From a bacterium HR37 (lineage in GTDB: Bacteria > Desulfobacterota_D > UBA1144 > Nemesobacterales > CSP1-2): a stretch of 64,000 nucleotides of DNA. Every line of letters starts with the position of its first letter. Positions within the stretch are counted from its first letter, which is position 1. Positions 1 to 64,000 of the stretch are shown piece after piece. The DNA is taken from contig BEIN01000014.1 of NCBI GenBank assembly GCA_002898375.1, forward strand, positions 6,712 to 70,711, written 5' to 3'. The position numbers and the translations under genes were made by a program. The notes under the pieces are model-generated. The model saw only the letters and a list, made by a program, of their open reading frames with translations, ran no database searches and was not told the origin of the DNA.

Positions 1-851
1 TAACGTACTCTATAACGGCATCAAGTTCAAGTGAACCGTTCTGAAGTTTTTCTAGAAGTTTTTGAAAATGCAGTTTCTCTCCGCGATTAATCTTATCTGA
101 AAAGTGGCCGTAAATATGCTGCAATACATTAATATGGGCTTTTATCGGTGGTTTCCTGTGGAACAAGTTCCTGAATAAAATTCCATACTCTTTGAGTGTT
201 TTCTCAAAGCCCTTGCTTTTCCAATTGGCTATAAGCTGACCGAGTGTCTTTGATCCCTTTTGATTATAAAGCATAAGTAAGTACTTATATCTCTGATGAA
301 AGAGAATAAGCTCTTTTATATTTCTTGTTTCTTTTAACATGAATCTTAAATCAGCAAACGCAAAGATCTTTGTAAGAAAGTTTCTTCTAATCCAGTAGTT
401 CTTAAGCCTCATCTCATCCTCAACTGGCAGACCGGGAAATAGGTCAATTACCCTTTGTGCAAATAGGCCACTTCCCTTACCTATGGGAATTCCGGTATCA
501 GGGGAGAATATCTTTGTGTTATGAACCCCACAACTTGGTGATTTGGCTTTTAATAGGAATCCATCCACCTCGGATATTGAGTTCAGATATTCCTCTGAAA
601 ATTTGTTCATTCTGTCTGTATGGTCTTTACCGGTTTTTGGTTCTACTATCCTTACAAGTTGATTTTTTGTCTTTATAAGAGTTACCGGCGGTCTTGGAAC
701 CCCCATACCAATAGCCATTTCAGGGCATACAGGAATGTAGTTTACAAATTTCCCAAGCCTTTCTACAAACTCATCTCTTATAATGCCCCCATTATATCTT
801 ACTGATTCCAGATTTATACACTTGCTCAAGACAATATTGGGTTTAACCATG
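1..851 (-). CDS. DUF523 (TudS-like)/DUF1722 (YbgA-like) fusion protein; C-terminal end runs off the window
   Basis: Hand translation of minus strand from ATG at ~849-851 gives MVKPNIVLSKCINLESVRYNGG...CPEMAIGMGVPRPP (DUF523-like Cys/CPE motifs) then a DUF1722-like helical C-terminal region. No stop before position 1, so it is absent from the ORF track. Sits upstream of a photolyase, as E. coli ybgA-phr. Confidence 0.55.
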
Positions 852-2231
852 TGCTTTCAGATTTGATATCCTTTCGAGATATTTTCTCATATAGAATTTC
901 CTTCTTAAACCTTTCTCGGACATGTATCTGATTTTTCCGAAGATCTTTCTCTCTTTAAATGGTCTGTCATGTAAACCAAAGCACCAGCAGATACCCGCAT
1001 AACTGTTTGGGTCTCTTCCATCTAGTGCATATTTGTTGTTTAAGTAAAGCAGTTTTTTATATGCTTCAGCGGTATCTTCTGACCACTCTATAACTTTTTT
1101 ACCCCAGTACATTCTCATATAGTTGTGGATTTTCCCTCTTCCTATGAGTTCTTCTTGGGCTGCATTCCAGTAAATATCATGAGTTTTTGCATTTTCTAAC
1201 TCACTTATGCTGTATGTATAATCCCTTTTATCTTTTTCGTGATTTTTAAGGCCTTCGGCTGCCCATTTGGGAAGAAAAGCAAGTAAATTCTCTAAATTCT
1301 TCACGTGGTAGGTGAAATTGTGTGCAAGTTCCCTGCGAATAACAAGCTGTTCAAGTAAAGTCTCAAAATTCTCTGGTTTGGTATCAACTTCTTTAGCAGA
1401 CTTTATTATATGAATAGGGCTTATATGGCCGAAGTGAAGATAAGGGCTTAAATTTGATTCTGCATCTACTGAGGGATTACTTCTATGTTCTGCAAAAACA
1501 TGATATGTGCTATCTAGAAACTTATTAAGAGCTTCTAGTGCTTCTTTACTGCCGCCTTTTAAACTGCACTCAGGAATGTACTCTGTTTTCTGGTCTTTAA
1601 ATATCACGGAGATGTTCTCTGGGTCTATATCATAAATACTTTCAAGTTTTTTCCCTTTATAGGTATACTGGGTAAAATCATTAAGAAACTTGTGGATTTG
1701 TTTCTTTATTTTTGGTCTTATGGTGTAAGCACCATACTCCATTTTATTGCTTGTATGTCTTACAGGTACAACCACGTTTGTATCTACTTCGAATACCGTG
1801 GTTTCAATCTCATGGTATATATCTCTTCTTACAAGATTCAGGTATGGTAGGTATGCTTGATCCGTAATAACTAAATGGGCCTTTTTAGCATAATTTAGTA
1901 AAGTTTCTTTAAAATGACCTTTCTTTATGTGAAGTGCAATGTTTCTGTCTTCAAGATCTTTTTTTACATCAGCTAACCCTTCAAGAAAGAATTTAAAACT
2001 TCTGTAATTTGCCTCCGGGTAGCTTAAATCCAGAACAGCTAGAACAATAAGTGGTAAATTTAGGGTATTGGAAGTGTAAATTGCATATTCAAGACTGTGG
2101 TTGTAATCAGCGCGAAAGGCTCCCTGCATCCAGTAAAGAACGTATTTGCCTTTCTTGGTGGATTGCTGTACCTGAAAAACTCGGCTTATAGCACTAAAGC
2201 TACTTAAAGATTGCTTAAAGCTGTAAAGCAT
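843..2231 (-). CDS. phr: deoxyribodipyrimidine photolyase, class II CPD photolyase-like
   Basis: 462 aa; N-terminal KGKYVLYWMQGAFRADYNHSLEYAI and overall length match class II photolyases; FAD-binding C-terminal W-rich region. Confidence 0.75.
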   Translation of the reverse strand: MLYSFKQSLSSFSAISRVFQVQQSTKKGKYVLYWMQGAFRADYNHSLEYAIYTSNTLNLPLIVLAVLDLSYPEANYRSFKFFLEGLADVKKDLEDRNIALHIKKGHFKETLLNYAKKAHLVITDQAYLPYLNLVRRDIYHEIETTVFEVDTNVVVPVRHTSNKMEYGAYTIRPKIKKQIHKFLNDFTQYTYKGKKLESIYDIDPENISVIFKDQKTEYIPECSLKGGSKEALEALNKFLDSTYHVFAEHRSNPSVDAESNLSPYLHFGHISPIHIIKSAKEVDTKPENFETLLEQLVIRRELAHNFTYHVKNLENLLAFLPKWAAEGLKNHEKDKRDYTYSISELENAKTHDIYWNAAQEELIGRGKIHNYMRMYWGKKVIEWSEDTAEAYKKLLYLNNKYALDGRDPNSYAGICWCFGLHDRPFKERKIFGKIRYMSEKGLRRKFYMRKYLERISNLKAHG

Positions 2232-2395
2232 TGCTTTTCTTGCAAACCATTATGAAACTCTATTATATAGCTTCTTTAATACTCTGGCAAATTACCTCGG
2301 GGATTAAAGTCCTTAACTTCTACGAAAATCCTTATCAGCAATCTGAGTTAAGGTGGATAAATTTAACTTCATCTTTTATATCCTTTCTGGTTAAA

Positions 2396-3199
2396 TTAGA
2401 TGATTCTTGATCTTACTATGGAACTTATTTGTTCAACTATAAACACCAGTAGGAAAATAGCCAGTATGATAGTTGATGCTTGCTGATACTGGAACATATC
2501 CATTGCAACCTTAAGCTCTATACCTATACCCCCTGCTCCAACAAGTCCTAGAATTACCGAGGATCTGGTTGATTTCTCAAGGCTGTAGAGAATAGTGTTT
2601 GTAAAAGAAGGTAATGCCATAGGCACTACTACACAGAATATTATATCGATTCTGCTTGCCCCTATTGCTTTTAACGCTTCCTGAGGTTCTTTATCTACTT
2701 CTTCCATTGCTTCTGCAAAGAAGCGCCCACAGAAACCTATTGTATCAACCATTATAGCAAGTGTACCGGCAAAGGGGCCAAGCCCAACCGATACCACAAA
2801 GATTAGAGCCCAAATTATATCTGGAACAGTTCGAAGAAAAGCTATAAGTACTCTTGCAGTATAGTACAGCAATTGATGAGGTGTATGAACTTTGCTAGCA
2901 AGAATTGAGAGTGGGAAGCTTATTGCTATGCCTATTAGTGTTCCAACTAAAGCCATTTGAAGTGTTTCAAACGTTGCGTTAATAACAGAATCTACTCTAT
3001 CGAAACTGGGTGGCAGCATCTCCCTTATAATTCTAACTATATGTGGTATACCGTGTGCCAGATCAACCGGTGACAGACTAACGTTTTTTACTGAGTTTAC
3101 AATTAACAGGATAAACGCTAGGTAAACAAAGAAATGTAGAGGATTTGGAAACCTTATGCGAGGAGGTGGTAATAGTAAGCTTTTGTATTTATCCATCAT
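2396..3199 (-). CDS. phnE: phosphonate/phosphite-type ABC transporter permease (PhnE family)
   Basis: 267 aa multi-TM protein; EAMEEVDKEPQEALKAIGASRIDIIFCVVVPMALP typical of PhnE; overlaps the upstream ATPase gene. Confidence 0.7.
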   Translation of the reverse strand: MMDKYKSLLLPPPRIRFPNPLHFFVYLAFILLIVNSVKNVSLSPVDLAHGIPHIVRIIREMLPPSFDRVDSVINATFETLQMALVGTLIGIAISFPLSILASKVHTPHQLLYYTARVLIAFLRTVPDIIWALIFVVSVGLGPFAGTLAIMVDTIGFCGRFFAEAMEEVDKEPQEALKAIGASRIDIIFCVVVPMALPSFTNTILYSLEKSTRSSVILGLVGAGGIGIELKVAMDMFQYQQASTIILAIFLLVFIVEQISSIVRSRII

Positions 3200-4007
3200 A
3201 TATTCTTTTTAAATCACTCAGGCAAAGATTAATTGTGGGTGAGTTTAAAGTTAAGCTCCCTTCCCGAAGCCCCAGTAAGTAATCAGAGTACTGTAGTGCG
3301 TGCTTTAGGTTATGAGATGAAAATAAAAGAGTAATACCTTCTTTTCTGGTAAGTTCAACAAACAAGTTCATAACTTCTTCCCCAGTTTTTGGATCAAGAC
3401 TTGCTGCCGGTTCATCTGCAATGATAAGTTCTGGTTCTTGCATAAGAGCCCTTGCAATTGCAACTCTTTGGGATTGCCCTACGGAGAGATTTTCCACACG
3501 GTGTTCTGCAAGGTGGGCCATTCCTACTATATTAAGGTAGTGCATTGCTTTTTCTCTTTCTGTATTAGGCGCTAGGCTGTGAAACCAGGCACGCGGTCCT
3601 CTCCTTTTAGATAAACTTCCTTGAATTACGTTCGAGATTACAGAGAGTTTTGGTATCAAGTTATGTTTTTGAAATACAAAACCTACACGTGTACGTATAT
3701 AATGGAGTTCTCTGTTGTTTGCTCTGGTAATTTCTTTCCCAAATAGGTTGATTTCTCCACTATCGGGTTCGATTAGACGGATACAACAGCGAAGGAGGGT
3801 TGATTTACCAGCACCATTGGGTCCAATCAACGCAAAGACTTTTTTACTAAGCACCGTGAAGCTAACTTTGTTAAGAATCTGTCTGTTGTTGAAGCTCTTG
3901 CTTAATCCTGTTACTGATAAAACAGGTCTTATCTCTTGGTCTATAGAAGTACGGGGTATTTCGTTATTAAGTGTTTTTTTCCTTTTTAGGTTAGCTGTAT
4001 TTGTCAT
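3189..4007 (-). CDS. phnC: phosphonate-type ABC transporter ATP-binding protein (PhnC family)
   Basis: Walker A GPNGAGKST, ABC signature LSVGQSQRVAIARAL, Walker B LIIADEP. Confidence 0.8.
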   Translation of the reverse strand: MTNTANLKRKKTLNNEIPRTSIDQEIRPVLSVTGLSKSFNNRQILNKVSFTVLSKKVFALIGPNGAGKSTLLRCCIRLIEPDSGEINLFGKEITRANNRELHYIRTRVGFVFQKHNLIPKLSVISNVIQGSLSKRRGPRAWFHSLAPNTEREKAMHYLNIVGMAHLAEHRVENLSVGQSQRVAIARALMQEPELIIADEPAASLDPKTGEEVMNLFVELTRKEGITLLFSSHNLKHALQYSDYLLGLREGSLTLNSPTINLCLSDLKRIYDG

Positions 4008-4792
4008 TTCTGTGCTCCAATGAAATCCGAATATTCCGGATATCCAATCGTAGCATACATTGATCTAATGTAGTTATAATCACTATCTTTAACGTTGGTT
4101 AGAAACTTTGTACCTCTATACTTTTGAGTATCCTCTCCTTTAAGAAGGGCTTGTATTAGTTCCTGAGAGTGGAGGTTAAAAGCTTCACGTATCTTATTTG
4201 CTGTATCTTTGCTTATGTGCTTTCCAGCAAGGAGAACATCGTTAGGGAGATCTGGACTGCGGGCAATTACCCTGAATGCACCGGGTTCGGTTTCCATGCT
4301 ACGTAATGCAAGAAACTTATCGTTGGTTGTTGCAAATGCGGAGATTTCTTCTTTTTTAAGTGCTTCCCAGCCAATCTTATAACTGACATGTATTGCTTTT
4401 ATGTCTTTTAGGGGATCTAATCCGTAATCTTTTAAGAGCTGCATTGGCGCCAGGTGTTTTGAAGTTGAGCCTATATCCCCAAAAGCCACCTTTTTCCCTT
4501 TTAGATCTTTTATTGAATTAATACCACTGTTAGCTAGTACTATTATGGAGGAAAAGTAATCCGGTCTTGAAAATGCTACGACTGGGTAGGCATCTGTACG
4601 TTTACGAAAAATTACGTACTCTGCTGGACCTGTCAGTGCAAAATCAAGTTTTCGTGATTTGAGCGCTTCTACAGCTGCAGTACGACTGCTTACTGGATAG
4701 AACTCAAAAGTAAATCCTGTAGCTCTGCTCAAAGCGTCTTTGAACTCACCGTATTCCCGTTGTAAGTTCTCTAAGCCCTCTATATCCGTCAC
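4004..4792 (-). CDS. phnD: PhnD-family periplasmic substrate-binding protein homolog lacking a signal peptide (probably 5'-truncated)
   Basis: 262 aa with PhnD-like fold motifs (LDFALTGPAEYV, KGKKVAFGDIGSTS). Starts at GTG. The reading frame stays open upstream to a stop at ~4889 but encodes no hydrophobic signal or start codon. Confidence 0.5.
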   Translation of the reverse strand: MTDIEGLENLQREYGEFKDALSRATGFTFEFYPVSSRTAAVEALKSRKLDFALTGPAEYVIFRKRTDAYPVVAFSRPDYFSSIIVLANSGINSIKDLKGKKVAFGDIGSTSKHLAPMQLLKDYGLDPLKDIKAIHVSYKIGWEALKKEEISAFATTNDKFLALRSMETEPGAFRVIARSPDLPNDVLLAGKHISKDTANKIREAFNLHSQELIQALLKGEDTQKYRGTKFLTNVKDSDYNYIRSMYATIGYPEYSDFIGAQK

Positions 4793-5612
4793 GGCAAAAC
4801 GAAATGTTTCTTCGGATCTGGTAGTTGAAAAGGAGATAAGTATACGAGGAGCCGAGATCTCTATTGCTGCAGAAGACCCTCCAGTTGATTATGTTAATCG
4901 CTTTGGAGCCCCTCCTGACATTTACAGCAAGGAGATCAACTTCTGGTTATGGAAAGTGGCCTTGGACATACTTAAATACAGGTCCGATATAAGGTTCTTA
5001 TATATACATACAACGGATTATCCCATGCATATGTGGTCTCCGGAGGAAAGGGAATCTATGGAGCACCTTGCTGTTCTTGATTCGCTTCTGGATGAGGCAA
5101 GGCATATAGCTAGGGATGCCGTATTTCTTATTACTGCTGATCATGGATTAAACTATAAGAAACGTTGTTGGGATTTAACCAAGGCTTGTAAGAAAAGGGG
5201 AGTGGAAATTAAATACTCTCTTTCGGTAGAGAAAGACAGGTATGTTAAACACCACAGAACCTTTGGTGGTACTGCTTGGGTGTGGTTAAAATCTCCCAAG
5301 GATGAATCTAGGGTGGCAAATATTATAGGAGAGCTGGAGGGAGTTGAGATTGTTATGACACGTAGGGAGGCAGCAAGACGATTTAATCTTATGGCAGAAA
5401 GAATAGGGGAACTTGTTGTTTTAGGAGATAGGGATACTGTTTTTGGGGAATTAAGCACTGATATGGAGATTCTTGAACACACTTATAGGTCTCATGGCTC
5501 CTTATACGAACTTGATGTACCGCTTATCATATATAATCACTCATGGGAGCTTCCTCCATCTGAGTTCTTTACAAACAATCTGCATTTGACCAGGTCCCTT
5601 TTTAATAGGTAG
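4740..5612 (+). pseudogene. alkaline-phosphatase superfamily (type I phosphodiesterase/phosphonoacetate-hydrolase-like) C-terminal fragment
   Basis: Contains mid and C-terminal motifs FLYIHTTDYPMHMWSPEE...VLDSLL...FLITADHGLNY but lacks the N-terminal catalytic Thr/metal-binding half. The ORF start overlaps the opposite-strand phnD-like gene. Confidence 0.45.
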
Positions 5613-5753
5613 TGGATTTTTTAACTTCTCTTGTAAAGTAGGGGAGGGGGAGATTAAAGTTGGACTTCGTTTTGGCTGCAATTCCCATTTCTCAAAAATT
5701 GCCTGTCTCTATAACGGTTCTTAGGGAACTTTGATCCATATCTTCCCTGATTA

Positions 5754-8700
5754 TCATCGGGTAAAAACCCTATATACCCTTCTCTGAAGGGAGTCCATGT
5801 ATGTGTAAACAACGGGTGTAAGATAGAGTGTTACGAGCTGTGAAAAAAGCAAACCTCCTGCTACCGAAAGCCCCAGAGAACGACGTACCTCTCCTCCTGC
5901 ACCAAAACCGATGGCAATAGGTAGTGCCCCAAAAAGAGCTGCCATGGTTGTCATCATAATGGGACGAAACCTTATAAGACATCCCTGGTATATTGCTTCT
6001 AGAGGGCTTTTACCTTCGTTTCTCTGTGCTTCCAGAGCAAAATCAATTTGCATTATTGCGTTTTTCTTAACGATTCCTATTAACATTATTAATCCTATGA
6101 ATCCGTATATGTTTAATTCAGATCTGAATAGGATCAGAGTAAGCAGGGCTCCGAATATAGCGGAGGGAAGACCGGATAAAATGGTTAGCGGATGTATAAA
6201 GCTTTCATAAAGAATGCCAAGGATCATATAGATTACCAAAACAGCAGAAACTAAAAGGAGTCCCTGGCCTCGTAAAGATGATTGGAATTCTTGTGCAGCG
6301 CCCTGAAAGCTGGTTCTTATGGTAGGTGGTAAAACCTTACGCGCAATCTCTGTTACCTTTGCGACAGCTTCACTAAGTGAGACTCCCGGTTTGAGGTTAA
6401 ACGAAATTGTAACACCGGGAAACTGTCCTATATGATTAATGGTTTGTGGCCCTGTATTCTCGTATATAGTTGCTACTGAATCCAGTGGAACAAGGTGGTT
6501 ATTTGATGAGTTTATATAAAGCATCGATAACAGTTGTGGGTTTATCTGATATTGTGGTTCCAGTTCCAGTATAACCTTATACTGGTTATTTGGAGCATAT
6601 ATGGTTGATACCCATCTATCTCCGTAAGCATCAAAAAGTGCATTTTCAATCTGGTGTGCTGTGATTCCGAGTGTAGATGCTCTATCCCTGTTTATTAAGA
6701 CGTTTATCTGGGGATTTTTAATCTGAAGATCACTTGTTACATCCTGTAGCTCTGGTACGCTTCGAAGTTTTTCTTCAAGAATTGGAGCATAGTGATAGAG
6801 CTCATCCGTATCAGGGCTCTGCAGAGTAAACTGGTAAAGACTCTTTGTAAGCTGTCCTCCTATACGGATTACGGGAGGGTTTTGCATAAAAACGCGTATT
6901 CCAGGAACCCTTGCCAGCTTTGGACGTAGCTCTTCTATTACCTGTTCTACGCTTAAATTACGTTCTGAGCGTGGTTTCAGGTGAAAAAACATTACCCCTT
7001 GATTGGAGCTTGTAGCAACGCTTGTACCTCCACCAACACTTGAGTAGAACTCTACCACGTTTGGGTCTTTACGAACGATCTCTGAAAGAGCCTTGTGTAG
7101 TTCCACCATTTTGTCAAAGGATGTTCCTTCCTGAGCTTCTGTCATAGCAAATATTATTCCCCTATCCTCATTTGGTATGAATCCTTTTGGGATCTTAAAG
7201 AATAGATATCCTGTGATAACCAAGATTGTGAGTGAGGTAATCATTGTAGCAGGGCGATGTCTTAGGACGAACTTAAGGCTTGATTCATAGGCCTTTAACA
7301 TTTGATCAAATATCTTTTCTGTAAAAAGATAGAGGCGATTGTGTTTTTGCTCCGATGGCGGGCGTAAAAAGCGGCTGCAGAGCATCGGTGTAAGGGTGAG
7401 GGAAACAAAGCCAGATATCAGGATTGCTACACATATTGTTACCGCAAATTCACGAAACAGCCTTCCGATAACACCACCCATAAAGAGTATCGGGATAAAG
7501 ACAGCTGCAAGGGAAAGAGTCATGGATAGTATGGTAAAGCTAATCTCTTTGGAGCCGTCCAGAGCTGCTTTAAGAGCTGTTTTCCCCATTTCCATATGCC
7601 GCACTATGTTCTCAAGCATCACTATAGCATCATCCACTACAAACCCTATTGCCAGAATCAGTGCCATAAGTGAGAGGTTATCCATGCTGTAACCAAGTAT
7701 GTACATAACTGAAAAGGTGCCTATTATGGATAGTGGTAGTGCAAGGCTCGGTATAACTGTAGCCGATACGTTTCGTAGGAAGATAAAGATAACCATAACA
7801 ACAAGTATTAGGGTTAAAACCATGGTAAACTGAACGTCTTTTATCGACTCAAGTATAAACTTGGAGCGATCGTAGAGTAGGTGTAGTTCAACTGAAGGAG
7901 GAATAAAAGCCCTCAGAGATGAAAGGAGTTCCTTAACTGAGCTTGCTACCTCAACGGTGTTTGTACCAGGCTGTCTCCTTACAGCCAGCACTATGGATCT
8001 TCGACTTCCCCTGTGATCCACAAACCATGCTGCAGCCTTATCTGCTTCCACACTGTCTATGACACGACCCAGTTCGCCAAGACGCACAGGGGAGCCGTTA
8101 CGGTATGCAACAATAACTGAACGATATGCATCTGCTTTAAAGAGCTGGCCGTTAGCAAGAACTGTGAATGCTTTATCAGGTCCGTAGAGGGTTCCGGTAG
8201 GAAGGTTTACATTGGCACTACGTATGGCACTTTCTACCTCATCTATTCCAATACCTCTGCTTGAAAGAGCCCGTGGGTCAAGCTGTACACGAACTGCGTA
8301 TTTCTGTGGTCCAAATATCTCTACTTGGGCTACGTCCTTAACCATGGAGATGCGTTGAGCAAGCATTGTATCGGCGTATTCGTGCAGTTCCCAGAGTGGA
8401 AGGGTAGTGGATGTTACAGCTATATAGAGAATTGGTTGATCAGCAGGATTTACCTTACGATAAGTGGGTGGCTCCGGCATATCCTGAGGTAGAAAGGGAC
8501 TGGCCTGGGCAATTGCTGTTTGAACATCCTGGGCTGCAGCATCAATGTTACGACTTAGGTCAAACTGGAGCGTAATTCTTGTAGAACCAAGTGAGTTAAC
8601 AGAAGTCATTGAAGTTAATCCCTCAATTGTTGAAAACTGTCTCTCAAGAGGAGTGGCAACAGAGGAAGCCATAGTTTCAGGGCTTGCTCCGGGCAGGCTA

Positions 8701-8846
8701 GCTGTTACCAAAAGAGTTGGAAAATCAACATTTGGAAGATCACTTACGGGAAGTAATCTATACCCCATAATACCAAAAAGAAGAATCCCCAACATAATAA
8801 GCGTTGTTGCAACAGGTCTACGAATGAATACTTCAGATATATTCAT
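5754..8846 (-). CDS. RND efflux transporter permease, HAE1/AcrB family
   Basis: 1030 aa, 12-TM AcrB-like N-terminus MNISEVFIRRPVATTLIMLGILLFG...PNVDFPTLLVTASLPGASPETM. Confidence 0.85.
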   Translation of the reverse strand: MNISEVFIRRPVATTLIMLGILLFGIMGYRLLPVSDLPNVDFPTLLVTASLPGASPETMASSVATPLERQFSTIEGLTSMTSVNSLGSTRITLQFDLSRNIDAAAQDVQTAIAQASPFLPQDMPEPPTYRKVNPADQPILYIAVTSTTLPLWELHEYADTMLAQRISMVKDVAQVEIFGPQKYAVRVQLDPRALSSRGIGIDEVESAIRSANVNLPTGTLYGPDKAFTVLANGQLFKADAYRSVIVAYRNGSPVRLGELGRVIDSVEADKAAAWFVDHRGSRRSIVLAVRRQPGTNTVEVASSVKELLSSLRAFIPPSVELHLLYDRSKFILESIKDVQFTMVLTLILVVMVIFIFLRNVSATVIPSLALPLSIIGTFSVMYILGYSMDNLSLMALILAIGFVVDDAIVMLENIVRHMEMGKTALKAALDGSKEISFTILSMTLSLAAVFIPILFMGGVIGRLFREFAVTICVAILISGFVSLTLTPMLCSRFLRPPSEQKHNRLYLFTEKIFDQMLKAYESSLKFVLRHRPATMITSLTILVITGYLFFKIPKGFIPNEDRGIIFAMTEAQEGTSFDKMVELHKALSEIVRKDPNVVEFYSSVGGGTSVATSSNQGVMFFHLKPRSERNLSVEQVIEELRPKLARVPGIRVFMQNPPVIRIGGQLTKSLYQFTLQSPDTDELYHYAPILEEKLRSVPELQDVTSDLQIKNPQINVLINRDRASTLGITAHQIENALFDAYGDRWVSTIYAPNNQYKVILELEPQYQINPQLLSMLYINSSNNHLVPLDSVATIYENTGPQTINHIGQFPGVTISFNLKPGVSLSEAVAKVTEIARKVLPPTIRTSFQGAAQEFQSSLRGQGLLLVSAVLVIYMILGILYESFIHPLTILSGLPSAIFGALLTLILFRSELNIYGFIGLIMLIGIVKKNAIMQIDFALEAQRNEGKSPLEAIYQGCLIRFRPIMMTTMAALFGALPIAIGFGAGGEVRRSLGLSVAGGLLFSQLVTLYLTPVVYTYMDSLQRRVYRVFTR

Positions 8847-8864
8847 AGGATATTTCCTTGGTTC

Positions 8865-10061
8865 TTAATGTGTATGTTCTTCTCTGTTGCCGGGGCTGTT
8901 ACTTCTACTCTGTATATCTCCTTCAGGACTGTTTGTAATCTCCACCTTGATACCAGGAGCAAGTTGAAGCTGTCCTTCAACAACCACTTTCTCCCCTGGG
9001 TGAATTCCCTTTACGATAACTGTTTCATTGTGGTTGGTGCTTGCACCTAAGACTACGGGACGGGGCTCTACGGTAAGGTCGGGTTTTACTATAAAAACGT
9101 GGTAACCTTCCTGGCCCGTTTGAATTGATTGTGATGGAACTACCACTGCATTGGGTTGCGTTGTAAGTGTCAGTGTTACGTCCACAAACTGTCCTGGCCA
9201 TAGGTATTCATCCTCATTGGGAAATACAGCTTTAAGCGTTATGGTTCCCGTTTCACTGTCTACCTCATTGTTTATAAAACTTAGATGACCAGTGGCCTTA
9301 TGTGATTCATCTGAGGGAACCCGGGCTTCTACCTTGAGATCTCCAATGGCCATGTATTTTCTGATACTTGGTAGCTCTTGCTCCGGTACTGAGAATTTTA
9401 CGTAGATAGGTTTGGTCTGATTTATTACAGCAAGTACTGTATCTTTGTCTTTAACCACGTTTCCCTGGTCAACCAGTAACTCTCCTATGCGTCCGGTTAT
9501 CGGAGAACGAATATAGCAGTACTCAAGCTGGAGCTTTGCATTCTCTACAGCAGCTCTGTCTGCTTTGACTGTTGACCTTAGAACCTCTAGGTTTGTAATA
9601 AACTGATCGTATTCCTGTTTGGAGACTATTCCTTTTTTTAATAAATCTGTATAACGTCTGGCATCAACTTCCGCTTTTTTCATCTGTGCGATGTCCCTTG
9701 CCAGGTTGGCTTCAGCTTGCTTTAAAGCAGCCTCAAATGGACGAGGGTCTATTACGAACATAAGTTCTCCATTTTTTACCATCTGTCCCTCTTTGAAGTA
9801 CACGTGTGCCAGCTCACCGGCAACCTGTGATTTTACTGATACGCTTGAGAAAGCCTCCACATGACCTATTGTGTTAATTTGAACAGGAACGTCTTTTTCA
9901 ATAGCAGTTGCCACCTTTACAGGTATCCTTTGTTCCTTTTGAGTTTGTTGTGTGTGACCGCTGGAGCATGCAAGAAGCAGTGTGGTTAAGATGGCAATTG
10001 AGGCTTTTAGCAATGTAAAAAGTGCTTTTCGGGATTTTTGAGTTTGATCCTGGTAGTTCAT
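8865..10061 (-). CDS. RND efflux periplasmic adaptor (membrane fusion protein, HlyD/AcrA family), lipoprotein
   Basis: 398 aa; lipobox LLACSSG, coiled-coil hairpin and beta-barrel regions; directly upstream of the RND permease. Confidence 0.8.
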   Translation of the reverse strand: MNYQDQTQKSRKALFTLLKASIAILTTLLLACSSGHTQQTQKEQRIPVKVATAIEKDVPVQINTIGHVEAFSSVSVKSQVAGELAHVYFKEGQMVKNGELMFVIDPRPFEAALKQAEANLARDIAQMKKAEVDARRYTDLLKKGIVSKQEYDQFITNLEVLRSTVKADRAAVENAKLQLEYCYIRSPITGRIGELLVDQGNVVKDKDTVLAVINQTKPIYVKFSVPEQELPSIRKYMAIGDLKVEARVPSDESHKATGHLSFINNEVDSETGTITLKAVFPNEDEYLWPGQFVDVTLTLTTQPNAVVVPSQSIQTGQEGYHVFIVKPDLTVEPRPVVLGASTNHNETVIVKGIHPGEKVVVEGQLQLAPGIKVEITNSPEGDIQSRSNSPGNREEHTH

Positions 10062-10079
10062 AGCTTGTATCCTGATTAA

Positions 10080-10101
10080 TAAGTAAGTAATTACTTACTT
10101 A
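10080..10101. promoter_or_regulatory. 22-bp perfect palindrome TAAGTAAGTAATTACTTACTTA, putative operator
   Basis: Read directly in the 197-bp divergent intergenic region between the efflux operon and the DUF123 gene. Confidence 0.4.
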
Positions 10102-10146
10102 AGTGATAAAAATTACCATTTGTTCTGATTTGTGTCAATAGGTACC

Positions 10147-10164
10147 CTTCCTTACTTAAGGAAG
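10147..10164. promoter_or_regulatory. second inverted repeat CTTCCTTA-CT-TAAGGAAG sharing the 10-mer CTTACTTAAG with the first palindrome
   Basis: Read directly; CTTACTTAAG occurs at ~10094 and ~10151. Confidence 0.35.
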
Positions 10165-10258
10165 ACGATTCTGCTATGTGACCTCTTTGAAATTAAATAA
10201 AGTATTGAAAGCTTGATACGGGTATGTTTATAGTGCGGGTCTCAAAAGGCAAGGTAAG

Positions 10259-10702
10259 ATGGATTTAAAAAAAGGAGTTTACCTTCTTATAACCGAACTT
10301 AGAGAATCAATGTATATAGAAGTGGGAAAGCTTGGGGTGTTTTTCTTTCCGGGTGGCTACTATGTTTATACGGGAAGTGCTATGAACGGAATTAGCCAAA
10401 GGGTAGGGAGGCATGTAAGTCAAAGGAAGAGATTAAGGTGGCATATAGACTACTTTTTAAGGTATGGAGTGGTTAAGGGGATAATTGTTTTAAGTAGTGA
10501 AGATAAGATTGAGTGTAGGGTGAATCAGATGGTTAAGACTCTATTTAAGGGACGGGTAATAGTTCCGGGTTTTGGCTCTAGTGACTGTAAGGAGAAGTGT
10601 GGAAGCCATCTGTTACTCATTGAGAAAGACGGATTTAATCAAGGTTTATTAGAAAAGCTTCTAAACCAAGCAAGGAAGAAATCTTTATTATCGTTTTCAT
10701 AA
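10259..10702 (+). CDS. DUF123 domain protein (GIY-YIG nuclease superfamily)
   Basis: 147 aa; GYYVYTGSA...RHVSQRKRLRWHIDYFL matches the DUF123 signature. Confidence 0.5.
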   Translation: MDLKKGVYLLITELRESMYIEVGKLGVFFFPGGYYVYTGSAMNGISQRVGRHVSQRKRLRWHIDYFLRYGVVKGIIVLSSEDKIECRVNQMVKTLFKGRVIVPGFGSSDCKEKCGSHLLLIEKDGFNQGLLEKLLNQARKKSLLSFS

Positions 10703-10725
10703 GTTACAGTTTATCTTTCAAAGGC

Positions 10726-11727
10726 TTACTTTAAGAAATCAAATAGGGATTGAGAAAGCAACTGAGCTGAGGTTTGTCTTAAAGCCTGGAGTGCAACTTC
10801 AGCTTTTGATAGCTCACTTAGAGCTTCTACTATGTTTGTATCTTCTACACCGGAAAGGAATGTTTTAAAATCTACACTTATATCCTCTAGCCTGCTTGCT
10901 TGTTTGTCCAGACGATTTAGCCTCGCACCAACATCAGAGCGTATATTTACAACTTGATTTATGGCCAGATCTATTGGTTTAAGTAACGATTTAACTTTTA
11001 ATATGTTGTTGTTCTCCAGGGCAGAAGCCAGATGATCCAGAAGCTCCATAAAGTTGGAGAAGCTAAAGGTTTCAATTAACGTAGTGTCTGACTCATGTAT
11101 TTCAACATCTATATCCGTTCCATTCTGCCTGTATACTATGTATCTGCCGTCTTCTAACGATACCGTATCATCTGCTGTCAGGGTATACCGGAAAACATCT
11201 ATTCCTGTAACGTTTACTGGTAAAAGGGTTGATTGATCTATCATTACGTTTATGATTCCGGAGTCACCTTGATATGTGAGTGTGGAGGAATCAAAGGCTT
11301 TTTTATCTGTTTTAAAACCTGAGAATATGTATCTATCCATTAGTTTGCTATTTGAAAGATCAAGCAAATGATCTCTTAAATTGGCGACTTCTTCTGCTAT
11401 AGATTTCCGTGACTCTGCATCAAGGGAACCTGTTGCGCTATTTAGCCCAAGTTCCTTTGCTCTTATTAGGGTATCCAGTATCGATGCAAGCACGTTCTCG
11501 GTAAAGTTTAAAAACGTTTGTGCTTCATCAATATTTTTCTTGAATTGCTCAGTTGAACTGATATTCAACCTGTAGTCCATTGCCTTTATCATACCCAATA
11601 CATCATCTGAGGGTTTCCCGATTCTTTTTCCACTCGATATCTGGTTGTTGTATTTTAGAATCCTCTCAATACTGCGTTCAACTGAGCTTTTTAGTTGTTC
11701 AAATATCATTAAAGATGAAACTCTCAT
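10726..11727 (-). CDS. flgL: flagellar hook-associated protein 3
   Basis: 333 aa with flagellin-like N- and C-terminal helical domains; follows flgK. Confidence 0.8.
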   Translation of the reverse strand: MRVSSLMIFEQLKSSVERSIERILKYNNQISSGKRIGKPSDDVLGMIKAMDYRLNISSTEQFKKNIDEAQTFLNFTENVLASILDTLIRAKELGLNSATGSLDAESRKSIAEEVANLRDHLLDLSNSKLMDRYIFSGFKTDKKAFDSSTLTYQGDSGIINVMIDQSTLLPVNVTGIDVFRYTLTADDTVSLEDGRYIVYRQNGTDIDVEIHESDTTLIETFSFSNFMELLDHLASALENNNILKVKSLLKPIDLAINQVVNIRSDVGARLNRLDKQASRLEDISVDFKTFLSGVEDTNIVEALSELSKAEVALQALRQTSAQLLSQSLFDFLK

Positions 11728-13340
11728 AGCTCTATTATGGTTTGTAAAAGTTCATCTGTTACCTTTATTATTCTTGCTCCAGCTTCAAAAGCCCTTTGAA
11801 ACCTTATTAAATTTATTGCTTCTTCATCTAGGGAAACACCGGATATAGACTCCCGCCTGTTCTTTACATCCTCCAGTAGGGTGTTATCAAATTTAAGATT
11901 ATCTGAAGCAGCTTTGCTAACCGTACCGGTATTGGATACAATCTCTCTTAGATAGTCTGTAAACGTTATATTCCCAAGGTTTGATAAAGGACTGTGAAAC
12001 AACTCTACAATCTGAAGGGCATTCTGATTATCACCTGGAAGTCCCGTATCGGAGGATGCAGAAGCTACCTTTCGAGGATCTGAAATTGCTACATCAAAAT
12101 TCTCTATAGCATCTTCCAGAGGACTTACAATAAATTCATCACTGGGGGTTACCGTTCCGGTAATAACCACTTCTATTCCATCAAATACAATAGGGTTTCC
12201 AGAGATATATGTACCTGATGTGATAAGGGTATCAGTTTGTCTGTTGTATACGTAGTAATCTGTACTATCAAAGGTTATGTAATATTCATCAAGGGTAATT
12301 GACGAGTGATCCAGGATGGTTGCAGTTATATCTGCTCCTGTAGAAAAATCCATTGTAGATAATTCAAGCTGGTTGAAGAAATCATTTTCCGTAGATGAGT
12401 CAAGCCCGTATCCCTGTCTGTGAAGCAGGTTTATCTCTTTAATCAGGGAGGCTACAAGCTTTCTGAGATCGTGCAGGGGGTGGGATTCTATGTAATCTCT
12501 AACTGAAAGCAGCCCACCTAATCTTCCCCTGAGAACATTTGGGGTTATGTTTAGCTTATCAATATATATTTCACGATTTCCGAATCTATTTTTTACGGTG
12601 TATATTGGATTTACGTTTTCTCCTGAAACCAGATTTCTCATTCCTACGGTAACGGTAACAGAGCCGTTTTTATCTTCATATACCGATATATTTACAAGCT
12701 TTGAGAGTTCTTCTAGGAGCCTATCCCTTTCATCTCTTAAATCCAGTGCTTTTTCCTGATTGAGACCTGCTTCTATTTGGACTATCTTATCGTTAAGTTC
12801 TGCTATATGTGAGGCAATGGTATTTATCTGTTTAACTGTGTTTTCTATATCTTCGTTAATGTGTTTTAACGTGGATATGATCCTTGATTCCATGTTTTTT
12901 GCTGTGTTTACGACGGAACGAGCTCTCTCAATTAGGACCTCTCGTTGCGGTATACTTTGGGGGTTTGTTGAAACATCATTCCATGCATTAAAGAACTCTG
13001 AAAGCATGGATTCAAGTCCTGTGTCCCCTGCTTCGTTAAATATCTGCTCGATCTGTTCTAGGATCTCCATCATAACAGCGGACCTTCCATGGTTCTGGTT
13101 CTGTGTAAGTAACTGAGATTGAATGAATCTGTTGTAAATCCTTCTTATATCTGAAACAACTACCCCTCTTCCGATAAATCCACCTCTTATGGCTACGGGA
13201 GTTGCTATACTGAGGATAACCTCTTTTCTATTGTATCCCGGTGTGTTTACGTTTGCTATGTTATTGCTTGTTACATTAAGGGCTGTCTGGCTTGTAAGTA
13301 TTGCTGATTTCCCTATCTCAAAAAGCCCAAAAATAGACAT
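11724..13340 (-). CDS. flgK: flagellar hook-associated protein 1
   Basis: 538 aa; N-terminal ALNVTSNNIANVNTPGYNRKEV rod/hook family motif; C-terminal conserved helix. Confidence 0.85.
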   Translation of the reverse strand: MSIFGLFEIGKSAILTSQTALNVTSNNIANVNTPGYNRKEVILSIATPVAIRGGFIGRGVVVSDIRRIYNRFIQSQLLTQNQNHGRSAVMMEILEQIEQIFNEAGDTGLESMLSEFFNAWNDVSTNPQSIPQREVLIERARSVVNTAKNMESRIISTLKHINEDIENTVKQINTIASHIAELNDKIVQIEAGLNQEKALDLRDERDRLLEELSKLVNISVYEDKNGSVTVTVGMRNLVSGENVNPIYTVKNRFGNREIYIDKLNITPNVLRGRLGGLLSVRDYIESHPLHDLRKLVASLIKEINLLHRQGYGLDSSTENDFFNQLELSTMDFSTGADITATILDHSSITLDEYYITFDSTDYYVYNRQTDTLITSGTYISGNPIVFDGIEVVITGTVTPSDEFIVSPLEDAIENFDVAISDPRKVASASSDTGLPGDNQNALQIVELFHSPLSNLGNITFTDYLREIVSNTGTVSKAASDNLKFDNTLLEDVKNRRESISGVSLDEEAINLIRFQRAFEAGARIIKVTDELLQTIIEL

Positions 13341-13789
13341 TAAGCTTTCCTCGAAAGCGTTGTTTCTCTAAACTTTGTCTCTATTCCAGATGCCTTTAGA
13401 AAAGCCAGGGAACTTTTTACAAAGCTCAGGGAGCGCTCTATAAGAATGCCATTAAATTCGTTTAGCTCCTCTATGCTCTGAAGCATGGAGATCAGCTTTA
13501 ATCTCATATCCTTTAGCGTTTCGTCTCCCGTTAACTCATAGAGTCTCTGTAGGGTTATCTCTTTTGCATCTTTGTCATCTTGTAGAAGCTCTCTAAGAAG
13601 GTTCATGCGTTCGTGCTCAAATAGCCTTAACTTGAGGATAAGAGTATCTTTTTCCTTTGATAGGTTTTCTATTCCGGTTATGTTTAGTTCTATAAGATAG
13701 TCTTTTTCCCTGCGGAGCAGCTCAATAAGCTCACCGTATCCCTTTATTTCTTCATTCAGAATGTTTTTAAGCTTTGTTATGTTGCTCAT
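13340..13789 (-). CDS. flgN: FlgN-like flagellar export chaperone
   Basis: 149 aa helical protein between flgM and flgK (conserved synteny); sequence similarity is weak. Confidence 0.45.
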   Translation of the reverse strand: MSNITKLKNILNEEIKGYGELIELLRREKDYLIELNITGIENLSKEKDTLILKLRLFEHERMNLLRELLQDDKDAKEITLQRLYELTGDETLKDMRLKLISMLQSIEELNEFNGILIERSLSFVKSSLAFLKASGIETKFRETTLSRKA

Positions 13790-14070
13790 ATCTCTCTAAG
13801 AATCTTTTCTGCAATTTTTAAAGAGTCTATTTTGTAATTGCCTGATTCTATTGACTTCTTAATCTCTTCAAGCTTTTCTTTTCTTACTTCCGGTATCTGG
13901 TTGATCAGCGCCATAAGTTCTTTCATCTTTCCTGAAATCTCAACCCTGTCTTTTGCTGCTGTTTCCTCAACATTGCCTGAGGATACCTTATTTTTGACAC
14001 CGGAGCTTTTTTGAACAGTTACCGAGCCGGGTTCATTTGGGGTTGGTGGTTTGTTCCCATATATTTTCAT
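13786..14070 (-). CDS. flgM: anti-sigma-28 factor FlgM
   Basis: 94 aa; DRVEISGKMKEL and C-terminal KIDSLKIAEKILREI match the FlgM family; upstream of flgN-flgK. Confidence 0.65.
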   Translation of the reverse strand: MKIYGNKPPTPNEPGSVTVQKSSGVKNKVSSGNVEETAAKDRVEISGKMKELMALINQIPEVRKEKLEEIKKSIESGNYKIDSLKIAEKILREI

Positions 14071-15020
14071 TATCCCCCCTCCCTAATGGAAGCAGTTATA
14101 CTCATCTTATCGGAAGATTCCTCAAATTCTTTAATAAGTTCTAAAGGATTTATACTCTTGCCATGGTATATTACTTCAAGGTGCAGGTGGGGTCCAGTGC
14201 TTGTTCCTGTATTGCCAAGTATTGCTATAGGGGTGTTAGAATCTACACTATCTCCTTCTTTAACAAGGTTTGCTTTGTTATGTGCGTACTTGCTTACCAG
14301 CCCATTTCCATGGTCTATGACTATAACATTACCGTATCCCGGCTTTTCCCCGCTAAAAATCACCTTACCTTCCTTTATCGGGCGTATTTCTGTGCCAATT
14401 GGAGCTGCTATATCAATACCCTTATGAAAATCCATATTCCCGTATACTGGATGGAAACGCATACCAAAGTGTGAGCTTATTCTACCGTTAACAGGTGGTG
14501 AGAAGGAACCACCATCGGGTTTTTTAATAGTTGAGTTTGTGTTTTTATATTGGTTTAACTTCTTATAAGCTAGTCTGGATTCACCGATAGGGGATGAGGA
14601 TAAGTTGTAATCCCTTTGTGCGCCTTTGGGTTTTATTCTCTCCCCGGAAATCTGCTTTGCGTCTAAAGGGGTATTTGTCTTTTCGTTATCCATATTACCA
14701 ATTCTTTTCTCCAACTCTCTAACCAGTATGTCCTGAAGGCCTATTCCTCTCTGGGAGAGGACCCTTGCAAGCTCTAGATCAAACATGCTTGTATTTACCT
14801 CTTTCCCAAAGTCACTTTTTGTTTCCACTGTGCTTCTCATTGCCTTTATCATCTCATATATAAAGAGTGATTCCATTTCCCTTGCAACGGATTTTATAAC
14901 CTGGGGGGAGATCTTTGACTTATCCTGTACCAAGCCCTTAAGCTCCTGCAGGTTTCTGTAGTAGGTAGCCGAAGTGTTTTGGTAAAGCTCTGACCTAAAA
15001 CCTGTTTTAACACTCATCAT
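14070..15020 (-). CDS. flgJ: FlgJ: N-terminal rod-binding domain fused to a C-terminal peptidase M23 (LytM) domain
   Basis: N-terminal REMESLFIYEMIKAMR (Rod_binding); C-terminal HKGIDIAAPIGTEI...GNVIVIDHGNG...GTSTGPHLHLEV (M23 zinc-binding HxxxD...HxH). Confidence 0.75.
   Translation of the reverse strand: MMSVKTGFRSELYQNTSATYYRNLQELKGLVQDKSKISPQVIKSVAREMESLFIYEMIKAMRSTVETKSDFGKEVNTSMFDLELARVLSQRGIGLQDILVRELEKRIGNMDNEKTNTPLDAKQISGERIKPKGAQRDYNLSSSPIGESRLAYKKLNQYKNTNSTIKKPDGGSFSPPVNGRISSHFGMRFHPVYGNMDFHKGIDIAAPIGTEIRPIKEGKVIFSGEKPGYGNVIVIDHGNGLVSKYAHNKANLVKEGDSVDSNTPIAILGNTGTSTGPHLHLEVIYHGKSINPLELIKEFEESSDKMSITASIREGG
14106..14133 (-). promoter_or_regulatory. sigma28-type promoter TAAAGAAT-N11-TCCGATAA upstream of flgM (inside the 3' end of flgJ)
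   Basis: Read from the reverse complement; ~30 nt upstream of the flgM start. Confidence 0.4.
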
Positions 15021-16150
15021 ATTATCTCAAGTTCTCCTCTTAGTGCTCCTGCTGCTTTTAGTGCCTGAAGTATGGATATAAGGTCTCTGGGGGTTACCCC
15101 AAGTGCGTTTAGTGCTTTAACAACCTCACCAAGAGTAGCTCCGGAGACCTCAACAAGTGATGCTTTTTTTTCCTCAACCCTTACTTCCCTCTGCGGAACG
15201 ATGACGGTTTCTGACCCTGGGGGAGCAAATGGTGGCGGTTGGGACACACCAAATTCGGTCTTTATCTCTATTGTCAGGTCCCCGTGGGCAATTGCAACTG
15301 GGTATACCTTTACTCTCTCTCCGATTATTACCGTTCCGGTTCTTTCGTTTATTATCACGCGTGCTGAGGTGTCAACAGGAACATCGAGTTTCTCTATATC
15401 TGTTACAAACCCTACGGTGTTTTCTCTATATTCCTCTGGTATTTTAACGGTTACTGTTGCAGGATCTACAGGTATTGCATACTCTGCATTATAGGTTGTA
15501 TTAATTTTTTTTGCTATCTCAGATGCCAGGGAAAAATCGGGTCTATCAAGTAGTATCCTTATTTCGTTAGTATTGCCCCATACGAATGGCAGTTCTCTTT
15601 CTATTATAACTCCTCCGGGGACCTTTCCGGTTGTCGGGAAGTTCTTCTGGGTTCGTGTTCCTCCCCTACCTCCTATAAATCCCCCTACAGAAACTGGCCC
15701 CTGGGCAAGTGCATATACTATACCGTCGGGTCCTTTAAGCGGGGTAAGAAGAAGGGTTCCTCCCTGAAGGCTTTTTGCATCACCAATTGTGGAGACCAGG
15801 GCATCAACCTTCATCCCCAATTTGGCAAATGGCGGAATTGTAGCGGTTACCATAACGGCAGCAACGTTTTTGGCCTTTATATCTTTGGGTCTAACGGTAA
15901 GGTTCATTCTCTGAAGCATGTTTGCAATGCTCTGCAGTGTGGCAATTCCTTTATCACCCGTACCATTAAGACCCACAACAAGACCATACCCTATAAGCTG
16001 GACTTCCCTTACACCCTCAATTGTTGCTATTTCCTTGATCTGTTCTGAACGCGCAACCTTACCTATTAAGAGGCACAGAACCACACAGTATGCGGTTGTG
16101 GCGATTTTTAGGGTATTTATTTTCTTCTTACAGGCTGTTAACACAAGCAA
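15017..16150 (-). CDS. flgI: flagellar P-ring protein
   Basis: 377 aa, signal peptide, LVVGLNGTGDKG family motif. Confidence 0.85.
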   Translation of the reverse strand: MLVLTACKKKINTLKIATTAYCVVLCLLIGKVARSEQIKEIATIEGVREVQLIGYGLVVGLNGTGDKGIATLQSIANMLQRMNLTVRPKDIKAKNVAAVMVTATIPPFAKLGMKVDALVSTIGDAKSLQGGTLLLTPLKGPDGIVYALAQGPVSVGGFIGGRGGTRTQKNFPTTGKVPGGVIIERELPFVWGNTNEIRILLDRPDFSLASEIAKKINTTYNAEYAIPVDPATVTVKIPEEYRENTVGFVTDIEKLDVPVDTSARVIINERTGTVIIGERVKVYPVAIAHGDLTIEIKTEFGVSQPPPFAPPGSETVIVPQREVRVEEKKASLVEVSGATLGEVVKALNALGVTPRDLISILQALKAAGALRGELEII

Positions 16151-16159
16151 CCTCCCTGT

Positions 16160-16891
16160 CTAAAAAGGCCATATCTTATCAAGTATTCTTATAACCCAGC
16201 CAGGTCTCTGCTTGTCCTGGATAACTCCTCTGCCTACCAGGTATATCTCAGCATCTGCAACCCTGCTACTTAGAACTGTGTTATCGGGTGCAATGTCTTC
16301 TGGTCTTATCATCCCTCTTAGGATGAAAATCTGTTTCTCGTTATTTATGGTAACTTCTTTTCTGGATTCTATAACAAAGTTTCCGTTTGGCATTACCTCT
16401 ACAACCCTTGCGGTTATGGTTCCTACGAGCCTGCTACCCCGTGTGGTTTTTCCCTTTCCCTTAAAGTCGTTCTGCATGGAACCTTTTACATTAGAGGAGG
16501 GGGAAAACACATTGTAGAAGTTTAGGTTTATATCTTCTATCCCGAAGAAGTTCTCTATACCGGCTTCAAGGCTGGAGTCTCTGCTTGTAGATGTATCTGC
16601 TGTACCAGAACCGGAGAAATTCTCAACAACCTTTATCGTTACTATATCGTTTAAACCTATAGCCTTTACATCACCGTAAAGATTTGATGTATTTTGTAGG
16701 AGTGTGTTCCCGGCAGGAGTCCTTATCCTCTCTTTTTCTGTAGAGTTTTCTCCCTTATAAACGTATTTTGGAGGAGGTGGTGGAAGCTTACCTCCACAGG
16801 CAAACGCAAAGAGTAAAGGGATGATAAGCCAGAAAAAGTTTTTAAGTTCTTTTCCGTACCCTCTAGTACTCAACTTCAACTGTATTTTCAT
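16160..16891 (-). CDS. flgH: flagellar L-ring lipoprotein
   Basis: 243 aa; lipobox FAFACGG; FlgH core NFSGSGTADTS...IVTIKVVE. Confidence 0.85.
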   Translation of the reverse strand: MKIQLKLSTRGYGKELKNFFWLIIPLLFAFACGGKLPPPPPKYVYKGENSTEKERIRTPAGNTLLQNTSNLYGDVKAIGLNDIVTIKVVENFSGSGTADTSTSRDSSLEAGIENFFGIEDINLNFYNVFSPSSNVKGSMQNDFKGKGKTTRGSRLVGTITARVVEVMPNGNFVIESRKEVTINNEKQIFILRGMIRPEDIAPDNTVLSSRVADAEIYLVGRGVIQDKQRPGWVIRILDKIWPF

Positions 16892-17504
16892 CTATTAAAA
16901 CACCTTGTATTATCTTTCTTGATGAAACATTAACTACCTTTACATAGTCCCCAACATAGCCGTCCTCTTTTAATTCCCCAACTGTAGAAGCCGTTATGTT
17001 TGGTGAGTTCACCACAATGGTTACCCTGTGCCCCCTTTTAATCTTTGTTCTGTTCTCTAGAATGTATTCCGATATCGGGGTATTTGCAACAATAGAACGT
17101 ACTAACCTTTTGCCTATTGCTTCTCTAAAGTCTCCTATTAGTGCACCTTTTGGTATTCTGTCAACCTCAACCGGTGTTAAGTAGAGATCTTCTCCTTCTA
17201 TAATGTGGCCCTTTCTAAGTGCTCTTCTACTCATTACAACTAGATCAAAGGCTCTCACCTGGGTGTATAAAGTTGCCCTTTCTCCGTTTTCAAACTCCAG
17301 CTTGAGTACGGTTTTACCAGGAGGTCCCTTTATCACCTTTATGCTCTTTGGCGGTGTGTCTGGAAGGCTATTGCTTGTTTCGATCTCACCTATTTCTATC
17401 CTTGCCCACGGATAGTTGTTCTTAATGTGTGTTGCTACGGTGCTTTTTATATCCCAGGATAGGTTCTGATTACATAGCAGCAGTATCATCAGGACCTTAA
17501 ACAT
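16863..17504 (-). CDS. flgA: flagellar basal-body P-ring formation chaperone FlgA
   Basis: 213 aa, signal peptide, SAF/FlgA C-terminal domain. Confidence 0.7.
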   Translation of the reverse strand: MFKVLMILLLCNQNLSWDIKSTVATHIKNNYPWARIEIGEIETSNSLPDTPPKSIKVIKGPPGKTVLKLEFENGERATLYTQVRAFDLVVMSRRALRKGHIIEGEDLYLTPVEVDRIPKGALIGDFREAIGKRLVRSIVANTPISEYILENRTKIKRGHRVTIVVNSPNITASTVGELKEDGYVGDYVKVVNVSSRKIIQGVLIDENTVEVEY

Positions 17505-17512
17505 ACTTGCTC

Positions 17513-18301
17513 TTACCTCTTCATATTATTTGCAGTCTGCATCATTTCATCTGATGCCTGAACCGCTTTTGAGTTCATCTCATAAGCCCTCTGGCTTATT
17601 ATCATGTTTATCATCTCCTCTACTATGTTTACGTTACTCAGCTCAATAAAACCTTGGGAGATTGTTCCAATCCCTTCATTCCCCGGAATATCAGTAATGG
17701 GATCACCTGATGAAGCCGTTGGTATAAAAAGGCCTCTGCCTATGGCTTTAAGCCCTGCAGGATTTATAAACCGGGCCAACTCTATTTGTCCTATCTCAGT
17801 GGGTTCGGTGCTTCCTGCTTCCACTACACTTATTATTCCATCCGAACCTATTGTTATGCTAAGTGTGTCAGGAGGAATAGCTATTTCGGGTTCAAGTGCA
17901 TAGCCATCTGAATTGACAATTCTTCCCTCACTGTCAAGCTTAAAGCTTCCACCCCTTGTGTATGCTATGGTTCCATCAGGCATAAGTATCTGAAAGAACC
18001 CATCTCCTTCTATGACAAGATCCAATGGGTTTCCCGTATGAATAAAGTCCCCCTGCTGAAAAACCTTCTGTATCGCAACCGGTCTAACTCCCAATCCCAG
18101 CTGTATGCCGGAAGGGATTTCTGAACCTTCGGTTGATAGAGCTCCAGGTGTTCTTAGGTCTTGGTATATTAACTCTTGAAAATCAGCTCTGCTTTTTTTG
18201 TAGCCTACCGTATTTGCATTGGCAAGGTTGTTGGCTACCACATCTATATTCAACTTCTGTGCTTGCATTCCCGTTGCGGCTATAAATAGAGACCTTATCA
18301 T
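17513..18301 (-). CDS. flgG: flagellar basal-body rod protein
   Basis: 262 aa; [15 protein letters not shown]...[13 protein letters not shown] and C-terminal rod-family helix. Confidence 0.9.
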
Positions 18302-18327
18302 ATTGGTACCCTCTTTATTTATTAGGT

Positions 18328-19053
18328 TTAAATACGAGCGATCTCATTATTTACCTTTGCAGATGCTTCATCAAACATCTGAATTGCCTTTTGATAGGTT
18401 TCAAATTCCCTAAGGGTTTCTATCATCTTAAACATTTCCATCACTATATCTACATTTGAGGTCTCCAGATATCCCTGCTTTACTAAAGCGTTTGCTTTTA
18501 CCGGGTTATCATTTGTTGAAAATGCCTCTTCTCCTATCTTGGTAAGGTTATCTTTTTTAGGAAAATCAACGACCTGTATGGAGTCTATCTCTACCCCATC
18601 CACAATCACTGTGCCAGCTTCGTCTATTCGTATATCTCTTCCACGGGGTAACTTTATCGGACCATTCCTTCCAAGAACCTTCTTACCATTGTAGTTTGTA
18701 AGAAACCCTTCTCTGTCTATTCTTAGATCCCCTCTTCTGGTGTATAAGTTACCTTCAAGAGCAATAAAGCCACTTCCCTCAAGTGCTATATCGAGTGGAT
18801 TACCTGTGTAGAAGTTGTTTCCATTTGAGAAGTCAATGCTGTAAGATGATATATGGCTCATAACCCTTCCATCTGCTTTATCGCCTTGGGCTGAAACTAG
18901 GTAGTCTTTAAAAGATATACTTGCTTTTCTGTATCCTGTTGTGTTTACATTAGCCAGGTTCTGGGTGATGATCTCCATCTGTTTTTGCTTTAATACAGCT
19001 CCTGAAAGCGCTATGTATATCCCTTTGTACATCTTACTCTGGGTGGTATGCAA
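18328..19053 (-). CDS. flgF: flagellar basal-body rod protein FlgF
   Basis: ORF-track start is TTG at 19053; the true start is probably ATG ~19032 ([12 protein letters not shown]...[13 protein letters not shown]). Confidence 0.85.
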
Positions 19054-19064
19054 AATAGGTGCCA
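19050..19064 (-). promoter_or_regulatory. sigma54 promoter TGGCAC-CTATT-TTGCA (minus strand) upstream of flgF-flgG-flgA-flgH-flgI-flgJ
   Basis: Forward strand reads GCAAAATAGGTGCCA; perfect -24/-12 consensus with N5 spacing. Confidence 0.6.
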
Positions 19065-19159
19065 GTTTAGATTGGCTGTGTATAGGCGTATGTTGGAGTA
19101 TTTATCTGGGGTAACAAAGGGAAAAAATTACTGTTTGAAGCAATTTTTGCCTGGTGCTC

Positions 19160-19528
19160 TTATCTATTAAGATTTAGGATCAGTTCAACCTCCCCTACAG
19201 TCATTCCAAGTTTATCTGCTATCTCCTGGGCATTTAACCCTTCTTCGGAGAGTAAGATAACCTCTTTTCTTCTATCTATTTCCTTTTTTAAACTGGATGT
19301 TACGGATTCAGCTTGATTTATTAACTCCCTTAATACCTCTATTTTCTCGTTTGCTGAGTCTTCCAGAGTCTTTAGGGTCTTAACCTTGTCCTCTATCTTT
19401 TTAAATATTATGTCCGCAATTTCTTTAACCTCTAATAGTTCGGTCTCAAGCAGTTTAATATCATCACTCCTTATGCCTTCTTTTGTTTCTTTTTCTTTGT
19501 TTCTCTTTATAAAGATCTTCTTTGACAT
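19160..19528 (-). CDS. coiled-coil protein with C-terminal HTH (sigma70 region-4-like), putative regulator
   Basis: 122 aa; Lys/Glu-rich helix then LSEEGLNAQEIADKLGMTVGEVELILNL; no family recognised. Confidence 0.3.
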   Translation of the reverse strand: MSKKIFIKRNKEKETKEGIRSDDIKLLETELLEVKEIADIIFKKIEDKVKTLKTLEDSANEKIEVLRELINQAESVTSSLKKEIDRRKEVILLSEEGLNAQEIADKLGMTVGEVELILNLNR

Positions 19529-19756
19529 CTTAGGCTTTAATATCTATCTTCTTTGTTTTTTTATTCTGGTTCCCTTTATCTTTCCTGTTCTTATCCTGTT
19601 TTCCCTGGTGTTCTTTTTCCCTCTGTGTCGGCCTGATAAAGGCTATCCTTTTTGTAGCTTCTACACTCATCTTACCCCAAATTATATCACAAACTCATAA
19701 TAAGCATAAATACTCCAGTTCTGGTTTGCATAGCAGGTTAAATTAAATAGCCATTA

Positions 19757-19772
19757 TGGCACATTTATTGCA
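19757..19772 (+). promoter_or_regulatory. sigma54 promoter TGGCAC-ATTTA-TTGCA upstream of fliK-flgD-flgE
   Basis: Perfect consensus read directly; ends 18 nt before the annotated fliK ATG. Confidence 0.6.
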
Positions 19773-19789
19773 AAAAAAATCTTATAAAT

Positions 19790-21097
19790 ATGCCTGTTAA
19801 TCCCTTTAACTTAATAGGGAAAACATTAGAAGGGCAGCTGGTTAAATTTGCCAGACCAGGTGAGGGTTTTCTAACCCATTATCTGGGAAAAAATGTAAAT
19901 CCAGCGGGAAATAATTTCCCTATGGTTCTAAGTCTGATACTGGGTTCAGAGGATGGCACTTTACCTTTTAAACCTCACTCCAGTGCAGTTGAGAGTGGGA
20001 ATTTGCTTTATGGTATAGAACCTCTATCTGATAGTGATACTGAACCAGGTAATGCAGACCTAAAGGTTGTTAGTGATAAAAACCTATATGATATGGTCGG
20101 TATTATTCTGGCAGTGGTAAAAGATTTGGCTAATTTAATACCGGAGTTTATTTCCGGGAAAGCAGAGAACGGGATTGGTCGGAGTACTGTTCTTAATGCA
20201 TCCTTCTCTAATTCTAAACCTGGTACTCAGGATTCTTTCTACAACCAATTGTATCTGCGTGATTCGGGATACGTGGCTTTTTTAGTAGATGGTAGATCCG
20301 GTGGTACACCAACTGCGGAAGAAAGCAGGGGAGGTGGATACGGTTTTTCTGCATATAAGGATGATTTGCTTCAAAGGATATCGAAAAAGGGTTTTTTCAA
20401 AACCGATCCTATCAGTTTTAATGAGAATCCAGATGATTTTAAAAGCTCCTTTTCTGTTACTGAAAGTGGAGAGGATGTTAAAAACAGAGTGTTTTCTGAG
20501 CCTCTATTAAGGGAGGTTAAGCACCCAGACGTTACCAAGGAAGATAGTTCAAAGCCCGGGCTGGATTACTTAAGAAATGAGCCTGTAGATAGGTTAACTT
20601 CTTTAGATTTTTCAGTTTCTAAGCTGACTTCTTCTGATAATGGTAAACAGGAACCCCTTTTACCCAGTGGGTTACACCATTTCTACTCTGGTTCAAATGG
20701 TAAGGTTGATCTTGGTGATGTTAAAAATTTCTTTTCCGTTGCTAAGAGCGGAAAGGAGTTTATTGTAACCCTCGAGCCCGAGGGGCTTGGAAAGCTAAAT
20801 ATACAACTCAGCATGGATCAAGGTTTTATAAATATAAAGATAAATGTATCAAACGGTGTTGTAAAAGCTTTCATTGAGAACAATATCCACAGCATGGTTG
20901 ATTTGCTTCTTAACGATGGAATAAACATCGGAGGTCTCTCAATTAATATTGGGAACGGTAAAAGGAACTGGGATGAGGGTTATGAGTATAGGGCTTTTAG
21001 AGGGAATATAACCATTCCCGGTGTGGAAAGAGTATATGCATCAGGGACCCAGGGTTTTTATCGTGGTTCCAGTGGGCTTGTAAGTATCTTTGTTTAA
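19790..21097 (+). CDS. fliK: flagellar hook-length control protein
   Basis: 435 aa; C-terminal Flg_hook/T3S4 domain LEPEGLGKLNIQLSMDQGFINIKINVSNGVVKAFIENN; upstream of flgD-flgE. Confidence 0.7.
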   Translation: MPVNPFNLIGKTLEGQLVKFARPGEGFLTHYLGKNVNPAGNNFPMVLSLILGSEDGTLPFKPHSSAVESGNLLYGIEPLSDSDTEPGNADLKVVSDKNLYDMVGIILAVVKDLANLIPEFISGKAENGIGRSTVLNASFSNSKPGTQDSFYNQLYLRDSGYVAFLVDGRSGGTPTAEESRGGGYGFSAYKDDLLQRISKKGFFKTDPISFNENPDDFKSSFSVTESGEDVKNRVFSEPLLREVKHPDVTKEDSSKPGLDYLRNEPVDRLTSLDFSVSKLTSSDNGKQEPLLPSGLHHFYSGSNGKVDLGDVKNFFSVAKSGKEFIVTLEPEGLGKLNIQLSMDQGFINIKINVSNGVVKAFIENNIHSMVDLLLNDGINIGGLSINIGNGKRNWDEGYEYRAFRGNITIPGVERVYASGTQGFYRGSSGLVSIFV

Positions 21098-21788
21098 AAG
21101 GAGGAGTCTTATGGAAATCCCAGGTGTAGATATTAATCCCTCTCAGGTACAGACAAACTCAAAAAAACTATCTCCTTCTGATATAAGCCAGGATGAGTTC
21201 CTAACGCTTCTGATAACCCAGCTTCGTTTTCAGGACCCTCTTAATCCCATAAACAATGCAGAATTTACCTCTCAGCTTGCACAGCTTAGTTCCCTGGAGA
21301 AGTTAAATAACATAGATTCTCAGCTAAGGGATTTACTTATTTACCAGAATTCCCTTCAAAATACGCTTGCTGTAAGCCTTATGGGTAGAGAGGTTGAGGC
21401 TCTGGGAGATGAGGTGTATTTAAAAGATCAAGCTGAGATAAACTACACCCTCTCTCAAAACGCCTCAGTTGTAAAGATTTCCATATACGATCTTAACGGA
21501 AAGCTTGTGAGAGAGGTTGAATTAAAGGGACAGCCCTCTGGAAGCAACACCTATGTGTGGGATGGGAAGAGCTCAACGGGAGAAAAACTTCCTGAGGGGA
21601 GGTATGTGTTTACCGTAAGTGCGTTTGATGCACAGGGGCAGGCTATTGATGTAACTACCACAATAAAAGGTGTTATAACGGGTATAACGTTTGAGGACAA
21701 CATAACTTATCTCATAATAGATGATGCTATAAAGGTTCAACTTGGAGATATAAAAACAATTAAAACAGTAAATGAGGGAGGTGTATAG
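21090..21788 (+). CDS. flgD: flagellar hook capping/assembly protein
   Basis: 232 aa; FLTLLITQLRFQDPLNP FlgD N-terminal motif plus Ig-like C-terminal domain. Confidence 0.85.
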   Translation: MFKRRSLMEIPGVDINPSQVQTNSKKLSPSDISQDEFLTLLITQLRFQDPLNPINNAEFTSQLAQLSSLEKLNNIDSQLRDLLIYQNSLQNTLAVSLMGREVEALGDEVYLKDQAEINYTLSQNASVVKISIYDLNGKLVREVELKGQPSGSNTYVWDGKSSTGEKLPEGRYVFTVSAFDAQGQAIDVTTTIKGVITGITFEDNITYLIIDDAIKVQLGDIKTIKTVNEGGV

Positions 21789-21791
21789 AAG

Positions 21792-23090
21792 ATGTTAACA
21801 TCACTTTACACTGCAGTAAGTGGGCTTAGTGCCAATGGGGTACTTCTGTCCGTTATAAGTGATGATATCGCAAATGTAAACACGGTGGGATTTAAAGGGA
21901 GCAGGGTCTATTTCGGCGATGTGTTAAGCCAGATATTAACCGGGATTGCCGGTTCCTCTCAAATAGGACGTGGGGTTCTGGTAAGCAGGGTATCTCCGTT
22001 GTTTACTCAGGGGTCTTTTGAGACCACAACAAGTGCCCTTGACCTTGCTATAGATGGGGATGGCTTCTTTATAGTTAAGTCAGGTGAAGCTGTGTATTAC
22101 ACACGGGCAGGACAGTTTACCCTGGATAAGGAGGGAAACATAGTAAATCCAGACGGTCTTATCCTTCAGGGGTTTCTTGTGGACTCTTCAGGAAAGATAA
22201 GCGGGGAACTTGGGGATCTAAAGATAGCAACCACTCAGAGTCCGGCTAAGATGACCACAATGGTGGATATAGCGGTAAACCTAAATGCGTCGGAAGAGGT
22301 TCTCTCTGATCCTTTTACACTGGATGGTAACGGAGATAGCGTAATGGATGACCCTGCTAACTATAACAGCTCTACGACTGTTACGGTTTACGATTCTCAG
22401 GGAGGTGCACACGAGATAACACTTTACTTCGTTAAAACAGGGGATAACACTTGGGAAGTTCACTATGTTTATGAAGACCCTGCTAATCCGGGACAGTTGA
22501 TTGAAGCCGGTGTTCAGAACTTGAGTTTTAATACAGATGGTTCTCTTAATGATGATGGTAGCAGCACCCCGATAAGTTTTAATTTCGGTACCGCTGTAAC
22601 CTCACCTCAGGATATAACTTTTAATTATGGAACCGGAACCGGTGAATCTCCTCCCGGTAATGGATTTGATGGTACCACTCAGTTTGCATCGGATTTTGCC
22701 GTTTTAAACCTCAGTCAGGACGGGTACGGAGCTGGCTCTCTAAAAAACATAACCATATCACAGGATGGGGTAATATCCGGGGTGTTTACAAATGGTCAAA
22801 CTAGGATCTTGGGACAGGTTGCCCTTGCAAAGTTTGTCTCTCCCTCAGGACTTTTAAAGATAGGAAGAAACCTCTATGCCGAGTCTTTTGACTCTGGACA
22901 ACCCATTGTAGGGGCTCCGGGTACATCTGGTCTTGGAAGGGTTCTTTCAAATACCCTGGAGCTAAGCAATGTTGATCTTGCAGAAGAGTTTGTAAGGATG
23001 ATCTCAGCACAGAGGGCTTTTCAGGCAAATGCAAGAACTATAACGGTTACCGATGAGCTAACTCAGGAACTGGTTAATTTAAGAAGGTAA
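21792..23090 (+). CDS. flgE: flagellar hook protein
   Basis: 432 aa; MLTSLYTAVSGLSANG...DIANVNTVGFKG and C-terminal SNVDLAEEFVRMISAQRAFQAN. Confidence 0.9.
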   Translation: MLTSLYTAVSGLSANGVLLSVISDDIANVNTVGFKGSRVYFGDVLSQILTGIAGSSQIGRGVLVSRVSPLFTQGSFETTTSALDLAIDGDGFFIVKSGEAVYYTRAGQFTLDKEGNIVNPDGLILQGFLVDSSGKISGELGDLKIATTQSPAKMTTMVDIAVNLNASEEVLSDPFTLDGNGDSVMDDPANYNSSTTVTVYDSQGGAHEITLYFVKTGDNTWEVHYVYEDPANPGQLIEAGVQNLSFNTDGSLNDDGSSTPISFNFGTAVTSPQDITFNYGTGTGESPPGNGFDGTTQFASDFAVLNLSQDGYGAGSLKNITISQDGVISGVFTNGQTRILGQVALAKFVSPSGLLKIGRNLYAESFDSGQPIVGAPGTSGLGRVLSNTLELSNVDLAEEFVRMISAQRAFQANARTITVTDELTQELVNLRR

Positions 23091-23100
23091 TAACCGAGAA

Positions 23101-23140
23101 GGGGTGATTCTTAAAGAGTCACCCCGTAGTTTCTTTGGGT
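23101..23140 (+). terminator. rho-independent terminator after flgE
   Basis: GGGGTGA-11 nt loop-TCACCCC followed by a T-rich tract GTAGTTTCTTTGGGTT. Confidence 0.5.
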
Positions 23141-23159
23141 TCATCCTGTAATTTAGGCC

Positions 23160-23186
23160 TAAAGTTTTTCTTTTAAGTTCCGATAA
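23160..23186 (+). promoter_or_regulatory. sigma28 promoter TAAAGTTT-N11-TCCGATAA
   Basis: Near-perfect FliA consensus read directly, ~50 nt upstream of the 23234 ORF heading the REC/HD-GYP/motAB gene string. Confidence 0.6.
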
Positions 23187-23233
23187 TAAAAGTAGCTATC
23201 CGTATGGTTCCTCTAAGGAGAGGTGTAGGGTAA

Positions 23234-23452
23234 ATGAGTGTGTTTTTCCCTCCTAAAATCAACGAACTTTCCAAGATATACAACAGGTACTCAAAGGTTA
23301 AATCATCTTTAGAGAGGCAATCTGTAGTTTCAGATAAGGGTCAGGGAGAATCCAGGGTGGATACTGTAGATATATCTTCGGAAGCTAGGAGAAAACTCGT
23401 TCGCAGTCAGATCAAAGGTGAGGTGCTCGATAGAATCCGAAAAGGAGGGTAG
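23234..23452 (+). CDS. small FlgM-like protein (second putative anti-sigma-28 family member)
   Basis: 72 aa; ESRVDTVDISSEARRKL resembles the FlgM core; immediately downstream of a sigma28 promoter. Confidence 0.3.
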   Translation: MSVFFPPKINELSKIYNRYSKVKSSLERQSVVSDKGQGESRVDTVDISSEARRKLVRSQIKGEVLDRIRKGG

Positions 23453-23453
23453 T

Positions 23454-24035
23454 ATGGAGAAAAAGGACTTTAAGATACTTGTTGTGGATGATGACGATAT
23501 GGTTAGAGAGTTTGTTTCCTCAGTCTTAATCAAGCAAGGATACAGTGTGATTTCGGCAAGGGATGGATTTGATGGGCTCAGAATGCTTCTTATGGTTGAG
23601 GATATAAAGCTGGTTATAACGGATCTCAAGATGCCTGGTGCCAGTGGTATGGATATACTTGAGTATACGCAAAAAAACAATCCTGATATTGCGGTCGTAA
23701 TACTTACAGGTTTTGGCACAATCGAGGATGCCCTTGAGGCTGTTACAAAGGGAGCCTTTGACTATCTAACAAAACCCTTTAAGGTTGAGGAAATTGTGTT
23801 TGTTGCTGAGAAGGCTTTTAAACGGGAAATAATAGTGTGTGAAAACAGAGAATTGAAAAGGATTCTAAGGGATACCTATCGTGATATAGGAACGGTAAGG
23901 GATATAATTAACAGCAACGATGCTGGTGTGGTATCCAGGTGGATGGACAGAATGAACAGGTTAAAGGCTATGAATGTTCTTACCGAATCAGAGATAAAGG
24001 TACTAAGGGAAAAGATTGTAAAGACCAATGCATAA
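23454..24035 (+). CDS. response-regulator receiver protein with ~70 aa C-terminal extension
   Basis: ORF track starts at 23418; likely start is ATG 23454 after SD AAGGAGGG (MEKKDFKILVVDDDD...VITDLKMPGASGMDI...LTKPF). Confidence 0.7.
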   Translation: MEKKDFKILVVDDDDMVREFVSSVLIKQGYSVISARDGFDGLRMLLMVEDIKLVITDLKMPGASGMDILEYTQKNNPDIAVVILTGFGTIEDALEAVTKGAFDYLTKPFKVEEIVFVAEKAFKREIIVCENRELKRILRDTYRDIGTVRDIINSNDAGVVSRWMDRMNRLKAMNVLTESEIKVLREKIVKTNA

Positions 24036-25533
24036 CGGAAAGATACTGATAGTGGATGATGATCCCTTTGTAAGGGAATTCCTCTCTGAGATCCTTTCTG
24101 ATAAAGGCAGTTATGAGGTAGATGTTGCAGTAGATGGATTGGAAGGTCTAGAGAAAATAGGCAGACAGGACTACGATGTTGTTTTTACTGATTTATGTAT
24201 GCCCAGGTTAAATGGTTTTGAGTTTTTAAGGGAGGTCAAAAGACTGGAGCCTGTGTTGCCTGTAGTTGTAATCACAGGGTTTTCAACCATAGAAAATGCG
24301 GTAAATGCCATGAGGGAGGGGGCAAGTGATTTTATAGAGAAACCGTTTCAGGTTGATAAGGTAGTTTCATTAGCGGAAAGATTGGTAAATCAGAAGAGAC
24401 TTTTAGGAGGGCTTACCTCAAAGAAAAGGTATCGTCTTTCCCTGGAGACGCTAAATGCCCAGTTATTTAAAACGCTTCAGGAGATCTCAACCCTGCATAC
24501 TGTAAGTACAGAGCTTGATAACCTATACGATAACTCTGATATATACCGCAGGGTTGTGGAGATGGCTTTAAAGTTACTTCCAGTGCGAGAGGCTTTATTT
24601 GGAATCATTGATGGAAATCGTTTGAAGATAAAGAGCTCCATAGGAGTACCCAATTTTAGGGATGAGATTGAGTTTAGGGGTTCGTACATTGAAAGAGTTG
24701 TTAAGAGCAGAACCCATCTTGTTGTAAAGCCAGGTGAGTTTAATCCTGTTGACAACTCCAGGATTACCTCACCCATCCTGTGTATTCCTATCAATATAAA
24801 TGGTGAGACAATCGGTATATTAAACCTTTCTAATAAACCCGATGGCTCATCCTTTACCGATGATGAGATCCACCTTGCTCTAAATTTTGTTCAAAAAGTT
24901 GGCCTTCGATTGGAAAACAACGCTTTATATGAAACCGTCTATAGCAATCTCATTAACACCTTAAAATCGCTTGTTGCTATAATCGAAGCACGAGATCCCT
25001 ATACCAAACAGCATTCGGAAAGAGTTACTCTCTATTCTTTGGAAATAGCCGAGATGATTGGATTAAGCAACGAAGAGAAAGAGGTCTTAAAATTTGGTGG
25101 TTACCTTCATGATATAGGAAAGATTGGGGTAAGAGACACAATACTTCTTAAACCCGGAAGACTAACACCTGAGGAGATGGCAGAGGTTAGGTTGCATCCG
25201 TTAATAGGTGATCGAATAGTACAACCTGTGCAATTTCTTGAGAAGGAAAGGGAATTGATTCTGTATCATCATGAAAGAATAGATGGAAGGGGTTATCCTT
25301 ACGGATTAAAGGGAGAGGAGATCCCGTTTGTGGTGCGCATACTAAGTGTTGCTGATGCATACGATGCCATGACCTCCTCTAGGGCTTATAGGCCTGCCAA
25401 ACCTCATGAGGTTGCAATTGAGGAGATAAAATACGGTGTAAATACGCAATTTGACAAAGAGGTTGTAAAGGCTTTCTTAAACACGGAGACAGGAAAAGGA
25501 AGAAAGAAAAAGAGAAAAATCTCTGTGGATTAA
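24028..25533 (+). CDS. REC-GAF-HD-GYP response regulator, predicted c-di-GMP phosphodiesterase
   Basis: N-terminal receiver (ILIVDDDPF...VFTDLCMPRLNG), central GAF-like region, HD-GYP motifs YLHDIGKIGV and HHERIDGRGYP. Confidence 0.8.
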   Translation: MHNGKILIVDDDPFVREFLSEILSDKGSYEVDVAVDGLEGLEKIGRQDYDVVFTDLCMPRLNGFEFLREVKRLEPVLPVVVITGFSTIENAVNAMREGASDFIEKPFQVDKVVSLAERLVNQKRLLGGLTSKKRYRLSLETLNAQLFKTLQEISTLHTVSTELDNLYDNSDIYRRVVEMALKLLPVREALFGIIDGNRLKIKSSIGVPNFRDEIEFRGSYIERVVKSRTHLVVKPGEFNPVDNSRITSPILCIPININGETIGILNLSNKPDGSSFTDDEIHLALNFVQKVGLRLENNALYETVYSNLINTLKSLVAIIEARDPYTKQHSERVTLYSLEIAEMIGLSNEEKEVLKFGGYLHDIGKIGVRDTILLKPGRLTPEEMAEVRLHPLIGDRIVQPVQFLEKERELILYHHERIDGRGYPYGLKGEEIPFVVRILSVADAYDAMTSSRAYRPAKPHEVAIEEIKYGVNTQFDKEVVKAFLNTETGKGRKKKRKISVD

Positions 25534-25548
25534 TAGGGAGAAGAAAGA

Positions 25549-26403
25549 ATGTTTACTCTGGTTGGAATAGGTGTCGTTGTGGTTTCTGTTGTGGGAGGTT
25601 ATATACTTGAGCATGGAAATCTAAGCTTGCTTTTCCAGCCGGCAGAGATCGTAATAATATTTGGTGCAGCTATTGGTTCTTTTCTTATCGCTTCACCACC
25701 AAGGGTGATTTCCCTGGTGGTTAAGAACATGATCTCAGTTATTAAGTTAAAGAGCTATACAAAGGAAAACTACCTTGAACTGCTTTCCCTCCTTTATGAG
25801 CTATTTACCAAGGTAAAGAAAGATGGGGTGATATCTATTGAATCTGATATAGAAGACCCAGAGAAAAGTCCTGTATTTACAAAATACAGTGGTATTGTGG
25901 GCAACCATCATGCAGTTGATTTTATATGTGATAACTTTAAGGTCATCATAACAACAAATGTTTCCCCACATGAGCTTGAAAGCCTTATGGACACAGAAAT
26001 AGAGGCCCACTACCATGAATCCATGTTGCCTGCTCGCAGTGTCTCAAAAGTAGCCGATGCTCTTCCGGGACTGGGTATAGTTGCAGCGGTTTTAGGGGTT
26101 ATACTTACAATGGGAAAGATAGACCAGCCCCCTGCTGTGATTGGGCACAGCATAGGAGCTGCACTTGTTGGAACGTTTCTTGGGGTTTTGATGAGCTATG
26201 GATTTGCTGCCCCACTTGCAACTAAGTTTGAGCATATGGCAGATGAGAATAGGGCTTACCTGGAGGTTATAAAGGGAGCATTCGTTGCTTTTGTGGGGGG
26301 AGCAGCGCCACAGATAGCTGTAGAATTCGGTAGAAGGGCTATTCCTGCTAAGGAAAGACCATCATTTAACGAACTGGAGAGGGTTTTAAGGGAAAGAAGA
26401 TGA
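25549..26403 (+). CDS. motA: flagellar motor stator protein MotA
   Basis: 284 aa, 4 TM; LPGLGIVAAVLGVILTMG...HSIGAALVGTFLGVLMSYGF. Confidence 0.85.
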   Translation: MFTLVGIGVVVVSVVGGYILEHGNLSLLFQPAEIVIIFGAAIGSFLIASPPRVISLVVKNMISVIKLKSYTKENYLELLSLLYELFTKVKKDGVISIESDIEDPEKSPVFTKYSGIVGNHHAVDFICDNFKVIITTNVSPHELESLMDTEIEAHYHESMLPARSVSKVADALPGLGIVAAVLGVILTMGKIDQPPAVIGHSIGAALVGTFLGVLMSYGFAAPLATKFEHMADENRAYLEVIKGAFVAFVGGAAPQIAVEFGRRAIPAKERPSFNELERVLRERR

Positions 26404-27314
26404 AAGACGAGAAGATAATCTTTAAAAAGGTAAAGAAGGGGGGGCACCATGGCGACCACGGTGGTAGCTGGAAGGTTGCGTATGCGGATTTTGTTACAGC
26501 CATGATGGCCCTTTTCCTTTGCCTTTGGCTTATAAATATGATAGCTCCTGAGAAAAGAGCAAGGGTAGCTCATTATTTCAGGCACTTTAGCATATTTGAT
26601 CATGGGGGGAAATCCCTAAAAGAAGAATCAAGCAAGATATTTAATGAATCAGGTGAATCCAAGAAAGGTTCTTTTTCTGACTTCGAGGGTATGCTTGAAT
26701 ATCCATATAATGGGAAGCAATCCGATATGGAAAATATGTATTCAAACCAGGGTGAATCTACTTCGAGAGCGGAAGAAATTAAGGAGAATATACGAAGAAC
26801 CATAGAAGCACGGTTTGGAGAGGTAAAGGATCAGGTGCTTATAGAGGTATTTGAAGGAGGGGTTAGAATTCAGCTCGTTGATAAAGAAGGACGACCCATG
26901 TTTGAGCTTGGTTCGTCTAGACCCACTCCGCTTGCGGTAAAGATTCTTGAAGCAATAGCTGAGAATATAAGGTCTCTTCCCTATCCCGTCTCTATTGAGG
27001 GTCATACGGATTCGCTTCCTTACAGATCCTCGACCTATTCGAACTGGGACCTTTCTACAGAAAGGGCCTTGGCTGCTAAAAGGGTCCTTGAGTCTTTTAA
27101 CTTAAATCCTGATCGGCTTGCAAAGATAGCAGGTTATGCTGATAAAATTCCTCTTATAAAAGACAATCCAAGGGATCCCCGAAACAGAAGAATAAGCATA
27201 CTGCTTCTTATACCAAAAGAGGCAGGACCGGGGGCTTTTGATACCATACAGAAAACCCTTACCAGGCCTTATGAAGGCTCTAAGATTAACAAAAAGAACG
27301 AAAACAGTATTTAA
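26400..27314 (+). CDS. motB: flagellar motor stator protein MotB (OmpA-like peptidoglycan-binding C-terminus)
   Basis: WKVAYADFVTAMMALFLCLWL plug/TM with the conserved Asp; C-terminal SIEGHTDSLPY...NWDLSTERA OmpA motif. Confidence 0.8.
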   Translation: MKDEKIIFKKVKKGGHHGDHGGSWKVAYADFVTAMMALFLCLWLINMIAPEKRARVAHYFRHFSIFDHGGKSLKEESSKIFNESGESKKGSFSDFEGMLEYPYNGKQSDMENMYSNQGESTSRAEEIKENIRRTIEARFGEVKDQVLIEVFEGGVRIQLVDKEGRPMFELGSSRPTPLAVKILEAIAENIRSLPYPVSIEGHTDSLPYRSSTYSNWDLSTERALAAKRVLESFNLNPDRLAKIAGYADKIPLIKDNPRDPRNRRISILLLIPKEAGPGAFDTIQKTLTRPYEGSKINKKNENSI

Positions 27315-27324
27315 TTTAAAGAAT

Positions 27325-27720
27325 TTATTGGTTGGATTTAAATTCTAACCTTATTTGAGTCCATGCCTCTTTTAATTCTTTAAGCAGGGTTGTTACATGT
27401 TCTACCTTTGCCGTATCATTCTTTATGTTTGCAGTTGTAAGTTCTTTTATCATATACAGATAGAGTTCTTGTAAGTTTAGTGCTATCTCACCCCCAACCT
27501 CAGTATTTAGGGAGCTTAGGAGTCCCTCTAAAATTGCAATGGCCTTATCTATATACCTTATCTTTCTTTGGATATCTTTTTCTCTTATGGCTTCAACGGC
27601 TTTTCCAAGTGCCTCTATTGAGCTTTCGTAAAGCATTATAATTGGATCCAAGGGGTGTTCTATTGAGCTTATCCTTGTCTGGGTATAAGCGTAAAGAGCC
27701 TGTTGTTTCGAGCAAAGCAT
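27325..27720 (-). CDS. fliS: flagellin-specific chaperone FliS
   Basis: 131 aa four-helix FliS family; downstream of fliD. Confidence 0.8.
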   Translation of the reverse strand: MLCSKQQALYAYTQTRISSIEHPLDPIIMLYESSIEALGKAVEAIREKDIQRKIRYIDKAIAILEGLLSSLNTEVGGEIALNLQELYLYMIKELTTANIKNDTAKVEHVTTLLKELKEAWTQIRLEFKSNQ

Positions 27721-29135
27721 TATTTCTTACCTCCAAGACTGCTTATTTTGTCCATCTGTTGTATCAATTGATTGCTCACTCCTTCGAGTTGGTTTAGGAG
27801 TTTATCAAGGTTTATGAATTTTTGTCTAAGAGCTATCTCGGTCAGTTCGAGTCTTCTTGATAGATCATCTTCTTTTTTCTGAATCCACTTTATACTTTGT
27901 TCCAATCCGTTCTTTCTTACCGGGATGGCTGTGTTTATGTAATCACTAATTACTGTTTCTAGTGAAGATGCCATCTGGTTTATGGTTGCAATAACATCAG
28001 TTTTGCTGTTATCAAGAGAGGTATCAAGCTTTGAGGTATCTAGATTCAGTACACCGTTTTTATCGTGTGTTAGCCCAAATAGATTTAGGGTTTTCCCACC
28101 GTAATTTGTAGTTGTTATGGAACGAAGGGAGTTTTCAAGACTCATAAGTACGGAGTCTCCGCTAAGTGCTCCTTTTTTTTGATTGCTACCTTTTAGGTCT
28201 TTTATCGTGCTTACTAGTTGATTGTATGCTGATACAAAGGAGTTTAGTTTTGTTTTTAGCTTCTCTGAATCTTCTGTAACCGTAAGTACTATTGTGGATG
28301 AGAAGCTATCTCCCTTTTTAATCTCCAAGTTAACCCCTGGAATCAAATCGTTAATCTCATTGCTCGGTCTTGTAACCTCAAGTCCATCTATCTTTAACAC
28401 TGCATCTACTGCTGCCTGCGATTGAGTCATATTTGATATACCACCTGTTACATTGCCATCGGAATCGTATGTGGGATTAAAGGCCAGTTTTGAAAGACCT
28501 GTTAAATCTGTTTCAGATGGTTCTTCGAATACGCCGTTATTATCTTCATCTACTTTAACCGTTATTCTGTTTGATGCGCCGGTTAGTTTGGAAGATAGAA
28601 CCAGCCTGTACCCGTTTCCATCGTTTATTACGGTTGCTCTAACGTCTGAATCTGCACTGTTTATAGCGTCTCTTATTCCTGAGAGTGTGTTGTTGGTAGA
28701 GTCCACCGTTACAGTAATTGGTGTGTTACTGCCAACCTGAATCTGAATCCTCTGTGAACTGAAGGTTGAAAGATCCGCTACCTCCTCCGTTTCGGAAGAA
28801 AATGCTACGGAATATATGCTCTGTGAGGTTGCTACGTTTTTTATCTGGATGTGGTAGGTTCCCTCCGATGCAGAATCAAGAGCCTCAGCACTGAGAAAAT
28901 CTGTGTTGGAGACCGATGCTTTCATCCCCATCAGGTTAGAGCTTTTAAGCTCAGACAGTGTGTTTTTAAGCTCGCTTAGCTTGCTTAAAAGTACACCATA
29001 GGCACTTATCTTTGCCTGATAACTAACCTCTTTCTGCTGGAGTCTGAGCAGGGGTTGCTTCTCTACCTGCATGAGTTTGTCTACTATTGAGTTGATGTCG
29101 ATGCTACCTGATATGTTTATTGGATTTACAGCCAT
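27720..29135 (-). CDS. fliD: flagellar filament cap protein
   Basis: 471 aa; N-terminal IVDKLMQVEKQPLLRLQQKEVSYQAKISAYG FliD motif. Confidence 0.85.
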   Translation of the reverse strand: MAVNPINISGSIDINSIVDKLMQVEKQPLLRLQQKEVSYQAKISAYGVLLSKLSELKNTLSELKSSNLMGMKASVSNTDFLSAEALDSASEGTYHIQIKNVATSQSIYSVAFSSETEEVADLSTFSSQRIQIQVGSNTPITVTVDSTNNTLSGIRDAINSADSDVRATVINDGNGYRLVLSSKLTGASNRITVKVDEDNNGVFEEPSETDLTGLSKLAFNPTYDSDGNVTGGISNMTQSQAAVDAVLKIDGLEVTRPSNEINDLIPGVNLEIKKGDSFSSTIVLTVTEDSEKLKTKLNSFVSAYNQLVSTIKDLKGSNQKKGALSGDSVLMSLENSLRSITTTNYGGKTLNLFGLTHDKNGVLNLDTSKLDTSLDNSKTDVIATINQMASSLETVISDYINTAIPVRKNGLEQSIKWIQKKEDDLSRRLELTEIALRQKFINLDKLLNQLEGVSNQLIQQMDKISSLGGKK

Positions 29136-29150
29136 TTTTGTCTCCTCTAA

Positions 29151-29474
29151 CTAGACCTTTTTACTAAATAGGTTTTCTGTTACCTCTTTTAGTTTTTTTA
29201 CCATCTTTAAGAATTCTTCAGGTGGGATCTGTCTTATAAGTTCTCCTTTCTCATCCAGAATCTTTATTACCACTTCGTTGTCTTCGTTTAAAGCAAAGAC
29301 AGCTCGAAAATCAAAAAGATTGTTCGCAGGAGATTTAAGGTTTTTTTCTTCCTTTTGCTCTTTTGCTCTTGTTTCGTTTACTTTGCCTTTATCCTGTTGA
29401 GCTGCAGTAGCTCTGTTTAGAAATCGATTTTTCTGAAAAATTACCAAATACTGTTTTATATTCTCTATTTTCAT
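29151..29474 (-). CDS. flaG: FlaG family protein
   Basis: 107 aa between fliC and fliD; C-terminal VVIKILDEKGELIRQIPPEEFLKM FlaG motif. Confidence 0.6.
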   Translation of the reverse strand: MKIENIKQYLVIFQKNRFLNRATAAQQDKGKVNETRAKEQKEEKNLKSPANNLFDFRAVFALNEDNEVVIKILDEKGELIRQIPPEEFLKMVKKLKEVTENLFSKKV

Positions 29475-29536
29475 CTTATTGTTACCTAAATCTAAAGGGA
29501 ACCAGGGATAACTTCCCCGGTTCCCTCTAGCTTAGA

Positions 29537-31030
29537 TTATCGGCCAAGTAACGCTAGAACCTGCTGGGGAACGGTATTGGCTTGGGCTAGAACCGATATT
29601 CCAGCCTGCTGCATGATCAGTCCCTTTGTAAGGTTTGCTGTTTCCTGTGCAAAATCGGCGTCCACTATCCTTGAACGGGCAGCCGTTATGTTCTCACGAA
29701 TGTTATCGAGGTTTCTTACAACGGATTCAAACCTGTTCTGTTTCGCTCCCAGTATGGATCTCTGACTGTTTATAGAATCCATTGCACTCTTAAAAACAAG
29801 CATGGCAAGATTGGCTGATGCTGCAGTGGTTACCGTTTGTGCATTCACTGTGGAATCAGAAAGTGTTGCAGTTGCACTCTTTACCCCAGTTATGGAGAAA
29901 CCGGTTGTATCAGCATCAAATGAGACGGTTGTATCACCAAGTGAATCGTTAAGAACAATGGCTCCGTTTGCACCTGCATCAACCGATGTTGTTCCTGCGC
30001 TAAAGAAGTTTGTAATGTCGGAGTCAACGGAATCGTTTGCTGTAACGGTTATGGCAGCTCCGGTCCTGTTAATAAGAACGATGGCCGAGTCATCGCTGGT
30101 GCCATCGCCATTTAGGTCATCTACCCTGACCGCGGTAACGCCGTGCTGGGCGGTTTTGGCATTTATAGCGTTGACAAGATTATTGGCCAAATCCCCAAGC
30201 GTGGCTCCTGCTGCTGCTGCATCTATTGAAATTCCGTTTATTACAAGAGCTCCTGCAGCTATATCGGCTGCGGATGCAGCAGAGGGGTCAAAGGAGACAC
30301 CAACCAGGCCGTTTCCGTAGCCAAATGCTGTAACACCTGTGCTACTGGTATAGGAATTTATGGTGTTAATCTTTTCTGAGGAAAGTGTGTTTGCGGCAAA
30401 TTGGCTTCCCAGGCTAACCCCTTCTAGGGTTGGGGTGGCAGAGGATGCGTTTGCATACGCTCTTGCTATTCTGGTGGCAAGGTCAGAATTGCTCAGGTTG
30501 TTTATGGTTGCATAGTTTGTAGCTATACCTAACGTGGCTGGAGAAACGTTGGAGATGGAGATATTTATGGTTTCATTTACCTCTAACCCGACCTGTATAT
30601 CTGCACTAAAGCCTCCTGCAAGAAGTTTCTCACCGTTAAATCTGGTCTGGTTAACGATTCTGCTTAGTTCATCTATAAGCTGAGAAACTTCTTGATTAAG
30701 AGAGTTCCTGTCCTGAGTTGTGTTATAGCTTGCCGCCTGTTCTGCCAATTCGTACATTCTCTGCAGGTTGTTTACCATCTCATCCATTGCCCCTTCTGCT
30801 GTTTGCAGTATAGATATACCATCGTTGGCGTTTCTTATCGCAACTGTAAGACCCCTTATTTGAGTTGTCATTCTGGTAGATATGGCAAGTCCAGCTGCGT
30901 CATCTTTAGCTGAGTTGATCCTTAACCCGGAAGAGAGCCTCTGCATGGCAGTTTGTATAATTGGCTCTGTTTTGCTAAGGTTTCTCTGTGCATTGACAGA
31001 GAGTAAGTTTGTGTTAATTACCAGTGGCAT
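29537..31030 (-). CDS. fliC: flagellin
   Basis: 497 aa; conserved D0/D1 N-terminus MPLVINTNLLSVNAQRNL...RINSAKDDAAGLAI and C-terminus QQAGISVLAQANTVPQQVLALLGR. The central ~300 aa is an Ala/Thr/Ser/Gly/Asn-rich variable domain. Confidence 0.9.
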   Translation of the reverse strand: MPLVINTNLLSVNAQRNLSKTEPIIQTAMQRLSSGLRINSAKDDAAGLAISTRMTTQIRGLTVAIRNANDGISILQTAEGAMDEMVNNLQRMYELAEQAASYNTTQDRNSLNQEVSQLIDELSRIVNQTRFNGEKLLAGGFSADIQVGLEVNETINISISNVSPATLGIATNYATINNLSNSDLATRIARAYANASSATPTLEGVSLGSQFAANTLSSEKINTINSYTSSTGVTAFGYGNGLVGVSFDPSAASAADIAAGALVINGISIDAAAAGATLGDLANNLVNAINAKTAQHGVTAVRVDDLNGDGTSDDSAIVLINRTGAAITVTANDSVDSDITNFFSAGTTSVDAGANGAIVLNDSLGDTTVSFDADTTGFSITGVKSATATLSDSTVNAQTVTTAASANLAMLVFKSAMDSINSQRSILGAKQNRFESVVRNLDNIRENITAARSRIVDADFAQETANLTKGLIMQQAGISVLAQANTVPQQVLALLGR

Positions 31031-31129
31031 TTGCTTTTACCTCCTTTTAATTTTGGTTTTTGCTCTCTTTAAAGAATTCCTTTAAAACTCTTTATCACCT
31101 CCCTTAGAGTTTTTTTGTTTCTAATTCTC

Positions 31130-31156
31130 TTATCGGTTTTTTTTTGATAAACTTTA
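31130..31156 (-). promoter_or_regulatory. sigma28 promoter TAAAGTTT-N11-ACCGATAA for fliC, with ~100-nt leader
   Basis: Read from the reverse complement. The leader carries AAGGGAGG and the SD AAGGAGG. Confidence 0.7.
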
Positions 31157-31163
31157 ATTACGA

Positions 31164-32417
31164 ATGGTAGATTTTAAGGCTACGGGTTTAAATACCAGCT
31201 TCCTCATAATAAAGAGTGCTTCTAAGAGGGGATTGGTTTTAAAACCGGGGGAGATTGTAAAAGGAAAAATTGTAGAGGTATCACCTCTGGGTGATGTGTT
31301 GTTAAAGATAAAGGGAACCCTTGTTAAAGCCAAAGCGAAGCTAAATTTAGAAAAGGGGTTAGAGGGTCTTTTTAAGGTTTTAGATACTGGGGTGGATAAC
31401 ACCACCCTAAAGCTTCAGTTTGTTGAGTATTCTGGGAAAAAGATATATCCGGATTACAGTAGTGAACTCAGAGGTGATCTGGAGAAGTTAGTTAAAAGCC
31501 TGGGTGTGGTTATTAAGAAAGAAGGGATCAGTGCTACAGAGGTAAGAGGAATCTATTTTGATTTATTAAAAGCCCTACATTCTAATGCTGATACCCTATC
31601 GGACCCACTCCGTTTTGATCTGATACATCTTCTCCGGAGTTTTTTGAAATCTGATGGGCAAGGTGTAAGTGAAAGGCTTGGGATTTTTAAAGACCGAATT
31701 CCGGCTCCTTTAAAAGAGTTTATCCCTTATGGAATCTTTATTGATGAGGTAATGGAGGGAGAAAGGGAAGAAGTTTTGGGACTAAGAAAGGCTCTGCAGA
31801 ATAGTGGTGTTGCTCTTGAAGCTAAGTTAAGGCTTTTCCTTAAGCAAATTGAGAAGAAAGAAAAACAGGATATCAGGGAACTGGAAAGTTCCCTTTTAAA
31901 GGAAGATATGAAACTTAGTCTGCTCAAGATAAAAGAGCTTTTGGAAGAGGGGGCGGGTGCAAGAGAAGGGATTAGAGATAAAGGGATTCTGGAGCAGGCT
32001 AATACCCTTCTTAAGGATATAGAGACCTATCAGATACTCTCAAAGGTTACAGATTCACTTTATACGTTCTTGCCTCTAACCTGGAGGGGATTTAAGGACG
32101 TCGATATAATGCTAAAAAAAACTGGGATTGGCTGTAAAGACCAGCTTTATGTCTGCAGAATCCAATTCGATACTGAGAGGTTGGGAAATCTAACAGCTAC
32201 GGTTCTTATGTATAGAGATGGTTTCTTTGTGGTGTTTAAAACAAAAAGCCCTTTATTCTTGAAGTTGCTGAATCTTTATGTAAATGAGTTGGAGGAAGCG
32301 TTTAGAAGTAAAGGGCTTAGCTTAAAAGTGGTAAGGATCTTGGATGCTGATGAAAGCAGCTCTGATGAGCTGGATTATTCCCTATCTTTTAGGAATATGG
32401 TGGATATCAAGGTATGA
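31164..32417 (+). CDS. FliK-like protein (C-terminal Flg_hook/T3S4-like domain), paralog of the hook-length control protein
   Basis: 417 aa; C-terminal [53 protein letters not shown] follows the FliK C-terminal domain pattern; translationally coupled to the downstream FlhB-C-like gene. Confidence 0.45.
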
Positions 32418-32683
32418 GCGGTAAGATAAAGAAGGCTGTAGCGTTAAGATATGACAAGGAGGCTGACTCTGCACCCAGGGTGGTGGCAAAGGGAAGGGGA
32501 AATGTTGCTGAAAAGATTTTACAGATTGCAAGGGAGTATAATATACCATTGAAAGAGGATCCAATTCTGGTAGATGCCCTCTCAACCCTTGATCTCTACC
32601 AGGAAATTCCTCCAGAGCTCTACAAGGCTGTTGCAGAGGTTCTTGCTTTTGTATACAGGCTAACCCAAAGGGAACTTAAATAG
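32414..32683 (+). CDS. FlhB C-terminal-domain-like protein (YlqH/EscU-YscU family stand-alone domain)
   Basis: 89 aa; [39 protein letters not shown]...[15 protein letters not shown] matches the FlhB cytoplasmic C-terminal domain. Confidence 0.7.
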
Positions 32684-32691
32684 GATTTTAA

Positions 32692-33231
32692 CTATGGGGT
32701 TGTCTCCTTTGCTTCTTTCGCATTTAGTATCCTTTTTGTTATAGTTGCAGCCTTCTGAGACTCTATAAGGGCAAGTATTGATCCTGCTTTTTTGCTTTTC
32801 ATATTTAGTATGATGGTTACTGCTGTTTCTTCATCCAGGGCTGATAGCTTAATGGCTGCTTCTTCTGGAGGCATGGATTCGTAGAGTTTTACCACATGAT
32901 TTAGCCTTTCTTCTTTAATTTTATCTAGTTCCTTTAGGGCTTTCTCAATCTGGGTTAGAATTTCTGTATATTTTTGAATCTTTTCTTCAAGATCTTTTCT
33001 TAAGATTTCAAGCCTCTCTTCTTCTTTTTTTAAAAGGGCTTCTTTGTTTTCAAGCTCTTTTTGTTTCTTCTCTATAGCCTGTATTATGTCGTTTTCAGGA
33101 TAAGCGGGAGTAAGGGATATGGATGCAAAAAAACAGGTCATTGCTATTACCTGAATTGCTAGTAACCCTTTTGTTAATCTCCTTAGCGCTATCTGTTTAC
33201 CTTCTTTAAAAGGGAAATAAAATCTATCCAT
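32692..33231 (-). CDS. flagellar MgtE-N-like domain protein (B. subtilis YlxF/FlbB-like)
   Basis: 179 aa; N-terminal TM, coiled coil, C-terminal MPPEEAAIKLSALDEETAVTIILNMKSKKAGSILALI; placed after fliJ as in the B. subtilis fla/che operon. Confidence 0.5.
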   Translation of the reverse strand: MDRFYFPFKEGKQIALRRLTKGLLAIQVIAMTCFFASISLTPAYPENDIIQAIEKKQKELENKEALLKKEEERLEILRKDLEEKIQKYTEILTQIEKALKELDKIKEERLNHVVKLYESMPPEEAAIKLSALDEETAVTIILNMKSKKAGSILALIESQKAATITKRILNAKEAKETTP

Positions 33232-33617
33232 TGTTGTTCTCTTATGGCCTTTTTCTTTTCTTCCTCAAACTGAATCTTCTTGCCCAGAAGTTCAATTAGC
33301 TTGCTTTCCCGGTATATACTTAAGACTTGATTTTTTTTCTCCTCAAATTCCTTCTCTTTTATCTCCAGGGTTCTTTTTCTCTCTTTTGTCTCCTTTGTTA
33401 GTGCTTCTATGTAGTTGTGGATAAGCTCCAGCTCCCCTATACTTACCTGATTATCATTGTAGAGATTAGATGATTCTTTTAATTTGTTCTTAAGATTCTC
33501 AAGCTTTTCTTCCTCTAGATGAAGCTCGTATCTGGTCTTTCTTAGATCAAGTTCGTATTTCTCCAGATTGTTTTTCTTTATCTCCAGAAGTTTTGACAGT
33601 ATCTTTAACCTGCTCAT
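33189..33617 (-). CDS. fliJ: flagellar export protein FliJ
   Basis: 142 aa coiled coil immediately downstream of fliI. Confidence 0.6.
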   Translation of the reverse strand: MSRLKILSKLLEIKKNNLEKYELDLRKTRYELHLEEEKLENLKNKLKESSNLYNDNQVSIGELELIHNYIEALTKETKERKRTLEIKEKEFEEKKNQVLSIYRESKLIELLGKKIQFEEEKKKAIREQQWIDFISLLKKVNR

Positions 33618-33619
33618 TT

Positions 33620-34936
33620 TTAGTTTTTATTGAATAAGATGTATAGCCTTTGAAGGCTATCGGCAAAGTCACTCCTTTCATCTGTTTTCTGTCTTAGGTA
33701 ACTTTTTAACTTCTCTATCATCTTAATAGCATAATCTACCTTGGGGTTGGTTCCCTCTCTGTAAGCTCCCAGGTTGATCATGTCCTCAGATTTCTTATAC
33801 ACAGCCATAAGTTCGATGAACTTGGAAGCGTATTCCCTGTGTTTTGAATCCACAATATCAGGCATGACCCTACTTATGCTTTGCAGGATATCTATTGCAG
33901 GATAATGGTTTTCCATGGCAAGTTCTCTGGACAGTACTATGTGACCATCAAGAATTGATCTTGTTGCATCCGCTATGGGATCGTTTAAATCGTCTCCTTC
34001 TACCAGAATCGTATAGATACCCGTTATACTGCCTTCACCTTCAGAAGTACCAACCCTCTCAAGTAGCTTTGGAAGCAGGGTAAAAACCGATGGGGTGTAT
34101 CCCTTTGTAGTTGGTGGTTCCCCTATTGCAAGGCCTATTTCACGTTGTGCTTGTGCAACACGGGTAAGCGAGTCCATAAGGAGAAGAACATTTTCTCCTT
34201 TATCCCTAAAGTACTCAGCTATTGCGGTTGCCATAAATGCAGCTCTTATTTTTAGAATAGGGGGCTCTTCTGCTGTGGAAACCACAACAACCGACTTGCT
34301 CAACCCCTTCTCCCCCAGTTGTTCTTCTATGAATTCCCTTACTTCTCTTCCCCTCTCTCCTATAAGCGCAATGACATTTATGGAGGCTTCTGTGTATCTC
34401 GATATCATGCCGAGAAGAACGCTTTTACCAACCCCTGAGCCTGCCATGAGCCCAATTCTCTGGCCCTGACCGCATGTGATGAGCCCGTTTATAGCTCTTA
34501 TACCTAGATCAATGGGTTTTGTGATCCTTTGTCTTTTAAGGGGATGGGGGCTCTTGGAAAACATTGGGTAATCAATACCGTGAATGGGGCCCTTATCGTC
34601 AAGTGCTTCACCTCTTGCGTTGATCGTTCTTCCCCTGAGGGCTTGGGAGACCAAAACGGTTGCTTTTTTATTAACCGGTAGTACTCTGGTGCCGGGTTTT
34701 ATTCCCTTCGTGTCTGATATTGCCATTAGCAGCGTGGTTCTTTCTTTAAAGCCAACGACTTCAGCTTCAATTATATGCCCGTTATCTGTAAAGATCTCAC
34801 AGTACTCTCCTATGCTTGTTTTAAGCCCGGTTGCTTTTATGATAGGGCCTGTAATCTCTACAACCTTCCCATAAACCTTTAGGGTGTCTATTTTATTAAC
34901 CCTGTTTTTATAATACGAAAGGTTAAAAGCTCTCAT
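33620..34936 (-). CDS. fliI: flagellum-specific ATPase
   Basis: 438 aa; Walker A GLMAGSGVGKS, F1-ATPase beta-like core. Confidence 0.9.
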   Translation of the reverse strand: MRAFNLSYYKNRVNKIDTLKVYGKVVEITGPIIKATGLKTSIGEYCEIFTDNGHIIEAEVVGFKERTTLLMAISDTKGIKPGTRVLPVNKKATVLVSQALRGRTINARGEALDDKGPIHGIDYPMFSKSPHPLKRQRITKPIDLGIRAINGLITCGQGQRIGLMAGSGVGKSVLLGMISRYTEASINVIALIGERGREVREFIEEQLGEKGLSKSVVVVSTAEEPPILKIRAAFMATAIAEYFRDKGENVLLLMDSLTRVAQAQREIGLAIGEPPTTKGYTPSVFTLLPKLLERVGTSEGEGSITGIYTILVEGDDLNDPIADATRSILDGHIVLSRELAMENHYPAIDILQSISRVMPDIVDSKHREYASKFIELMAVYKKSEDMINLGAYREGTNPKVDYAIKMIEKLKSYLRQKTDERSDFADSLQRLYILFNKN

Positions 34937-35606
34937 CTCGTCTGCTAATCATTTCCCTTACCAGGTTTCTTAGTTGTTCATCTATATCTATGATTATGTC
35001 TTCATAGGGACCGACTACGATTGAGCTAAAATCCGCAATTGTGTTATCTATATCGATTGTTACATCACTGTGTATGCTAAATATCTCTGGCCTGTGTTTC
35101 ATAAAGAGCTCGTAAAGAACAGGATTGACCTTTATAACAATCTGTCCACCTCTTTCTATCTTCTTAAGAGCGTTTTTGCATAACTCTACAATATGTTCAG
35201 GAGCAAGCTTTAGTTCTGCGTTTAGTATCTTTTTTGCTATGCTTATAGATAGCTCTAGAATCTCAGGCTCAAGCTCCTTTAAGGTTCTTTCCCTTAGGTT
35301 AGCGACTTCCTTTAGGGCTTTTTCCAGTTTCTCTATAAGAACTTTTGCCTTCTGCTCTCCTACTGCAAACCCGGCTTTTTCTCCTGCTTCAAAACCTCTT
35401 TGGTATGCATCTTTCTCGATGGATTCTAAGTTGTCTTTACTAAAGACAGTGTTTTGTTCCTCTGGATATTTGTCTTGTTCTTCCTCAAGTGAGGGCATCT
35501 TAAAACTGACTGCATTATCGTTATGTATAATTCGCTTTTTATACTGCAATTTTCTCTTCTCCCTTTGTAAGGACAAGCTTTCCTTCAGCCTCAAGTTTCC
35601 TGGCAA
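34923..35606 (-). CDS. fliH: flagellar assembly protein FliH
   Basis: Glu/Lys-rich FliH family between fliG and fliI. The ORF-track start overlaps fliG by 68 nt; the true start is likely the internal Met (MPSLEEEQ). Confidence 0.6.
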   Translation of the reverse strand: MPGNLRLKESLSLQREKRKLQYKKRIIHNDNAVSFKMPSLEEEQDKYPEEQNTVFSKDNLESIEKDAYQRGFEAGEKAGFAVGEQKAKVLIEKLEKALKEVANLRERTLKELEPEILELSISIAKKILNAELKLAPEHIVELCKNALKKIERGGQIVIKVNPVLYELFMKHRPEIFSIHSDVTIDIDNTIADFSSIVVGPYEDIIIDIDEQLRNLVREMISRRDESF

Positions 35607-36519
35607 TTTTAACTATGTTTTGCTGGGCTTTTTGTACCTCAGATACTCTAACCGGCCCCTTTAATTCCATCTCTTCCTTAAGGAGTTGCACTGCCCTCTG
35701 TGACATGTTCTTAAATATCTTTTCCTTAAGTGCTTCTGGCGCTGTCTTAAGTGCTATGGACAGTTCATCTGTGGTTACCTCTTTAAGTAACAACTGTATG
35801 CTTCTGTCATCAAGATTTACAAGGTCGTCAAAAAGGAACATGTTTTGCCTTATAGATTCTGCAAGGGTTTCATTTTGTTCTTCTATCTTTTTAAGAATGG
35901 CTTCTTCATTGTTTCTATCGCACTGGTTCAGTATTTCTGCAGCGGTTTTTATTCCCCCTATTTTCATTCCTTCTCCTTTTCCAAGTTTTACCAGGTGAAC
36001 ATTGAGAACTTCTTCAAGCTCTCTAATTGTGCTCTCAGATATTCTCTCAATTGATGCAATCCTCATGGTAACGTCTGCTCTTAACTTCTCAGGTAGGGAT
36101 ACCAAAACCTCAGCTGCCTGTGAGGGCTCAAGAAAGCACATAATTAATGCAATGGTTTGGGGATGCTCTGTAATCAGGAAGTTGGCCAGAACCCTTGGAT
36201 CAGTCCATCTTAGTGAGTCAATTGGGCTTACCTCTGATGCCATATCAAGTATTTTCTCTGCCTGGTCTTTCCCAAATCCCTTTAGAAGGGCCTTCTTTAT
36301 AAAGTCCTCTCCAAGGAGCATATTTCCTCTGGATATAACTTCGTTGACTTCTTTTAATACCTCATCTATTTTTACTTTATCTATTGTTTTTATCTGTCTT
36401 ATGTGTTTCGTGAGTTTTCCTATCTGTTTAACATCCAGGTTCTTTAGAATTTGAGCAGCAGCTTCTTCACCAACTATACTGAGGAATATAGCTGCCTTCT
36501 CATATCCACTAAGTGCCAT
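35539..36519 (-). CDS. fliG: flagellar motor switch protein
   Basis: 326 aa; MALSGYEKAAIFLSIVGEEAAAQILKNL N-terminus and C-terminal torque-helix domain. Confidence 0.85.
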   Translation of the reverse strand: MALSGYEKAAIFLSIVGEEAAAQILKNLDVKQIGKLTKHIRQIKTIDKVKIDEVLKEVNEVISRGNMLLGEDFIKKALLKGFGKDQAEKILDMASEVSPIDSLRWTDPRVLANFLITEHPQTIALIMCFLEPSQAAEVLVSLPEKLRADVTMRIASIERISESTIRELEEVLNVHLVKLGKGEGMKIGGIKTAAEILNQCDRNNEEAILKKIEEQNETLAESIRQNMFLFDDLVNLDDRSIQLLLKEVTTDELSIALKTAPEALKEKIFKNMSQRAVQLLKEEMELKGPVRVSEVQKAQQNIVKIARKLEAEGKLVLTKGEEKIAV

Positions 36520-38039
36520 TACTTCTCCTCCAGCCAGCTTTTTACAAGCTCTGTTGCCTCTTCAGGGTGCTTATTTACCCACTCTGTTATACGTTCTTTT
36601 AAGGGTTTATCTGTTTTTTCAATTGATTCGCTGGTTTCTGCTGTTAGGATCCTGATAGGGGGTTTTTCAATCTGTGGAGGTGGTATGGAAAGGGCTTTTA
36701 TCAACGGCCTTACCACAAAGATAAAAAGGAGTAAAAGTCCAAGGACAGGAACAATATACTTAACGTTCTTTAGAATTAGTGAGATGACTTCTTTCTTGGA
36801 ATCTGTGGGAATATTTTCTTCCGGTATGGAGGCCTCCTCAAACGGCATACTTAGGACTTTTACCTCATCTCCTCTTTCTGCTATGAAACCAACTGCTTTT
36901 TTTACCATCTCTTCTATCTGGGCTAATTGCTCTTCGCTAAAGGATTGGGGAGCTCCCCCGTTTGCTTTTTGTTTGGCAGAAGAATCTAAAAGAACCACAG
37001 CAGAAATCCTTTTGACTTCACCTGGGGCTATAATGATTCGGCTTACCACCCTGCTTACTTCGTAGTTTATGGTTTCTTCTTTTTTTTCAAATTGTGACTG
37101 AGGGTTTTCGGATTGAATATTTGACCTATCTGGAAGATTGGAAACAACTCCCGGTACTCCTCCCTTTATCCCGTTAACGTTCTTCTCGGTGTTTCTTTGC
37201 TCGCTTATTACTACCTGGCTGTCTGGGTCTATTCTCTCCTCAGTTTTTTCAATCTTGGTAAAGTCTATTTTGGCTGTTACTTTTGCCTCTACCTTTCCTT
37301 TGCCTACAATTGGTTCAAGAAGCTCTACTATCCTTCTTTCCATATCTTTTTCATAGCTTCGCTGAAGTTCCAGCTGGTTTTTTGTTATGCCCAGGTTATC
37401 CTCTGTTGGTGCGGTAAGTATTTCTCCGGTTTGATCAACTATGGTTACGTCTTTTGGGTTAAGCCCATCTACACTGCTTGAAACGAGGTGAACGATACCC
37501 TGTATCTGTTCCCGGGAGAGGTATCTGCCGGGTTTGAGCTTAACAAGTACTGATGCTTTGGGCCTTTCTTCTTCTTGAGCAAAAAGGGTTTTTTCAGGTA
37601 GGGAAAGATGCACCCTGCATTGTTCAATTGCTGTTATGGATTTAATGGTTCTTGCCAGTTCCCCCTGAAGGGCCCTTCTGTAATTAAGCTTTTGAACGAA
37701 ATCGGTCATTGAAAAGCTTGTTTTATCAAACAGTTCAAATCCGACATTGCCGCCTTGAGGTATCCCTTCACTTGCAAGTTGGAGTCTAAGCTCGTAAACC
37801 TTATCGGATGGTATAAGTATTAGGTTGCCAGAGACCTTGTAGGGAATCTTTTTTTCCTTTAGTTTCTGTATTATTAAACCTGCATCTTCCTGACTCAAAT
37901 TTGAATATAAGACCTGGTACTCTGGCCTTTGTATCCAGACAATTGAGAGGATCAGTGCTGAGATGCTTAGCACTATTGCCGAGAATAAGATTGCCTTTTT
38001 CCTTGCGGGCAGGTCTCTTATGCGCTCTACTATCTGCAT
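36519..38039 (-). CDS. fliF: flagellar M-ring protein
   Basis: 506 aa, two TM, YscJ/FliF domain (YSNLSQEDAGLIIQKLKE). Confidence 0.85.
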   Translation of the reverse strand: MQIVERIRDLPARKKAILFSAIVLSISALILSIVWIQRPEYQVLYSNLSQEDAGLIIQKLKEKKIPYKVSGNLILIPSDKVYELRLQLASEGIPQGGNVGFELFDKTSFSMTDFVQKLNYRRALQGELARTIKSITAIEQCRVHLSLPEKTLFAQEEERPKASVLVKLKPGRYLSREQIQGIVHLVSSSVDGLNPKDVTIVDQTGEILTAPTEDNLGITKNQLELQRSYEKDMERRIVELLEPIVGKGKVEAKVTAKIDFTKIEKTEERIDPDSQVVISEQRNTEKNVNGIKGGVPGVVSNLPDRSNIQSENPQSQFEKKEETINYEVSRVVSRIIIAPGEVKRISAVVLLDSSAKQKANGGAPQSFSEEQLAQIEEMVKKAVGFIAERGDEVKVLSMPFEEASIPEENIPTDSKKEVISLILKNVKYIVPVLGLLLLFIFVVRPLIKALSIPPPQIEKPPIRILTAETSESIEKTDKPLKERITEWVNKHPEEATELVKSWLEEK

Positions 38040-38332
38040 CAGATTTGCATCCTGGAGATTTCTTCATACGCACTTATAAGTTTGTTTCTTATCTCCACCA
38101 TAAGCTGGAAAGACATATCCGCTTTTTCCATTGCTATTATTGCTTCAACTATATCTCCCTTTGATGCAAGCTCGTTTACAGCTTTCTCAACTTCTTTCTC
38201 AACCTGTGAGATCTTACCAATTGCGTCTTTTAAAACTTCATCGAAGTTAGATTTAGAGCTTTTATTGTTTGGTTCTAATTGCTGTGGGAAATCCAGCGAG
38301 TTCTTAAATCCGGTTACCTTTATGTCAGTCAT
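38039..38332 (-). CDS. fliE: flagellar hook-basal body complex protein
   Basis: 97 aa; FDEVLKDAIGKISQVEKE...IIAMEKADMSFQLMVEIRNKL. Confidence 0.75.
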   Translation of the reverse strand: MTDIKVTGFKNSLDFPQQLEPNNKSSKSNFDEVLKDAIGKISQVEKEVEKAVNELASKGDIVEAIIAMEKADMSFQLMVEIRNKLISAYEEISRMQI

Positions 38333-38736
38333 TATACCCTCCCTATCTCAAGTGCTTTTACAAACATAGATTTTGATATGTTAAAAGCTGAAACTGAGGC
38401 CTCATATGCCCTAAATGCCATCATCATGTTGGTTATCTCTTCTATAATGTTTATGTTTGGCATTTTTACGTATCCCTGGGAATCTGCATCTGGATGTGAA
38501 GGGTCATAAACTAAATTAAATGGGGTTGGATCCTCTACAATCTCTGCTACCGTAACCCCATTTAGTGTGGAGTCTATTGGAAAAGCTGAAAAGACAACGT
38601 CTTTCCTTCTATACGGTTCTCCATTTTCGGTTCTTGTTGAGTGGACGTTTGCAAGATTTGATGCCATTACATTTAGCCTCTGTCTTTGAGCACTTATAGC
38701 CGAAGCGCTTACCTTCAATATATTAAAGGCATTCAT
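38332..38736 (-). CDS. flgC: flagellar basal-body rod protein
   Basis: 134 aa; ISASAISAQRQRLNVMASNLANVHSTRT. Confidence 0.85.
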   Translation of the reverse strand: MNAFNILKVSASAISAQRQRLNVMASNLANVHSTRTENGEPYRRKDVVFSAFPIDSTLNGVTVAEIVEDPTPFNLVYDPSHPDADSQGYVKMPNINIIEEITNMMMAFRAYEASVSAFNISKSMFVKALEIGRV

Positions 38737-38739
38737 GGT

Positions 38740-39105
38740 TTATCTCCTTAAAGCGTTTTTAAACATTCTTATCTTTATAGAGAGCATATTTATGCCTGCC
38801 TGAAAGAGCAGGGCATTTTCTACCAGCTTGGCCATCTCAAGATCAAGTTCAACGTTGTTTTTATCTAGCCATGGCTTTGTTGGTTCAAAAACTACCTGTC
38901 CGGAGGTTTCTAGGTGGTTTCCCCTGATGTGCTTAAAGTGGGTTATCTTAAGTTCCAGTGTGGCTTTTTTGAGTTCGTCTGCAAATTTTATATCTTTTGC
39001 CCTGTAGCCGGGTGTGTCTGAATTTGCTATATTCGATAGAATGATACCGTGTCTTATGCTAGCCTGCTTCACAATACCTTCTAGGATTTTAAAATGGTTA
39101 CCCAT
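38740..39105 (-). CDS. flgB: flagellar basal-body rod protein
   Basis: 121 aa; ILSNIANSDTPGYRAKD. Confidence 0.85.
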   Translation of the reverse strand: MGNHFKILEGIVKQASIRHGIILSNIANSDTPGYRAKDIKFADELKKATLELKITHFKHIRGNHLETSGQVVFEPTKPWLDKNNVELDLEMAKLVENALLFQAGINMLSIKIRMFKNALRR

Positions 39106-39120
39106 GTTACTTGGAAATTA

Positions 39121-39135
39121 TGCAATTTTCATGCC
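39121..39135 (-). promoter_or_regulatory. sigma54 promoter GGCATG-AAAA-TTGCA upstream of flgB-flgC-fliE-fliF-fliG-fliH-fliI-fliJ
   Basis: Forward strand reads TGCAATTTTCATGCC in the 47-nt gap between the response-regulator stop and the flgB start. Confidence 0.6.
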
Positions 39136-39152
39136 TGTTTTTTTACCCCTTC

Positions 39153-40550
39153 TTATACGTTACGTTCTACAATTTTTTCTTCTTCCGGAAAATTTTTCCC
39201 GTATTTTTTCAGCTTGTTTCTTATGGTTCTAACACTTATTCCAAGGATTCTTGCTGCTTTCGCTTTATTACCGCCTACCTCCTTGAGGGTTTTAAGTATT
39301 AACTCCCTTTCCATGCTCTCTATTTTTCCATTTGAAAAAAGGGTACTTTGTGTTTCATCCTCTAGCAGGAGTTCTTTTTCCGTTATTCTCTCACCTTTAC
39401 ATAAAAATACAGCTCTTTGTATAACGTTTTCAAGCTCTCTTACATTGCCTCTCCACTGCCTGTTTATAAGGGTTTGCATTGCCTCTTCCGAAAAGCCCTC
39501 TATTTTTTTCCCGGAGATGAGAGAGAATCTCTTCAGAAAGTGCATGGCAAGAACCGGAATATCCTCTTTCCTTTCTCTTAAAGGCGGTATCTTTAAAGGA
39601 AACACGCTCAATCTGTAGTAAAGGTCTTCTCTGAACTTTCCTTCCCTACATTCTTTATAGAGGTCTTTGTTTGTTGTGGCTATTATTCTTACATCTACCG
39701 GTATGGGTTCTCTTCCCCCTATGCGGTCTATCTCTTTTTCTTGAAGTGCTCTAAGAAGCTTTGCCTGTATGCTTGTTGGTATCTCCCCTATCTCGTCAAG
39801 AAGGAGTGTTCCCCCATTGGCAAGCTCAAATTTTCCCTTTTTCTTCTCTTGTGCTCCTGTGAAAGCTCCCTTCTCGTATCCAAAAAGTTCGGATTCAAGC
39901 AGGTTCTCAGGTATAGCAGCGCAGTTTATGGCTATAAACGCTTTATCTGACCTCTTGCTCATTCTGTGGATAAACCTTGCAAGAAGCTCTTTCCCGGTTC
40001 CACTTTCCCCATATATCAAAACTGTTATATCACTTAGGGCAAGTTCCCTGGCAAGGTTTATGATCTTTTTCATCTCGGCATTCTCTGTGATTATCTCTCT
40101 TTCCGTAATTATACGTTTCTGAAGTGAGTCTAGGGTCTTTGCAAGAGTTTCCAGTGAGAAGGGCTTTAGCAGGTACTCGGTGGCTCCCTGTTTTATCGAT
40201 TCAACCGCATTCTCAATTGTTCCAAAGGCGGTTATAACCAGTATTGGAATACCACCGAAATTCTGTCGTATCTCCTTAATAAGGGTAAGCCCATCCATAT
40301 GTGGCATTTTCATATCCGTTATAACTGCGGAAAAGCTTGTTTGCTTGAGCTTAGAAATAGCATCTTCACCCCCGGAGGAAACAATGGCTCTGTAGCCAAG
40401 CTTTTCTACTGCTTCTTTAAGCGCTAACCTCATTTGAAGTTCATCATCCACTATGAGAATCGGTTTGGTGTTTTTAAGTCTCATAAAGTCCCTCCGTGTG
40501 TTTGGAATTAGGGAAGTAGAGGCTGAACTGAGTGCCTTCCCCCTCTTCAC
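39153..40550 (-). CDS. sigma54-dependent response regulator (NtrC family; FlgR/FleR-like flagellar activator)
   Basis: REC (ILIVDDE...VITDMKMPHMDG) + AAA sigma54-activator domain (GESGTGKELLARFIH, GAFTGA) + C-terminal Fis-type HTH. The ORF-track start (GTG 40550) overlaps the kinase; ATG for MRLKNTKP ~40484 is the probable start. Confidence 0.8.
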   Translation of the reverse strand: MKRGKALSSASTSLIPNTRRDFMRLKNTKPILIVDDELQMRLALKEAVEKLGYRAIVSSGGEDAISKLKQTSFSAVITDMKMPHMDGLTLIKEIRQNFGGIPILVITAFGTIENAVESIKQGATEYLLKPFSLETLAKTLDSLQKRIITEREIITENAEMKKIINLARELALSDITVLIYGESGTGKELLARFIHRMSKRSDKAFIAINCAAIPENLLESELFGYEKGAFTGAQEKKKGKFELANGGTLLLDEIGEIPTSIQAKLLRALQEKEIDRIGGREPIPVDVRIIATTNKDLYKECREGKFREDLYYRLSVFPLKIPPLRERKEDIPVLAMHFLKRFSLISGKKIEGFSEEAMQTLINRQWRGNVRELENVIQRAVFLCKGERITEKELLLEDETQSTLFSNGKIESMERELILKTLKEVGGNKAKAARILGISVRTIRNKLKKYGKNFPEEEKIVERNV

Positions 40551-41643
40551 TCCATACCCTTACGTATCCATTGTGGTTTTGCATTATCTTTAACACTATT
40601 GTAAGTCCAAGCCCCGTTCCCGTTTCTTTCGTACTGAAGAAAGGATCGAAAATCCTTTCCATGTTTGCTTTCTTTATCCCGACACCATTGTCTTTTATAT
40701 CCACTATCGTAAAGTCCTCTTCCTCTCTCATGTTTATCTCTACCCTCCCGTTATCTGACTTTATGGCCTGAATGGAGTTTATAATTACATTCATAAAGGT
40801 CTGTTTTAAGAGCTCCCTATCACCGAGTATGGTGCTATCCGTTAGTGTTTTCTTAAGAGAAACTCTTCTTGTTTCGATCAATGGCATAAGCATCTCTAAA
40901 ACCTCTTCTATTACGTTTCGTAACTTAACGGTTTTTCTCTGCAATTTGTGGTCTCTTACAAAAGAGAGCATATTTGTTAAGGTATTGTTTAGATTGCTTA
41001 TACCAACTGATATCCCGATTGCAAACCTCTCTAGGTCCTTTCCTTCAAGTTCCTTCTCCAGGATGTTGGCAAACAACTCTATGCTGCAGAGGGAATTCCT
41101 TATTTCGTGTGCTATCTTTGTAATCATCTCTCCCATTGCTATAAATCTTTTGTTCCTTTCATGCTGAATCTCAATTTCCTTTAATCTGGTTATATCCTTG
41201 ATCAGGATTACGCTTCCACGGAGGTTTCCCTTTGAGTCAATAATTGGTGAACGTGAAAATATTATGTGGTAGCTCTTGTCCCTTACCTTTAAAAATGTAT
41301 CAGGTTCGTCCGTTATTATTGAGCACTCAAGGGAGCCAAAGTTTTTCCCTATAACCTCTTGAGCGTTTAATCCTAAAATTCTCTCTGCTGACCTGTTTAT
41401 TGTGGTTATCCTCTCTTCCTGATCCACAACGATTATAGCCTCTTCCAGGTTGTAGAGAACTGCATTTAGGTAATCCCTGCTTTTTTCCGCCTCACTTAGG
41501 GCAATTTCAAGTTGCTCATTTTTCCTTTTTAATTCCGTTGTCAGGTAGTTGACTTTTTCCTGAAGCTGTTTGTAGTATGATTCAAGGTTTTTAGAGGCCA
41601 CAACGAAGTTCTGAAATGCTTCATTTAGACGTTCTATGTTCAT
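40474..41643 (-). CDS. cytoplasmic PAS-domain sensor histidine kinase (FlgS/FleS-like)
   Basis: 389 aa with no TM; coiled coil, PAS, HisKA H-box (AHEIRNSL), HATPase N/G boxes. Confidence 0.8.
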   Translation of the reverse strand: MNIERLNEAFQNFVVASKNLESYYKQLQEKVNYLTTELKRKNEQLEIALSEAEKSRDYLNAVLYNLEEAIIVVDQEERITTINRSAERILGLNAQEVIGKNFGSLECSIITDEPDTFLKVRDKSYHIIFSRSPIIDSKGNLRGSVILIKDITRLKEIEIQHERNKRFIAMGEMITKIAHEIRNSLCSIELFANILEKELEGKDLERFAIGISVGISNLNNTLTNMLSFVRDHKLQRKTVKLRNVIEEVLEMLMPLIETRRVSLKKTLTDSTILGDRELLKQTFMNVIINSIQAIKSDNGRVEINMREEEDFTIVDIKDNGVGIKKANMERIFDPFFSTKETGTGLGLTIVLKIMQNHNGYVRVWSEEGEGTQFSLYFPNSKHTEGLYET

Positions 41644-43436
41644 TAAAGCTCTCCTTTAATCAGTTCTTCTATTTCCAGCTCTTTTAAGGTAACTTCCCTA
41701 ATCTGCTTCATTATGCCCTTTGTCTGCTCTATCCTTGAGATTGGTTCCTTCTCCCCTGTGAGTTTTGAGAGCATATAGTTTGCCCAGTCTCTATCATTTG
41801 CTACCCCACTGATTTTGCTCTCATTCTTTATAGATGATGCAATCCTGTAGTATCGAAGTGCATCTGTTGGCCTGTTGGTCTGATAGAGGGCATCAGCAAG
41901 TGTTATGTATTCGCCCTGAGATGCTTTTGTTTCTTTTAGGGATGCTTCGTAGAAATCCAAAACTTCCTTCTTATCTTTTAACCCGTTTAGCATGCTTGAT
42001 AGTAAGGCAAGGTCTTCTCTTTTTATATCACTTATGGACTGTATGGTTTTAAAGGCTTCATGGTATCTGTGATCAAGCTTTAAGATCCTTGCTTTAATAC
42101 GAAGCACTCTATCATCTTCTTCGTTTATGTACTCTGCTATGTATTTTAGTGCCTGTGTCTTATCCCCCATTTCTGTAAAGAATTCAGCCATATAGAGGCT
42201 GCCTTTACGTTTTGCTCCACCTCGGGTGTTTTCTGCAAGCCACTTTGATAGCTCTAAGAAAGGCATCCGGTTCTCTCTTAACCAATCCAAAATCTTTACG
42301 AGAAACTCCGAGTTTGAGGGTTTCATGAAAAACCTTTTACAGGTATTCCAGAGTTTTAGGAATCCTTCCGGGTCTTTCTCTTTTAAATCGGTAAGGATCA
42401 ACCTTATTTCCTCAAGGGCATCCGGATCCGGATTGGCTCTAAATACTAGCTCCTTAAGCAGTTTTATGGATTCCTCAAGTTTTCCAGCTTCTTTATAAAA
42501 AGTTGCAAGTGCTATGGTTGCCTTATCGTATTCTTCACTGTAGGGATATTCATTTCTTATCTGCAAGAGTATGGGGATTGAGTCTTGTGGTCTTTGCTGT
42601 TTCATGTACAAATCTGCAAGGTAAAGGAGGGCTTTACTTCGTGTTTTTCTCTGTAAAGCCTTTGAGGCTGAGGTAAAGAGCCTTATGGCCGATTCAAAAT
42701 TGTTTTCTTTGACTTCAATAAGCCCAAGGCTTATTTCAGCTCTAGAGGTTATATCAGGATCCCTGGATTCATTTATTATTGAGGCTAGATAGACTCTTGC
42801 ATCCTGAAGTTTGCCCATCTGACGAAGGTTTTCTGCAAGATTGTATCTCGTCTCTAAAGACGACCCTAGATATCCAACTTCCCTTGTTATAAGGGACATG
42901 TATAAATTATAAGCCTCTTTGGTTTTCCCCATAGCCTGAAGACAGTTGGCTTTTCCATATAAGGCTGCTACTGTGTTTCCCAGCTTCTCGTATTGTTCTA
43001 TTGCTTGATCATATAGACCAAGCTTGTACATGGAGTCGGCAAGGCCAAGCTGTGCTCTTTTGTAAAGAGGGGATTTGGGGAAGGTAAGGAGGAAAAGCCT
43101 GAAGCAAGCAGCGGCTTCTTCATAGAATCCGGATTCAAAATAGGCTCTGGCTCTCTGTAGCAGGGAGTGCTCTTTTATTTGCTGATCCGTGGATAGTATA
43201 TAGGCCAATCTAAAGCGGTTTATAGATTCATATGTTCTTCCTGTAAGGAAAAGGGCCTGTCCATAAAGAAAGTTGTATATTGGAAGCTCTCTATCCTCTG
43301 GAATATGTTTGGAGAGTATATTAAGAACCTCCTCAGTATTTCCTCTGTCAAGGAGTTCAACTACCTTTCTAAGGCTGGAATCAGGATAACCCTCTGCAAG
43401 GAAGGATAGAAGAACAAAGGCCATAAGCATCTTCAT
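41643..43436 (-). CDS. secreted tetratricopeptide-repeat protein
   Basis: 597 aa; N-terminal signal peptide MKMLMAFVLLSFLA; many TPR units (AxxxYxxAL... repeats). Confidence 0.7.
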   Translation of the reverse strand: MKMLMAFVLLSFLAEGYPDSSLRKVVELLDRGNTEEVLNILSKHIPEDRELPIYNFLYGQALFLTGRTYESINRFRLAYILSTDQQIKEHSLLQRARAYFESGFYEEAAACFRLFLLTFPKSPLYKRAQLGLADSMYKLGLYDQAIEQYEKLGNTVAALYGKANCLQAMGKTKEAYNLYMSLITREVGYLGSSLETRYNLAENLRQMGKLQDARVYLASIINESRDPDITSRAEISLGLIEVKENNFESAIRLFTSASKALQRKTRSKALLYLADLYMKQQRPQDSIPILLQIRNEYPYSEEYDKATIALATFYKEAGKLEESIKLLKELVFRANPDPDALEEIRLILTDLKEKDPEGFLKLWNTCKRFFMKPSNSEFLVKILDWLRENRMPFLELSKWLAENTRGGAKRKGSLYMAEFFTEMGDKTQALKYIAEYINEEDDRVLRIKARILKLDHRYHEAFKTIQSISDIKREDLALLSSMLNGLKDKKEVLDFYEASLKETKASQGEYITLADALYQTNRPTDALRYYRIASSIKNESKISGVANDRDWANYMLSKLTGEKEPISRIEQTKGIMKQIREVTLKELEIEELIKGEL

Positions 43437-43490
43437 GGTCAGTTATTATATAAAGCAACAAACATGCCAAATGGGTTTGCAGGAGGGAGC

Positions 43491-44912
43491 CTATTCGTTC
43501 TCGGTATTTTCCTGGTCTAATCCCATTCTCTTTAGTTTCTCTATAAGGGTTGTCCTTTTTATACCCAATAGCTTTGCAGCTTTACTTTTTGTTCCCTTTG
43601 CTTTTTTTAGGGCTCTTAGTATCAGGGCTTTCTCTATCCTGTAAAGGGTTTTCTCAAGATTGATTTCATCTTTACCCTGTAGAAGGTAGTGTTCGAACTC
43701 CTCTCTTTCCGTTATTCTAAGACTCTCAGGGGATTGGGATCTGGTAAGGAACCTCTCCGGTAGGTCGGAAACATTAACCCTATTTCCCCTTACAAGGATC
43801 ATAAGGCTTTCTACAAGGTTCCTCAGTTCCCTTACATTACCAGGCCAGCTATAGTTCATAAGATGTTCCATTGCTTCTGCTGTAAACTCAAAAGGGTTCC
43901 TTTTCATCTTTTTTGAGAACTCGTTTATATAGTAATCAAGAAGCAATGGAATGTCCTCTCGGCGTTCCCTTAGAGGGGGTATGTGGATCTGAACCACATT
44001 TAGCCTGTAAAATAGGTCATCTCTGAATTTCCCTATCCTTGTCAGTTCTTCGAGATCCCGGTTTGTTGCAGCTATTATTCTTACATCTACTTTTATCGTT
44101 TTAATCCCTCCAACCCTTTCAAATTCCTTTTCCTGAATTGCCCTTAACAGCTTTGCCTGAAGGGAAGGTTCTAGATCCCCTATCTCATCTAGAAACAGAG
44201 TTCCATGGTTGGCAAGTTCAAAACGACCTATACGTGTACTGAAGGCTCCTGTAAACGCTCCCTTTTCGTGTCCAAAGAGTTCTGACTCTAGGAGGCTGGC
44301 GGGGATTGCGGCACAGTTTACAGGTATAAAGGGTTTTTGTGCCCTTGGGCTATTAAAGTGTATGGTTCTTGCAATTAGCTCCTTTCCTGTTCCGCTCTCC
44401 CCAGTAATAAGCACAGTACAGTCAGTATCAGATATCTTCTCTATCAACTCGTATAGTTTTAACATCTTTGGAGAGATGCCTATAAGGCCTTTGAAGCTGT
44501 ATTTCTTCCTTAGTTCCTCTCTGAGTATGGCATTTTCCCTTTTAAGCCTGGAAACCTCTATTGCCCTGTTAATGGTTATTATAAGCTCATCCACGTTAAA
44601 AGGTTTGGTTACGTAATCAAAAGCCCCAAGCTTCATGGCCTCAACTGCGGTGTCTACACTGGCAAAGGCTGTAACCACTATGACGGGAACATCTATCTTT
44701 GATGCAGATATCTCTTTTAACACATCCAGACCGCTGATTCCACAGGGCATAACCAGGTCTGTTAACACAAGATGGAATTTCTCCTTCCTTAACAGCTCAA
44801 GGCCTTGGGCCCCACTGTAGGTTGCTGCAACTTCGAAACCACGCTCTTTTAAAACCAGTGAGATGTAATCTGCAAGGGTCTGGTCATCTTCGATAATCAG
44901 GATTCTTTGCAT
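43491..44912 (-). CDS. second sigma54-dependent response regulator (NtrC family; FleQ/FlrA-like position)
   Basis: REC with an intact phospho-Asp context (ILIIEDDQT...LVLTDLVMPCGISG...VTKPF) + GESGTGKELIARTIH/GAFTGA + C-terminal HTH. Confidence 0.8.
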   Translation of the reverse strand: MQRILIIEDDQTLADYISLVLKERGFEVAATYSGAQGLELLRKEKFHLVLTDLVMPCGISGLDVLKEISASKIDVPVIVVTAFASVDTAVEAMKLGAFDYVTKPFNVDELIITINRAIEVSRLKRENAILREELRKKYSFKGLIGISPKMLKLYELIEKISDTDCTVLITGESGTGKELIARTIHFNSPRAQKPFIPVNCAAIPASLLESELFGHEKGAFTGAFSTRIGRFELANHGTLFLDEIGDLEPSLQAKLLRAIQEKEFERVGGIKTIKVDVRIIAATNRDLEELTRIGKFRDDLFYRLNVVQIHIPPLRERREDIPLLLDYYINEFSKKMKRNPFEFTAEAMEHLMNYSWPGNVRELRNLVESLMILVRGNRVNVSDLPERFLTRSQSPESLRITEREEFEHYLLQGKDEINLEKTLYRIEKALILRALKKAKGTKSKAAKLLGIKRTTLIEKLKRMGLDQENTENE

Positions 44913-44989
44913 CTGGTAAAGGAATTTTAGGAATTCTGCCTAAATATGTCAAGGTTTTGAGCACGTTTTTTTCTTGTTATGCGTTATGT

Positions 44990-45009
44990 GGTGTCGGGTT
45001 TATGACACC
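44990..45009. promoter_or_regulatory. inverted repeat GGTGTC-N8-GACACC, possible activator (UAS) site ~65 bp upstream of the fliL sigma54 promoter
   Basis: Read directly in the divergent intergenic region. Confidence 0.25.
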
Positions 45010-45067
45010 CAATTTAAAAGTCTGTCAATATATTGACGTTTTCAGGCTGATTATAGTCCTTTTTTCA

Positions 45068-45082
45068 GGCATGATAAATGCA
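45068..45082 (+). promoter_or_regulatory. sigma54 promoter GGCATG-ATAAA-TGCA upstream of the fliL...flhG operon
   Basis: GG-N10-GC spacing with one mismatch in the -12 element; SD AGGAGA follows before the fliL GTG/ATG. Confidence 0.5.
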
Positions 45083-45123
45083 TAGTAGATGGGGTAGGTA
45101 TTCCTAAAGGAGACCAGGAGAAG

Positions 45124-45588
45124 GTGAAAATGGCAGATGAGATAAAGGAGCCCGAAAAGAATGAAAAGAAAGGTGGGAAGGGAAAGCTTCTTGTTATTGC
45201 CGTTGTACTTGTTGCAGCTGCAGCAGGAGGTTTTTTTGGTTACAAGAAGTTTTTAAAATCTCCTCATGCTAAAGAGGAGGATAAGCCTGTTAAAACCGTC
45301 CTTTTTGCCCTTGACCCGCTTATCCTAAACCTTAGGGAGCCAAATAGGTTTCTTAAGCTCAGTGCACAGTTTGAGCTTTCTGATCCCTCATATGAACCGC
45401 TTGTATCAAGCAAGGTTCCTCAACTAAGGGATATGATAATTACGTTTGTAAGCTCCAAGTCTGTAGAATCCATTTTGACCCCTGAGGGTAAGATCCAACT
45501 AAAGGATGAGATACTGCTTAGAGCAAATCAGGTTATTGGCAAAAACGTATTTAGCAATGTCTACTTTACGGAGTTTGTAACGCAATGA
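45124..45588 (+). CDS. fliL: flagellar basal body-associated protein FliL
   Basis: 154 aa, single TM, FliL core (LDPLILNL...). Confidence 0.75.
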   Translation: MKMADEIKEPEKNEKKGGKGKLLVIAVVLVAAAAGGFFGYKKFLKSPHAKEEDKPVKTVLFALDPLILNLREPNRFLKLSAQFELSDPSYEPLVSSKVPQLRDMIITFVSSKSVESILTPEGKIQLKDEILLRANQVIGKNVFSNVYFTEFVTQ

Positions 45589-46565
45589 AGGATATCCTAT
45601 CACAGGAAGAGGTAGACCTGCTTCTTCAGGCTCTGGAATCCGGAGAAATAGAAGCCGAGAGCAAACAGGAGACTGGTGGGGTCAGACCCTATGACCTTAC
45701 AAATCAGGAAAGAATAGTTCGTGGTAGGATGCCAGGCCTGGAGATAGCAAACGAGAGGTTTGCAAGGTTTTTTAGGAGTTCTCTATCTGAATTTATAATG
45801 AGGTTTGTTGAGGTTAGCGTAAGTGGGATGGAGCTTATGAAGTTTGGTGAGTTTTTAAAACTGGTTCCGTATCCCTCCAGCATAAATATCTTTAAGATGG
45901 ATAATGTCCTTAAGGGTTATGCTCTGTTGATATTTGAGGCCCCTCTTATTTTTACATTGCTTGAGCTGCTGTTTGGTGGGAAAAGTGTATCCTGGTATAG
46001 GGCTGAAGGTAGGTCTTTTACAAAGATAGAGCAACAGATAATTGTTAAGTTGGTCTCTTTGGTTTTAAGGGACCTTAACAATGCGTGGGAGCATATAGCT
46101 CCTCTTAACCCAGAGTACGTCTCTTCTGAAATGAACCCTCATTTTATAACTATTGTAACCCCTAGTGAGATCGTTATTAAAATAGAAATCCTGGTGGAGA
46201 TAGAGGATTTTAAGGGAAGGTTCTTTTTCTGTATTCCCTACGCCTTGATTGAGCCGGTCAGGGAAAGGATGTACTCAGGGATTCAGAGCGATATCCTAAC
46301 TGTGGATCGAAGATGGGTTGATAGATTAAAGGAGATATTGATGGATTCTTATTTTGAGTTGGTAGCTGAGTTGGGAAGTGTTGAGATTACACTAGAAGAA
46401 CTCTTAAACCTTGAGGTTGGTAGCATAATAAATCTGGGAAAGCCGGTAGATGAGGAAGTGGTTGTTAAGATAGAAGAGATTCCAAAGTTTATGGGAAGGC
46501 CTGGCTACAGTAGAGGTAGTCAAGCAGTAAAAATTACAAGGGTTTTGGAAACTGAGGAGGTTTAG
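45585..46565 (+). CDS. fliM: flagellar motor switch protein
   Basis: 326 aa; MKDILSQEEVDLLLQAL CheY-binding N-terminus, FliM middle domain, SpoA-like C-terminus. Confidence 0.9.
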   Translation: MKDILSQEEVDLLLQALESGEIEAESKQETGGVRPYDLTNQERIVRGRMPGLEIANERFARFFRSSLSEFIMRFVEVSVSGMELMKFGEFLKLVPYPSSINIFKMDNVLKGYALLIFEAPLIFTLLELLFGGKSVSWYRAEGRSFTKIEQQIIVKLVSLVLRDLNNAWEHIAPLNPEYVSSEMNPHFITIVTPSEIVIKIEILVEIEDFKGRFFFCIPYALIEPVRERMYSGIQSDILTVDRRWVDRLKEILMDSYFELVAELGSVEITLEELLNLEVGSIINLGKPVDEEVVVKIEEIPKFMGRPGYSRGSQAVKITRVLETEEV

Positions 46566-46566
46566 T

Positions 46567-46902
46567 ATGGATTCAAAAAATCAGCAGGTTGAGGAAGCAG
46601 GTTTTGAGGAACTCAAGCAGGAACCCAGAGATGAGCTAAATAAGAGAAGTATAGATTTCCTCTTGGATATTCCCTTAACTATCACGGTGGAATTGGGTAG
46701 AACAAAGATGCTTGTTAGGGATCTACTCCAGCTTGGTCAGGGATCGGTTATTGAGCTTGATAAGCTTGCTGGGGAACCTATGGAAATACTTGTAAACAAC
46801 AAACTCGTTGCAAGAGGCGAGGTTGTTGTGGTTAATGAAAAATTTGGTGTTAGGGTTACGGACATAATAACCCCTGCAGAGAGGATAAGGCAGCTTAAAT
46901 GA
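46567..46902 (+). CDS. fliN: flagellar motor switch protein FliN (SpoA domain)
   Basis: 111 aa; IPLTITVELGRTKMLVRDLLQLGQGSVIELD. Confidence 0.85.
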   Translation: MDSKNQQVEEAGFEELKQEPRDELNKRSIDFLLDIPLTITVELGRTKMLVRDLLQLGQGSVIELDKLAGEPMEILVNNKLVARGEVVVVNEKFGVRVTDIITPAERIRQLK

Positions 46903-47225
46903 CGGAAGCATACATTCAAACAGCTCTGGCTTTGGGTTTGGTAGTAGGTCTTATACTGGTTATGGGAGTTTTTATCGGGAAAAGACAGAAGAAAACGGAA
47001 GAGATTATAAAGATACTGGCATACAGATCCCTGGGGTTAAAAAAAGGCATTTCTGTTGTGAAGATTGGAAAGGAGATACTGGTTATCGGGGTTACTTCAA
47101 ATGACTTTAAGCTGTTAAAAACCATTGATGAGAATGAAATCGGATACGGTTTAACCAAAGAAATCGTGGATAGGATCAACAGGCTTAGAGAGATCAAGGA
47201 GGAGCTTCTAGGTGCAGATAAGTGA
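46899..47225 (+). CDS. fliO: flagellar biosynthesis protein FliO/FliZ
   Basis: 108 aa single-TM protein between fliN and fliP. Confidence 0.5.
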   Translation: MTEAYIQTALALGLVVGLILVMGVFIGKRQKKTEEIIKILAYRSLGLKKGISVVKIGKEILVIGVTSNDFKLLKTIDENEIGYGLTKEIVDRINRLREIKEELLGADK

Positions 47226-47844
47226 TCCTGTAATTGAGGTTTTCCTTATCGTAAGCCTTCTTTCCTTCCTGCCGGCCTTACTCATTATGTTTACATCGTT
47301 TACACGTCTGGTTGTTGTCTTCTCTCTTATGCGTCAGGCTATAAGCGGTCAGCAGATTCCTCCCAATCCTGTAATAATAGGACTTTCTCTTTTCTTAACC
47401 TTCTACATTATGTCCCCAACTATAGATACTGTGGTGAAAGAGGCTATAGAGCCTTACATGGATAAACAAATAGATATAAAAGAGGCTTTTAAAAGATCCG
47501 AGTATCCGCTTAAAAAGTTTATGCTCAGGCAGACCAGGGAAAAGGATATTGCCCTGTTTCTTAAGATGTCAGGAGAAAGGCCACCTTCAAAACCAGAAGA
47601 ACTTTCGCTTAAAGTCCTTGCTCCTGCTTTTGCTATAAGTGAGCTCAGAACTGCCTTTGAGATCGGGTTCCTCATCTTCTTGCCTTTCTTGATTATAGAC
47701 ATAGTTGTATCAAGTATACTGCTTTCACTTGGAATGATGATGCTACCTCCGGTTCTTATATCGCTTCCTTTTAAACTTCTCCTTTTTGTCCTTGCAGATG
47801 GATGGAATCTTGTTGTGGGATCAATGTTGAGGAGCTTTCAATGA
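47212..47844 (+). CDS. fliP: flagellar export apparatus protein
   Basis: 210 aa FliP family (RLVVVFSLMRQAIS...). Confidence 0.9.
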   Translation: MQISDPVIEVFLIVSLLSFLPALLIMFTSFTRLVVVFSLMRQAISGQQIPPNPVIIGLSLFLTFYIMSPTIDTVVKEAIEPYMDKQIDIKEAFKRSEYPLKKFMLRQTREKDIALFLKMSGERPPSKPEELSLKVLAPAFAISELRTAFEIGFLIFLPFLIIDIVVSSILLSLGMMMLPPVLISLPFKLLLFVLADGWNLVVGSMLRSFQ

Positions 47845-48110
47845 CGGTAGAGCTTGTAAGGGATATATCGCAGGAGGTTCTAAAAACAATCCTTCTGGTT
47901 TCCGGACCAGCCCTTCTTGTAAGTCTTCTGGTTGGTCTTTTTGTTGGTCTTTTTCAGGCTGTTACCCAGATACAGGAGTTTACGCTCACTTTTGTTCCAA
48001 AAATAATAGCTGTGTTTCTGTGTATTTTCCTTCTATTCCCGTGGTTGATACGGATTATGGTGTCTTTTACAGCAACGATAATCAATAACATCCCGATGTA
48101 TATAAAATGA
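47841..48110 (+). CDS. fliQ: flagellar export apparatus protein
   Basis: ORF track starts at 47802; the real start is the ATG at 47841 (MTVELVRDISQEVLKTILLVSGP...), overlapping the fliP stop as ATGA; 89 aa. Confidence 0.85.
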   Translation: MTVELVRDISQEVLKTILLVSGPALLVSLLVGLFVGLFQAVTQIQEFTLTFVPKIIAVFLCIFLLFPWLIRIMVSFTATIINNIPMYIK

Positions 48111-48868
48111 TAGAGGCAGGTTTTCTCTCCAAATATATATTTAGCTTTCTGCTTATCCTTTTGAGGGTAAGTATCTTTATAAGTATGCTTCCCTTTTTTG
48201 GAAGTAAGAGTTTTCCTGTCCAATTTAAAGTAGGTCTTGTTTTGGCCTTCTCTATACTCCTTACACCTGTTGTGGAACCAAGAGTTAAAGAGGCTTATAT
48301 GCCGGTGCTGGTTGCTCGTGAGATAGTTTTAGGAATAGCCCTTGGATTTATTGCCCGCTTTGTTTTCTTTGCAGTTGAAATTGCAGCTCAACTGGTAAGT
48401 ACCACAATGGGTCTTGGTATGGCTTCTGTTTTTGATCCCGAGTTTGGTCAATCAACAGAGGTAGCCAGATTATACGGGATCATAGCGATGTTAACTTTCC
48501 TTGCAATGGATGCCCATCATGATCTCATAAGAGTGTTTGTAAAGAGCTATGAGTGGATGCCTTATGGAAAAATGGATTTAAGTGTTTTAATGGGACAGAT
48601 ACTTTCAGTTGTTGTAAGGATGTTTGTCCTTGCTTTAAAACTAAGCGCTCCTGTCCTTATAATGATGCTTATAACAAATCTCGTTCTTGGTTTTGTGTAT
48701 AGAGCAACTCCGCAGATAAATGTCTTTTTTATCAGCTCTCCTGTGTTTATTCTGGTGGGTTTTTTGGTAATGCTGTTTGGCATATCAGTTTTTATATACG
48801 TTAGCGGGATATATATTGGCAGTATCAAAGACGAACTACTAAAGCTCATATATGCACTGGGGAATTAG
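48107..48868 (+). CDS. fliR: flagellar export apparatus protein
   Basis: 253 aa polytopic FliR family. Confidence 0.85.
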   Translation: MIEAGFLSKYIFSFLLILLRVSIFISMLPFFGSKSFPVQFKVGLVLAFSILLTPVVEPRVKEAYMPVLVAREIVLGIALGFIARFVFFAVEIAAQLVSTTMGLGMASVFDPEFGQSTEVARLYGIIAMLTFLAMDAHHDLIRVFVKSYEWMPYGKMDLSVLMGQILSVVVRMFVLALKLSAPVLIMMLITNLVLGFVYRATPQINVFFISSPVFILVGFLVMLFGISVFIYVSGIYIGSIKDELLKLIYALGN

Positions 48869-48873
48869 CTAAC

Positions 48874-49908
48874 ATGCCAGATTTTGAAGAAAGGACAGAA
48901 CAACCAACTCCTAGACGGCGTGAGAAGGCAAAGGAGAAGGGCTCGGTACCAAGGAGTAGGGAGCTTATATCCATGTTTGGTACTGCCGGGATATTTCTTT
49001 TTCTGTATCTTGCGGGAGACCATTCTATTGAAAACATCTTCTACCTGATTAAGTACGTTTTGGGCTCATTACACGAAAAGGACTTAATCTTTGTTGCCAA
49101 TTTTGCATTTCCCAAAATGGTATCTGTATTGATACCGTTTTTGATAATCCCATTTGTATTTGCAGTCTTTACCGGTGTGCTTCAGGGAGGTTTTGTGCTA
49201 AAACCTCTGGGGTTTGAAATTGAACGCTTAAACCCTTTAAACGGTTTAAACAGGATCTTTTCTCTGTCTGGCTTTTTTGAGCTTTTAAAGAGTGTATTTA
49301 AATTTGCAGTTGGTGGGGTTTTATTTTTCTACATAGTAAAAAAATCGCTTCATCTACTGCCTTCTGTACCTGTTATGAGTTTGCCAGAGATAGTGGCGTT
49401 TTCTCTAAAGTTTATAGCCAGGATGGTTCTAGTAGTCTTTATAGTGTTTCTTGCTCTTGCTTTAATCGATTATCTAATTGAAAGATGGCGTTTTGAACGT
49501 TCAATTAAGATGACAAGATACGAGCTCAAGGAGGAAATGAAAGAGCATGAAGGGGATCCACTGATTAAGTCAAGAATAAAAAGCATACAGAGAGAGTTGG
49601 CCAGAAAACGGATGATGCAGGAGGTTCCAAAGGCAACTGTTGTAATAACAAATCCAGCCCACCTGGCTGTTGCCTTAATGTATAGAAAAAATGAGACTCC
49701 AGCTCCCAAGGTTATTGCAAAGGGGGCTGGGTTGATAGCGGATAAGATTAAAGAGATTGCAAGGAAACACAGCATTCCCATTATCGAAGATAAACCACTT
49801 GCCCAGGCTCTATATAAGCTTGAAATCGGTTCAACTATTCCAGAGGAATTGTACAGGGCTGTAGCAAGGATACTTGCATATCTGTACAGGATTGGAAGGA
49901 TTGTATGA
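48874..49908 (+). CDS. flhB: flagellar export apparatus switch protein
   Basis: 344 aa; MPDFEERTEQPTPRRREKAKEKG N-terminus, 4 TM, autocleavage-site variant NPAHLAVAL. Confidence 0.9.
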   Translation: MPDFEERTEQPTPRRREKAKEKGSVPRSRELISMFGTAGIFLFLYLAGDHSIENIFYLIKYVLGSLHEKDLIFVANFAFPKMVSVLIPFLIIPFVFAVFTGVLQGGFVLKPLGFEIERLNPLNGLNRIFSLSGFFELLKSVFKFAVGGVLFFYIVKKSLHLLPSVPVMSLPEIVAFSLKFIARMVLVVFIVFLALALIDYLIERWRFERSIKMTRYELKEEMKEHEGDPLIKSRIKSIQRELARKRMMQEVPKATVVITNPAHLAVALMYRKNETPAPKVIAKGAGLIADKIKEIARKHSIPIIEDKPLAQALYKLEIGSTIPEELYRAVARILAYLYRIGRIV

Positions 49909-51932
49909 GGGAGATTAAGCTAAGGAAGGAAAACATTGTGGCTATAGGGGTTGTTATCATCCTGGGAATGATGATAATTCCTATCCCCCCCTTCCTGCTT
50001 GATATCCTATTTTCTCTCTCCATATCGCTTTCAATTGTTATCTTGGTAACAAGTATATACATAAAAAAACCTCTGGATTTCTCTGTTTTTCCTTCACTCC
50101 TTTTGATCGTCACGCTGTACAGGCTCTCATTAAACATTGCCTCAACTAGGTTGATACTTCTTAAGGGTAGCGAGGGTATAGATGCAGCAGGTCAGGTGAT
50201 AAAGTCTTTTGGTAGTTTTGTTGTGGGGGGAAACTATGTTGTTGGTTTTACGGTCTTTCTTATATTGATCGTAATAAACTTTGTCGTTATCACAAAAGGT
50301 GCGGGAAGGATAGCTGAGGTGGCTGCACGTTTTATACTGGATTCGATGCCGGGTAAGCAAATGGCAATAGATGCTGATCTTAATGCAGGTCTTATAAATG
50401 AAGAGGAGGCAAGAAGAAGAAGGGAACTTATCTCTCAGGAAGCCGATTTCTATGGGGCAATGGATGGGGCAAGTAAGTTTGTAAGAGGGGATGCAATAGC
50501 AGGGTTGATAATTACCGGAATAAACATAATTGTTGGCTTTATTATAGGAACGCTACAGCAGGGTATGCCCGTTTCGGAAGCAGCAAAGACATATACCATC
50601 CTAACTATAGGTGATAGCCTAATCTCACAGATACCGGCCCTACTTGTTTCAACCGCTGCAGGTATAGTTGTGAGCCGAGCCGGTGTTGAGACAGATTTTG
50701 GGGAAGAAATAACAAAACAGGTTTTGGTAAACCCAAAATCTCTGGTCACCGCTTCAGGGATAATACTTGTTCTTGGTCTTGTTCCAGGAATGCCGCTTCT
50801 GCCATTTTTTATATTTTCCCTTGCATCAGGGATTATAGCCTATATGGTTTCAAGGGTTCCCCTGGAGGAAAAGGAGGAAGAAGAAATTAAAGAGCCTCCT
50901 CAGGAGAGCCATATCGATACGCTTCTTGAGATAGAACCTCTTACGTTTGAAATCGGCTACGGGCTTATTCCTCTCGTAGAAAGTGAAACCTCTGGTCTTT
51001 TAAGCAAAATAAAGTCAATGAGAAGGCAGATAGCCTCTGAGCTGGGCTTTGTGGTGTCTCCTATACATATAAAAGACAATCTCCAGCTTAGACCCCATGA
51101 GTATGTTCTTCTTCTAAGGGGTATGGAAGTTGCTCGTGGGGAGGTAATGATGGGATACTGGCTTGCTGTACCTTCAGAGAAAGCTGAAAGAATAGATGGT
51201 ATACCAACAAAGGAGCCAGCCTTTGGACTTCCAGCTTTCTGGATAAGCGAGAAGGACGTTGAAAGTGCAAAGGATAAAGGATACATGGTGGTTGATACTG
51301 CTACGGTGATTATAACTCACCTTACGGAGGTAATAAAGAGCCATGCCTGGGAACTTTTAACAAGGACAGAGGTACAGAGTTTGCTGGATAATGTAGCTAA
51401 AAGATATCCAAAGCTGGTTGAGGAGCTAATACCAACACAGCTAACACTTGGAGGGGTTCAGAGGGTTCTGCAAAACCTTCTTAAGGAAAGGGTTCCCATA
51501 AAGGATATTGTCACTATTCTCGAAACCCTTCTTGACTATGCTCCTTCAACAAAGGATACAGAGTTGTTAACCGAGTATGTAAGACAGGCGCTATCAAGAG
51601 TCATTACAAAACAGTATTTATCCCCTGATGGGTTGCTTTATGTTATGACACTGGATCCTGCTTTTGAAAGCGCAATCCTTGATTCAATGGAGGATGGTGG
51701 AGCTTTGGATCCAGGTGTTGTAAACAGCCTGATTAAAGCTGTGGAGAAGGCCTTTAGCAGTGCAGATGCTGCTAAACTTCAGTATCCAATAGTTCTTTGT
51801 TCTTCTCGAGTAAGGAGGTTTCTTAGAAAGATTACGGAGCGTTTCCTGCCTTCAGTTATTGTGCTTTCAAGCGCTGAGATTCTACCCTCAGTAAAACCTT
51901 ATATAGTAGGGGTGATAAGGTATGAAAATTAG
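49905..51932 (+). CDS. flhA: flagellar export apparatus protein
   Basis: 675 aa FHIPEP family. Confidence 0.9.
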   Translation: MREIKLRKENIVAIGVVIILGMMIIPIPPFLLDILFSLSISLSIVILVTSIYIKKPLDFSVFPSLLLIVTLYRLSLNIASTRLILLKGSEGIDAAGQVIKSFGSFVVGGNYVVGFTVFLILIVINFVVITKGAGRIAEVAARFILDSMPGKQMAIDADLNAGLINEEEARRRRELISQEADFYGAMDGASKFVRGDAIAGLIITGINIIVGFIIGTLQQGMPVSEAAKTYTILTIGDSLISQIPALLVSTAAGIVVSRAGVETDFGEEITKQVLVNPKSLVTASGIILVLGLVPGMPLLPFFIFSLASGIIAYMVSRVPLEEKEEEEIKEPPQESHIDTLLEIEPLTFEIGYGLIPLVESETSGLLSKIKSMRRQIASELGFVVSPIHIKDNLQLRPHEYVLLLRGMEVARGEVMMGYWLAVPSEKAERIDGIPTKEPAFGLPAFWISEKDVESAKDKGYMVVDTATVIITHLTEVIKSHAWELLTRTEVQSLLDNVAKRYPKLVEELIPTQLTLGGVQRVLQNLLKERVPIKDIVTILETLLDYAPSTKDTELLTEYVRQALSRVITKQYLSPDGLLYVMTLDPAFESAILDSMEDGGALDPGVVNSLIKAVEKAFSSADAAKLQYPIVLCSSRVRRFLRKITERFLPSVIVLSSAEILPSVKPYIVGVIRYEN

Positions 51933-53004
51933 AAGATTTAAAGCAAAGACCTTTGCCGAAGCCCTAGAGCTTGTAAGAAGAGAGCTAAGTGAGGATGCAG
52001 TTATCCTCTCAACTGAAGAGAAGAAGGGGCTAAATTCATTTGTGGAGGTAACAGCTGCTGTGGATTACGATGTGGAAAGCAGGATTAGTATTGAGGAAAA
52101 AAACAGTAGGGAATTTGAGTCATCTTTGGTAAAGCAGTATGCAATGCTTGCTGAGGGGATAAAAGATGAGGTAAGGAAGATAAGAGATTTAATAAAAAGC
52201 ATGAAAAGCAGTGGTTTTGAAATATCCCTACCTGCCAAAAAAAGAGCCATATTGAGTTTTCTTAGGGAAAGGGCCATAAAAAAGGATTTTGCCTTGCGTA
52301 TCTGTGAGAACGTAGGGGATCTGGAGCAAATACCCCAATTAATTGCCAGTGATATAGAGGTAAGGACAAAGGTGTTTGACAAAAGGGCTATAATGCTTGT
52401 TGGTCCTACGGGTGTGGGTAAAACCACTACCGTTGCTAAACTCTGTGCACATGCAATCAGGGAGGGTAAAAGGGCTGCTATTATAAGCCTTGACACCTAT
52501 AGAATTGGTGCAACAGAGCAGATCAGGATATATGCAAGGATAATGGGAATACCCCTATCGATTGTATCAAATGTTAATGAGTTTATTGAGAGTCTTTGCA
52601 ATTTTATTCAGACAAGGGATGTTATCTTTATAGATACTACTGGAAGAAGTCCAAGCAATGAAGGCTACGTTAACGAACTTTACGAAGTCCTTGAGAGCGT
52701 AAACAGCGGAAAAAAAACAATTAGTCCTTTCTCCTTAGAGCTTCACTTACTGATAAGTGCAAACTACGATGACGAGTTTGTAATGGAGTCTTACAGGTTT
52801 TACAGAAAGCTACCTGTAGATTGTATAGCCTTTACGAAGGTGGATGAGGCTGTAAGGTTTGGATCTCTTTACAACCTCATTATGACTTACCGCAAGCCAG
52901 TTGCCTATATAACTACCGGACAGAATGTTCCCAGAGATATTGAGTTTCCTGCAAGAGATGATCTTGCAAATCTGATACTTAGAAAGGGGTTTGTCAAATG
53001 CTAA
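51922..53004 (+). CDS. flhF: flagellar biosynthesis SRP-type GTPase
   Basis: MLVGPTGVGKTTTVAKL; SRP54-type G domain. Confidence 0.85.
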   Translation: MKIRRFKAKTFAEALELVRRELSEDAVILSTEEKKGLNSFVEVTAAVDYDVESRISIEEKNSREFESSLVKQYAMLAEGIKDEVRKIRDLIKSMKSSGFEISLPAKKRAILSFLRERAIKKDFALRICENVGDLEQIPQLIASDIEVRTKVFDKRAIMLVGPTGVGKTTTVAKLCAHAIREGKRAAIISLDTYRIGATEQIRIYARIMGIPLSIVSNVNEFIESLCNFIQTRDVIFIDTTGRSPSNEGYVNELYEVLESVNSGKKTISPFSLELHLLISANYDDEFVMESYRFYRKLPVDCIAFTKVDEAVRFGSLYNLIMTYRKPVAYITTGQNVPRDIEFPARDDLANLILRKGFVKC

Positions 53005-53825
53005 AGGAGAGTTCTAAAGGCTTTATAAAGACAATTGCGGTGACAAGTGGAAAAGGTGGTGTGGGTAAGACCAATATAGTGGCCAACCTTGCTATTCCCC
53101 TGAGAAAGCTGGGTAAAGAGGTGCTTATACTCGATGCTGATCTGGGCTTGAGCAACATAGATATACTTTTTCAACTAACCCCCAGATACAATCTACAGCA
53201 CGTTATTAATGGGGAGAAAAGACTTGAGGATATAGTGGTTGAGGGACCCTATGGAATAAAGGTGATTCCTGCAAGTTCTGGGATACAGGAGCTAACAGCT
53301 CTAAGTGAGTTTCAGAGACTAAGGATACTTGAGGCATTTGAATCGTTTAGGCACAAGATAGATGTACTTTTAATTGATACCGCTGCCGGTATATCCGAGA
53401 ATGTGGCCTTCTTCTGTATAACTGCCCAGGAGATAATAGTGGTTGTATCACCTGAACCAACTTCAATTACAGATGCTTATGCCTTGATCAAGGTGCTTTT
53501 TACCAGGTATCAGGAAAAGGATTTCCATATCCTGGTAAACCTGGTCAAGAATTCAAGAGAGGCAATGGAGGTATTTAAGCGTCTCTCTCTTGTGGCTGAC
53601 CGCTTTCTTAACTTATCCCTGAATTATCTGGGCTACATTCCGGTGGATGAATCTATCCAAAAGGCTGTACGGGCACAGAGAGCTTTTGTAGAGATGTATC
53701 CTGAGTGTCCTGCTTCTAAAAAGCTCTATGAAATTGCCCCCAAGCTTTTGGAGCGGGAGAAAAAGATTAAGGGGGCCTTACAGTTTTTTATCAAGGATCT
53801 GTTATCCCTATCTACAGATACGTAA
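52998..53825 (+). CDS. flhG: MinD-like ATPase FlhG/FleN (flagellar number regulator)
   Basis: IAVTSGKGGVGKTNIVANLA deviant Walker A. Confidence 0.8.
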   Translation: MLKESSKGFIKTIAVTSGKGGVGKTNIVANLAIPLRKLGKEVLILDADLGLSNIDILFQLTPRYNLQHVINGEKRLEDIVVEGPYGIKVIPASSGIQELTALSEFQRLRILEAFESFRHKIDVLLIDTAAGISENVAFFCITAQEIIVVVSPEPTSITDAYALIKVLFTRYQEKDFHILVNLVKNSREAMEVFKRLSLVADRFLNLSLNYLGYIPVDESIQKAVRAQRAFVEMYPECPASKKLYEIAPKLLEREKKIKGALQFFIKDLLSLSTDT

Positions 53826-53915
53826 AGTCAGGTGGATACAAATTTTGTCACAATTAGAGCTTCTTGGAATTTGTTTTCTCTAATGAAAACAGTAGGTTAG
53901 ACGACACATTCGGTA

Positions 53916-53931
53916 TGGCATGATCCTTGCA
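53916..53931 (+). promoter_or_regulatory. sigma54 promoter TGGCAT-GATCC-TTGCA upstream of fliA and the che genes
   Basis: Perfect consensus read directly. The fliA ATG at 53952 is only ~20 nt away; GTG at ~53973 preceded by the SD-like GAGGGGAAAG is a plausible true start. Confidence 0.55.
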
Positions 53932-53951
53932 TATTCTAACTGCAAAAACCC

Positions 53952-54719
53952 ATGTTGAGGGGAAAGACAGATGTGAAGCCTTTAGCCAGTTTGGACCTAG
54001 GGTATAAGAGGGAATTGGGTGAGGAGGAGAAGGAAAAGATAATAAGGGATTTTCTCCCTTTTATAAAGTACACAGCCTATAGGCTTGCATGGAGACTCCC
54101 ACCCCAACTTTCGGTAGAGGATCTTATAAGTGCCGGGATTGTAGGGCTTTTGGAGGCTCTTCAAAGGTATAAAGAGGGAGTGGCAAGGCTCAGTACCTTT
54201 GTAGAATCAAGGATAAGGGGAGCAATGCTTGATGAGCTTAGGTCTCAGAGTTGGATACCAAAGTCTATGAAAGAAAAAATCAGTGCGGTTAAGAAAACCT
54301 ATCTGGAGCTTGAATCAAAACTTGGCCGTCCACCAGAAGCAGAAGAGGTTGCTAAAAAGCTTAATATTTCGGTTGATGAGTACTATAAGATACTTCAGAG
54401 TGCAAATATGGAAGTGGTACTGAATTTTGAAAGTTTTAAGGAAAAAAACAGAAACGAAGAAAGCGTGGATCTGCTTGAGTATATTTGCGATCCTGATGCT
54501 AAAACCCCTCTTTCCGTATTAGAGGAGAGTCAGGTTAGGGAGGCAATTGCAAAAGTTATAGAAGAACTTCCTGAAAAAGAGAAGCTTGTTCTTTCACTTT
54601 ACTACTGGGAAGAGATGACCATGAAGGAGATAGGGAAGATTTTAAATATTACGGAGAGCAGGGTTTCGCAGCTACACAATCAGGCACTTTTAAGACTTAA
54701 AGCAAAACTCAATTTGTAG
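53952..54719 (+). CDS. fliA: RNA polymerase sigma factor sigma28
   Basis: 255 aa; sigma70 region 2 and region 4 HTH (MTMKEIGKILNITESRVSQLHNQALLRLK). Confidence 0.85.
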   Translation: MLRGKTDVKPLASLDLGYKRELGEEEKEKIIRDFLPFIKYTAYRLAWRLPPQLSVEDLISAGIVGLLEALQRYKEGVARLSTFVESRIRGAMLDELRSQSWIPKSMKEKISAVKKTYLELESKLGRPPEAEEVAKKLNISVDEYYKILQSANMEVVLNFESFKEKNRNEESVDLLEYICDPDAKTPLSVLEESQVREAIAKVIEELPEKEKLVLSLYYWEEMTMKEIGKILNITESRVSQLHNQALLRLKAKLNL

Positions 54720-56149
54720 TGGGTTTACCGCTCATGCAATTAAGTAGGCTTTTAAAGTTAATTGAAGAACTTTCCCACCCGGATCCTTTAAAAAGATACC
54801 GGGCTGCGGAGGCACTGGGACACGGGGATGAAAGGGCAATTTATCCCTTGATAAAGGCGTTACGTGATAGAGATCGGGGTGTCCAGGATGCAGCTATGCG
54901 TTCCCTTATATCCATAGGTGGTGAGGTCACAGCGTATATGGTGTTGCCACTTTTAAGAGATGAGCCATCGTTAATAAGTATGGCTATCGTAATACTGAAG
55001 GGCATAGGAACTGTGTCACTGCCCCTACTTCGTTCTCTTTTAAAGGATAAAGATGACACTGTCCGTCAACTTGCACTTTATCTTATCTCCGAGATCAAAG
55101 TATGCGATTATCCAGAGGATATTGTAAGGATCCTTGAAACGGATCCCAGTCCGAATGTTAGGGCATCTGCTGCACGTGTTCTCGGTGTTATTAAGTATAA
55201 AGAGGCCCTGCCCCAATTGGTTAACGCTTTAAGCGATAGTGAGTGGGTTTGCTTCTCAGCTCTTGAATCCATTGCCTTAATGGGAGATGAATCCTCTGCT
55301 GGGTTTATTGTTCCCCTTCTAAACAGTAAATCAGAGGCTATAAGGTGTGCTGCTGTTGAGGTACTGAGCAGGATAGGGGGAAAGGTATCTGTTAATGCAC
55401 TATTAAAGCACCTATCAAAAGCAGAGGGATTTGAAAAGAAAAACGTTGTAAAAAGCATGATTAAGATGGGAATATGTCCTGCTGTACCAGGGGTCTCTGA
55501 TGTGCTTATTGATATGCTAAGAAGTGGTGATTGGGGGGAGAAGATAACAGCTATAGAGAAGCTAATTGATCTTGGAGAAAAAGATGCAGTTTATCATATT
55601 GTGGACCTGGCAGGTTCACTTGATCCATCTGAGCCGGGAAATGAGGAGAGGATCTCTACCATTAAGGATCTTCTTTGTCGTTTTGGCTGTATAAGTGTTT
55701 TTGTAGATATAATTGCGGACCCATCTTTTAAATTCAGAGGAAAAACAATTGCAATTGATGTTATCAGAAGGCTTAGGTGCAGGGAAGCTATTCCTTCTCT
55801 CATGCAACTACTGGATACGGATATAAGGGATATAAGGCGGGCAAGTATGGAGGCTTTAGGAGATATGGGTTGTTACGGAGCAAAATCAGCAATGATTAAG
55901 GCGCTGGAGGATTTTGATGGCGGTGTAAGAAGATCTGCAGTTTTGGCTTTAGGGAAGCTAAAGGATAAGGGGGCTTTCGAACCGATTCTTAATCTGTTGT
56001 CCAGGGAGAAGAATCCAGAGGTAGTTGAGGAGGCAATTAAATCTCTTCTTGCAATAGATTCAGAAAGGTTCTTATTCTGCCTAAGTAGGCTGGATCCTGT
56101 ACTCAGAGAAATCGTTACTCGTTACAAAGAGCAACTGGAATGGGTATAG
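54719..56149 (+). CDS. HEAT-repeat (PBS-lyase type) protein embedded in the fliA-che operon
   Basis: 476 aa of ~14 tandem HEAT_EZ-like repeats (xxVRxxAAxALGxIGx). GTG start overlaps the fliA stop; ATG at ~54734 is an alternative start. Confidence 0.6.
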   Translation: MGLPLMQLSRLLKLIEELSHPDPLKRYRAAEALGHGDERAIYPLIKALRDRDRGVQDAAMRSLISIGGEVTAYMVLPLLRDEPSLISMAIVILKGIGTVSLPLLRSLLKDKDDTVRQLALYLISEIKVCDYPEDIVRILETDPSPNVRASAARVLGVIKYKEALPQLVNALSDSEWVCFSALESIALMGDESSAGFIVPLLNSKSEAIRCAAVEVLSRIGGKVSVNALLKHLSKAEGFEKKNVVKSMIKMGICPAVPGVSDVLIDMLRSGDWGEKITAIEKLIDLGEKDAVYHIVDLAGSLDPSEPGNEERISTIKDLLCRFGCISVFVDIIADPSFKFRGKTIAIDVIRRLRCREAIPSLMQLLDTDIRDIRRASMEALGDMGCYGAKSAMIKALEDFDGGVRRSAVLALGKLKDKGAFEPILNLLSREKNPEVVEEAIKSLLAIDSERFLFCLSRLDPVLREIVTRYKEQLEWV

Positions 56150-56946
56150 TACTTCGGGATTCTACATTTAAGCAGTTAAGGGATTTTGTATACGAAAAAA
56201 CCGGTATCTATATACCTGATTCAAAGAAGTACCTTGTTGAAAGCAGGCTGACCAAAAGGGTTTTGGAAAGAAACCTAAATACGTTTGAAGAGTATCTGTA
56301 CCTGATACAGTCAAACACAGATTTTAACGAACTTCTAAAGCTATATGATGCCATAACAACAAACGAAACATCTTTTTTTAGGGAGCCTAGGCAGTTTGAT
56401 GTGCTAGTTAAGCACATAGTGCCAAGTATTATACAAAAGCAAAAGACCGTAAAGATATGGTCTGCTGCATGTTCAACCGGTGAAGAACCGTATACGATTC
56501 GGATGCTTCTTATTGAGAATATGTTTGATACAGTTGAGGTAATTGCTTCAGATATAAGCGAAAGCGCTTTGGAGTCTGCAAGAAAGGGGGTCTACGGTTC
56601 GTATTCTGTAAGAAACGTTCCGGAGTTCTATCTTAGGAAGTACTTTAAAAACAGCGGCCAGAGCTATGAACTGGATGAGGTGGTAAAGAAAGGGGTTAGG
56701 TTTGTTAATGTTAATCTCGTGGATGAGAAGAGGATGAGGTTTATGCACGATATGGATGTCATATTCTGTCGCAATGTGCTTATCTACTTCGGTGAGGGTG
56801 CAAAGCAGAAGGCCCTATCACTGTTGTATGGATGTTTAAAGCCCGGAGGTTTTCTGTTTATAGGTTCCTCTGAGAGCCTTCATAATGTAACCCGTGCATT
56901 TAAACCCGTTATCATCGATGGGGTTATTGTGTATCAGAAGGAATAA
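56140..56946 (+). CDS. cheR: chemotaxis protein methyltransferase
   Basis: 268 aa; TNETSFFREP...IWSAACSTGEEPY SAM-binding CheR motifs. Confidence 0.85.
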   Translation: MGIVLRDSTFKQLRDFVYEKTGIYIPDSKKYLVESRLTKRVLERNLNTFEEYLYLIQSNTDFNELLKLYDAITTNETSFFREPRQFDVLVKHIVPSIIQKQKTVKIWSAACSTGEEPYTIRMLLIENMFDTVEVIASDISESALESARKGVYGSYSVRNVPEFYLRKYFKNSGQSYELDEVVKKGVRFVNVNLVDEKRMRFMHDMDVIFCRNVLIYFGEGAKQKALSLLYGCLKPGGFLFIGSSESLHNVTRAFKPVIIDGVIVYQKE

Positions 56947-56959
56947 AGGAGGTAATTCC

Positions 56960-57331
56960 ATGAGGGCACTTATAGTAGATGGTTGTAAAACCACCAGAAG
57001 GCTTCTAGGTATGTACCTTAAATCAATGGGTTTTGAGGTTGTTTTTGCTGAAAACGGACTGGATGCTTTAGAAAAGCTTGTAGATGCCGATATTAATCTT
57101 ATATTGGTTGAGCTCTATTTGCCTTATATGGATGGCATCGAGTTTGTAAAGACGGTTAAAACCAACCCTCTGAGTGTGGATATACCGGTTCTTATGGTAA
57201 CTACAGAGAGTGATAGGGAGAAAAAGGAGATGGCAATAAGAGCCGGGGTGGATGGCTACATTGTAAAACCTGTAACTGCTGATCTCTTATTGCGTCATAT
57301 TGAGGATGTGTTAAAAATCAAACCTATTTAA
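56960..57331 (+). CDS. CheY-like receiver with substituted phospho-acceptor (D-to-E) and DD-to-DG metal site
   Basis: ORF track starts at 56894; the likely start is ATG 56960 after GGAGG. Aligned with the adjacent canonical CheY: LIVDG (not VVDD), [13 protein letters not shown] (Asp57 position is Glu); Thr (LMVTTE) and Lys (YIVKP) are retained. Confidence 0.65.
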
Positions 57332-57341
57332 GGAGGTTTCT

Positions 57342-57740
57342 ATGTTTAATCCCAAGATGAAAATACTTGTTGTAGATGACTTTCCAACGATGAGACGCAT
57401 TATAAAAAACCTTCTTAAACAGCTGGGCTATGAGAACATAGAGGAAGCTGAGGATGGTATACAGGCGTATTCAAAACTGAAAAACAACGGATTTGAGTTC
57501 ATTGTATCTGACTGGAATATGCCCAATATGGATGGGTTTGAGCTTCTTAAAAAGGTTAGAAGTGATCCTCAGCTAAAGGATATTCCCTTTCTTATGGTTA
57601 CGGCCGAGGCTGAAAAGGATAAGGTGATAGAAGCTATAAAGGCGGGTGTGAGCAACTACATTGTAAAACCTTTTACGGCTGAGGTTCTTAGGGAAAAAAT
57701 GGACAGGATTATGGAAAAGCTCAAAAAACAGGAGCGGTAA
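57342..57740 (+). CDS. cheY: chemotaxis response regulator
   Basis: 132 aa; [13 protein letters not shown]...[12 protein letters not shown]...LMVTAEA...YIVKPF; all five conserved CheY residues present. Confidence 0.9.
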
Positions 57741-57745
57741 AGGAT

Positions 57746-59413
57746 ATGTCCGGTGAGATGGAGGAAGTGGTAACAGAGTTTATACTGGAGTCAAAAGAAT
57801 CGTTAGATAAGCTGGACTCTCTCTTTGTTGAATTTGAGGAGAAGGGATACGATAAAGCTATAGTCAATGAGATTTTCAGGATAGTCCATACTATTAAGGG
57901 TGCAGCTGGTTTTCTTGGATTTAAATCCATAGTGGATATATCTCACGGGGCAGAAAATATCTTAAAAAAGCTAAGGGATGGTGAGATCCCGCCTACAGAT
58001 AGGCTGATTGATGTACTCCTTAAAAGCACCGATAAACTTAGGGTTCTTATTAACCACATTGAAACAGGGAATAGTTTTAACGAGGATGTTGGTGAGTTGG
58101 TAAAAGAGCTTGAGGATTCCCTTAAGGAAGCACAATCAAAAGGGCAGAAGATGGTTCGGTCAGAATCTGCTCTGGAAGCCGAAAATCAGGTGCCGATAGA
58201 TTATGAGAAAGCGGTTTTTGAGAGAAGAGAGAGAGTCCAGACACTAAGGGTTGATGTGGAGAGGCTAAATGAGGTAATGGATCTTACGGGGGAGGCAGTT
58301 TTAATAAGAAACAGGCTTTTAAATATTGCAGGTTACTTTGAGAGAAAGTTTGCAGACGATCCGTATGTAAAGGGTTTCCTTGAAGCGGTCTCATCTCTTA
58401 ACCTTGTAACCTCTGATATGCAGATTGCTGTTATGAAAATGAGGATGCAGCCAATAAGCAGGGTTTTTAACAAATTCCCCCGCCTTGTAAGGGATATATC
58501 TAAATCACTCGGGAAAGAGGTTGAACTTAGGATTTCAGGAGAAAACACAGAAGTTGATAAATCGGTTATTGAGGAGATAGATGACCCCCTTGTTCATCTT
58601 ATGCGAAACGCAATAGACCATGGCATAGAAACCCCTGAGGAAAGAAGGGCAAAGGGTAAACATGAAAAAGGTATTATTTCCATAAATGCCTTTCAAAGGG
58701 GAAAACAGATTATTATAGAGATCTCGGATGATGGTAGAGGACTGGATGTGGAGAGGATAAAGGGAAAGGCAATCGAAAAGGGAATTATAACCGAGGATGA
58801 GGCACAAAGGATGTCGGAGGATCTGGCTATAAACCTTATCTTTACGCCAGGCTTTTCTACGGTTGATGTTTCTACCGAGTTTAGCGGACGTGGTGTTGGA
58901 ATGGATGTTGTTAAAACAGCCGTCTCTAAGCTAAATGGGTATATAGAGGTTTTTTCGAGAAAGGATAAGGGGACAACATTTAGAATAAGCATTCCCCTTA
59001 CCCTTGCAATAATTCAGGCCATAATAGTGCGGTCTATGGGGGTTCAGTATGCTATTCCTCTAAGCTCGGTTGAGGGGCTCTTAAAGTTGGGTTCCAGCGA
59101 TGTAAGAAAAGTATCAGGAAAGAGAATGCTTTGCGTACGTGAGAAAACCCTTCCGCTTTTTGACCTCTCAGCTCTACTGGGTTTTGGGTGTGGTGAGGGA
59201 ATACAATGTGAATACGGTGTTGTTATCGCGGTAGGGGAAAGACGGTTTTGTATTTCTGTGGATGAGCTCCTTGGACTTGAGGAGATTGTGGTTAAACCAA
59301 TTACTGGCTTGGATGTATCATCTTCCTACGTTGTCGGAGCAACAATAACTGGAGATGGAAGTGTTGTGCTTATTCTTGACCCATCGGGAATTGCAAGGGG
59401 TATTTTTGGATGA
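57746..59413 (+). CDS. cheA: chemotaxis histidine kinase
   Basis: 555 aa; Hpt (HTIKGAAGFLGF), dimerisation and HATPase domains (N box DHGIE, G1 DDGRGLD, G2 GRGVGMD), C-terminal CheW-like domain. Confidence 0.9.
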   Translation: MSGEMEEVVTEFILESKESLDKLDSLFVEFEEKGYDKAIVNEIFRIVHTIKGAAGFLGFKSIVDISHGAENILKKLRDGEIPPTDRLIDVLLKSTDKLRVLINHIETGNSFNEDVGELVKELEDSLKEAQSKGQKMVRSESALEAENQVPIDYEKAVFERRERVQTLRVDVERLNEVMDLTGEAVLIRNRLLNIAGYFERKFADDPYVKGFLEAVSSLNLVTSDMQIAVMKMRMQPISRVFNKFPRLVRDISKSLGKEVELRISGENTEVDKSVIEEIDDPLVHLMRNAIDHGIETPEERRAKGKHEKGIISINAFQRGKQIIIEISDDGRGLDVERIKGKAIEKGIITEDEAQRMSEDLAINLIFTPGFSTVDVSTEFSGRGVGMDVVKTAVSKLNGYIEVFSRKDKGTTFRISIPLTLAIIQAIIVRSMGVQYAIPLSSVEGLLKLGSSDVRKVSGKRMLCVREKTLPLFDLSALLGFGCGEGIQCEYGVVIAVGERRFCISVDELLGLEEIVVKPITGLDVSSSYVVGATITGDGSVVLILDPSGIARGIFG

Positions 59414-60648
59414 GTGCAATATCAAAGGAGGAAATCATGGAGCAGTATATTGGATTTTATCTCGACCAAAATGAGTATATGATTCCTGTATTAAATGTAC
59501 GGGAGATTATAAATATGCCCCCTATAACAAGGATTCCCCTGGCTCCTGCCTATATCGAAGGGGTTACAAACTTGAGAGGAGTTGTGGTTCCTTTGGTTAA
59601 TCTCAAAAAGCTTATGGGATTGAAGGGGATGGAAAAGAATGAGGCGGTAGGTTATGAATTGGGTAATAAGGTTATCATAATAACTCATGGAGGCATGCTT
59701 TTTGGTGTGGTTGTAGATAAGGTAAGCGGTATAATAAGTGTGGAGGAATCAAGTATTGAAGCAACAGAGAGTGTTTTCCACAGCTCTTTAGAGCAAGCTG
59801 AGGGTATAGTTAAACTTAAAGACCGGGTTGCTGTTTTGCTTGATACAAAGAGGTTGCTTCCCGAAGGAGAGCTGGAGGTGTTTGAGGATCTTCTGGTTTC
59901 TTTTAAGGAAAGAGAAGATGGGAAGGTTGAGTTAACCAAAAAAGTTCAGACGATGGGTGGAGAAATTACGGTTAAGGAGCTTAAGGATGCAAGGGATTTC
60001 TTTGAAAAAAGGAAAGCGGACTCTGGTGATCCAAGATATATGGTTCTTGATGATATAGTGGATTTTATAAATGCCCTTGCTGAATGTGACTATGATAGAG
60101 CGGATAGGGTTATTCAGAACATGATAAAGAAGGGACAGGATGAACTTTTTAGTGAGATAGGGAAAATAACAAGGAAACTTCATGATACTATTAAGAGCTT
60201 TAAACAGGCTATTGATCCAAAGATAAAGGAAGTGGCGATGAGAGAGATACCTAGTACAATCGAGTCACTTGAGTTTGTTATTGAGAAATCAGAAGAAGCT
60301 GCAAATAAAACAATGAGCATAGTTGAGAAGTATATACTGGGTATGGATGATCTTGATACCCATATAAAGAGGCTTAGCGGACCGGAAGTATCGGTAGAGT
60401 ACCTAAAGAACTTTAAAAATAACCTGGAGGATGACCTGATTGAAGTGCTTACAACTCAGTCCTTTCAGGATATAACGGGACAGCTTATAAAGAAGGTAAT
60501 AAAGCTTATAGGGGATATAGAAGAGGAACTTGTAAGGCTTATAAAGAACTTTGGTGAAAGGGTGGAGGTGGGCTATAGAACTGAGGCAACTTCCCAGAAG
60601 ATAACCCAGGCCGATGTTGATGAGCTTTTAAGAGAGTTTGGGTTCTAA
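59410..60648 (+). CDS. CheW-like domain fused to a CheZ-like CheY-P phosphatase domain
   Basis: N-terminal ~150 aa CheW fold (YIGFYLDQNEYMIPVLNVREII...GVTNLRGVVVPLVNL). C-terminal region has the CheZ catalytic motif TQSFQDITGQLIKKVIKLI and a CheZ-like C-terminal CheY-docking helix ADVDELLREFGF. Probable start at the internal ATG ~59437 after AGGAGG. Confidence 0.7.
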   Translation: MSAISKEEIMEQYIGFYLDQNEYMIPVLNVREIINMPPITRIPLAPAYIEGVTNLRGVVVPLVNLKKLMGLKGMEKNEAVGYELGNKVIIITHGGMLFGVVVDKVSGIISVEESSIEATESVFHSSLEQAEGIVKLKDRVAVLLDTKRLLPEGELEVFEDLLVSFKEREDGKVELTKKVQTMGGEITVKELKDARDFFEKRKADSGDPRYMVLDDIVDFINALAECDYDRADRVIQNMIKKGQDELFSEIGKITRKLHDTIKSFKQAIDPKIKEVAMREIPSTIESLEFVIEKSEEAANKTMSIVEKYILGMDDLDTHIKRLSGPEVSVEYLKNFKNNLEDDLIEVLTTQSFQDITGQLIKKVIKLIGDIEEELVRLIKNFGERVEVGYRTEATSQKITQADVDELLREFGF

Positions 60649-60653
60649 AGAAG

Positions 60654-61688
60654 ATGATAAGGGTTCTTATAGTTGATGACTCAGCATTTATGAGAAATGC
60701 CCTAAAGACCATGCTTTCTTCCGATCCCGAGATCGAGATTGTAGGTGTTGCACGGGATGGAGTAGAAGCAATAGAGAAGGTTATGAGTTTAAACCCTGAT
60801 ATAGTGACAATGGATGTAGAAATGCCCAGAATGGATGGTCTTACAGCACTAAAACGTATTATGGAGATAAAACCCGTTCCGGTAATTATCGTAAGTTCTC
60901 TGACGTCTGAGGGAGCAAAGGTTACACTTGATGCCCTTGATATCGGTGCTGTGGATTTCATCCCCAAAAACCTATCCGAGCTTTCAGTAGATATTGTGAA
61001 GTTAAAAGAATTGCTTATTGAGAAGGTGAAAAAAGTTGCCGGGAGAAAAAATATAAGAAAAAGGGTAAGTCCCTTTCCTTATAAATCAAACGAGGTTAAC
61101 AGGGCTCACCTAACCTCAAGTAGAAAAATAGGGGTCGTTGCTATAGGAACCTCAACAGGAGGTCCAAGGGCACTTCAGGAGATCATCCCAAAACTGCCAA
61201 AGAACTTTCCGGTTCCAATTGTAATTGCCCAGCATATGCCTGCAACCTTTACCGGACCCTTTGCCGAAAGACTAAACCAGATAAGTCAGATTACAGTTAA
61301 AGAAGCTGAGGATGGAGAGGTCTTGAAACAAGGGGTTGCTTTTATCGCACCGGGAAGGGGGCATATGAGACTGCGAAAAAGGGGTATAGAAACCGTTATC
61401 TCCATAACAAGTGATGATGAGTATATATACCGCCCATCGGTTGATCTTCTTATGACCTCAGTTGCAGAGTGTTTTCCGGGAAAGGCCCTTGGTGTGATAC
61501 TTACCGGTATGGGAAATGACGGTCTTAAGGGTATTTCTGCCTTAAGAGAAAGTGGGGGAAAGGTGATTGCACAGAATGAGGAGACGTGTGTGGTATATGG
61601 AATGCCAAAGGCAGTGGTTGAGGCAGGATTGGCGGATAAGGTTTTACCTCTGGAAGATATAGCTGGTGAGATAGTGAGTTCTCTCTAA
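60654..61688 (+). CDS. cheB: chemotaxis methylesterase/deamidase
   Basis: REC (ILIVDDSAFMR...VTMDVEMPRMDG) + CheB catalytic domain (VAIGTSTGGPRAL...). Confidence 0.9.
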   Translation: MIRVLIVDDSAFMRNALKTMLSSDPEIEIVGVARDGVEAIEKVMSLNPDIVTMDVEMPRMDGLTALKRIMEIKPVPVIIVSSLTSEGAKVTLDALDIGAVDFIPKNLSELSVDIVKLKELLIEKVKKVAGRKNIRKRVSPFPYKSNEVNRAHLTSSRKIGVVAIGTSTGGPRALQEIIPKLPKNFPVPIVIAQHMPATFTGPFAERLNQISQITVKEAEDGEVLKQGVAFIAPGRGHMRLRKRGIETVISITSDDEYIYRPSVDLLMTSVAECFPGKALGVILTGMGNDGLKGISALRESGGKVIAQNEETCVVYGMPKAVVEAGLADKVLPLEDIAGEIVSSL

Positions 61689-61694
61689 TTACCC

Positions 61695-61721
61695 TAAAGT
61701 TTCCCGTTATAAAACCGATAA
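61695..61721 (+). promoter_or_regulatory. sigma28 promoter TAAAGTTT-N11-ACCGATAA downstream of cheB
   Basis: Read directly: CCTAAAGTTTCCCGTTATAAAACCGATAAT. Confidence 0.5.
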
Positions 61722-61856
61722 TATAAAGGGAAAACCTTATGGATATGGTGTGTACTCTGATGGTTTCCTCGATCTCAAGCAGGAAAAAAATGCCTTATCT
61801 GTTAAGGTTTTTCCTTCTTCATCCCCAGATTTATGCGTTTTTGATACCAGTTAATG

Positions 61857-61872
61857 TGGCACCGTTTTTGCA
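61857..61872 (+). promoter_or_regulatory. sigma54 promoter TGGCAC-CGTTT-TTGCA upstream of the MCP gene
   Basis: Perfect consensus; followed by SD GGAGG and the ATG at 61909. Confidence 0.6.
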
Positions 61873-61908
61873 TAAAAAACCAGATGTACCCCTTGGAGGT
61901 TTTGGGAT

Positions 61909-63537
61909 ATGGACTTCTTTAGGAATGTAAATACTCGATCGAAACTCATTATGTGTTTTGCTGTTTTGATGGTGGTTATTTTAATTCCGGGTGCAATGAA
62001 TCTATATCAACTTATGTCTATGAAAGAATCAATACAGATGATATATAAAGACCGGTTAATACCACTTGTTGATCTTGGTGAAATAAGTTATGAACTTTCA
62101 AATCTAAGAATAGGAGCTCTACAGATTGTAGGTGAGCCTGATGAATCTAAAAGAAGGGCTATATTTGAGAGGGCTAAAAACAGTGTAGTAAAAATTGAAA
62201 AGCTTATTGAGAAGATCAGCAGAACAAACCTTGTACCCGAGGAGAAAAAGGTATTAGATGAGCTTATTGTGGCATGGAACAGCTACAATATATCAAGACA
62301 GAATACCTACAATTTGGCAATTGAAGGAAAGCTTGAAGAGGCAAGACAAAATGCCCAGACGGATGCAGCAGTTAAGTTCAAAAGCGTTGCAGAGAAGATT
62401 CAAAGATTGATTCAGATACAAGATGAGGTTACCAAATCTGTATATGAGGAAGCCTCTAAGAGCTATGTGTCTTCAAGAAATACAATAATAGGGCTAGGTA
62501 CTTTTGCAGTTGTAATAGCATCTGCCTTTGTGCTGGTTCTTACAAAACTCATAGCAAATCCCCTTGCTGATTTTACCAATATAGCTAACAGAATAGCAAA
62601 TGGTGAGCTTGATGTAACGATTGAATCAAGAGGAAGAGATGAGATAGGACAGTTATCCGGTGCCATGAAAAAGATGTTAGAGAATCTAAAGGAGATTATA
62701 GGAGGTATAAAGTCGTCTGCTGACAACCTTGCTTCTGCAAGTCAGCAACTTTCGGCAAGTTCAGAGCAGATGTCAAAGGGAATTGCACAGCAGGTGAGCA
62801 AAGCATCTCAGATTGCAACATCCTCAACTGAGATGTCTCAGAGCATAGTTGATATAGCAAAGAATGCTTCAGATATGGCTTCATTTGCTACTGAGGCTGT
62901 AAGGGTAGCACGTGAAGGGGAGAGAGAAGTTAGTAAATCCATAGAGGAGGTTAATGCAATAGCAAGTGTGGTGAACGAATCTTCGGGTCTTATAGTATCT
63001 CTTGGTAGCCGTTCAAGGCAGATAAGTGAAATAGTAACCGTAATAAAAGACATTGCTGATCAGACAAATCTTCTTGCTCTAAACGCTGCGATTGAGGCTG
63101 CAAGGGCTGGAGAGCAGGGAAGGGGGTTTGCCGTGGTTGCAGATGAGGTACGAAAACTTGCTGAGAGAACCACAAAGGCAACACAGGAAATAGAGGGGAT
63201 GATAAAGACCATTCAGGGTGATGTGGACAGAGCCGTTTCATCCATGGAGGGTGCAACAAAGAAGGTTGAAAAGGGGGTTGAGCTTTCAAAAAAAGCAGGC
63301 AAAGCCCTACAAGATATAGTAAACAGCGTTACCAATCTTCAGTCAATGGTTCAGCAGATAGCTTCTGCAACTGAGGAGATGTCAGCTGTATCCGAGCAGA
63401 TAACTCAGGATATAGAAATGATTGCCGGTGTTACAAATGAAACATCTTCAAATGCTACCCAGATATCTCAGGCATCGGCTGATTTGGCAAGGCTTGCAGC
63501 TAGCCTTGAGGGTATGGTTTCACAGTTTAGGATTTAG
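61909..63537 (+). CDS. methyl-accepting chemotaxis protein with periplasmic sensor region, HAMP and MCP signalling domain
   Basis: 542 aa; TM1 near residue 15, TM2 near residue 200, HAMP, highly conserved hairpin tip [35 protein letters not shown]. Confidence 0.9.
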
Positions 63538-63558
63538 GAAGGTAACAGGAGGGGTGGA

Positions 63559-64000
63559 ATGAGGTTGAATTCGGATGTACTACAGCTTGTAACGTTTAGA
63601 CTCGGGGAAGAAGAATATGCTATAGATATTCTAAAGGTTCAGGAAATTATAAGAATGGTTGAAGTAACACCAATTCCAAATGCTCCATATGTTGTTGAGG
63701 GTGTTATTAACCTTAGGGGAAGAGTTATACCCGTAGTAAACTTAAGAAAAAAGTTTGGAGTACAGGGGGATTGCAGTACCGCTCAGTCAAAGATTATAGT
63801 GGTAGATATAGGTATAATCTGTGGTCTCATCGTTGATACTGTTTCAGAGGTGTTAAGACTTCCTCTAGATAGCGTAGAACCCCCTCCTTCTTTTGCAAAT
63901 AATGCTGGTTCTAGGGCTATAAAAGGGATTGGAAAATTAGACGACAGGCTCCTAATACTCCTTGAGGTATCCAGGCTTTTTGAGAACTCTGAGTTGAACA
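63559..64000 (+). CDS. cheW: chemotaxis coupling protein CheW (3' end beyond the window)
   Basis: Hand translation from ATG 63559 after GGAGGGG: MRLNSDVLQLVTFRLGEEEYAIDILKVQEIIRMVEVTPIPNAPYVVEGVINLRGRVIPVVNLRKKFG... No stop before the window end, so it is absent from the ORF track. Confidence 0.8.
   Translation, partial: MRLNSDVLQLVTFRLGEEEYAIDILKVQEIIRMVEVTPIPNAPYVVEGVINLRGRVIPVVNLRKKFGVQGDCSTAQSKIIVVDIGIICGLIVDTVSEVLRLPLDSVEPPPSFANNAGSRAIKGIGKLDDRLLILLEVSRLFENSELN

Follow-up and report, generated by a model that had tools for sequence, protein, structure and literature searches.

The locus and its genes

Within the window, that is, the whole stretch of 64,000 nucleotides that was analysed, a group of chemotaxis genes was found in which a single open frame free of internal stop codons encodes both a CheW-like domain and a CheZ module (Table 1). 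The gene lies between cheA and cheB, and 3' of a canonical cheY and of a receiver-domain paralogue, as the preliminary description had placed it. The longest frame begins at ATG 59410, which is a possible start. However, the probable start is ATG 59437 (Met10 of the longest frame), yielding a product of 403 aa, since a ribosome-binding site precedes this codon, the NCBI models of the same protein (P0007 and P0008) have 403 aa, and the homologues begin with MQQYIGF.

Regarding the neighbouring genes, 75 out of 76 orthologues of the receiver-domain paralogue keep D12, D13 and D57, and the pseudo-CheY state is, on these sequences, restricted to the lineage of the window, the orthologues of its relatives being canonical. 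The translation of the methyl-accepting chemotaxis protein gene recruited ORFs of the size of such receptors at the equivalent operon position in related loci. Moreover, the standalone cheW at the end of the window matched the Pfam CheW profile (E = 3e−40) and shared 39% identity with the fused CheW domain. The presence of this separate canonical gene implies that the operon has another coupling protein besides the fusion, whose candidacy as the sole CheW was rejected for the window; the fusion adds a further CheW-like component and need not itself be the coupling protein. Neither the standalone gene nor the existing listing of the architecture in databases and literature had appeared in the preliminary description. 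Finally, the flagellar switch genes were those of FliM and of a small FliN without a CheC domain, and hence no FliY-type phosphatase was present among the motor genes.

Table 1. Positions in the window of the cheW-cheZ fusion, its parts and the surrounding chemotaxis genes
Feature	Position	Strand	Basis or remarks
Receiver-domain paralogue (pseudo-receiver)	56960..57331	+	D57E and D13G
Canonical cheY, presumed substrate	57342..57740	+	D12, D13, D57, T87, K109 present
cheA, directly 5' of the fusion	57746..59413	+	Hpt, dimerisation, HATPase_c, CheW-like P5; P2 absent
cheW-cheZ fusion, longest ORF	59410..60648	+	412 aa plus stop; ATG overlaps cheA stop (ATGA)
Ribosome-binding site AAGGAGG	59425..59431	+	5 nt 5' of ATG 59437
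CheW-like domain, residues 12-151	59443..59862	+	Pfam PF01584, PDB CheW matches, model, interface residues
Fusion-specific linker, residues ~152-211	59863..60042	+	Lowest conservation of all regions (mean pairwise identity 46%)
CheZ module, residues ~212-412	60043..60645	+	Pfam PF04344, family profile vs PDB, predicted secondary structure
Catalytic motif QSFQDITGQ, residues 350-358	60457..60483	+	Read directly; aligned to E. coli CheZ
C-terminal CheY-binding peptide (putative) QADVDELLREFGF, residues 400-412	60607..60645	+	Alignment to E. coli DDLLDSLGF
cheB (REC plus methylesterase)	60654..61688	+	Begins 6 nt past fusion stop codon
Methyl-accepting chemotaxis protein gene	61909..63537	+	Sequence similarity only
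Standalone canonical cheW	63559..64000	+	At least 147 aa, runs to window end; AGGAGG at 63547-63552

CheW and CheZ domains in one polypeptide

Both halves of the protein, as initially proposed from the sequence, were identified by profile searches. The CheW profile (PF01584) was matched nearly over its full length (positions 1-135 of 138) with an E-value of 2.7e−34 and a score of 118.2 bits (cutoff, 23.5), while the CheZ profile (PF04344) was matched with an E-value of 5.2e−32 and a score of 111.8 bits (cutoff, 30.7). Among PDB sequences, those of CheW matched the N-terminal domain at E = 8e−19, and the profile of the family retrieved CheZ (1KMI, chain Z) as its sole match (E = 1.7e−15), CheW and CheZ being the only structural relatives found there by sequence. 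On the other hand, the scores for the NCBIfam equivalogs PRK10612 and PRK11166 were below cutoff (80.8 vs. 260 and 63.5 vs. 257, respectively), so far under it that the fusion does not qualify as an orthologue of the enteric CheW or CheZ proteins.

For the fused CheW half, the two-subdomain beta-barrel fold of CheW and CheA-P5 is predicted, as its model (pLDDT of about 65-83) matched 6s1k_C, 2ch4_W and 4jpb_A with target-normalised TM values of 0.80-0.82, the lowest E-value being that of 6s1k_C (E = 2.5e−12, TM 0.80). In E. coli CheW, residues I33, V36, I39, V105, V108, E38 and R62 contact the receptor, and T46, N60, G63 and P67 contact CheA-P5 (PMC13098124, Table 1), the Arg62-Glu38 pair and the hydrophobic receptor contacts being listed from PMC13098124 and PMC3828127. 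These receptor- and CheA-P5-contact positions were identical or conservatively substituted in all 80 fused CheW domains compared, with valine or isoleucine kept at every hydrophobic receptor contact, and R56 and E32 of the fusion, which correspond to the Arg62-Glu38 pair, were invariant among the aligned homologues. Two interface positions differed systematically between the fused domains and the standalone CheW encoded in their operons, namely the equivalent of E. coli D107, which was glycine in 80 out of 80 fused domains, and that of N50, which was mostly glutamine; such substitutions could alter partner specificity.

The linker, for which a short beta-meander (163-193) followed by helices was predicted with low confidence, separates this domain from the CheZ module, and standalone CheZ relatives could be aligned only from about residue 212 on. 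In the predicted layout of the module, N-terminal helices are followed by a long helical hairpin (~281-384), and a flexible tail connects this to a C-terminal helix. In particular, the monomer models, which were poor (pLDDT 51-56; AlphaFold2 values of 56 for the full protein and 51 for the CheZ half), presented the latter as all-helical, its long helices spanning residues 281-321 and 325-384. No significant match was found when the CheZ-half monomer model (pLDDT 51) was compared with the PDB by Foldseek, a result that is uninformative rather than negative, as a monomer of a presumed obligate dimer was modelled. A four-helix-bundle dimer was assumed for this half from homology.

The catalytic motif and the C-terminal CheY-binding-type peptide that had been read from the sequence are both supported by alignment and conservation. 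By BLASTP and by the family profile against 1KMI_Z, D354 and Q358 correspond to D143 and Q147 of E. coli CheZ, and the pair was invariant among the 61-80 homologues compared. Likewise, F352, Q353, T356 and G357, as well as the C-terminal VDxLLxxFGF, were invariant or nearly so among 18-61 aligned homologues. The extreme C-terminus, DVDELLREFGF, aligned to QVDDLLDSLGF of E. coli CheZ by both methods, with V403, L406, L407, F410, G411 and F412 invariant among homologues. In terms of mean pairwise identity, the C-terminal peptide was the most conserved region (78%), followed by the hairpin (72%), the CheW half (61%) and the N-terminal helices of CheZ (60%), so that the CheW half was about as constrained as the latter.

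E. coli CheZ (1KMI) has in common with the fusion the motif DxxxQ, preceded by xxxFQ, and the CheY-binding peptide at the C-terminus, as well as the succession of elements predicted here (N-terminal helix, helical hairpin, flexible linker, C-terminal helix). In contrast, the identity was about 24%, the hairpin was about 21 residues shorter in the fusion (BLASTP), and the apical tip (E. coli residues 92-129) was left unaligned in the profile comparison. Residues 92-99, including the D(D/E)WF motif, fell opposite a gap by both BLASTP and profile. This motif, missing in the fusion, is required in E. coli CheZ for binding to CheA-short (PMC7750401), and its loss in the gap implies that the E. coli localisation device is absent.

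Distribution of the architecture

An alignment-based scan of a species-level genome collection without the window's own genome revealed a recurrent architecture, appearing in up to 291 species-level genomes of mostly uncultured Nitrospirota-type bacteria. A total of 80 loci, mostly of Thermodesulfovibrionales/Dissulfurispiraceae, were fetched, all of them presenting a full-length fusion according to the scan. The order cheR-cheY-cheY-cheA-cheWZ-cheB was kept in nearly every fetched locus of sufficient length, and the architecture was shared by at least 16 clusters at 50% identity.

These loci also bear on whether the fusion could be an artefact, in which a frameshift or a chimeric assembly joined a cheW gene to a neighbouring cheZ. 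CheW and CheZ are indeed separate ORFs in one related locus, L042. However, its break is a frameshift that lies a few codons 3' of a run of eight adenines, and its contig ends within the gene. Moreover, identical or near-identical proteins were found in many independent assemblies (P0001-P0010), and a single ORF was present in 79 of the 80 fetched loci (80 of 81 counting the window), which come from different species-level genomes. An artefactual origin was therefore rejected, its probability being practically negligible. None of the outcomes that the preliminary description had named as refuting the fusion was observed, as the C-terminal half matched CheZ profiles, its Asp/Gln pair aligned, and both halves lay in one ORF.

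In a crude neighbour-joining tree of the CheZ modules, the 17 fused tips (16 representative clusters and the window protein) fell within one clade of 28 tips, which suggests a single origin of the fusion; the same clade held 11 proteins in which no CheW domain was recognizable, including at least one fusion fragment (P0124). The closest relatives of the CheZ module that lack CheW, with 31-41% identity, were Desulfobacterota proteins termed 'long CheZ' (446-468 aa; e.g. Desulfacinum infernum WP_073039759). These also present an N-terminal appendage of 200-300 residues, but it contains neither CheW nor any other Pfam match.

The architecture is thus not a rare one, nor had it gone unnoticed. Both PGAP and JGI had already annotated it, and it was included by Vass et al. 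(2022) among the "rare architectures" of CheW, below the abundance threshold of that paper, in a listing that covers neither its distribution and operon context nor its residues and function. A literature search on CheW-CheZ fusions, including CheZ of Nitrospirae/Thermodesulfovibrio, retrieved no study of them, although an earlier mention elsewhere is possible, and no experiments on any member of the family were found in the literature searched. Thus, the initial statement that no characterised fusion was known agrees with this search, and the protein is an uncharacterised form of a known system.

Proposed placement and function of the fused CheZ module

How chemotaxis networks position the CheY-P phosphatase with respect to the kinase has been discussed for a long time as a feature of their design. 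The phosphatase is placed at the array by the short CheA isoform in E. coli, through ChePep in Helicobacter and at the motor in Bacillus. For the present family, it is considered likely that a working CheZ-type CheY-P phosphatase forms one chain with a functional CheW domain and is docked at the chemoreceptor array, a delivery that we infer from the conserved interface residues of CheW. The fused CheW domain would occupy CheW positions of the array, at the receptor tips and/or CheA-P5, beside the separate CheW of the operon. As characterised CheZ dimerises through its CheZ modules, the fusion would probably be dimeric and hence anchored by two CheW domains. Its CheZ bundle would then stand beside CheA, where CheY-P is produced, the C-terminal peptide would capture CheY-P, and Gln358 and Asp354 would catalyse the hydrolysis of its acyl-phosphate. 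The outcome would be a co-localisation of kinase and phosphatase, presumably next to each other as in E. coli, but reached there non-covalently via CheA-short and here covalently via the N-terminal CheW. The location of the gene directly 3' of cheA in a tightly packed operon provides a supporting context.

A dimer with two CheW domains on linkers of about 60 residues may nevertheless fit the canonical CheW sites poorly. One reading, judged quite improbable, is that a CheZ dimer anchored by two CheW domains fills CheW-only rings or bridges adjacent rings of the receptor lattice, so that, via the contact between CheW and receptors, the signalling state of the latter would control the phosphatase or its access to CheY-P. 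The coupling could be provided by the family-invariant glycine at the receptor-contact site of E. coli D107 and by conserved motifs of the linker. The fusion would then be more than a passive tether, as receptors would govern kinase and phosphatase alike, a push-pull design that, to our knowledge, no chemotaxis system has so far been reported to use.

The gene order and the conserved residues were also weighed in favour of the fusion being the principal coupling protein of the pathway within CheA-P5/CheW rings, with the separate CheW being auxiliary or serving other receptors. In all 80 loci, the fusion sits right after cheA, the usual place of cheW, and the interface-1 residues are conserved. 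Furthermore, a standalone cheW was seen in only 24 of 81 loci (19 of the 59 with at least 7.5 kb downstream), although these counts cover the fetched flanks, where absence does not equal absence from the genome. Each core signalling unit would in that case carry its own phosphatase. However, a canonical cheW is present in the window's own operon, and an array with a 1:1 ratio of phosphatase to kinase would drain the signal very strongly, so this possibility was deemed unlikely.

It is very unlikely, in turn, that the CheW domain acts outside arrays as a soluble binder of CheA-P5 or free receptors, or that the CheZ half serves mainly as a docking site for CheY in replacement of P2. The CheA of the operon lacks P2, the C-terminal peptide of CheZ binds in E. 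coli the CheY surface that is also used by P2, and the family-specific D107G and N50Q make a change in binding possible. Nonetheless, the receptor-contact residues are conserved, and the invariance of the catalytic Asp and Gln throughout the family is hard to explain without catalysis. Compensation for P2 was further downgraded, since over half of all CheAs (>50%) do without P2 and have no such replacement (PMC10782961).

The proposed docking of a phosphatase at the array through CheW has parallels in other systems. In CheV, a CheW-like domain likewise serves to bring another chemotaxis module to the array, and plain CheW is present alongside it. Its receiver is thought to serve as a phosphate sink in some species, so that phosphoryl removal at the array is proposed for both proteins. 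However, CheV contains a REC domain and accepts phosphate from CheA, whereas the fusion contains a CheZ phosphatase that would act catalytically on CheY-P; no Pfam Response_reg match was found in it, and hence it falls outside the definition of CheV. Other architectures in Vass et al. (2022), including FliY, likewise join a CheY-P phosphatase or adaptation enzyme to a component of the array or motor, but FliY places the phosphatase at the motor instead of at the receptors. Finally, CheZ of H. pylori (via ChePep) and of A. caulinodans also lack the tip that binds CheA-short and reach the pole by other routes (PMC7750401). These use a separate partner or their own N-terminal helix, while in the fusion the in-chain CheW domain is the candidate for targeting.

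Modelling suggests that localisation affects the sharpness of the response and adaptation (e.g. PMC1447658). If the proposed array docking is true, the conserved covalent CheW-CheZ would represent a hard-wired co-localisation of kinase and phosphatase, with a simple genetic handle, as the CheW domain can be removed from the fusion, and with a marker of fixed stoichiometry for cryo-ET of arrays. Moreover, annotations as just 'CheZ' or just 'CheW' may lead automatic censuses to miscount both components. The fusion would also define the layout of the chemotaxis pathway in the large, environmentally important and mostly uncultured Thermodesulfovibrionales and their relatives.

Domain identity and integrity of the fused product

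The cheWZ gene (59410..60648, +) runs through 412 codons in one frame without interruption, and both domains proposed in the preliminary description were found in its single product. The CheW-like domain PF01584 was matched at full length at residues 12-151 (E=2.7e-34, 118 bits against a Pfam cutoff of 23.5), and the CheZ domain PF04344 scored 112 bits in the C-terminal half (E=5.2e-32; cutoff 30.7). The same two families were recovered with NCBIfam, with scores far under the enteric equivalog cutoffs; in profile score, motifs and contact residues, the protein has the defining features of both Pfam families, but it does not match the enteric equivalog models. Against PDB sequences, CheW proteins were matched by the N-terminal half (E=8e-19 for 2HO9), and the sole match of the C-terminal half was E. 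coli CheZ (1KMI), which improved to E=1.7e-15 with a 17-member family profile that had no other matches. Moreover, the catalytic motif and the C-terminal CheY-binding peptide that had been read in the sequence were placed on their E. coli counterparts by BLASTP and profile alignment alike: QSFQDITGQ is encoded at nt 60457-60483, with D354 and Q358 corresponding to D143 and Q147, and the C-terminus DVDELLREFGF was aligned to QVDDLLDSLGF. Since ATG 59437 (Met10) is preceded by AAGGAGG at a spacing of 5 nt, NCBI models of the same protein have 403 aa and homologues begin MQQYIGF, the real product probably starts at Met10 and comprises 403 aa (residue numbers here count from ATG 59410).

In the CheZ module, structure prediction placed helices over 208-279 and a long hairpin over 281-321/325-384, followed by a variable tail and a C-terminal helix (400-409); within the linker, a beta-meander was predicted at low confidence (163-193). 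Across 80 family members, pairs were on average 61% identical in CheW, 60% in the N-terminal helices of CheZ, 72% in the hairpin and 78% in the C-terminal peptide; by this measure, constraint is comparable on both halves.

Features of the cheWZ product (residues) and of its neighbourhood (window positions)
Feature	Position	Strand	Remarks
CheW domain	residues 12-151		Pfam
Fusion-specific linker	residues ~152-211		lowest conservation, 46% mean pairwise identity
CheZ module	residues ~212-412		standalone CheZ relatives align from ~212 onward
Sigma-54-dependent response-regulator activators	39153..40550; 43491..44912	-	REC, AAA+, HTH_8
TPR protein	41643..43436	-	597 aa; flanked by the two activators
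HEAT/PBS-lyase-repeat protein	54719..56149	+	476 aa here, usually ~615 aa in relatives
Pseudo-receiver	56960..57331	+	first receiver gene of operon; D57E (Glu at phospho-acceptor), D13G
cheA	57746..59413	+	Hpt, dimerisation, ATPase, P5 domains
Standalone canonical cheW	63559..64000, cut by window end	+	AGGAGG upstream; Pfam CheW E=3e-40

Identical or at least 98% identical fusion proteins appeared in many independent assemblies. An alignment-driven scan with one genome per species detected relatives of the query at 291 loci; the best 80 were fetched, and all of these matched across residues ~12-412. The preliminary description had allowed for two separate ORFs divided by a frameshift; ORF analysis gave a single ORF in 80 of 81 loci (those fetched plus the window). 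In the sole split cheW / cheZ pair (locus L042, ~8480..8560), the frameshift follows an A8 homopolymer at a distance of a few codons and the contig stops within the gene; the break most likely reflects a sequencing error or pseudogene formation. Furthermore, an exhaustive HMMER search with the linker and CheZ half against 1.84 billion cluster representatives yielded 1084 hits, among the top 150 of which an N-terminal CheW domain was present in 16 separate 50%-identity clusters, with CheW and CheZ both found by Pfam in all ten clusters checked. Against the independent assemblies, the single ORFs and these clusters, an artefact is extremely improbable. Where the organism was named, the carriers were Nitrospirota (Thermodesulfovibrionales, Dissulfurispiraceae), Thermodesulfobacteriota or 'Deltaproteobacteria'. 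A few contigs with this bacterial flagellar/che operon bear implausible taxon labels (Nitrososphaeria archaeon, L072; Smithellaceae, L045; Nitrospira, L025/L031) and are probably mis-binned MAG contigs.

The surrounding operon

The order flhF-flhG-fliA-HEAT repeat protein-cheR-REC-cheY-cheA-cheWZ-(mcp)-cheB-(mcp)-(cheW) was kept in nearly all fetched loci long enough to cover it. The HEAT/PBS-lyase-repeat gene lay between fliA and cheR in nearly all related loci of sufficient length, and its product is, on comparative grounds, a conserved component of the chemotaxis/flagellar operon. Downstream of an MCP gene, the window also encodes a standalone CheW that the preliminary description did not report, 39% identical to the fused domain; such a gene occurred within the fetched flanks of 24 of 81 loci.

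The pseudo-CheY described earlier, possibly a phosphomimic, holds for the window but not for the operon type, as D12, D13, D57, T87/S87 and K109 were kept in 75 of 76 orthologues at the same position; therefore, the ancestral operon has two ordinary CheYs, and the pseudo-receiver is a recent lineage-specific change. In CheA, only ~40 residues separate P1 and P3, and a P2/CheY-binding domain is therefore lacking, an absence common among CheAs (PMC10782961). The nearby flagellar switch genes encode FliM and a FliN of 111 aa that lacks a CheC-like domain, and thus the motor genes include none for a FliY-type phosphatase. The two sigma-54-dependent activators flanking the TPR gene, which lie just upstream of the fliL-fliM-fliN cluster, are probably flagellar-hierarchy regulators and look ordinary.

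Array-contact residues and proposed phosphatase localisation

The E. coli CheW interface residues given in Table 1 and the text of a 2026 review (PMC13098124) and in the R62-E38 salt-bridge study (PMC3828127) were mapped onto 80 fused domains and 24 standalone CheWs of the same loci. The receptor-contact positions I33, V36, I39, V105 and V108 were I/V in all 80 fused domains, in which E38, R62, G57, G99 and G133 were invariant, while G63 was Gly in 79 and the CheA interface-1 positions T46, N60 and P67 were each kept in 79. Systematic differences were found at two positions, D107 (Gly in 80/80 fused domains vs. E/D in 22/24 standalone CheWs) and N50 (mostly Gln vs. Asn). The modelled CheW half was superposed on solved CheW structures at a TM of 0.80. 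With a plain CheW encoded nearby, it is unlikely that the fusion serves as the main coupling protein.

In the CheZ half, the catalytic Asp and Gln, the adjoining F352, Q353, T356 and G357, and the C-terminal peptide were invariant or nearly so in the family. Array localisation of E. coli CheZ depends on a D(D/E)WF motif at the hairpin tip (residues 95-98), which binds CheA-short (PMC7750401). This tip was without counterpart in the fusion (92-99 in a gap in BLASTP, 92-129 skipped by the profile); as aligned, the E. coli localisation device is missing and a CheW domain is there instead.

The analysis shows which domains are present and that their motifs are conserved; from this point on we infer phosphatase activity, dimerisation and array insertion, and consider it likely that the fusion forms a dimer whose CheZ phosphatase is tethered to the chemoreceptor array through the CheW domains it carries. 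These would anchor it beside CheA, alongside plain CheW, the C-terminal peptide would capture CheY-P and Q358/D354 would hydrolyse it, resulting in a hard-wired co-localisation of kinase and phosphatase. More doubtful than a main coupling role is that the CheW domain, with its altered D107 and N50 positions and kept receptor contacts, acts outside arrays, or that the CheZ half, with its catalytic pair, is mainly a CheY dock. A phosphatase anchored by CheW domains would work like E. coli CheZ with CheA-short, where co-localisation is non-covalent, whereas here it would be covalent; its layout resembles that of CheV, in which a CheW domain bears an additional module and which occurs alongside CheW. 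According to modelling, such co-localisation sharpens responses and makes adaptation more robust (PMC1447658).

The closest relatives of this CheZ without CheW were 'long CheZ' proteins of 350-530 aa (P0148, P0152, P0155, P0170, P0179) from Desulfacinum, Desulfatibacillum and Thermodesulfobacteriota MAGs, whose N-terminal extension of 200-300 residues gave no Pfam family match; on visual inspection, some stretches may recall an Hpt helix lacking its His and the final portion of a kinase ATPase domain. Other unusual metagenomic CheZ fusions were P0175, P0192, P0199/P0290 (538-721 aa) and P0139 (367 aa), in which CheZ follows a weak HATPase_c match or an FKBP-type isomerase domain.

Prior record and significance

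The sole mention of CheW-CheZ found was one sentence by Vass, Bourret and Foster (bioRxiv 10.1101/2022.05.07.491035), in which it is listed with other rare CheW architectures. No account of its distribution, operon or function appeared in the literature searched, which did not span three key comparative papers; to that extent, the earlier remark that no characterised fusion of this kind was known stands, though these proteins are named in databases ('protein phosphatase CheZ' or 'CheW' by PGAP, a double name by JGI). The fusion is a real, conserved, uncharacterised variant of a well-known system. Specialists should find it no more than mildly surprising, since databases already list it and fused che components are a familiar sight. 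What it offers is a clean, naturally occurring test of phosphatase localisation, together with a marker of chemotaxis pathway layout in Thermodesulfovibrionales-type bacteria.

Follow-up and report, generated by a model that had tools for sequence, protein, structure and literature searches.

Predicted tandem sigma28-type and sigma54-type promoters in front of a chemoreceptor gene in a Thermodesulfovibrionales flagellar cluster

A receptor (MCP) gene in an uncultured Thermodesulfovibrionales lineage from a hot environment is preceded by two different promoter motifs of the flagellar hierarchy, a sigma28 (FliA)-type site followed by a sigma54-type site. Both lie on the MCP strand, in the intergenic DNA between cheB and the MCP gene, and no other gene in the window has a spacer of its own that contains both types of site. 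The window is the whole 64,000-nt (64-kb) stretch of DNA analyzed here, from the MAG "bacterium HR37", and it consists of a single large flagellar and chemotaxis cluster (Table 1). We consider it reasonably likely, with a probability of about 0.6, that the flagellar hierarchy acts on the receptor gene through both promoters, a reading based on sequence comparison. A preliminary description of this DNA had reported the spacer, the two promoters, and a gap of 135 nt between them (from the end of the sigma28 -10 element to the sigma54 -24 element), and these coordinates proved exact to the base. Its central proposal, that the MCP could be expressed from two flagellar tiers, is supported in silico by the motifs, their conservation, and the gene content of the window.

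The spacer is flanked by well-defined chemotaxis genes. Upstream, cheB is the last gene of the run fliA-HEAT-cheR-cheY-cheY-cheA-cheW/Z-cheB, and the closest cheB genes in species-representative genomes (60%–73% identical) come from Nitrospirota/Thermodesulfovibrionales MAGs. Downstream, the MCP shares 100% identity with a protein listed at NCBI under "bacterium HR37", and it is followed by a cheW gene whose orthologue in contig L081, from a close strain, matches the Pfam CheW family. Looking up the exact MCP sequence in an assembly index gave no match. Because cheW starts only 22 nt past the MCP stop, the two genes are probably co-transcribed, in agreement with the suggestion that cheW shares the expression of the receptor. 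We found no terminator-like site between cheB and the MCP gene, including the stretch between the two promoters. The MCP may therefore also receive a third input, by read-through from the upstream sigma54-driven fliA-che operon; the first reading of this DNA did not take this input into account.

Table 1. Genes, promoter motifs, and associated elements in the 64-kb window
Feature	Position	Strand	Description
flgL-flgK-flgN-flgM; flgJ-I-H-A-G-F; DUF6115 gene		-	
flgM	13786-14070	-	anti-sigma28
Sigma28-type site before flgM	14107-14133	-	weaker site
Sigma54 promoter before flgF-flgG-flgA-flgH-flgI-flgJ	19049-19064	-	palindrome 19120-19151
Sigma54 promoter before fliK-flgD-flgE	19757-19772	+	exact palindrome 19907-19919, downstream of promoter
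fliK-flgD-flgE; two response regulators; motAB		+	one response regulator with HD-GYP domain
Sigma28 promoter before response regulator/HD-GYP/motA/motB genes	23160-23186	+	
fliS-fliD-flaG-flagellin		-	
Sigma28 promoter before flagellin gene	31130-31156	-	
FleQ/FlrA-like activator, TPR protein, PAS histidine kinase, FlrC-like activator, flgB(?), flgC, fliE-F-G-H-I-J		-	
Sigma54-type promoter before flgB-flgC-fliE	39121-39136	-	AGGCATGAAAATTGCA; exact palindrome GGAAAAATTTTCC at 39187-39199
FlrC/FleR-like response regulator (sigma54 activator)	39153-40550	-	REC, AAA+ (Sigma54_activat) with GAFTGA, HTH_8; beside PAS histidine kinase
Sigma54-type promoter before TPR-flrB-flrC operon	43454-43469	-	TGGCATGTTTGTTGCT; no 13-mer palindrome nearby
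Second sigma54 activator, FlrA/FleQ-like by position	43491-44912	-	REC, AAA+ (Sigma54_activat) with GAFTGA, HTH_8
fliL-M-N...P-Q-R, flhB, flhA, flhF, flhG, fliA		+	
Sigma54-type promoter before fliA	53916-53931	+	TGGCATGATCCTTGCA; 20 nt before fliA
fliA (sigma28)	53952-54719	+	Pfam Sigma70 r2, r3, r4; after flhF and flhG
HEAT-repeat protein, cheR, two cheY-like genes, cheA, CheW-CheZ fusion, cheB, MCP, cheW		+	after fliA
cheB	60654-61688	+	Pfam Response_reg (REC) and CheB_methylest; stop codon 61686-61688
cheB-MCP spacer	61689-61908	+	220 nt
Sigma28 (FliA)-type promoter	61695-61721	+	-35 TAAAGTTT 61695-61702; -10 ACCGATAA 61714-61721; N11 between
63-aa ORF	61739-61930	+	overlaps candidate activator site, sigma54 promoter, and MCP start
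Candidate activator-binding palindrome	61782-61814	+	GGAAAAAAATGCC...TAAGGTTTTTCC; starts 75 nt upstream of -24 element
Sigma54-type promoter	61857-61872	+	TGGCACCGTTTTTGCA; TGGCAC 61857-61862, CGTTT, TTGCA 61868-61872
Shine-Dalgarno sequence of MCP	61895-61899	+	GGAGG
MCP gene	61909-63537	+	542 aa; 4HB_MCP sensor, HAMP, MCPsignal; ATG at 61909
cheW	63560-64000	+	cut by window end

The sigma28-type motif departs from the E. coli consensus only in the first base of the -10 element, and the other two sites in the window show variation at this base as well. A search of the window for TAAAGTTT-N12-CCGATAA with up to one mismatch returned three matches, compared with 0.00 expected from 100 dinucleotide-preserving shuffles. 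Exact matches to the sigma54 motif, TGGCAC-N5-TTGCA, also numbered three, against 0.03 expected, and by these counts neither promoter is a chance match. The other two exact-consensus sigma28 sites precede classic late genes (flagellin and the motAB operon), and the site considered here stands before a chemotaxis gene and is conserved in relatives. Both fliA and flgM are encoded within the window. From the motif, the sigma28 transcript is predicted to start at about 61728–61731.

The sigma54-type motif matches its consensus at 11 of 11 positions, with the GG and GC dinucleotides 10 nt apart, and points to a predicted transcript start at about 61883. Two activators bearing the GAFTGA motif are available in the window; rpoN was not found among the scanned ORFs of the window, and its presence in the genome is implied by the two activators. 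A scan of the window that tolerated two mismatches at most, but none in the GG and GC dinucleotides, gave eight sigma54-type sites. Six of the eight were intergenic and correctly oriented, and all six precede flagellar or chemotaxis genes. Since both motifs are almost confined to the fronts of flagellar genes in this window, we take them to be genuine regulon markers in this genome.

The sigma54 promoter was kept at orthologous positions before the MCP start in relatives, as TGGCACCGTTTTTGCA in L096, TGGCATTATTTTTGCA in L097, and TGGCATTATTTCTGCA in L098. The MCPs of L097 and L098 are 72% and 76% identical to that of the window, respectively, and orthologues keeping the sigma54 site span about 72%–83% identity. 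All three contigs also keep the Shine-Dalgarno block TTGGAGGT, and L097 and L098 keep the ATG as well. The sequence between the kept blocks has diverged in L097 and L098, and such kept blocks amid diverged sequence are the pattern expected of functional elements. These two are short contigs that end before the cheB/sigma28 position, and the tandem arrangement of both sites was seen only in strains that are approximately 96%–99% identical in this region. The close strains keeping both sites are represented by contigs L081 and L082 (MCP 97% identical) and L096 (cheB ~99% identical). Compared with the 220-nt spacer of the window, theirs show 2 and 8 differences, the eight being those of L096. All eight fall within 61702–61835, and none falls within 61836–61908, which holds the sigma54 promoter and the short leader. 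Three MCP relatives with 52%–56% identity (L099, L101, and L102) were rejected as comparisons, having a different cheW-MCP context. The single sigma54-like site among them, in L099, was unconvincing as a promoter, since a (CAGA)n run and a hairpin come next.

Comparison with further relatives suggests how the tandem arrangement arose. A sigma28 site 5–6 nt past the cheB stop was also present in L002, L096, L081, and L082. In L002, which has the same cheB-MCP junction and an MCP 63% identical to that of the window, the spacer is only 60 nt long; it contains a perfect TAAAGTTT-N11-GCCGATAA site, 5 nt after the cheB stop, and no sigma54 site. Sigma28-type sites (up to two mismatches) were found within 450 nt after cheB in approximately 8 of 52 Nitrospirota loci, and a good sigma54 site within this distance was found in none of the 52 other Nitrospirota loci. 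Since L002 keeps the sigma28 site without the sigma54 module, the module looks lineage-specific. From these comparisons, the sigma28 promoter looks to be the ancestral promoter of the receptor gene, and the sigma54 module of approximately 165 nt seems to have been added in this lineage. This would be a likely recent rewiring, in which a middle-class promoter joined the late-class one that the receptor gene already had. We also observed an 8-nt direct repeat, GGATATGG, at 61741 and 61905, which is not kept in L081. Additionally, the start context of the 63-codon ORF in the spacer (GGGAA-N6-ATGGA) resembles that of the L002 MCP start (GGGAG-N9-ATGGA). Together, the repeat and the start context faintly hint that the sigma54 module was inserted at the old start codon.

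Such a history could also have left only one promoter in use, either because the sigma54 module replaced a sigma28 promoter that is now a decaying relic or because the sigma54 site is silent. The module sits between the old promoter and the gene, with its own short leader and Shine-Dalgarno sequence, and the sigma28-only state of L002 works with its shorter spacer. In addition, the L096 substitution at 61702 strikes the sigma28 -35 element (TTT to TTC). However, the exact sigma28 consensus shared with flagellin and motAB is kept in three of four close strains, the retention of the sigma54 promoter down to 72%–76% MCP identity argues against silent junk, and no terminator separates the two promoters. 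We consider exclusive use of one promoter somewhat unlikely and favor the reading in which both are functional.

A candidate site for a sigma54 activator lies upstream of the sigma54 promoter, in the form of the palindrome at 61782–61814. L098 keeps this upstream block as GGAAAAAATTGCCTTACATGTAAGATTTTTCC (window version, GGAAAAAAATGCCTTATCTGTTAAGGTTTTTCC), and the L096 substitution at 61806 falls in its right half. At the flgF sigma54 promoter, the sole short-range inverted repeat upstream, GGCAAAAATTGCT-N6-AGTAATTTTTTCC (19151–19120), has the same ends and the same 32–33-nt span as the MCP palindrome. All four flgF orthologues compared (61%–68% identity) have GGnAAA...TTTTTCC palindromes after the DUF6115 stop and a sigma54 promoter approximately 33 nt before the ATG, and some of these palindromes are compact 13-mers, GGAAA-N3-TTTCC. 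With up to one mismatch, the 13-mer GGMAAWWWTTKCC had four matches in the window, in the flgF, flgB, MCP, and fliK regions. Relative to the start of the -24 element, these were at -87 (flgF), -63 (flgB), -75 (MCP), and +150 (fliK); for flgF, a site at -68 was recorded as well. The promoters of fliA and flrBC, which are of the TGGCAT type, have no 13-mer nearby. The flgB promoter itself was spotted only after its palindrome had been found; it lies 50 nt further on, directly before flgB.

We note that the palindrome motif was defined post hoc and that four matches against 2.2 expected is not significant by count. The real support for the motif is that its two independent exact matches, one at flgB and one located 150 nt past the fliK promoter, adjoin flagellar sigma54 promoters. 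Alignment of the whole MCP and flgF upstream regions gave a Smith-Waterman score of 24, which is no outlier relative to the background of 27–31, and only the short palindrome has been retained. Two other words shared with the flgF and fliK upstream regions, CCCCAGAT(W)4 and ATAAATACTCCA, were not above chance and were dropped; the former is also altered in L081.

Since a similar palindrome occurs at a like distance upstream of the flgB and flgF promoters, we read the one in front of the MCP as a candidate activator-binding site. An activator-binding site of a sigma54 promoter would be expected roughly 70–150 nt before the start, and the palindrome is a candidate for it at the MCP promoter, with the limits on its motif given above. 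The palindrome common to the flgB and flgF promoters supports a placement of the MCP promoter in the flagellar sigma54 regulon. By analogy with known hierarchies, promoters with the palindrome may form an FlrC/FleR class and those without it an FlrA/FleQ class, and the FlrC-like protein would then be the one of the two activators that acts on the MCP promoter. We propose GGAAA-N3-TTTCC as a candidate binding motif of the middle-class activator.

Alternatively, the sigma54 promoter could serve a non-flagellar activator encoded elsewhere, such as a nutrient- or stress-responsive protein of the NtrC type, which would tie the receptor to an environmental signal rather than to an assembly tier. Sigma54 promoters require a specific activator, the window shows only part of the genome, and the palindrome motif has the statistical limits just described. 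The lack of a sigma54 site at any other Nitrospirota cheB-MCP junction would also suggest a lineage-specific adaptation. On the other hand, the flgB and flgF promoters have the same type of palindrome at a comparable distance (-63 to -87 from the -24 element), and the palindrome is absent from the fliA and flrBC promoters. We judge a non-flagellar activator unlikely and continue to favor the flagellar one.

The spacer also contains a 63-codon ORF, which the preliminary description had regarded as lacking a ribosome-binding site and as probably being just leader RNA. The first of these statements held only in part. A Shine-Dalgarno-like AAGGGAA, the only one available to the ORF, lies at 61726–61732, 6–13 nt ahead of its ATG, but this sequence overlaps the predicted sigma28 transcript start. 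The second statement agrees with our results. Substitutions within the ORF in three near-identical strains were 2 synonymous to 6 non-synonymous, compared with 8:1 for cheB and 33:16 or 28:10 for the MCP gene (the L096 cheB codon comparison is invalid, since that contig has a frameshift), and the ORF had no match in Pfam. With no sign of purifying selection, no homologue in the Pfam scan, and a ribosome-binding site that is doubtful on the sigma28 transcript, the ORF most likely is non-coding.

We also considered whether the stretch of 180 nt from the sigma28 promoter to the MCP could be a regulatory leader (a riboswitch, an attenuator, or a translated upstream ORF), with the sigma54 match being incidental. 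Of the two transcripts, only the sigma28 one has a long leader; a long hairpin could form from a 14-nt inverted repeat (61726–61739/61803–61816), and the 63-codon ORF runs across the Shine-Dalgarno sequence and start codon of the MCP. However, an Rfam scan of the spacer gave no family (best E-value 4, far below the gathering score), and the folding of the 202-nt leader was ordinary relative to shuffled sequences (z = -0.61). In L096, uncompensated substitutions at 61728 and 61806 disrupt the longest predicted helix, and the ORF changes among the close strains are mostly non-synonymous. The exact sigma54 match, given its low chance expectation, is also hard to reconcile with an incidental origin. 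A riboswitch or leader RNA of known type was rejected on the basis of the Rfam, folding, and L096 results, and we consider a regulatory leader of any kind very improbable. The spacer was likewise rejected as a repeated or mobile element, as blastn against the window and all loci gave only chance words of 11–20 nt.

Together with the promoters in front of other operons, the two MCP promoters suggest a circuit in which MCP-cheW would have two dedicated flagellar-regulon promoters in tandem. The first activator would enable sigma54 to transcribe flrBC and fliA. The FlrC-like activator would then let sigma54 transcribe the rod and hook genes, and MCP-cheW would be expressed in the same way from the proximal promoter, as a middle-class transcript with a leader of approximately 26 nt. 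Once FlgM is released, sigma28 would act at the distal promoter, giving a late-class transcript with a leader of approximately 180 nt. Since fliA itself stands behind a sigma54 promoter, the circuit would be a coherent feed-forward loop, in which sigma54 leads to fliA and sigma54 and sigma28 both lead to the receptor. At the motif level, both parts of a dual-input loop are present, namely fliA under a sigma54-type promoter and a target with both sites. Receptor production would begin during basal-body building and continue after FlgM release, and if this is true, this receptor and its CheW would be made earlier than the remaining late genes. Additivity (OR logic) and the timing of the two inputs are what we infer from this arrangement.

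The order of the promoters allows for a different relationship between the inputs. Since transcription from the sigma28 promoter has to run through the activator site and past a bound sigma54 holoenzyme, the two inputs may interfere rather than add. In the extreme form of this idea, the inserted sigma54 module of approximately 165 nt throttles sigma28 output, so that the logic would be interference or AND-like rather than OR. The activator at +54 to +86 and the closed-complex sigma54 holoenzyme at approximately +130 would block elongation, and the leftover ORF, from the apparent old start codon, would drive ribosomes over the MCP ribosome-binding site. If this were true, receptor output would hinge on a middle-class regulator even in the late phase. 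We consider throttling of this kind quite unlikely, and the preferred reading remains that of two inputs that each contribute to receptor expression.

To our knowledge, flagellar regulation is unstudied in Thermodesulfovibrionales, and the present analysis provides a clear promoter map for the flagellar and chemotaxis supercluster of an uncultured lineage in this order. The map suggests that a sigma54-to-sigma28 cascade of the Vibrio/Pseudomonas type, including nested and dual promoters, operates in Nitrospirota too. The four-tier hierarchy of Vibrio cholerae and Pseudomonas aeruginosa proceeds from FlrA/FleQ to FlrBC/FleSR and then FliA, and the window likewise encodes two sigma54 activators, a PAS histidine kinase, and flgM, with fliA following flhA-flhF-flhG. 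Sigma54 sites stand before rod, hook, fliK, and fliA genes, and sigma28 sites before flagellin, motAB, and the MCP. In V. cholerae, rod and hook genes belong to the FlrC/sigma54-dependent Class III, and flagellins, stators, and MCPs to the sigma28-dependent Class IV (PMC6504787). The window differs in phylum (Nitrospirota, Thermodesulfovibrionales) and in that its MCP carries both Class III-like and Class IV-like promoters, with an activator assignment that would follow by analogy.

Dual inputs to chemotaxis and flagellar genes have been described in other bacteria. In Pseudomonas putida, an internal FliA promoter boosts sigma54-driven chemotaxis transcription, forming a feed-forward loop (10.1101/2021.08.29.457346). 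The gene order there (flhA-flhF-flhG-fliA-che...) is nearly the same as in the window, where P. putida-type logic also appears at flgM and the motAB operon. P. putida has an internal FliA promoter and a sigma54 promoter a long way upstream; in the window, by contrast, the order is reversed, with sigma28 and then sigma54, and the two promoters share a single 220-nt spacer dedicated to a receptor gene. In Helicobacter pylori, the activator FlgR lacks a DNA-binding domain. An "intermediate class" of H. pylori genes with dual sigma54/sigma28 input has been proposed to act as a feed-forward loop with OR logic (PMC2883586). These genes are structural or accessory flagellar genes rather than a chemoreceptor gene, and their promoters are not described in PMC2883586 as a tandem pair in one spacer. 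In Rhodobacter sphaeroides, some receptor and che genes depend on sigma54 for their expression and others on sigma28, and cheOp2 has two promoters, sigma70 and sigma28 (PMC7277832). Different receptors thus use different sigma factors there, and no single receptor with both is reported in PMC7277832. The regulation of fliTX in Xanthomonas is a cascade through FliA, not one of tandem promoters (PMC5550985), and a survey of sigma54 regulons mentions neither Nitrospirota nor chemotaxis (PMC12316311).

The MCP dual promoter is thus a new example of a known wiring pattern rather than a new mechanism, and current concepts of flagellar gene control are unchanged by it. It differs from the known cases in its phylum, in how the two promoters are ordered and how close together they lie in one spacer, in their dedication to a receptor gene, and in the apparent recent gain of the sigma54 module.

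Downstream of the cheB-MCP spacer, one very close strain differs in the chemoreceptor (MCP) gene itself. In L096, a metagenome contig ~99% identical in cheB, we observed a different, longer MCP C-terminus with a CZB zinc-binding domain. The replacement spans about 3220–3839 in L096 and about 63190–63537 in the window, and nucleotide identity between the two falls from ~97% to ~50% at window position ~63190. In L081, a second close strain, another MCP-CZB gene follows cheW. Taken together, the drop in identity and the CZB-bearing C-terminus in L096 suggest recombination with this second MCP-CZB gene.

Repeats were also seen around the two promoters. An 8-nt direct repeat, GGATATGG (61741–61748 and 61905–61912), has 164 nt between its copies, including the candidate activator site and the sigma54 promoter, and the start context of the 63-codon ORF is similar to the MCP start in L002, which carries a 63%-identical orthologue. 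These features may be the trace of an insertion at an old start codon. The direct repeat is absent from L081 and L082 (also a very close strain), which read GGATATTG. A 12-nt inverted repeat, TTTCCCGTTATA / TATAAAGGGAAA (61700–61711 and 61722–61733), flanks the sigma28 -10 element, but it is probably not significant because two of its pairs are disrupted in L096.

Upstream of flgF, two relatives, L104 (about 930–1100) and L106 (about 1150–1450), contain G+C-rich, repeat-like inserts between the conserved palindrome and the sigma54 promoter, which displace the presumed activator site to 270–370 nt from that promoter. In L099, a contig of a more distant MCP relative, the stretch 1682–1760 upstream of a cheW-MCP pair holds a sigma54-like site (TGGTACACATCTTGCA); a microsatellite of (CAGA)n units begins immediately after it, together with a hairpin resembling a terminator.

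Elsewhere in the cluster, the weaker sigma28-type site upstream of flgM lies within the flgJ 3' end. As predicted from this position, it would be an internal sigma28 promoter for flgM-flgN-flgK-flgL, nested in the sigma54-driven flgF operon, a promoter logic shared with the MCP gene. The flgB sigma54-type promoter was detected solely through a palindrome search, and its palindrome lies within the 3' end of the FlrC-like gene.

Additional promoter elements and genes of the cluster
Feature	Position	Strand	Detail
Weaker sigma28-type site	14107–14133	-	TAAAGAAT-N11-TCCGATAA; upstream of flgM (13786–14070)
Sigma54-type promoter	39121–39136	-	AGGCATGAAAATTGCA; immediately 5' of flgB
Exact palindrome	39187–39199		GGAAAAATTTTCC; 50 nt upstream of flgB promoter
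CheW-CheZ fusion	59410–60648	+	412 aa; CheW domain and CheZ phosphatase domain
Second FliK-like gene	31164–32417	+	Flg_hook domain; divergent from flagellin gene
HEAT-repeat protein	54719–56149	+	476 aa; between fliA and cheR

A CheW and CheZ fusion was also called in a related contig (L101, 1–386), and the start of the HEAT-repeat gene shares one base with the fliA stop. The second FliK-like gene is reminiscent of the FliA-dependent fliK2 of P. putida.
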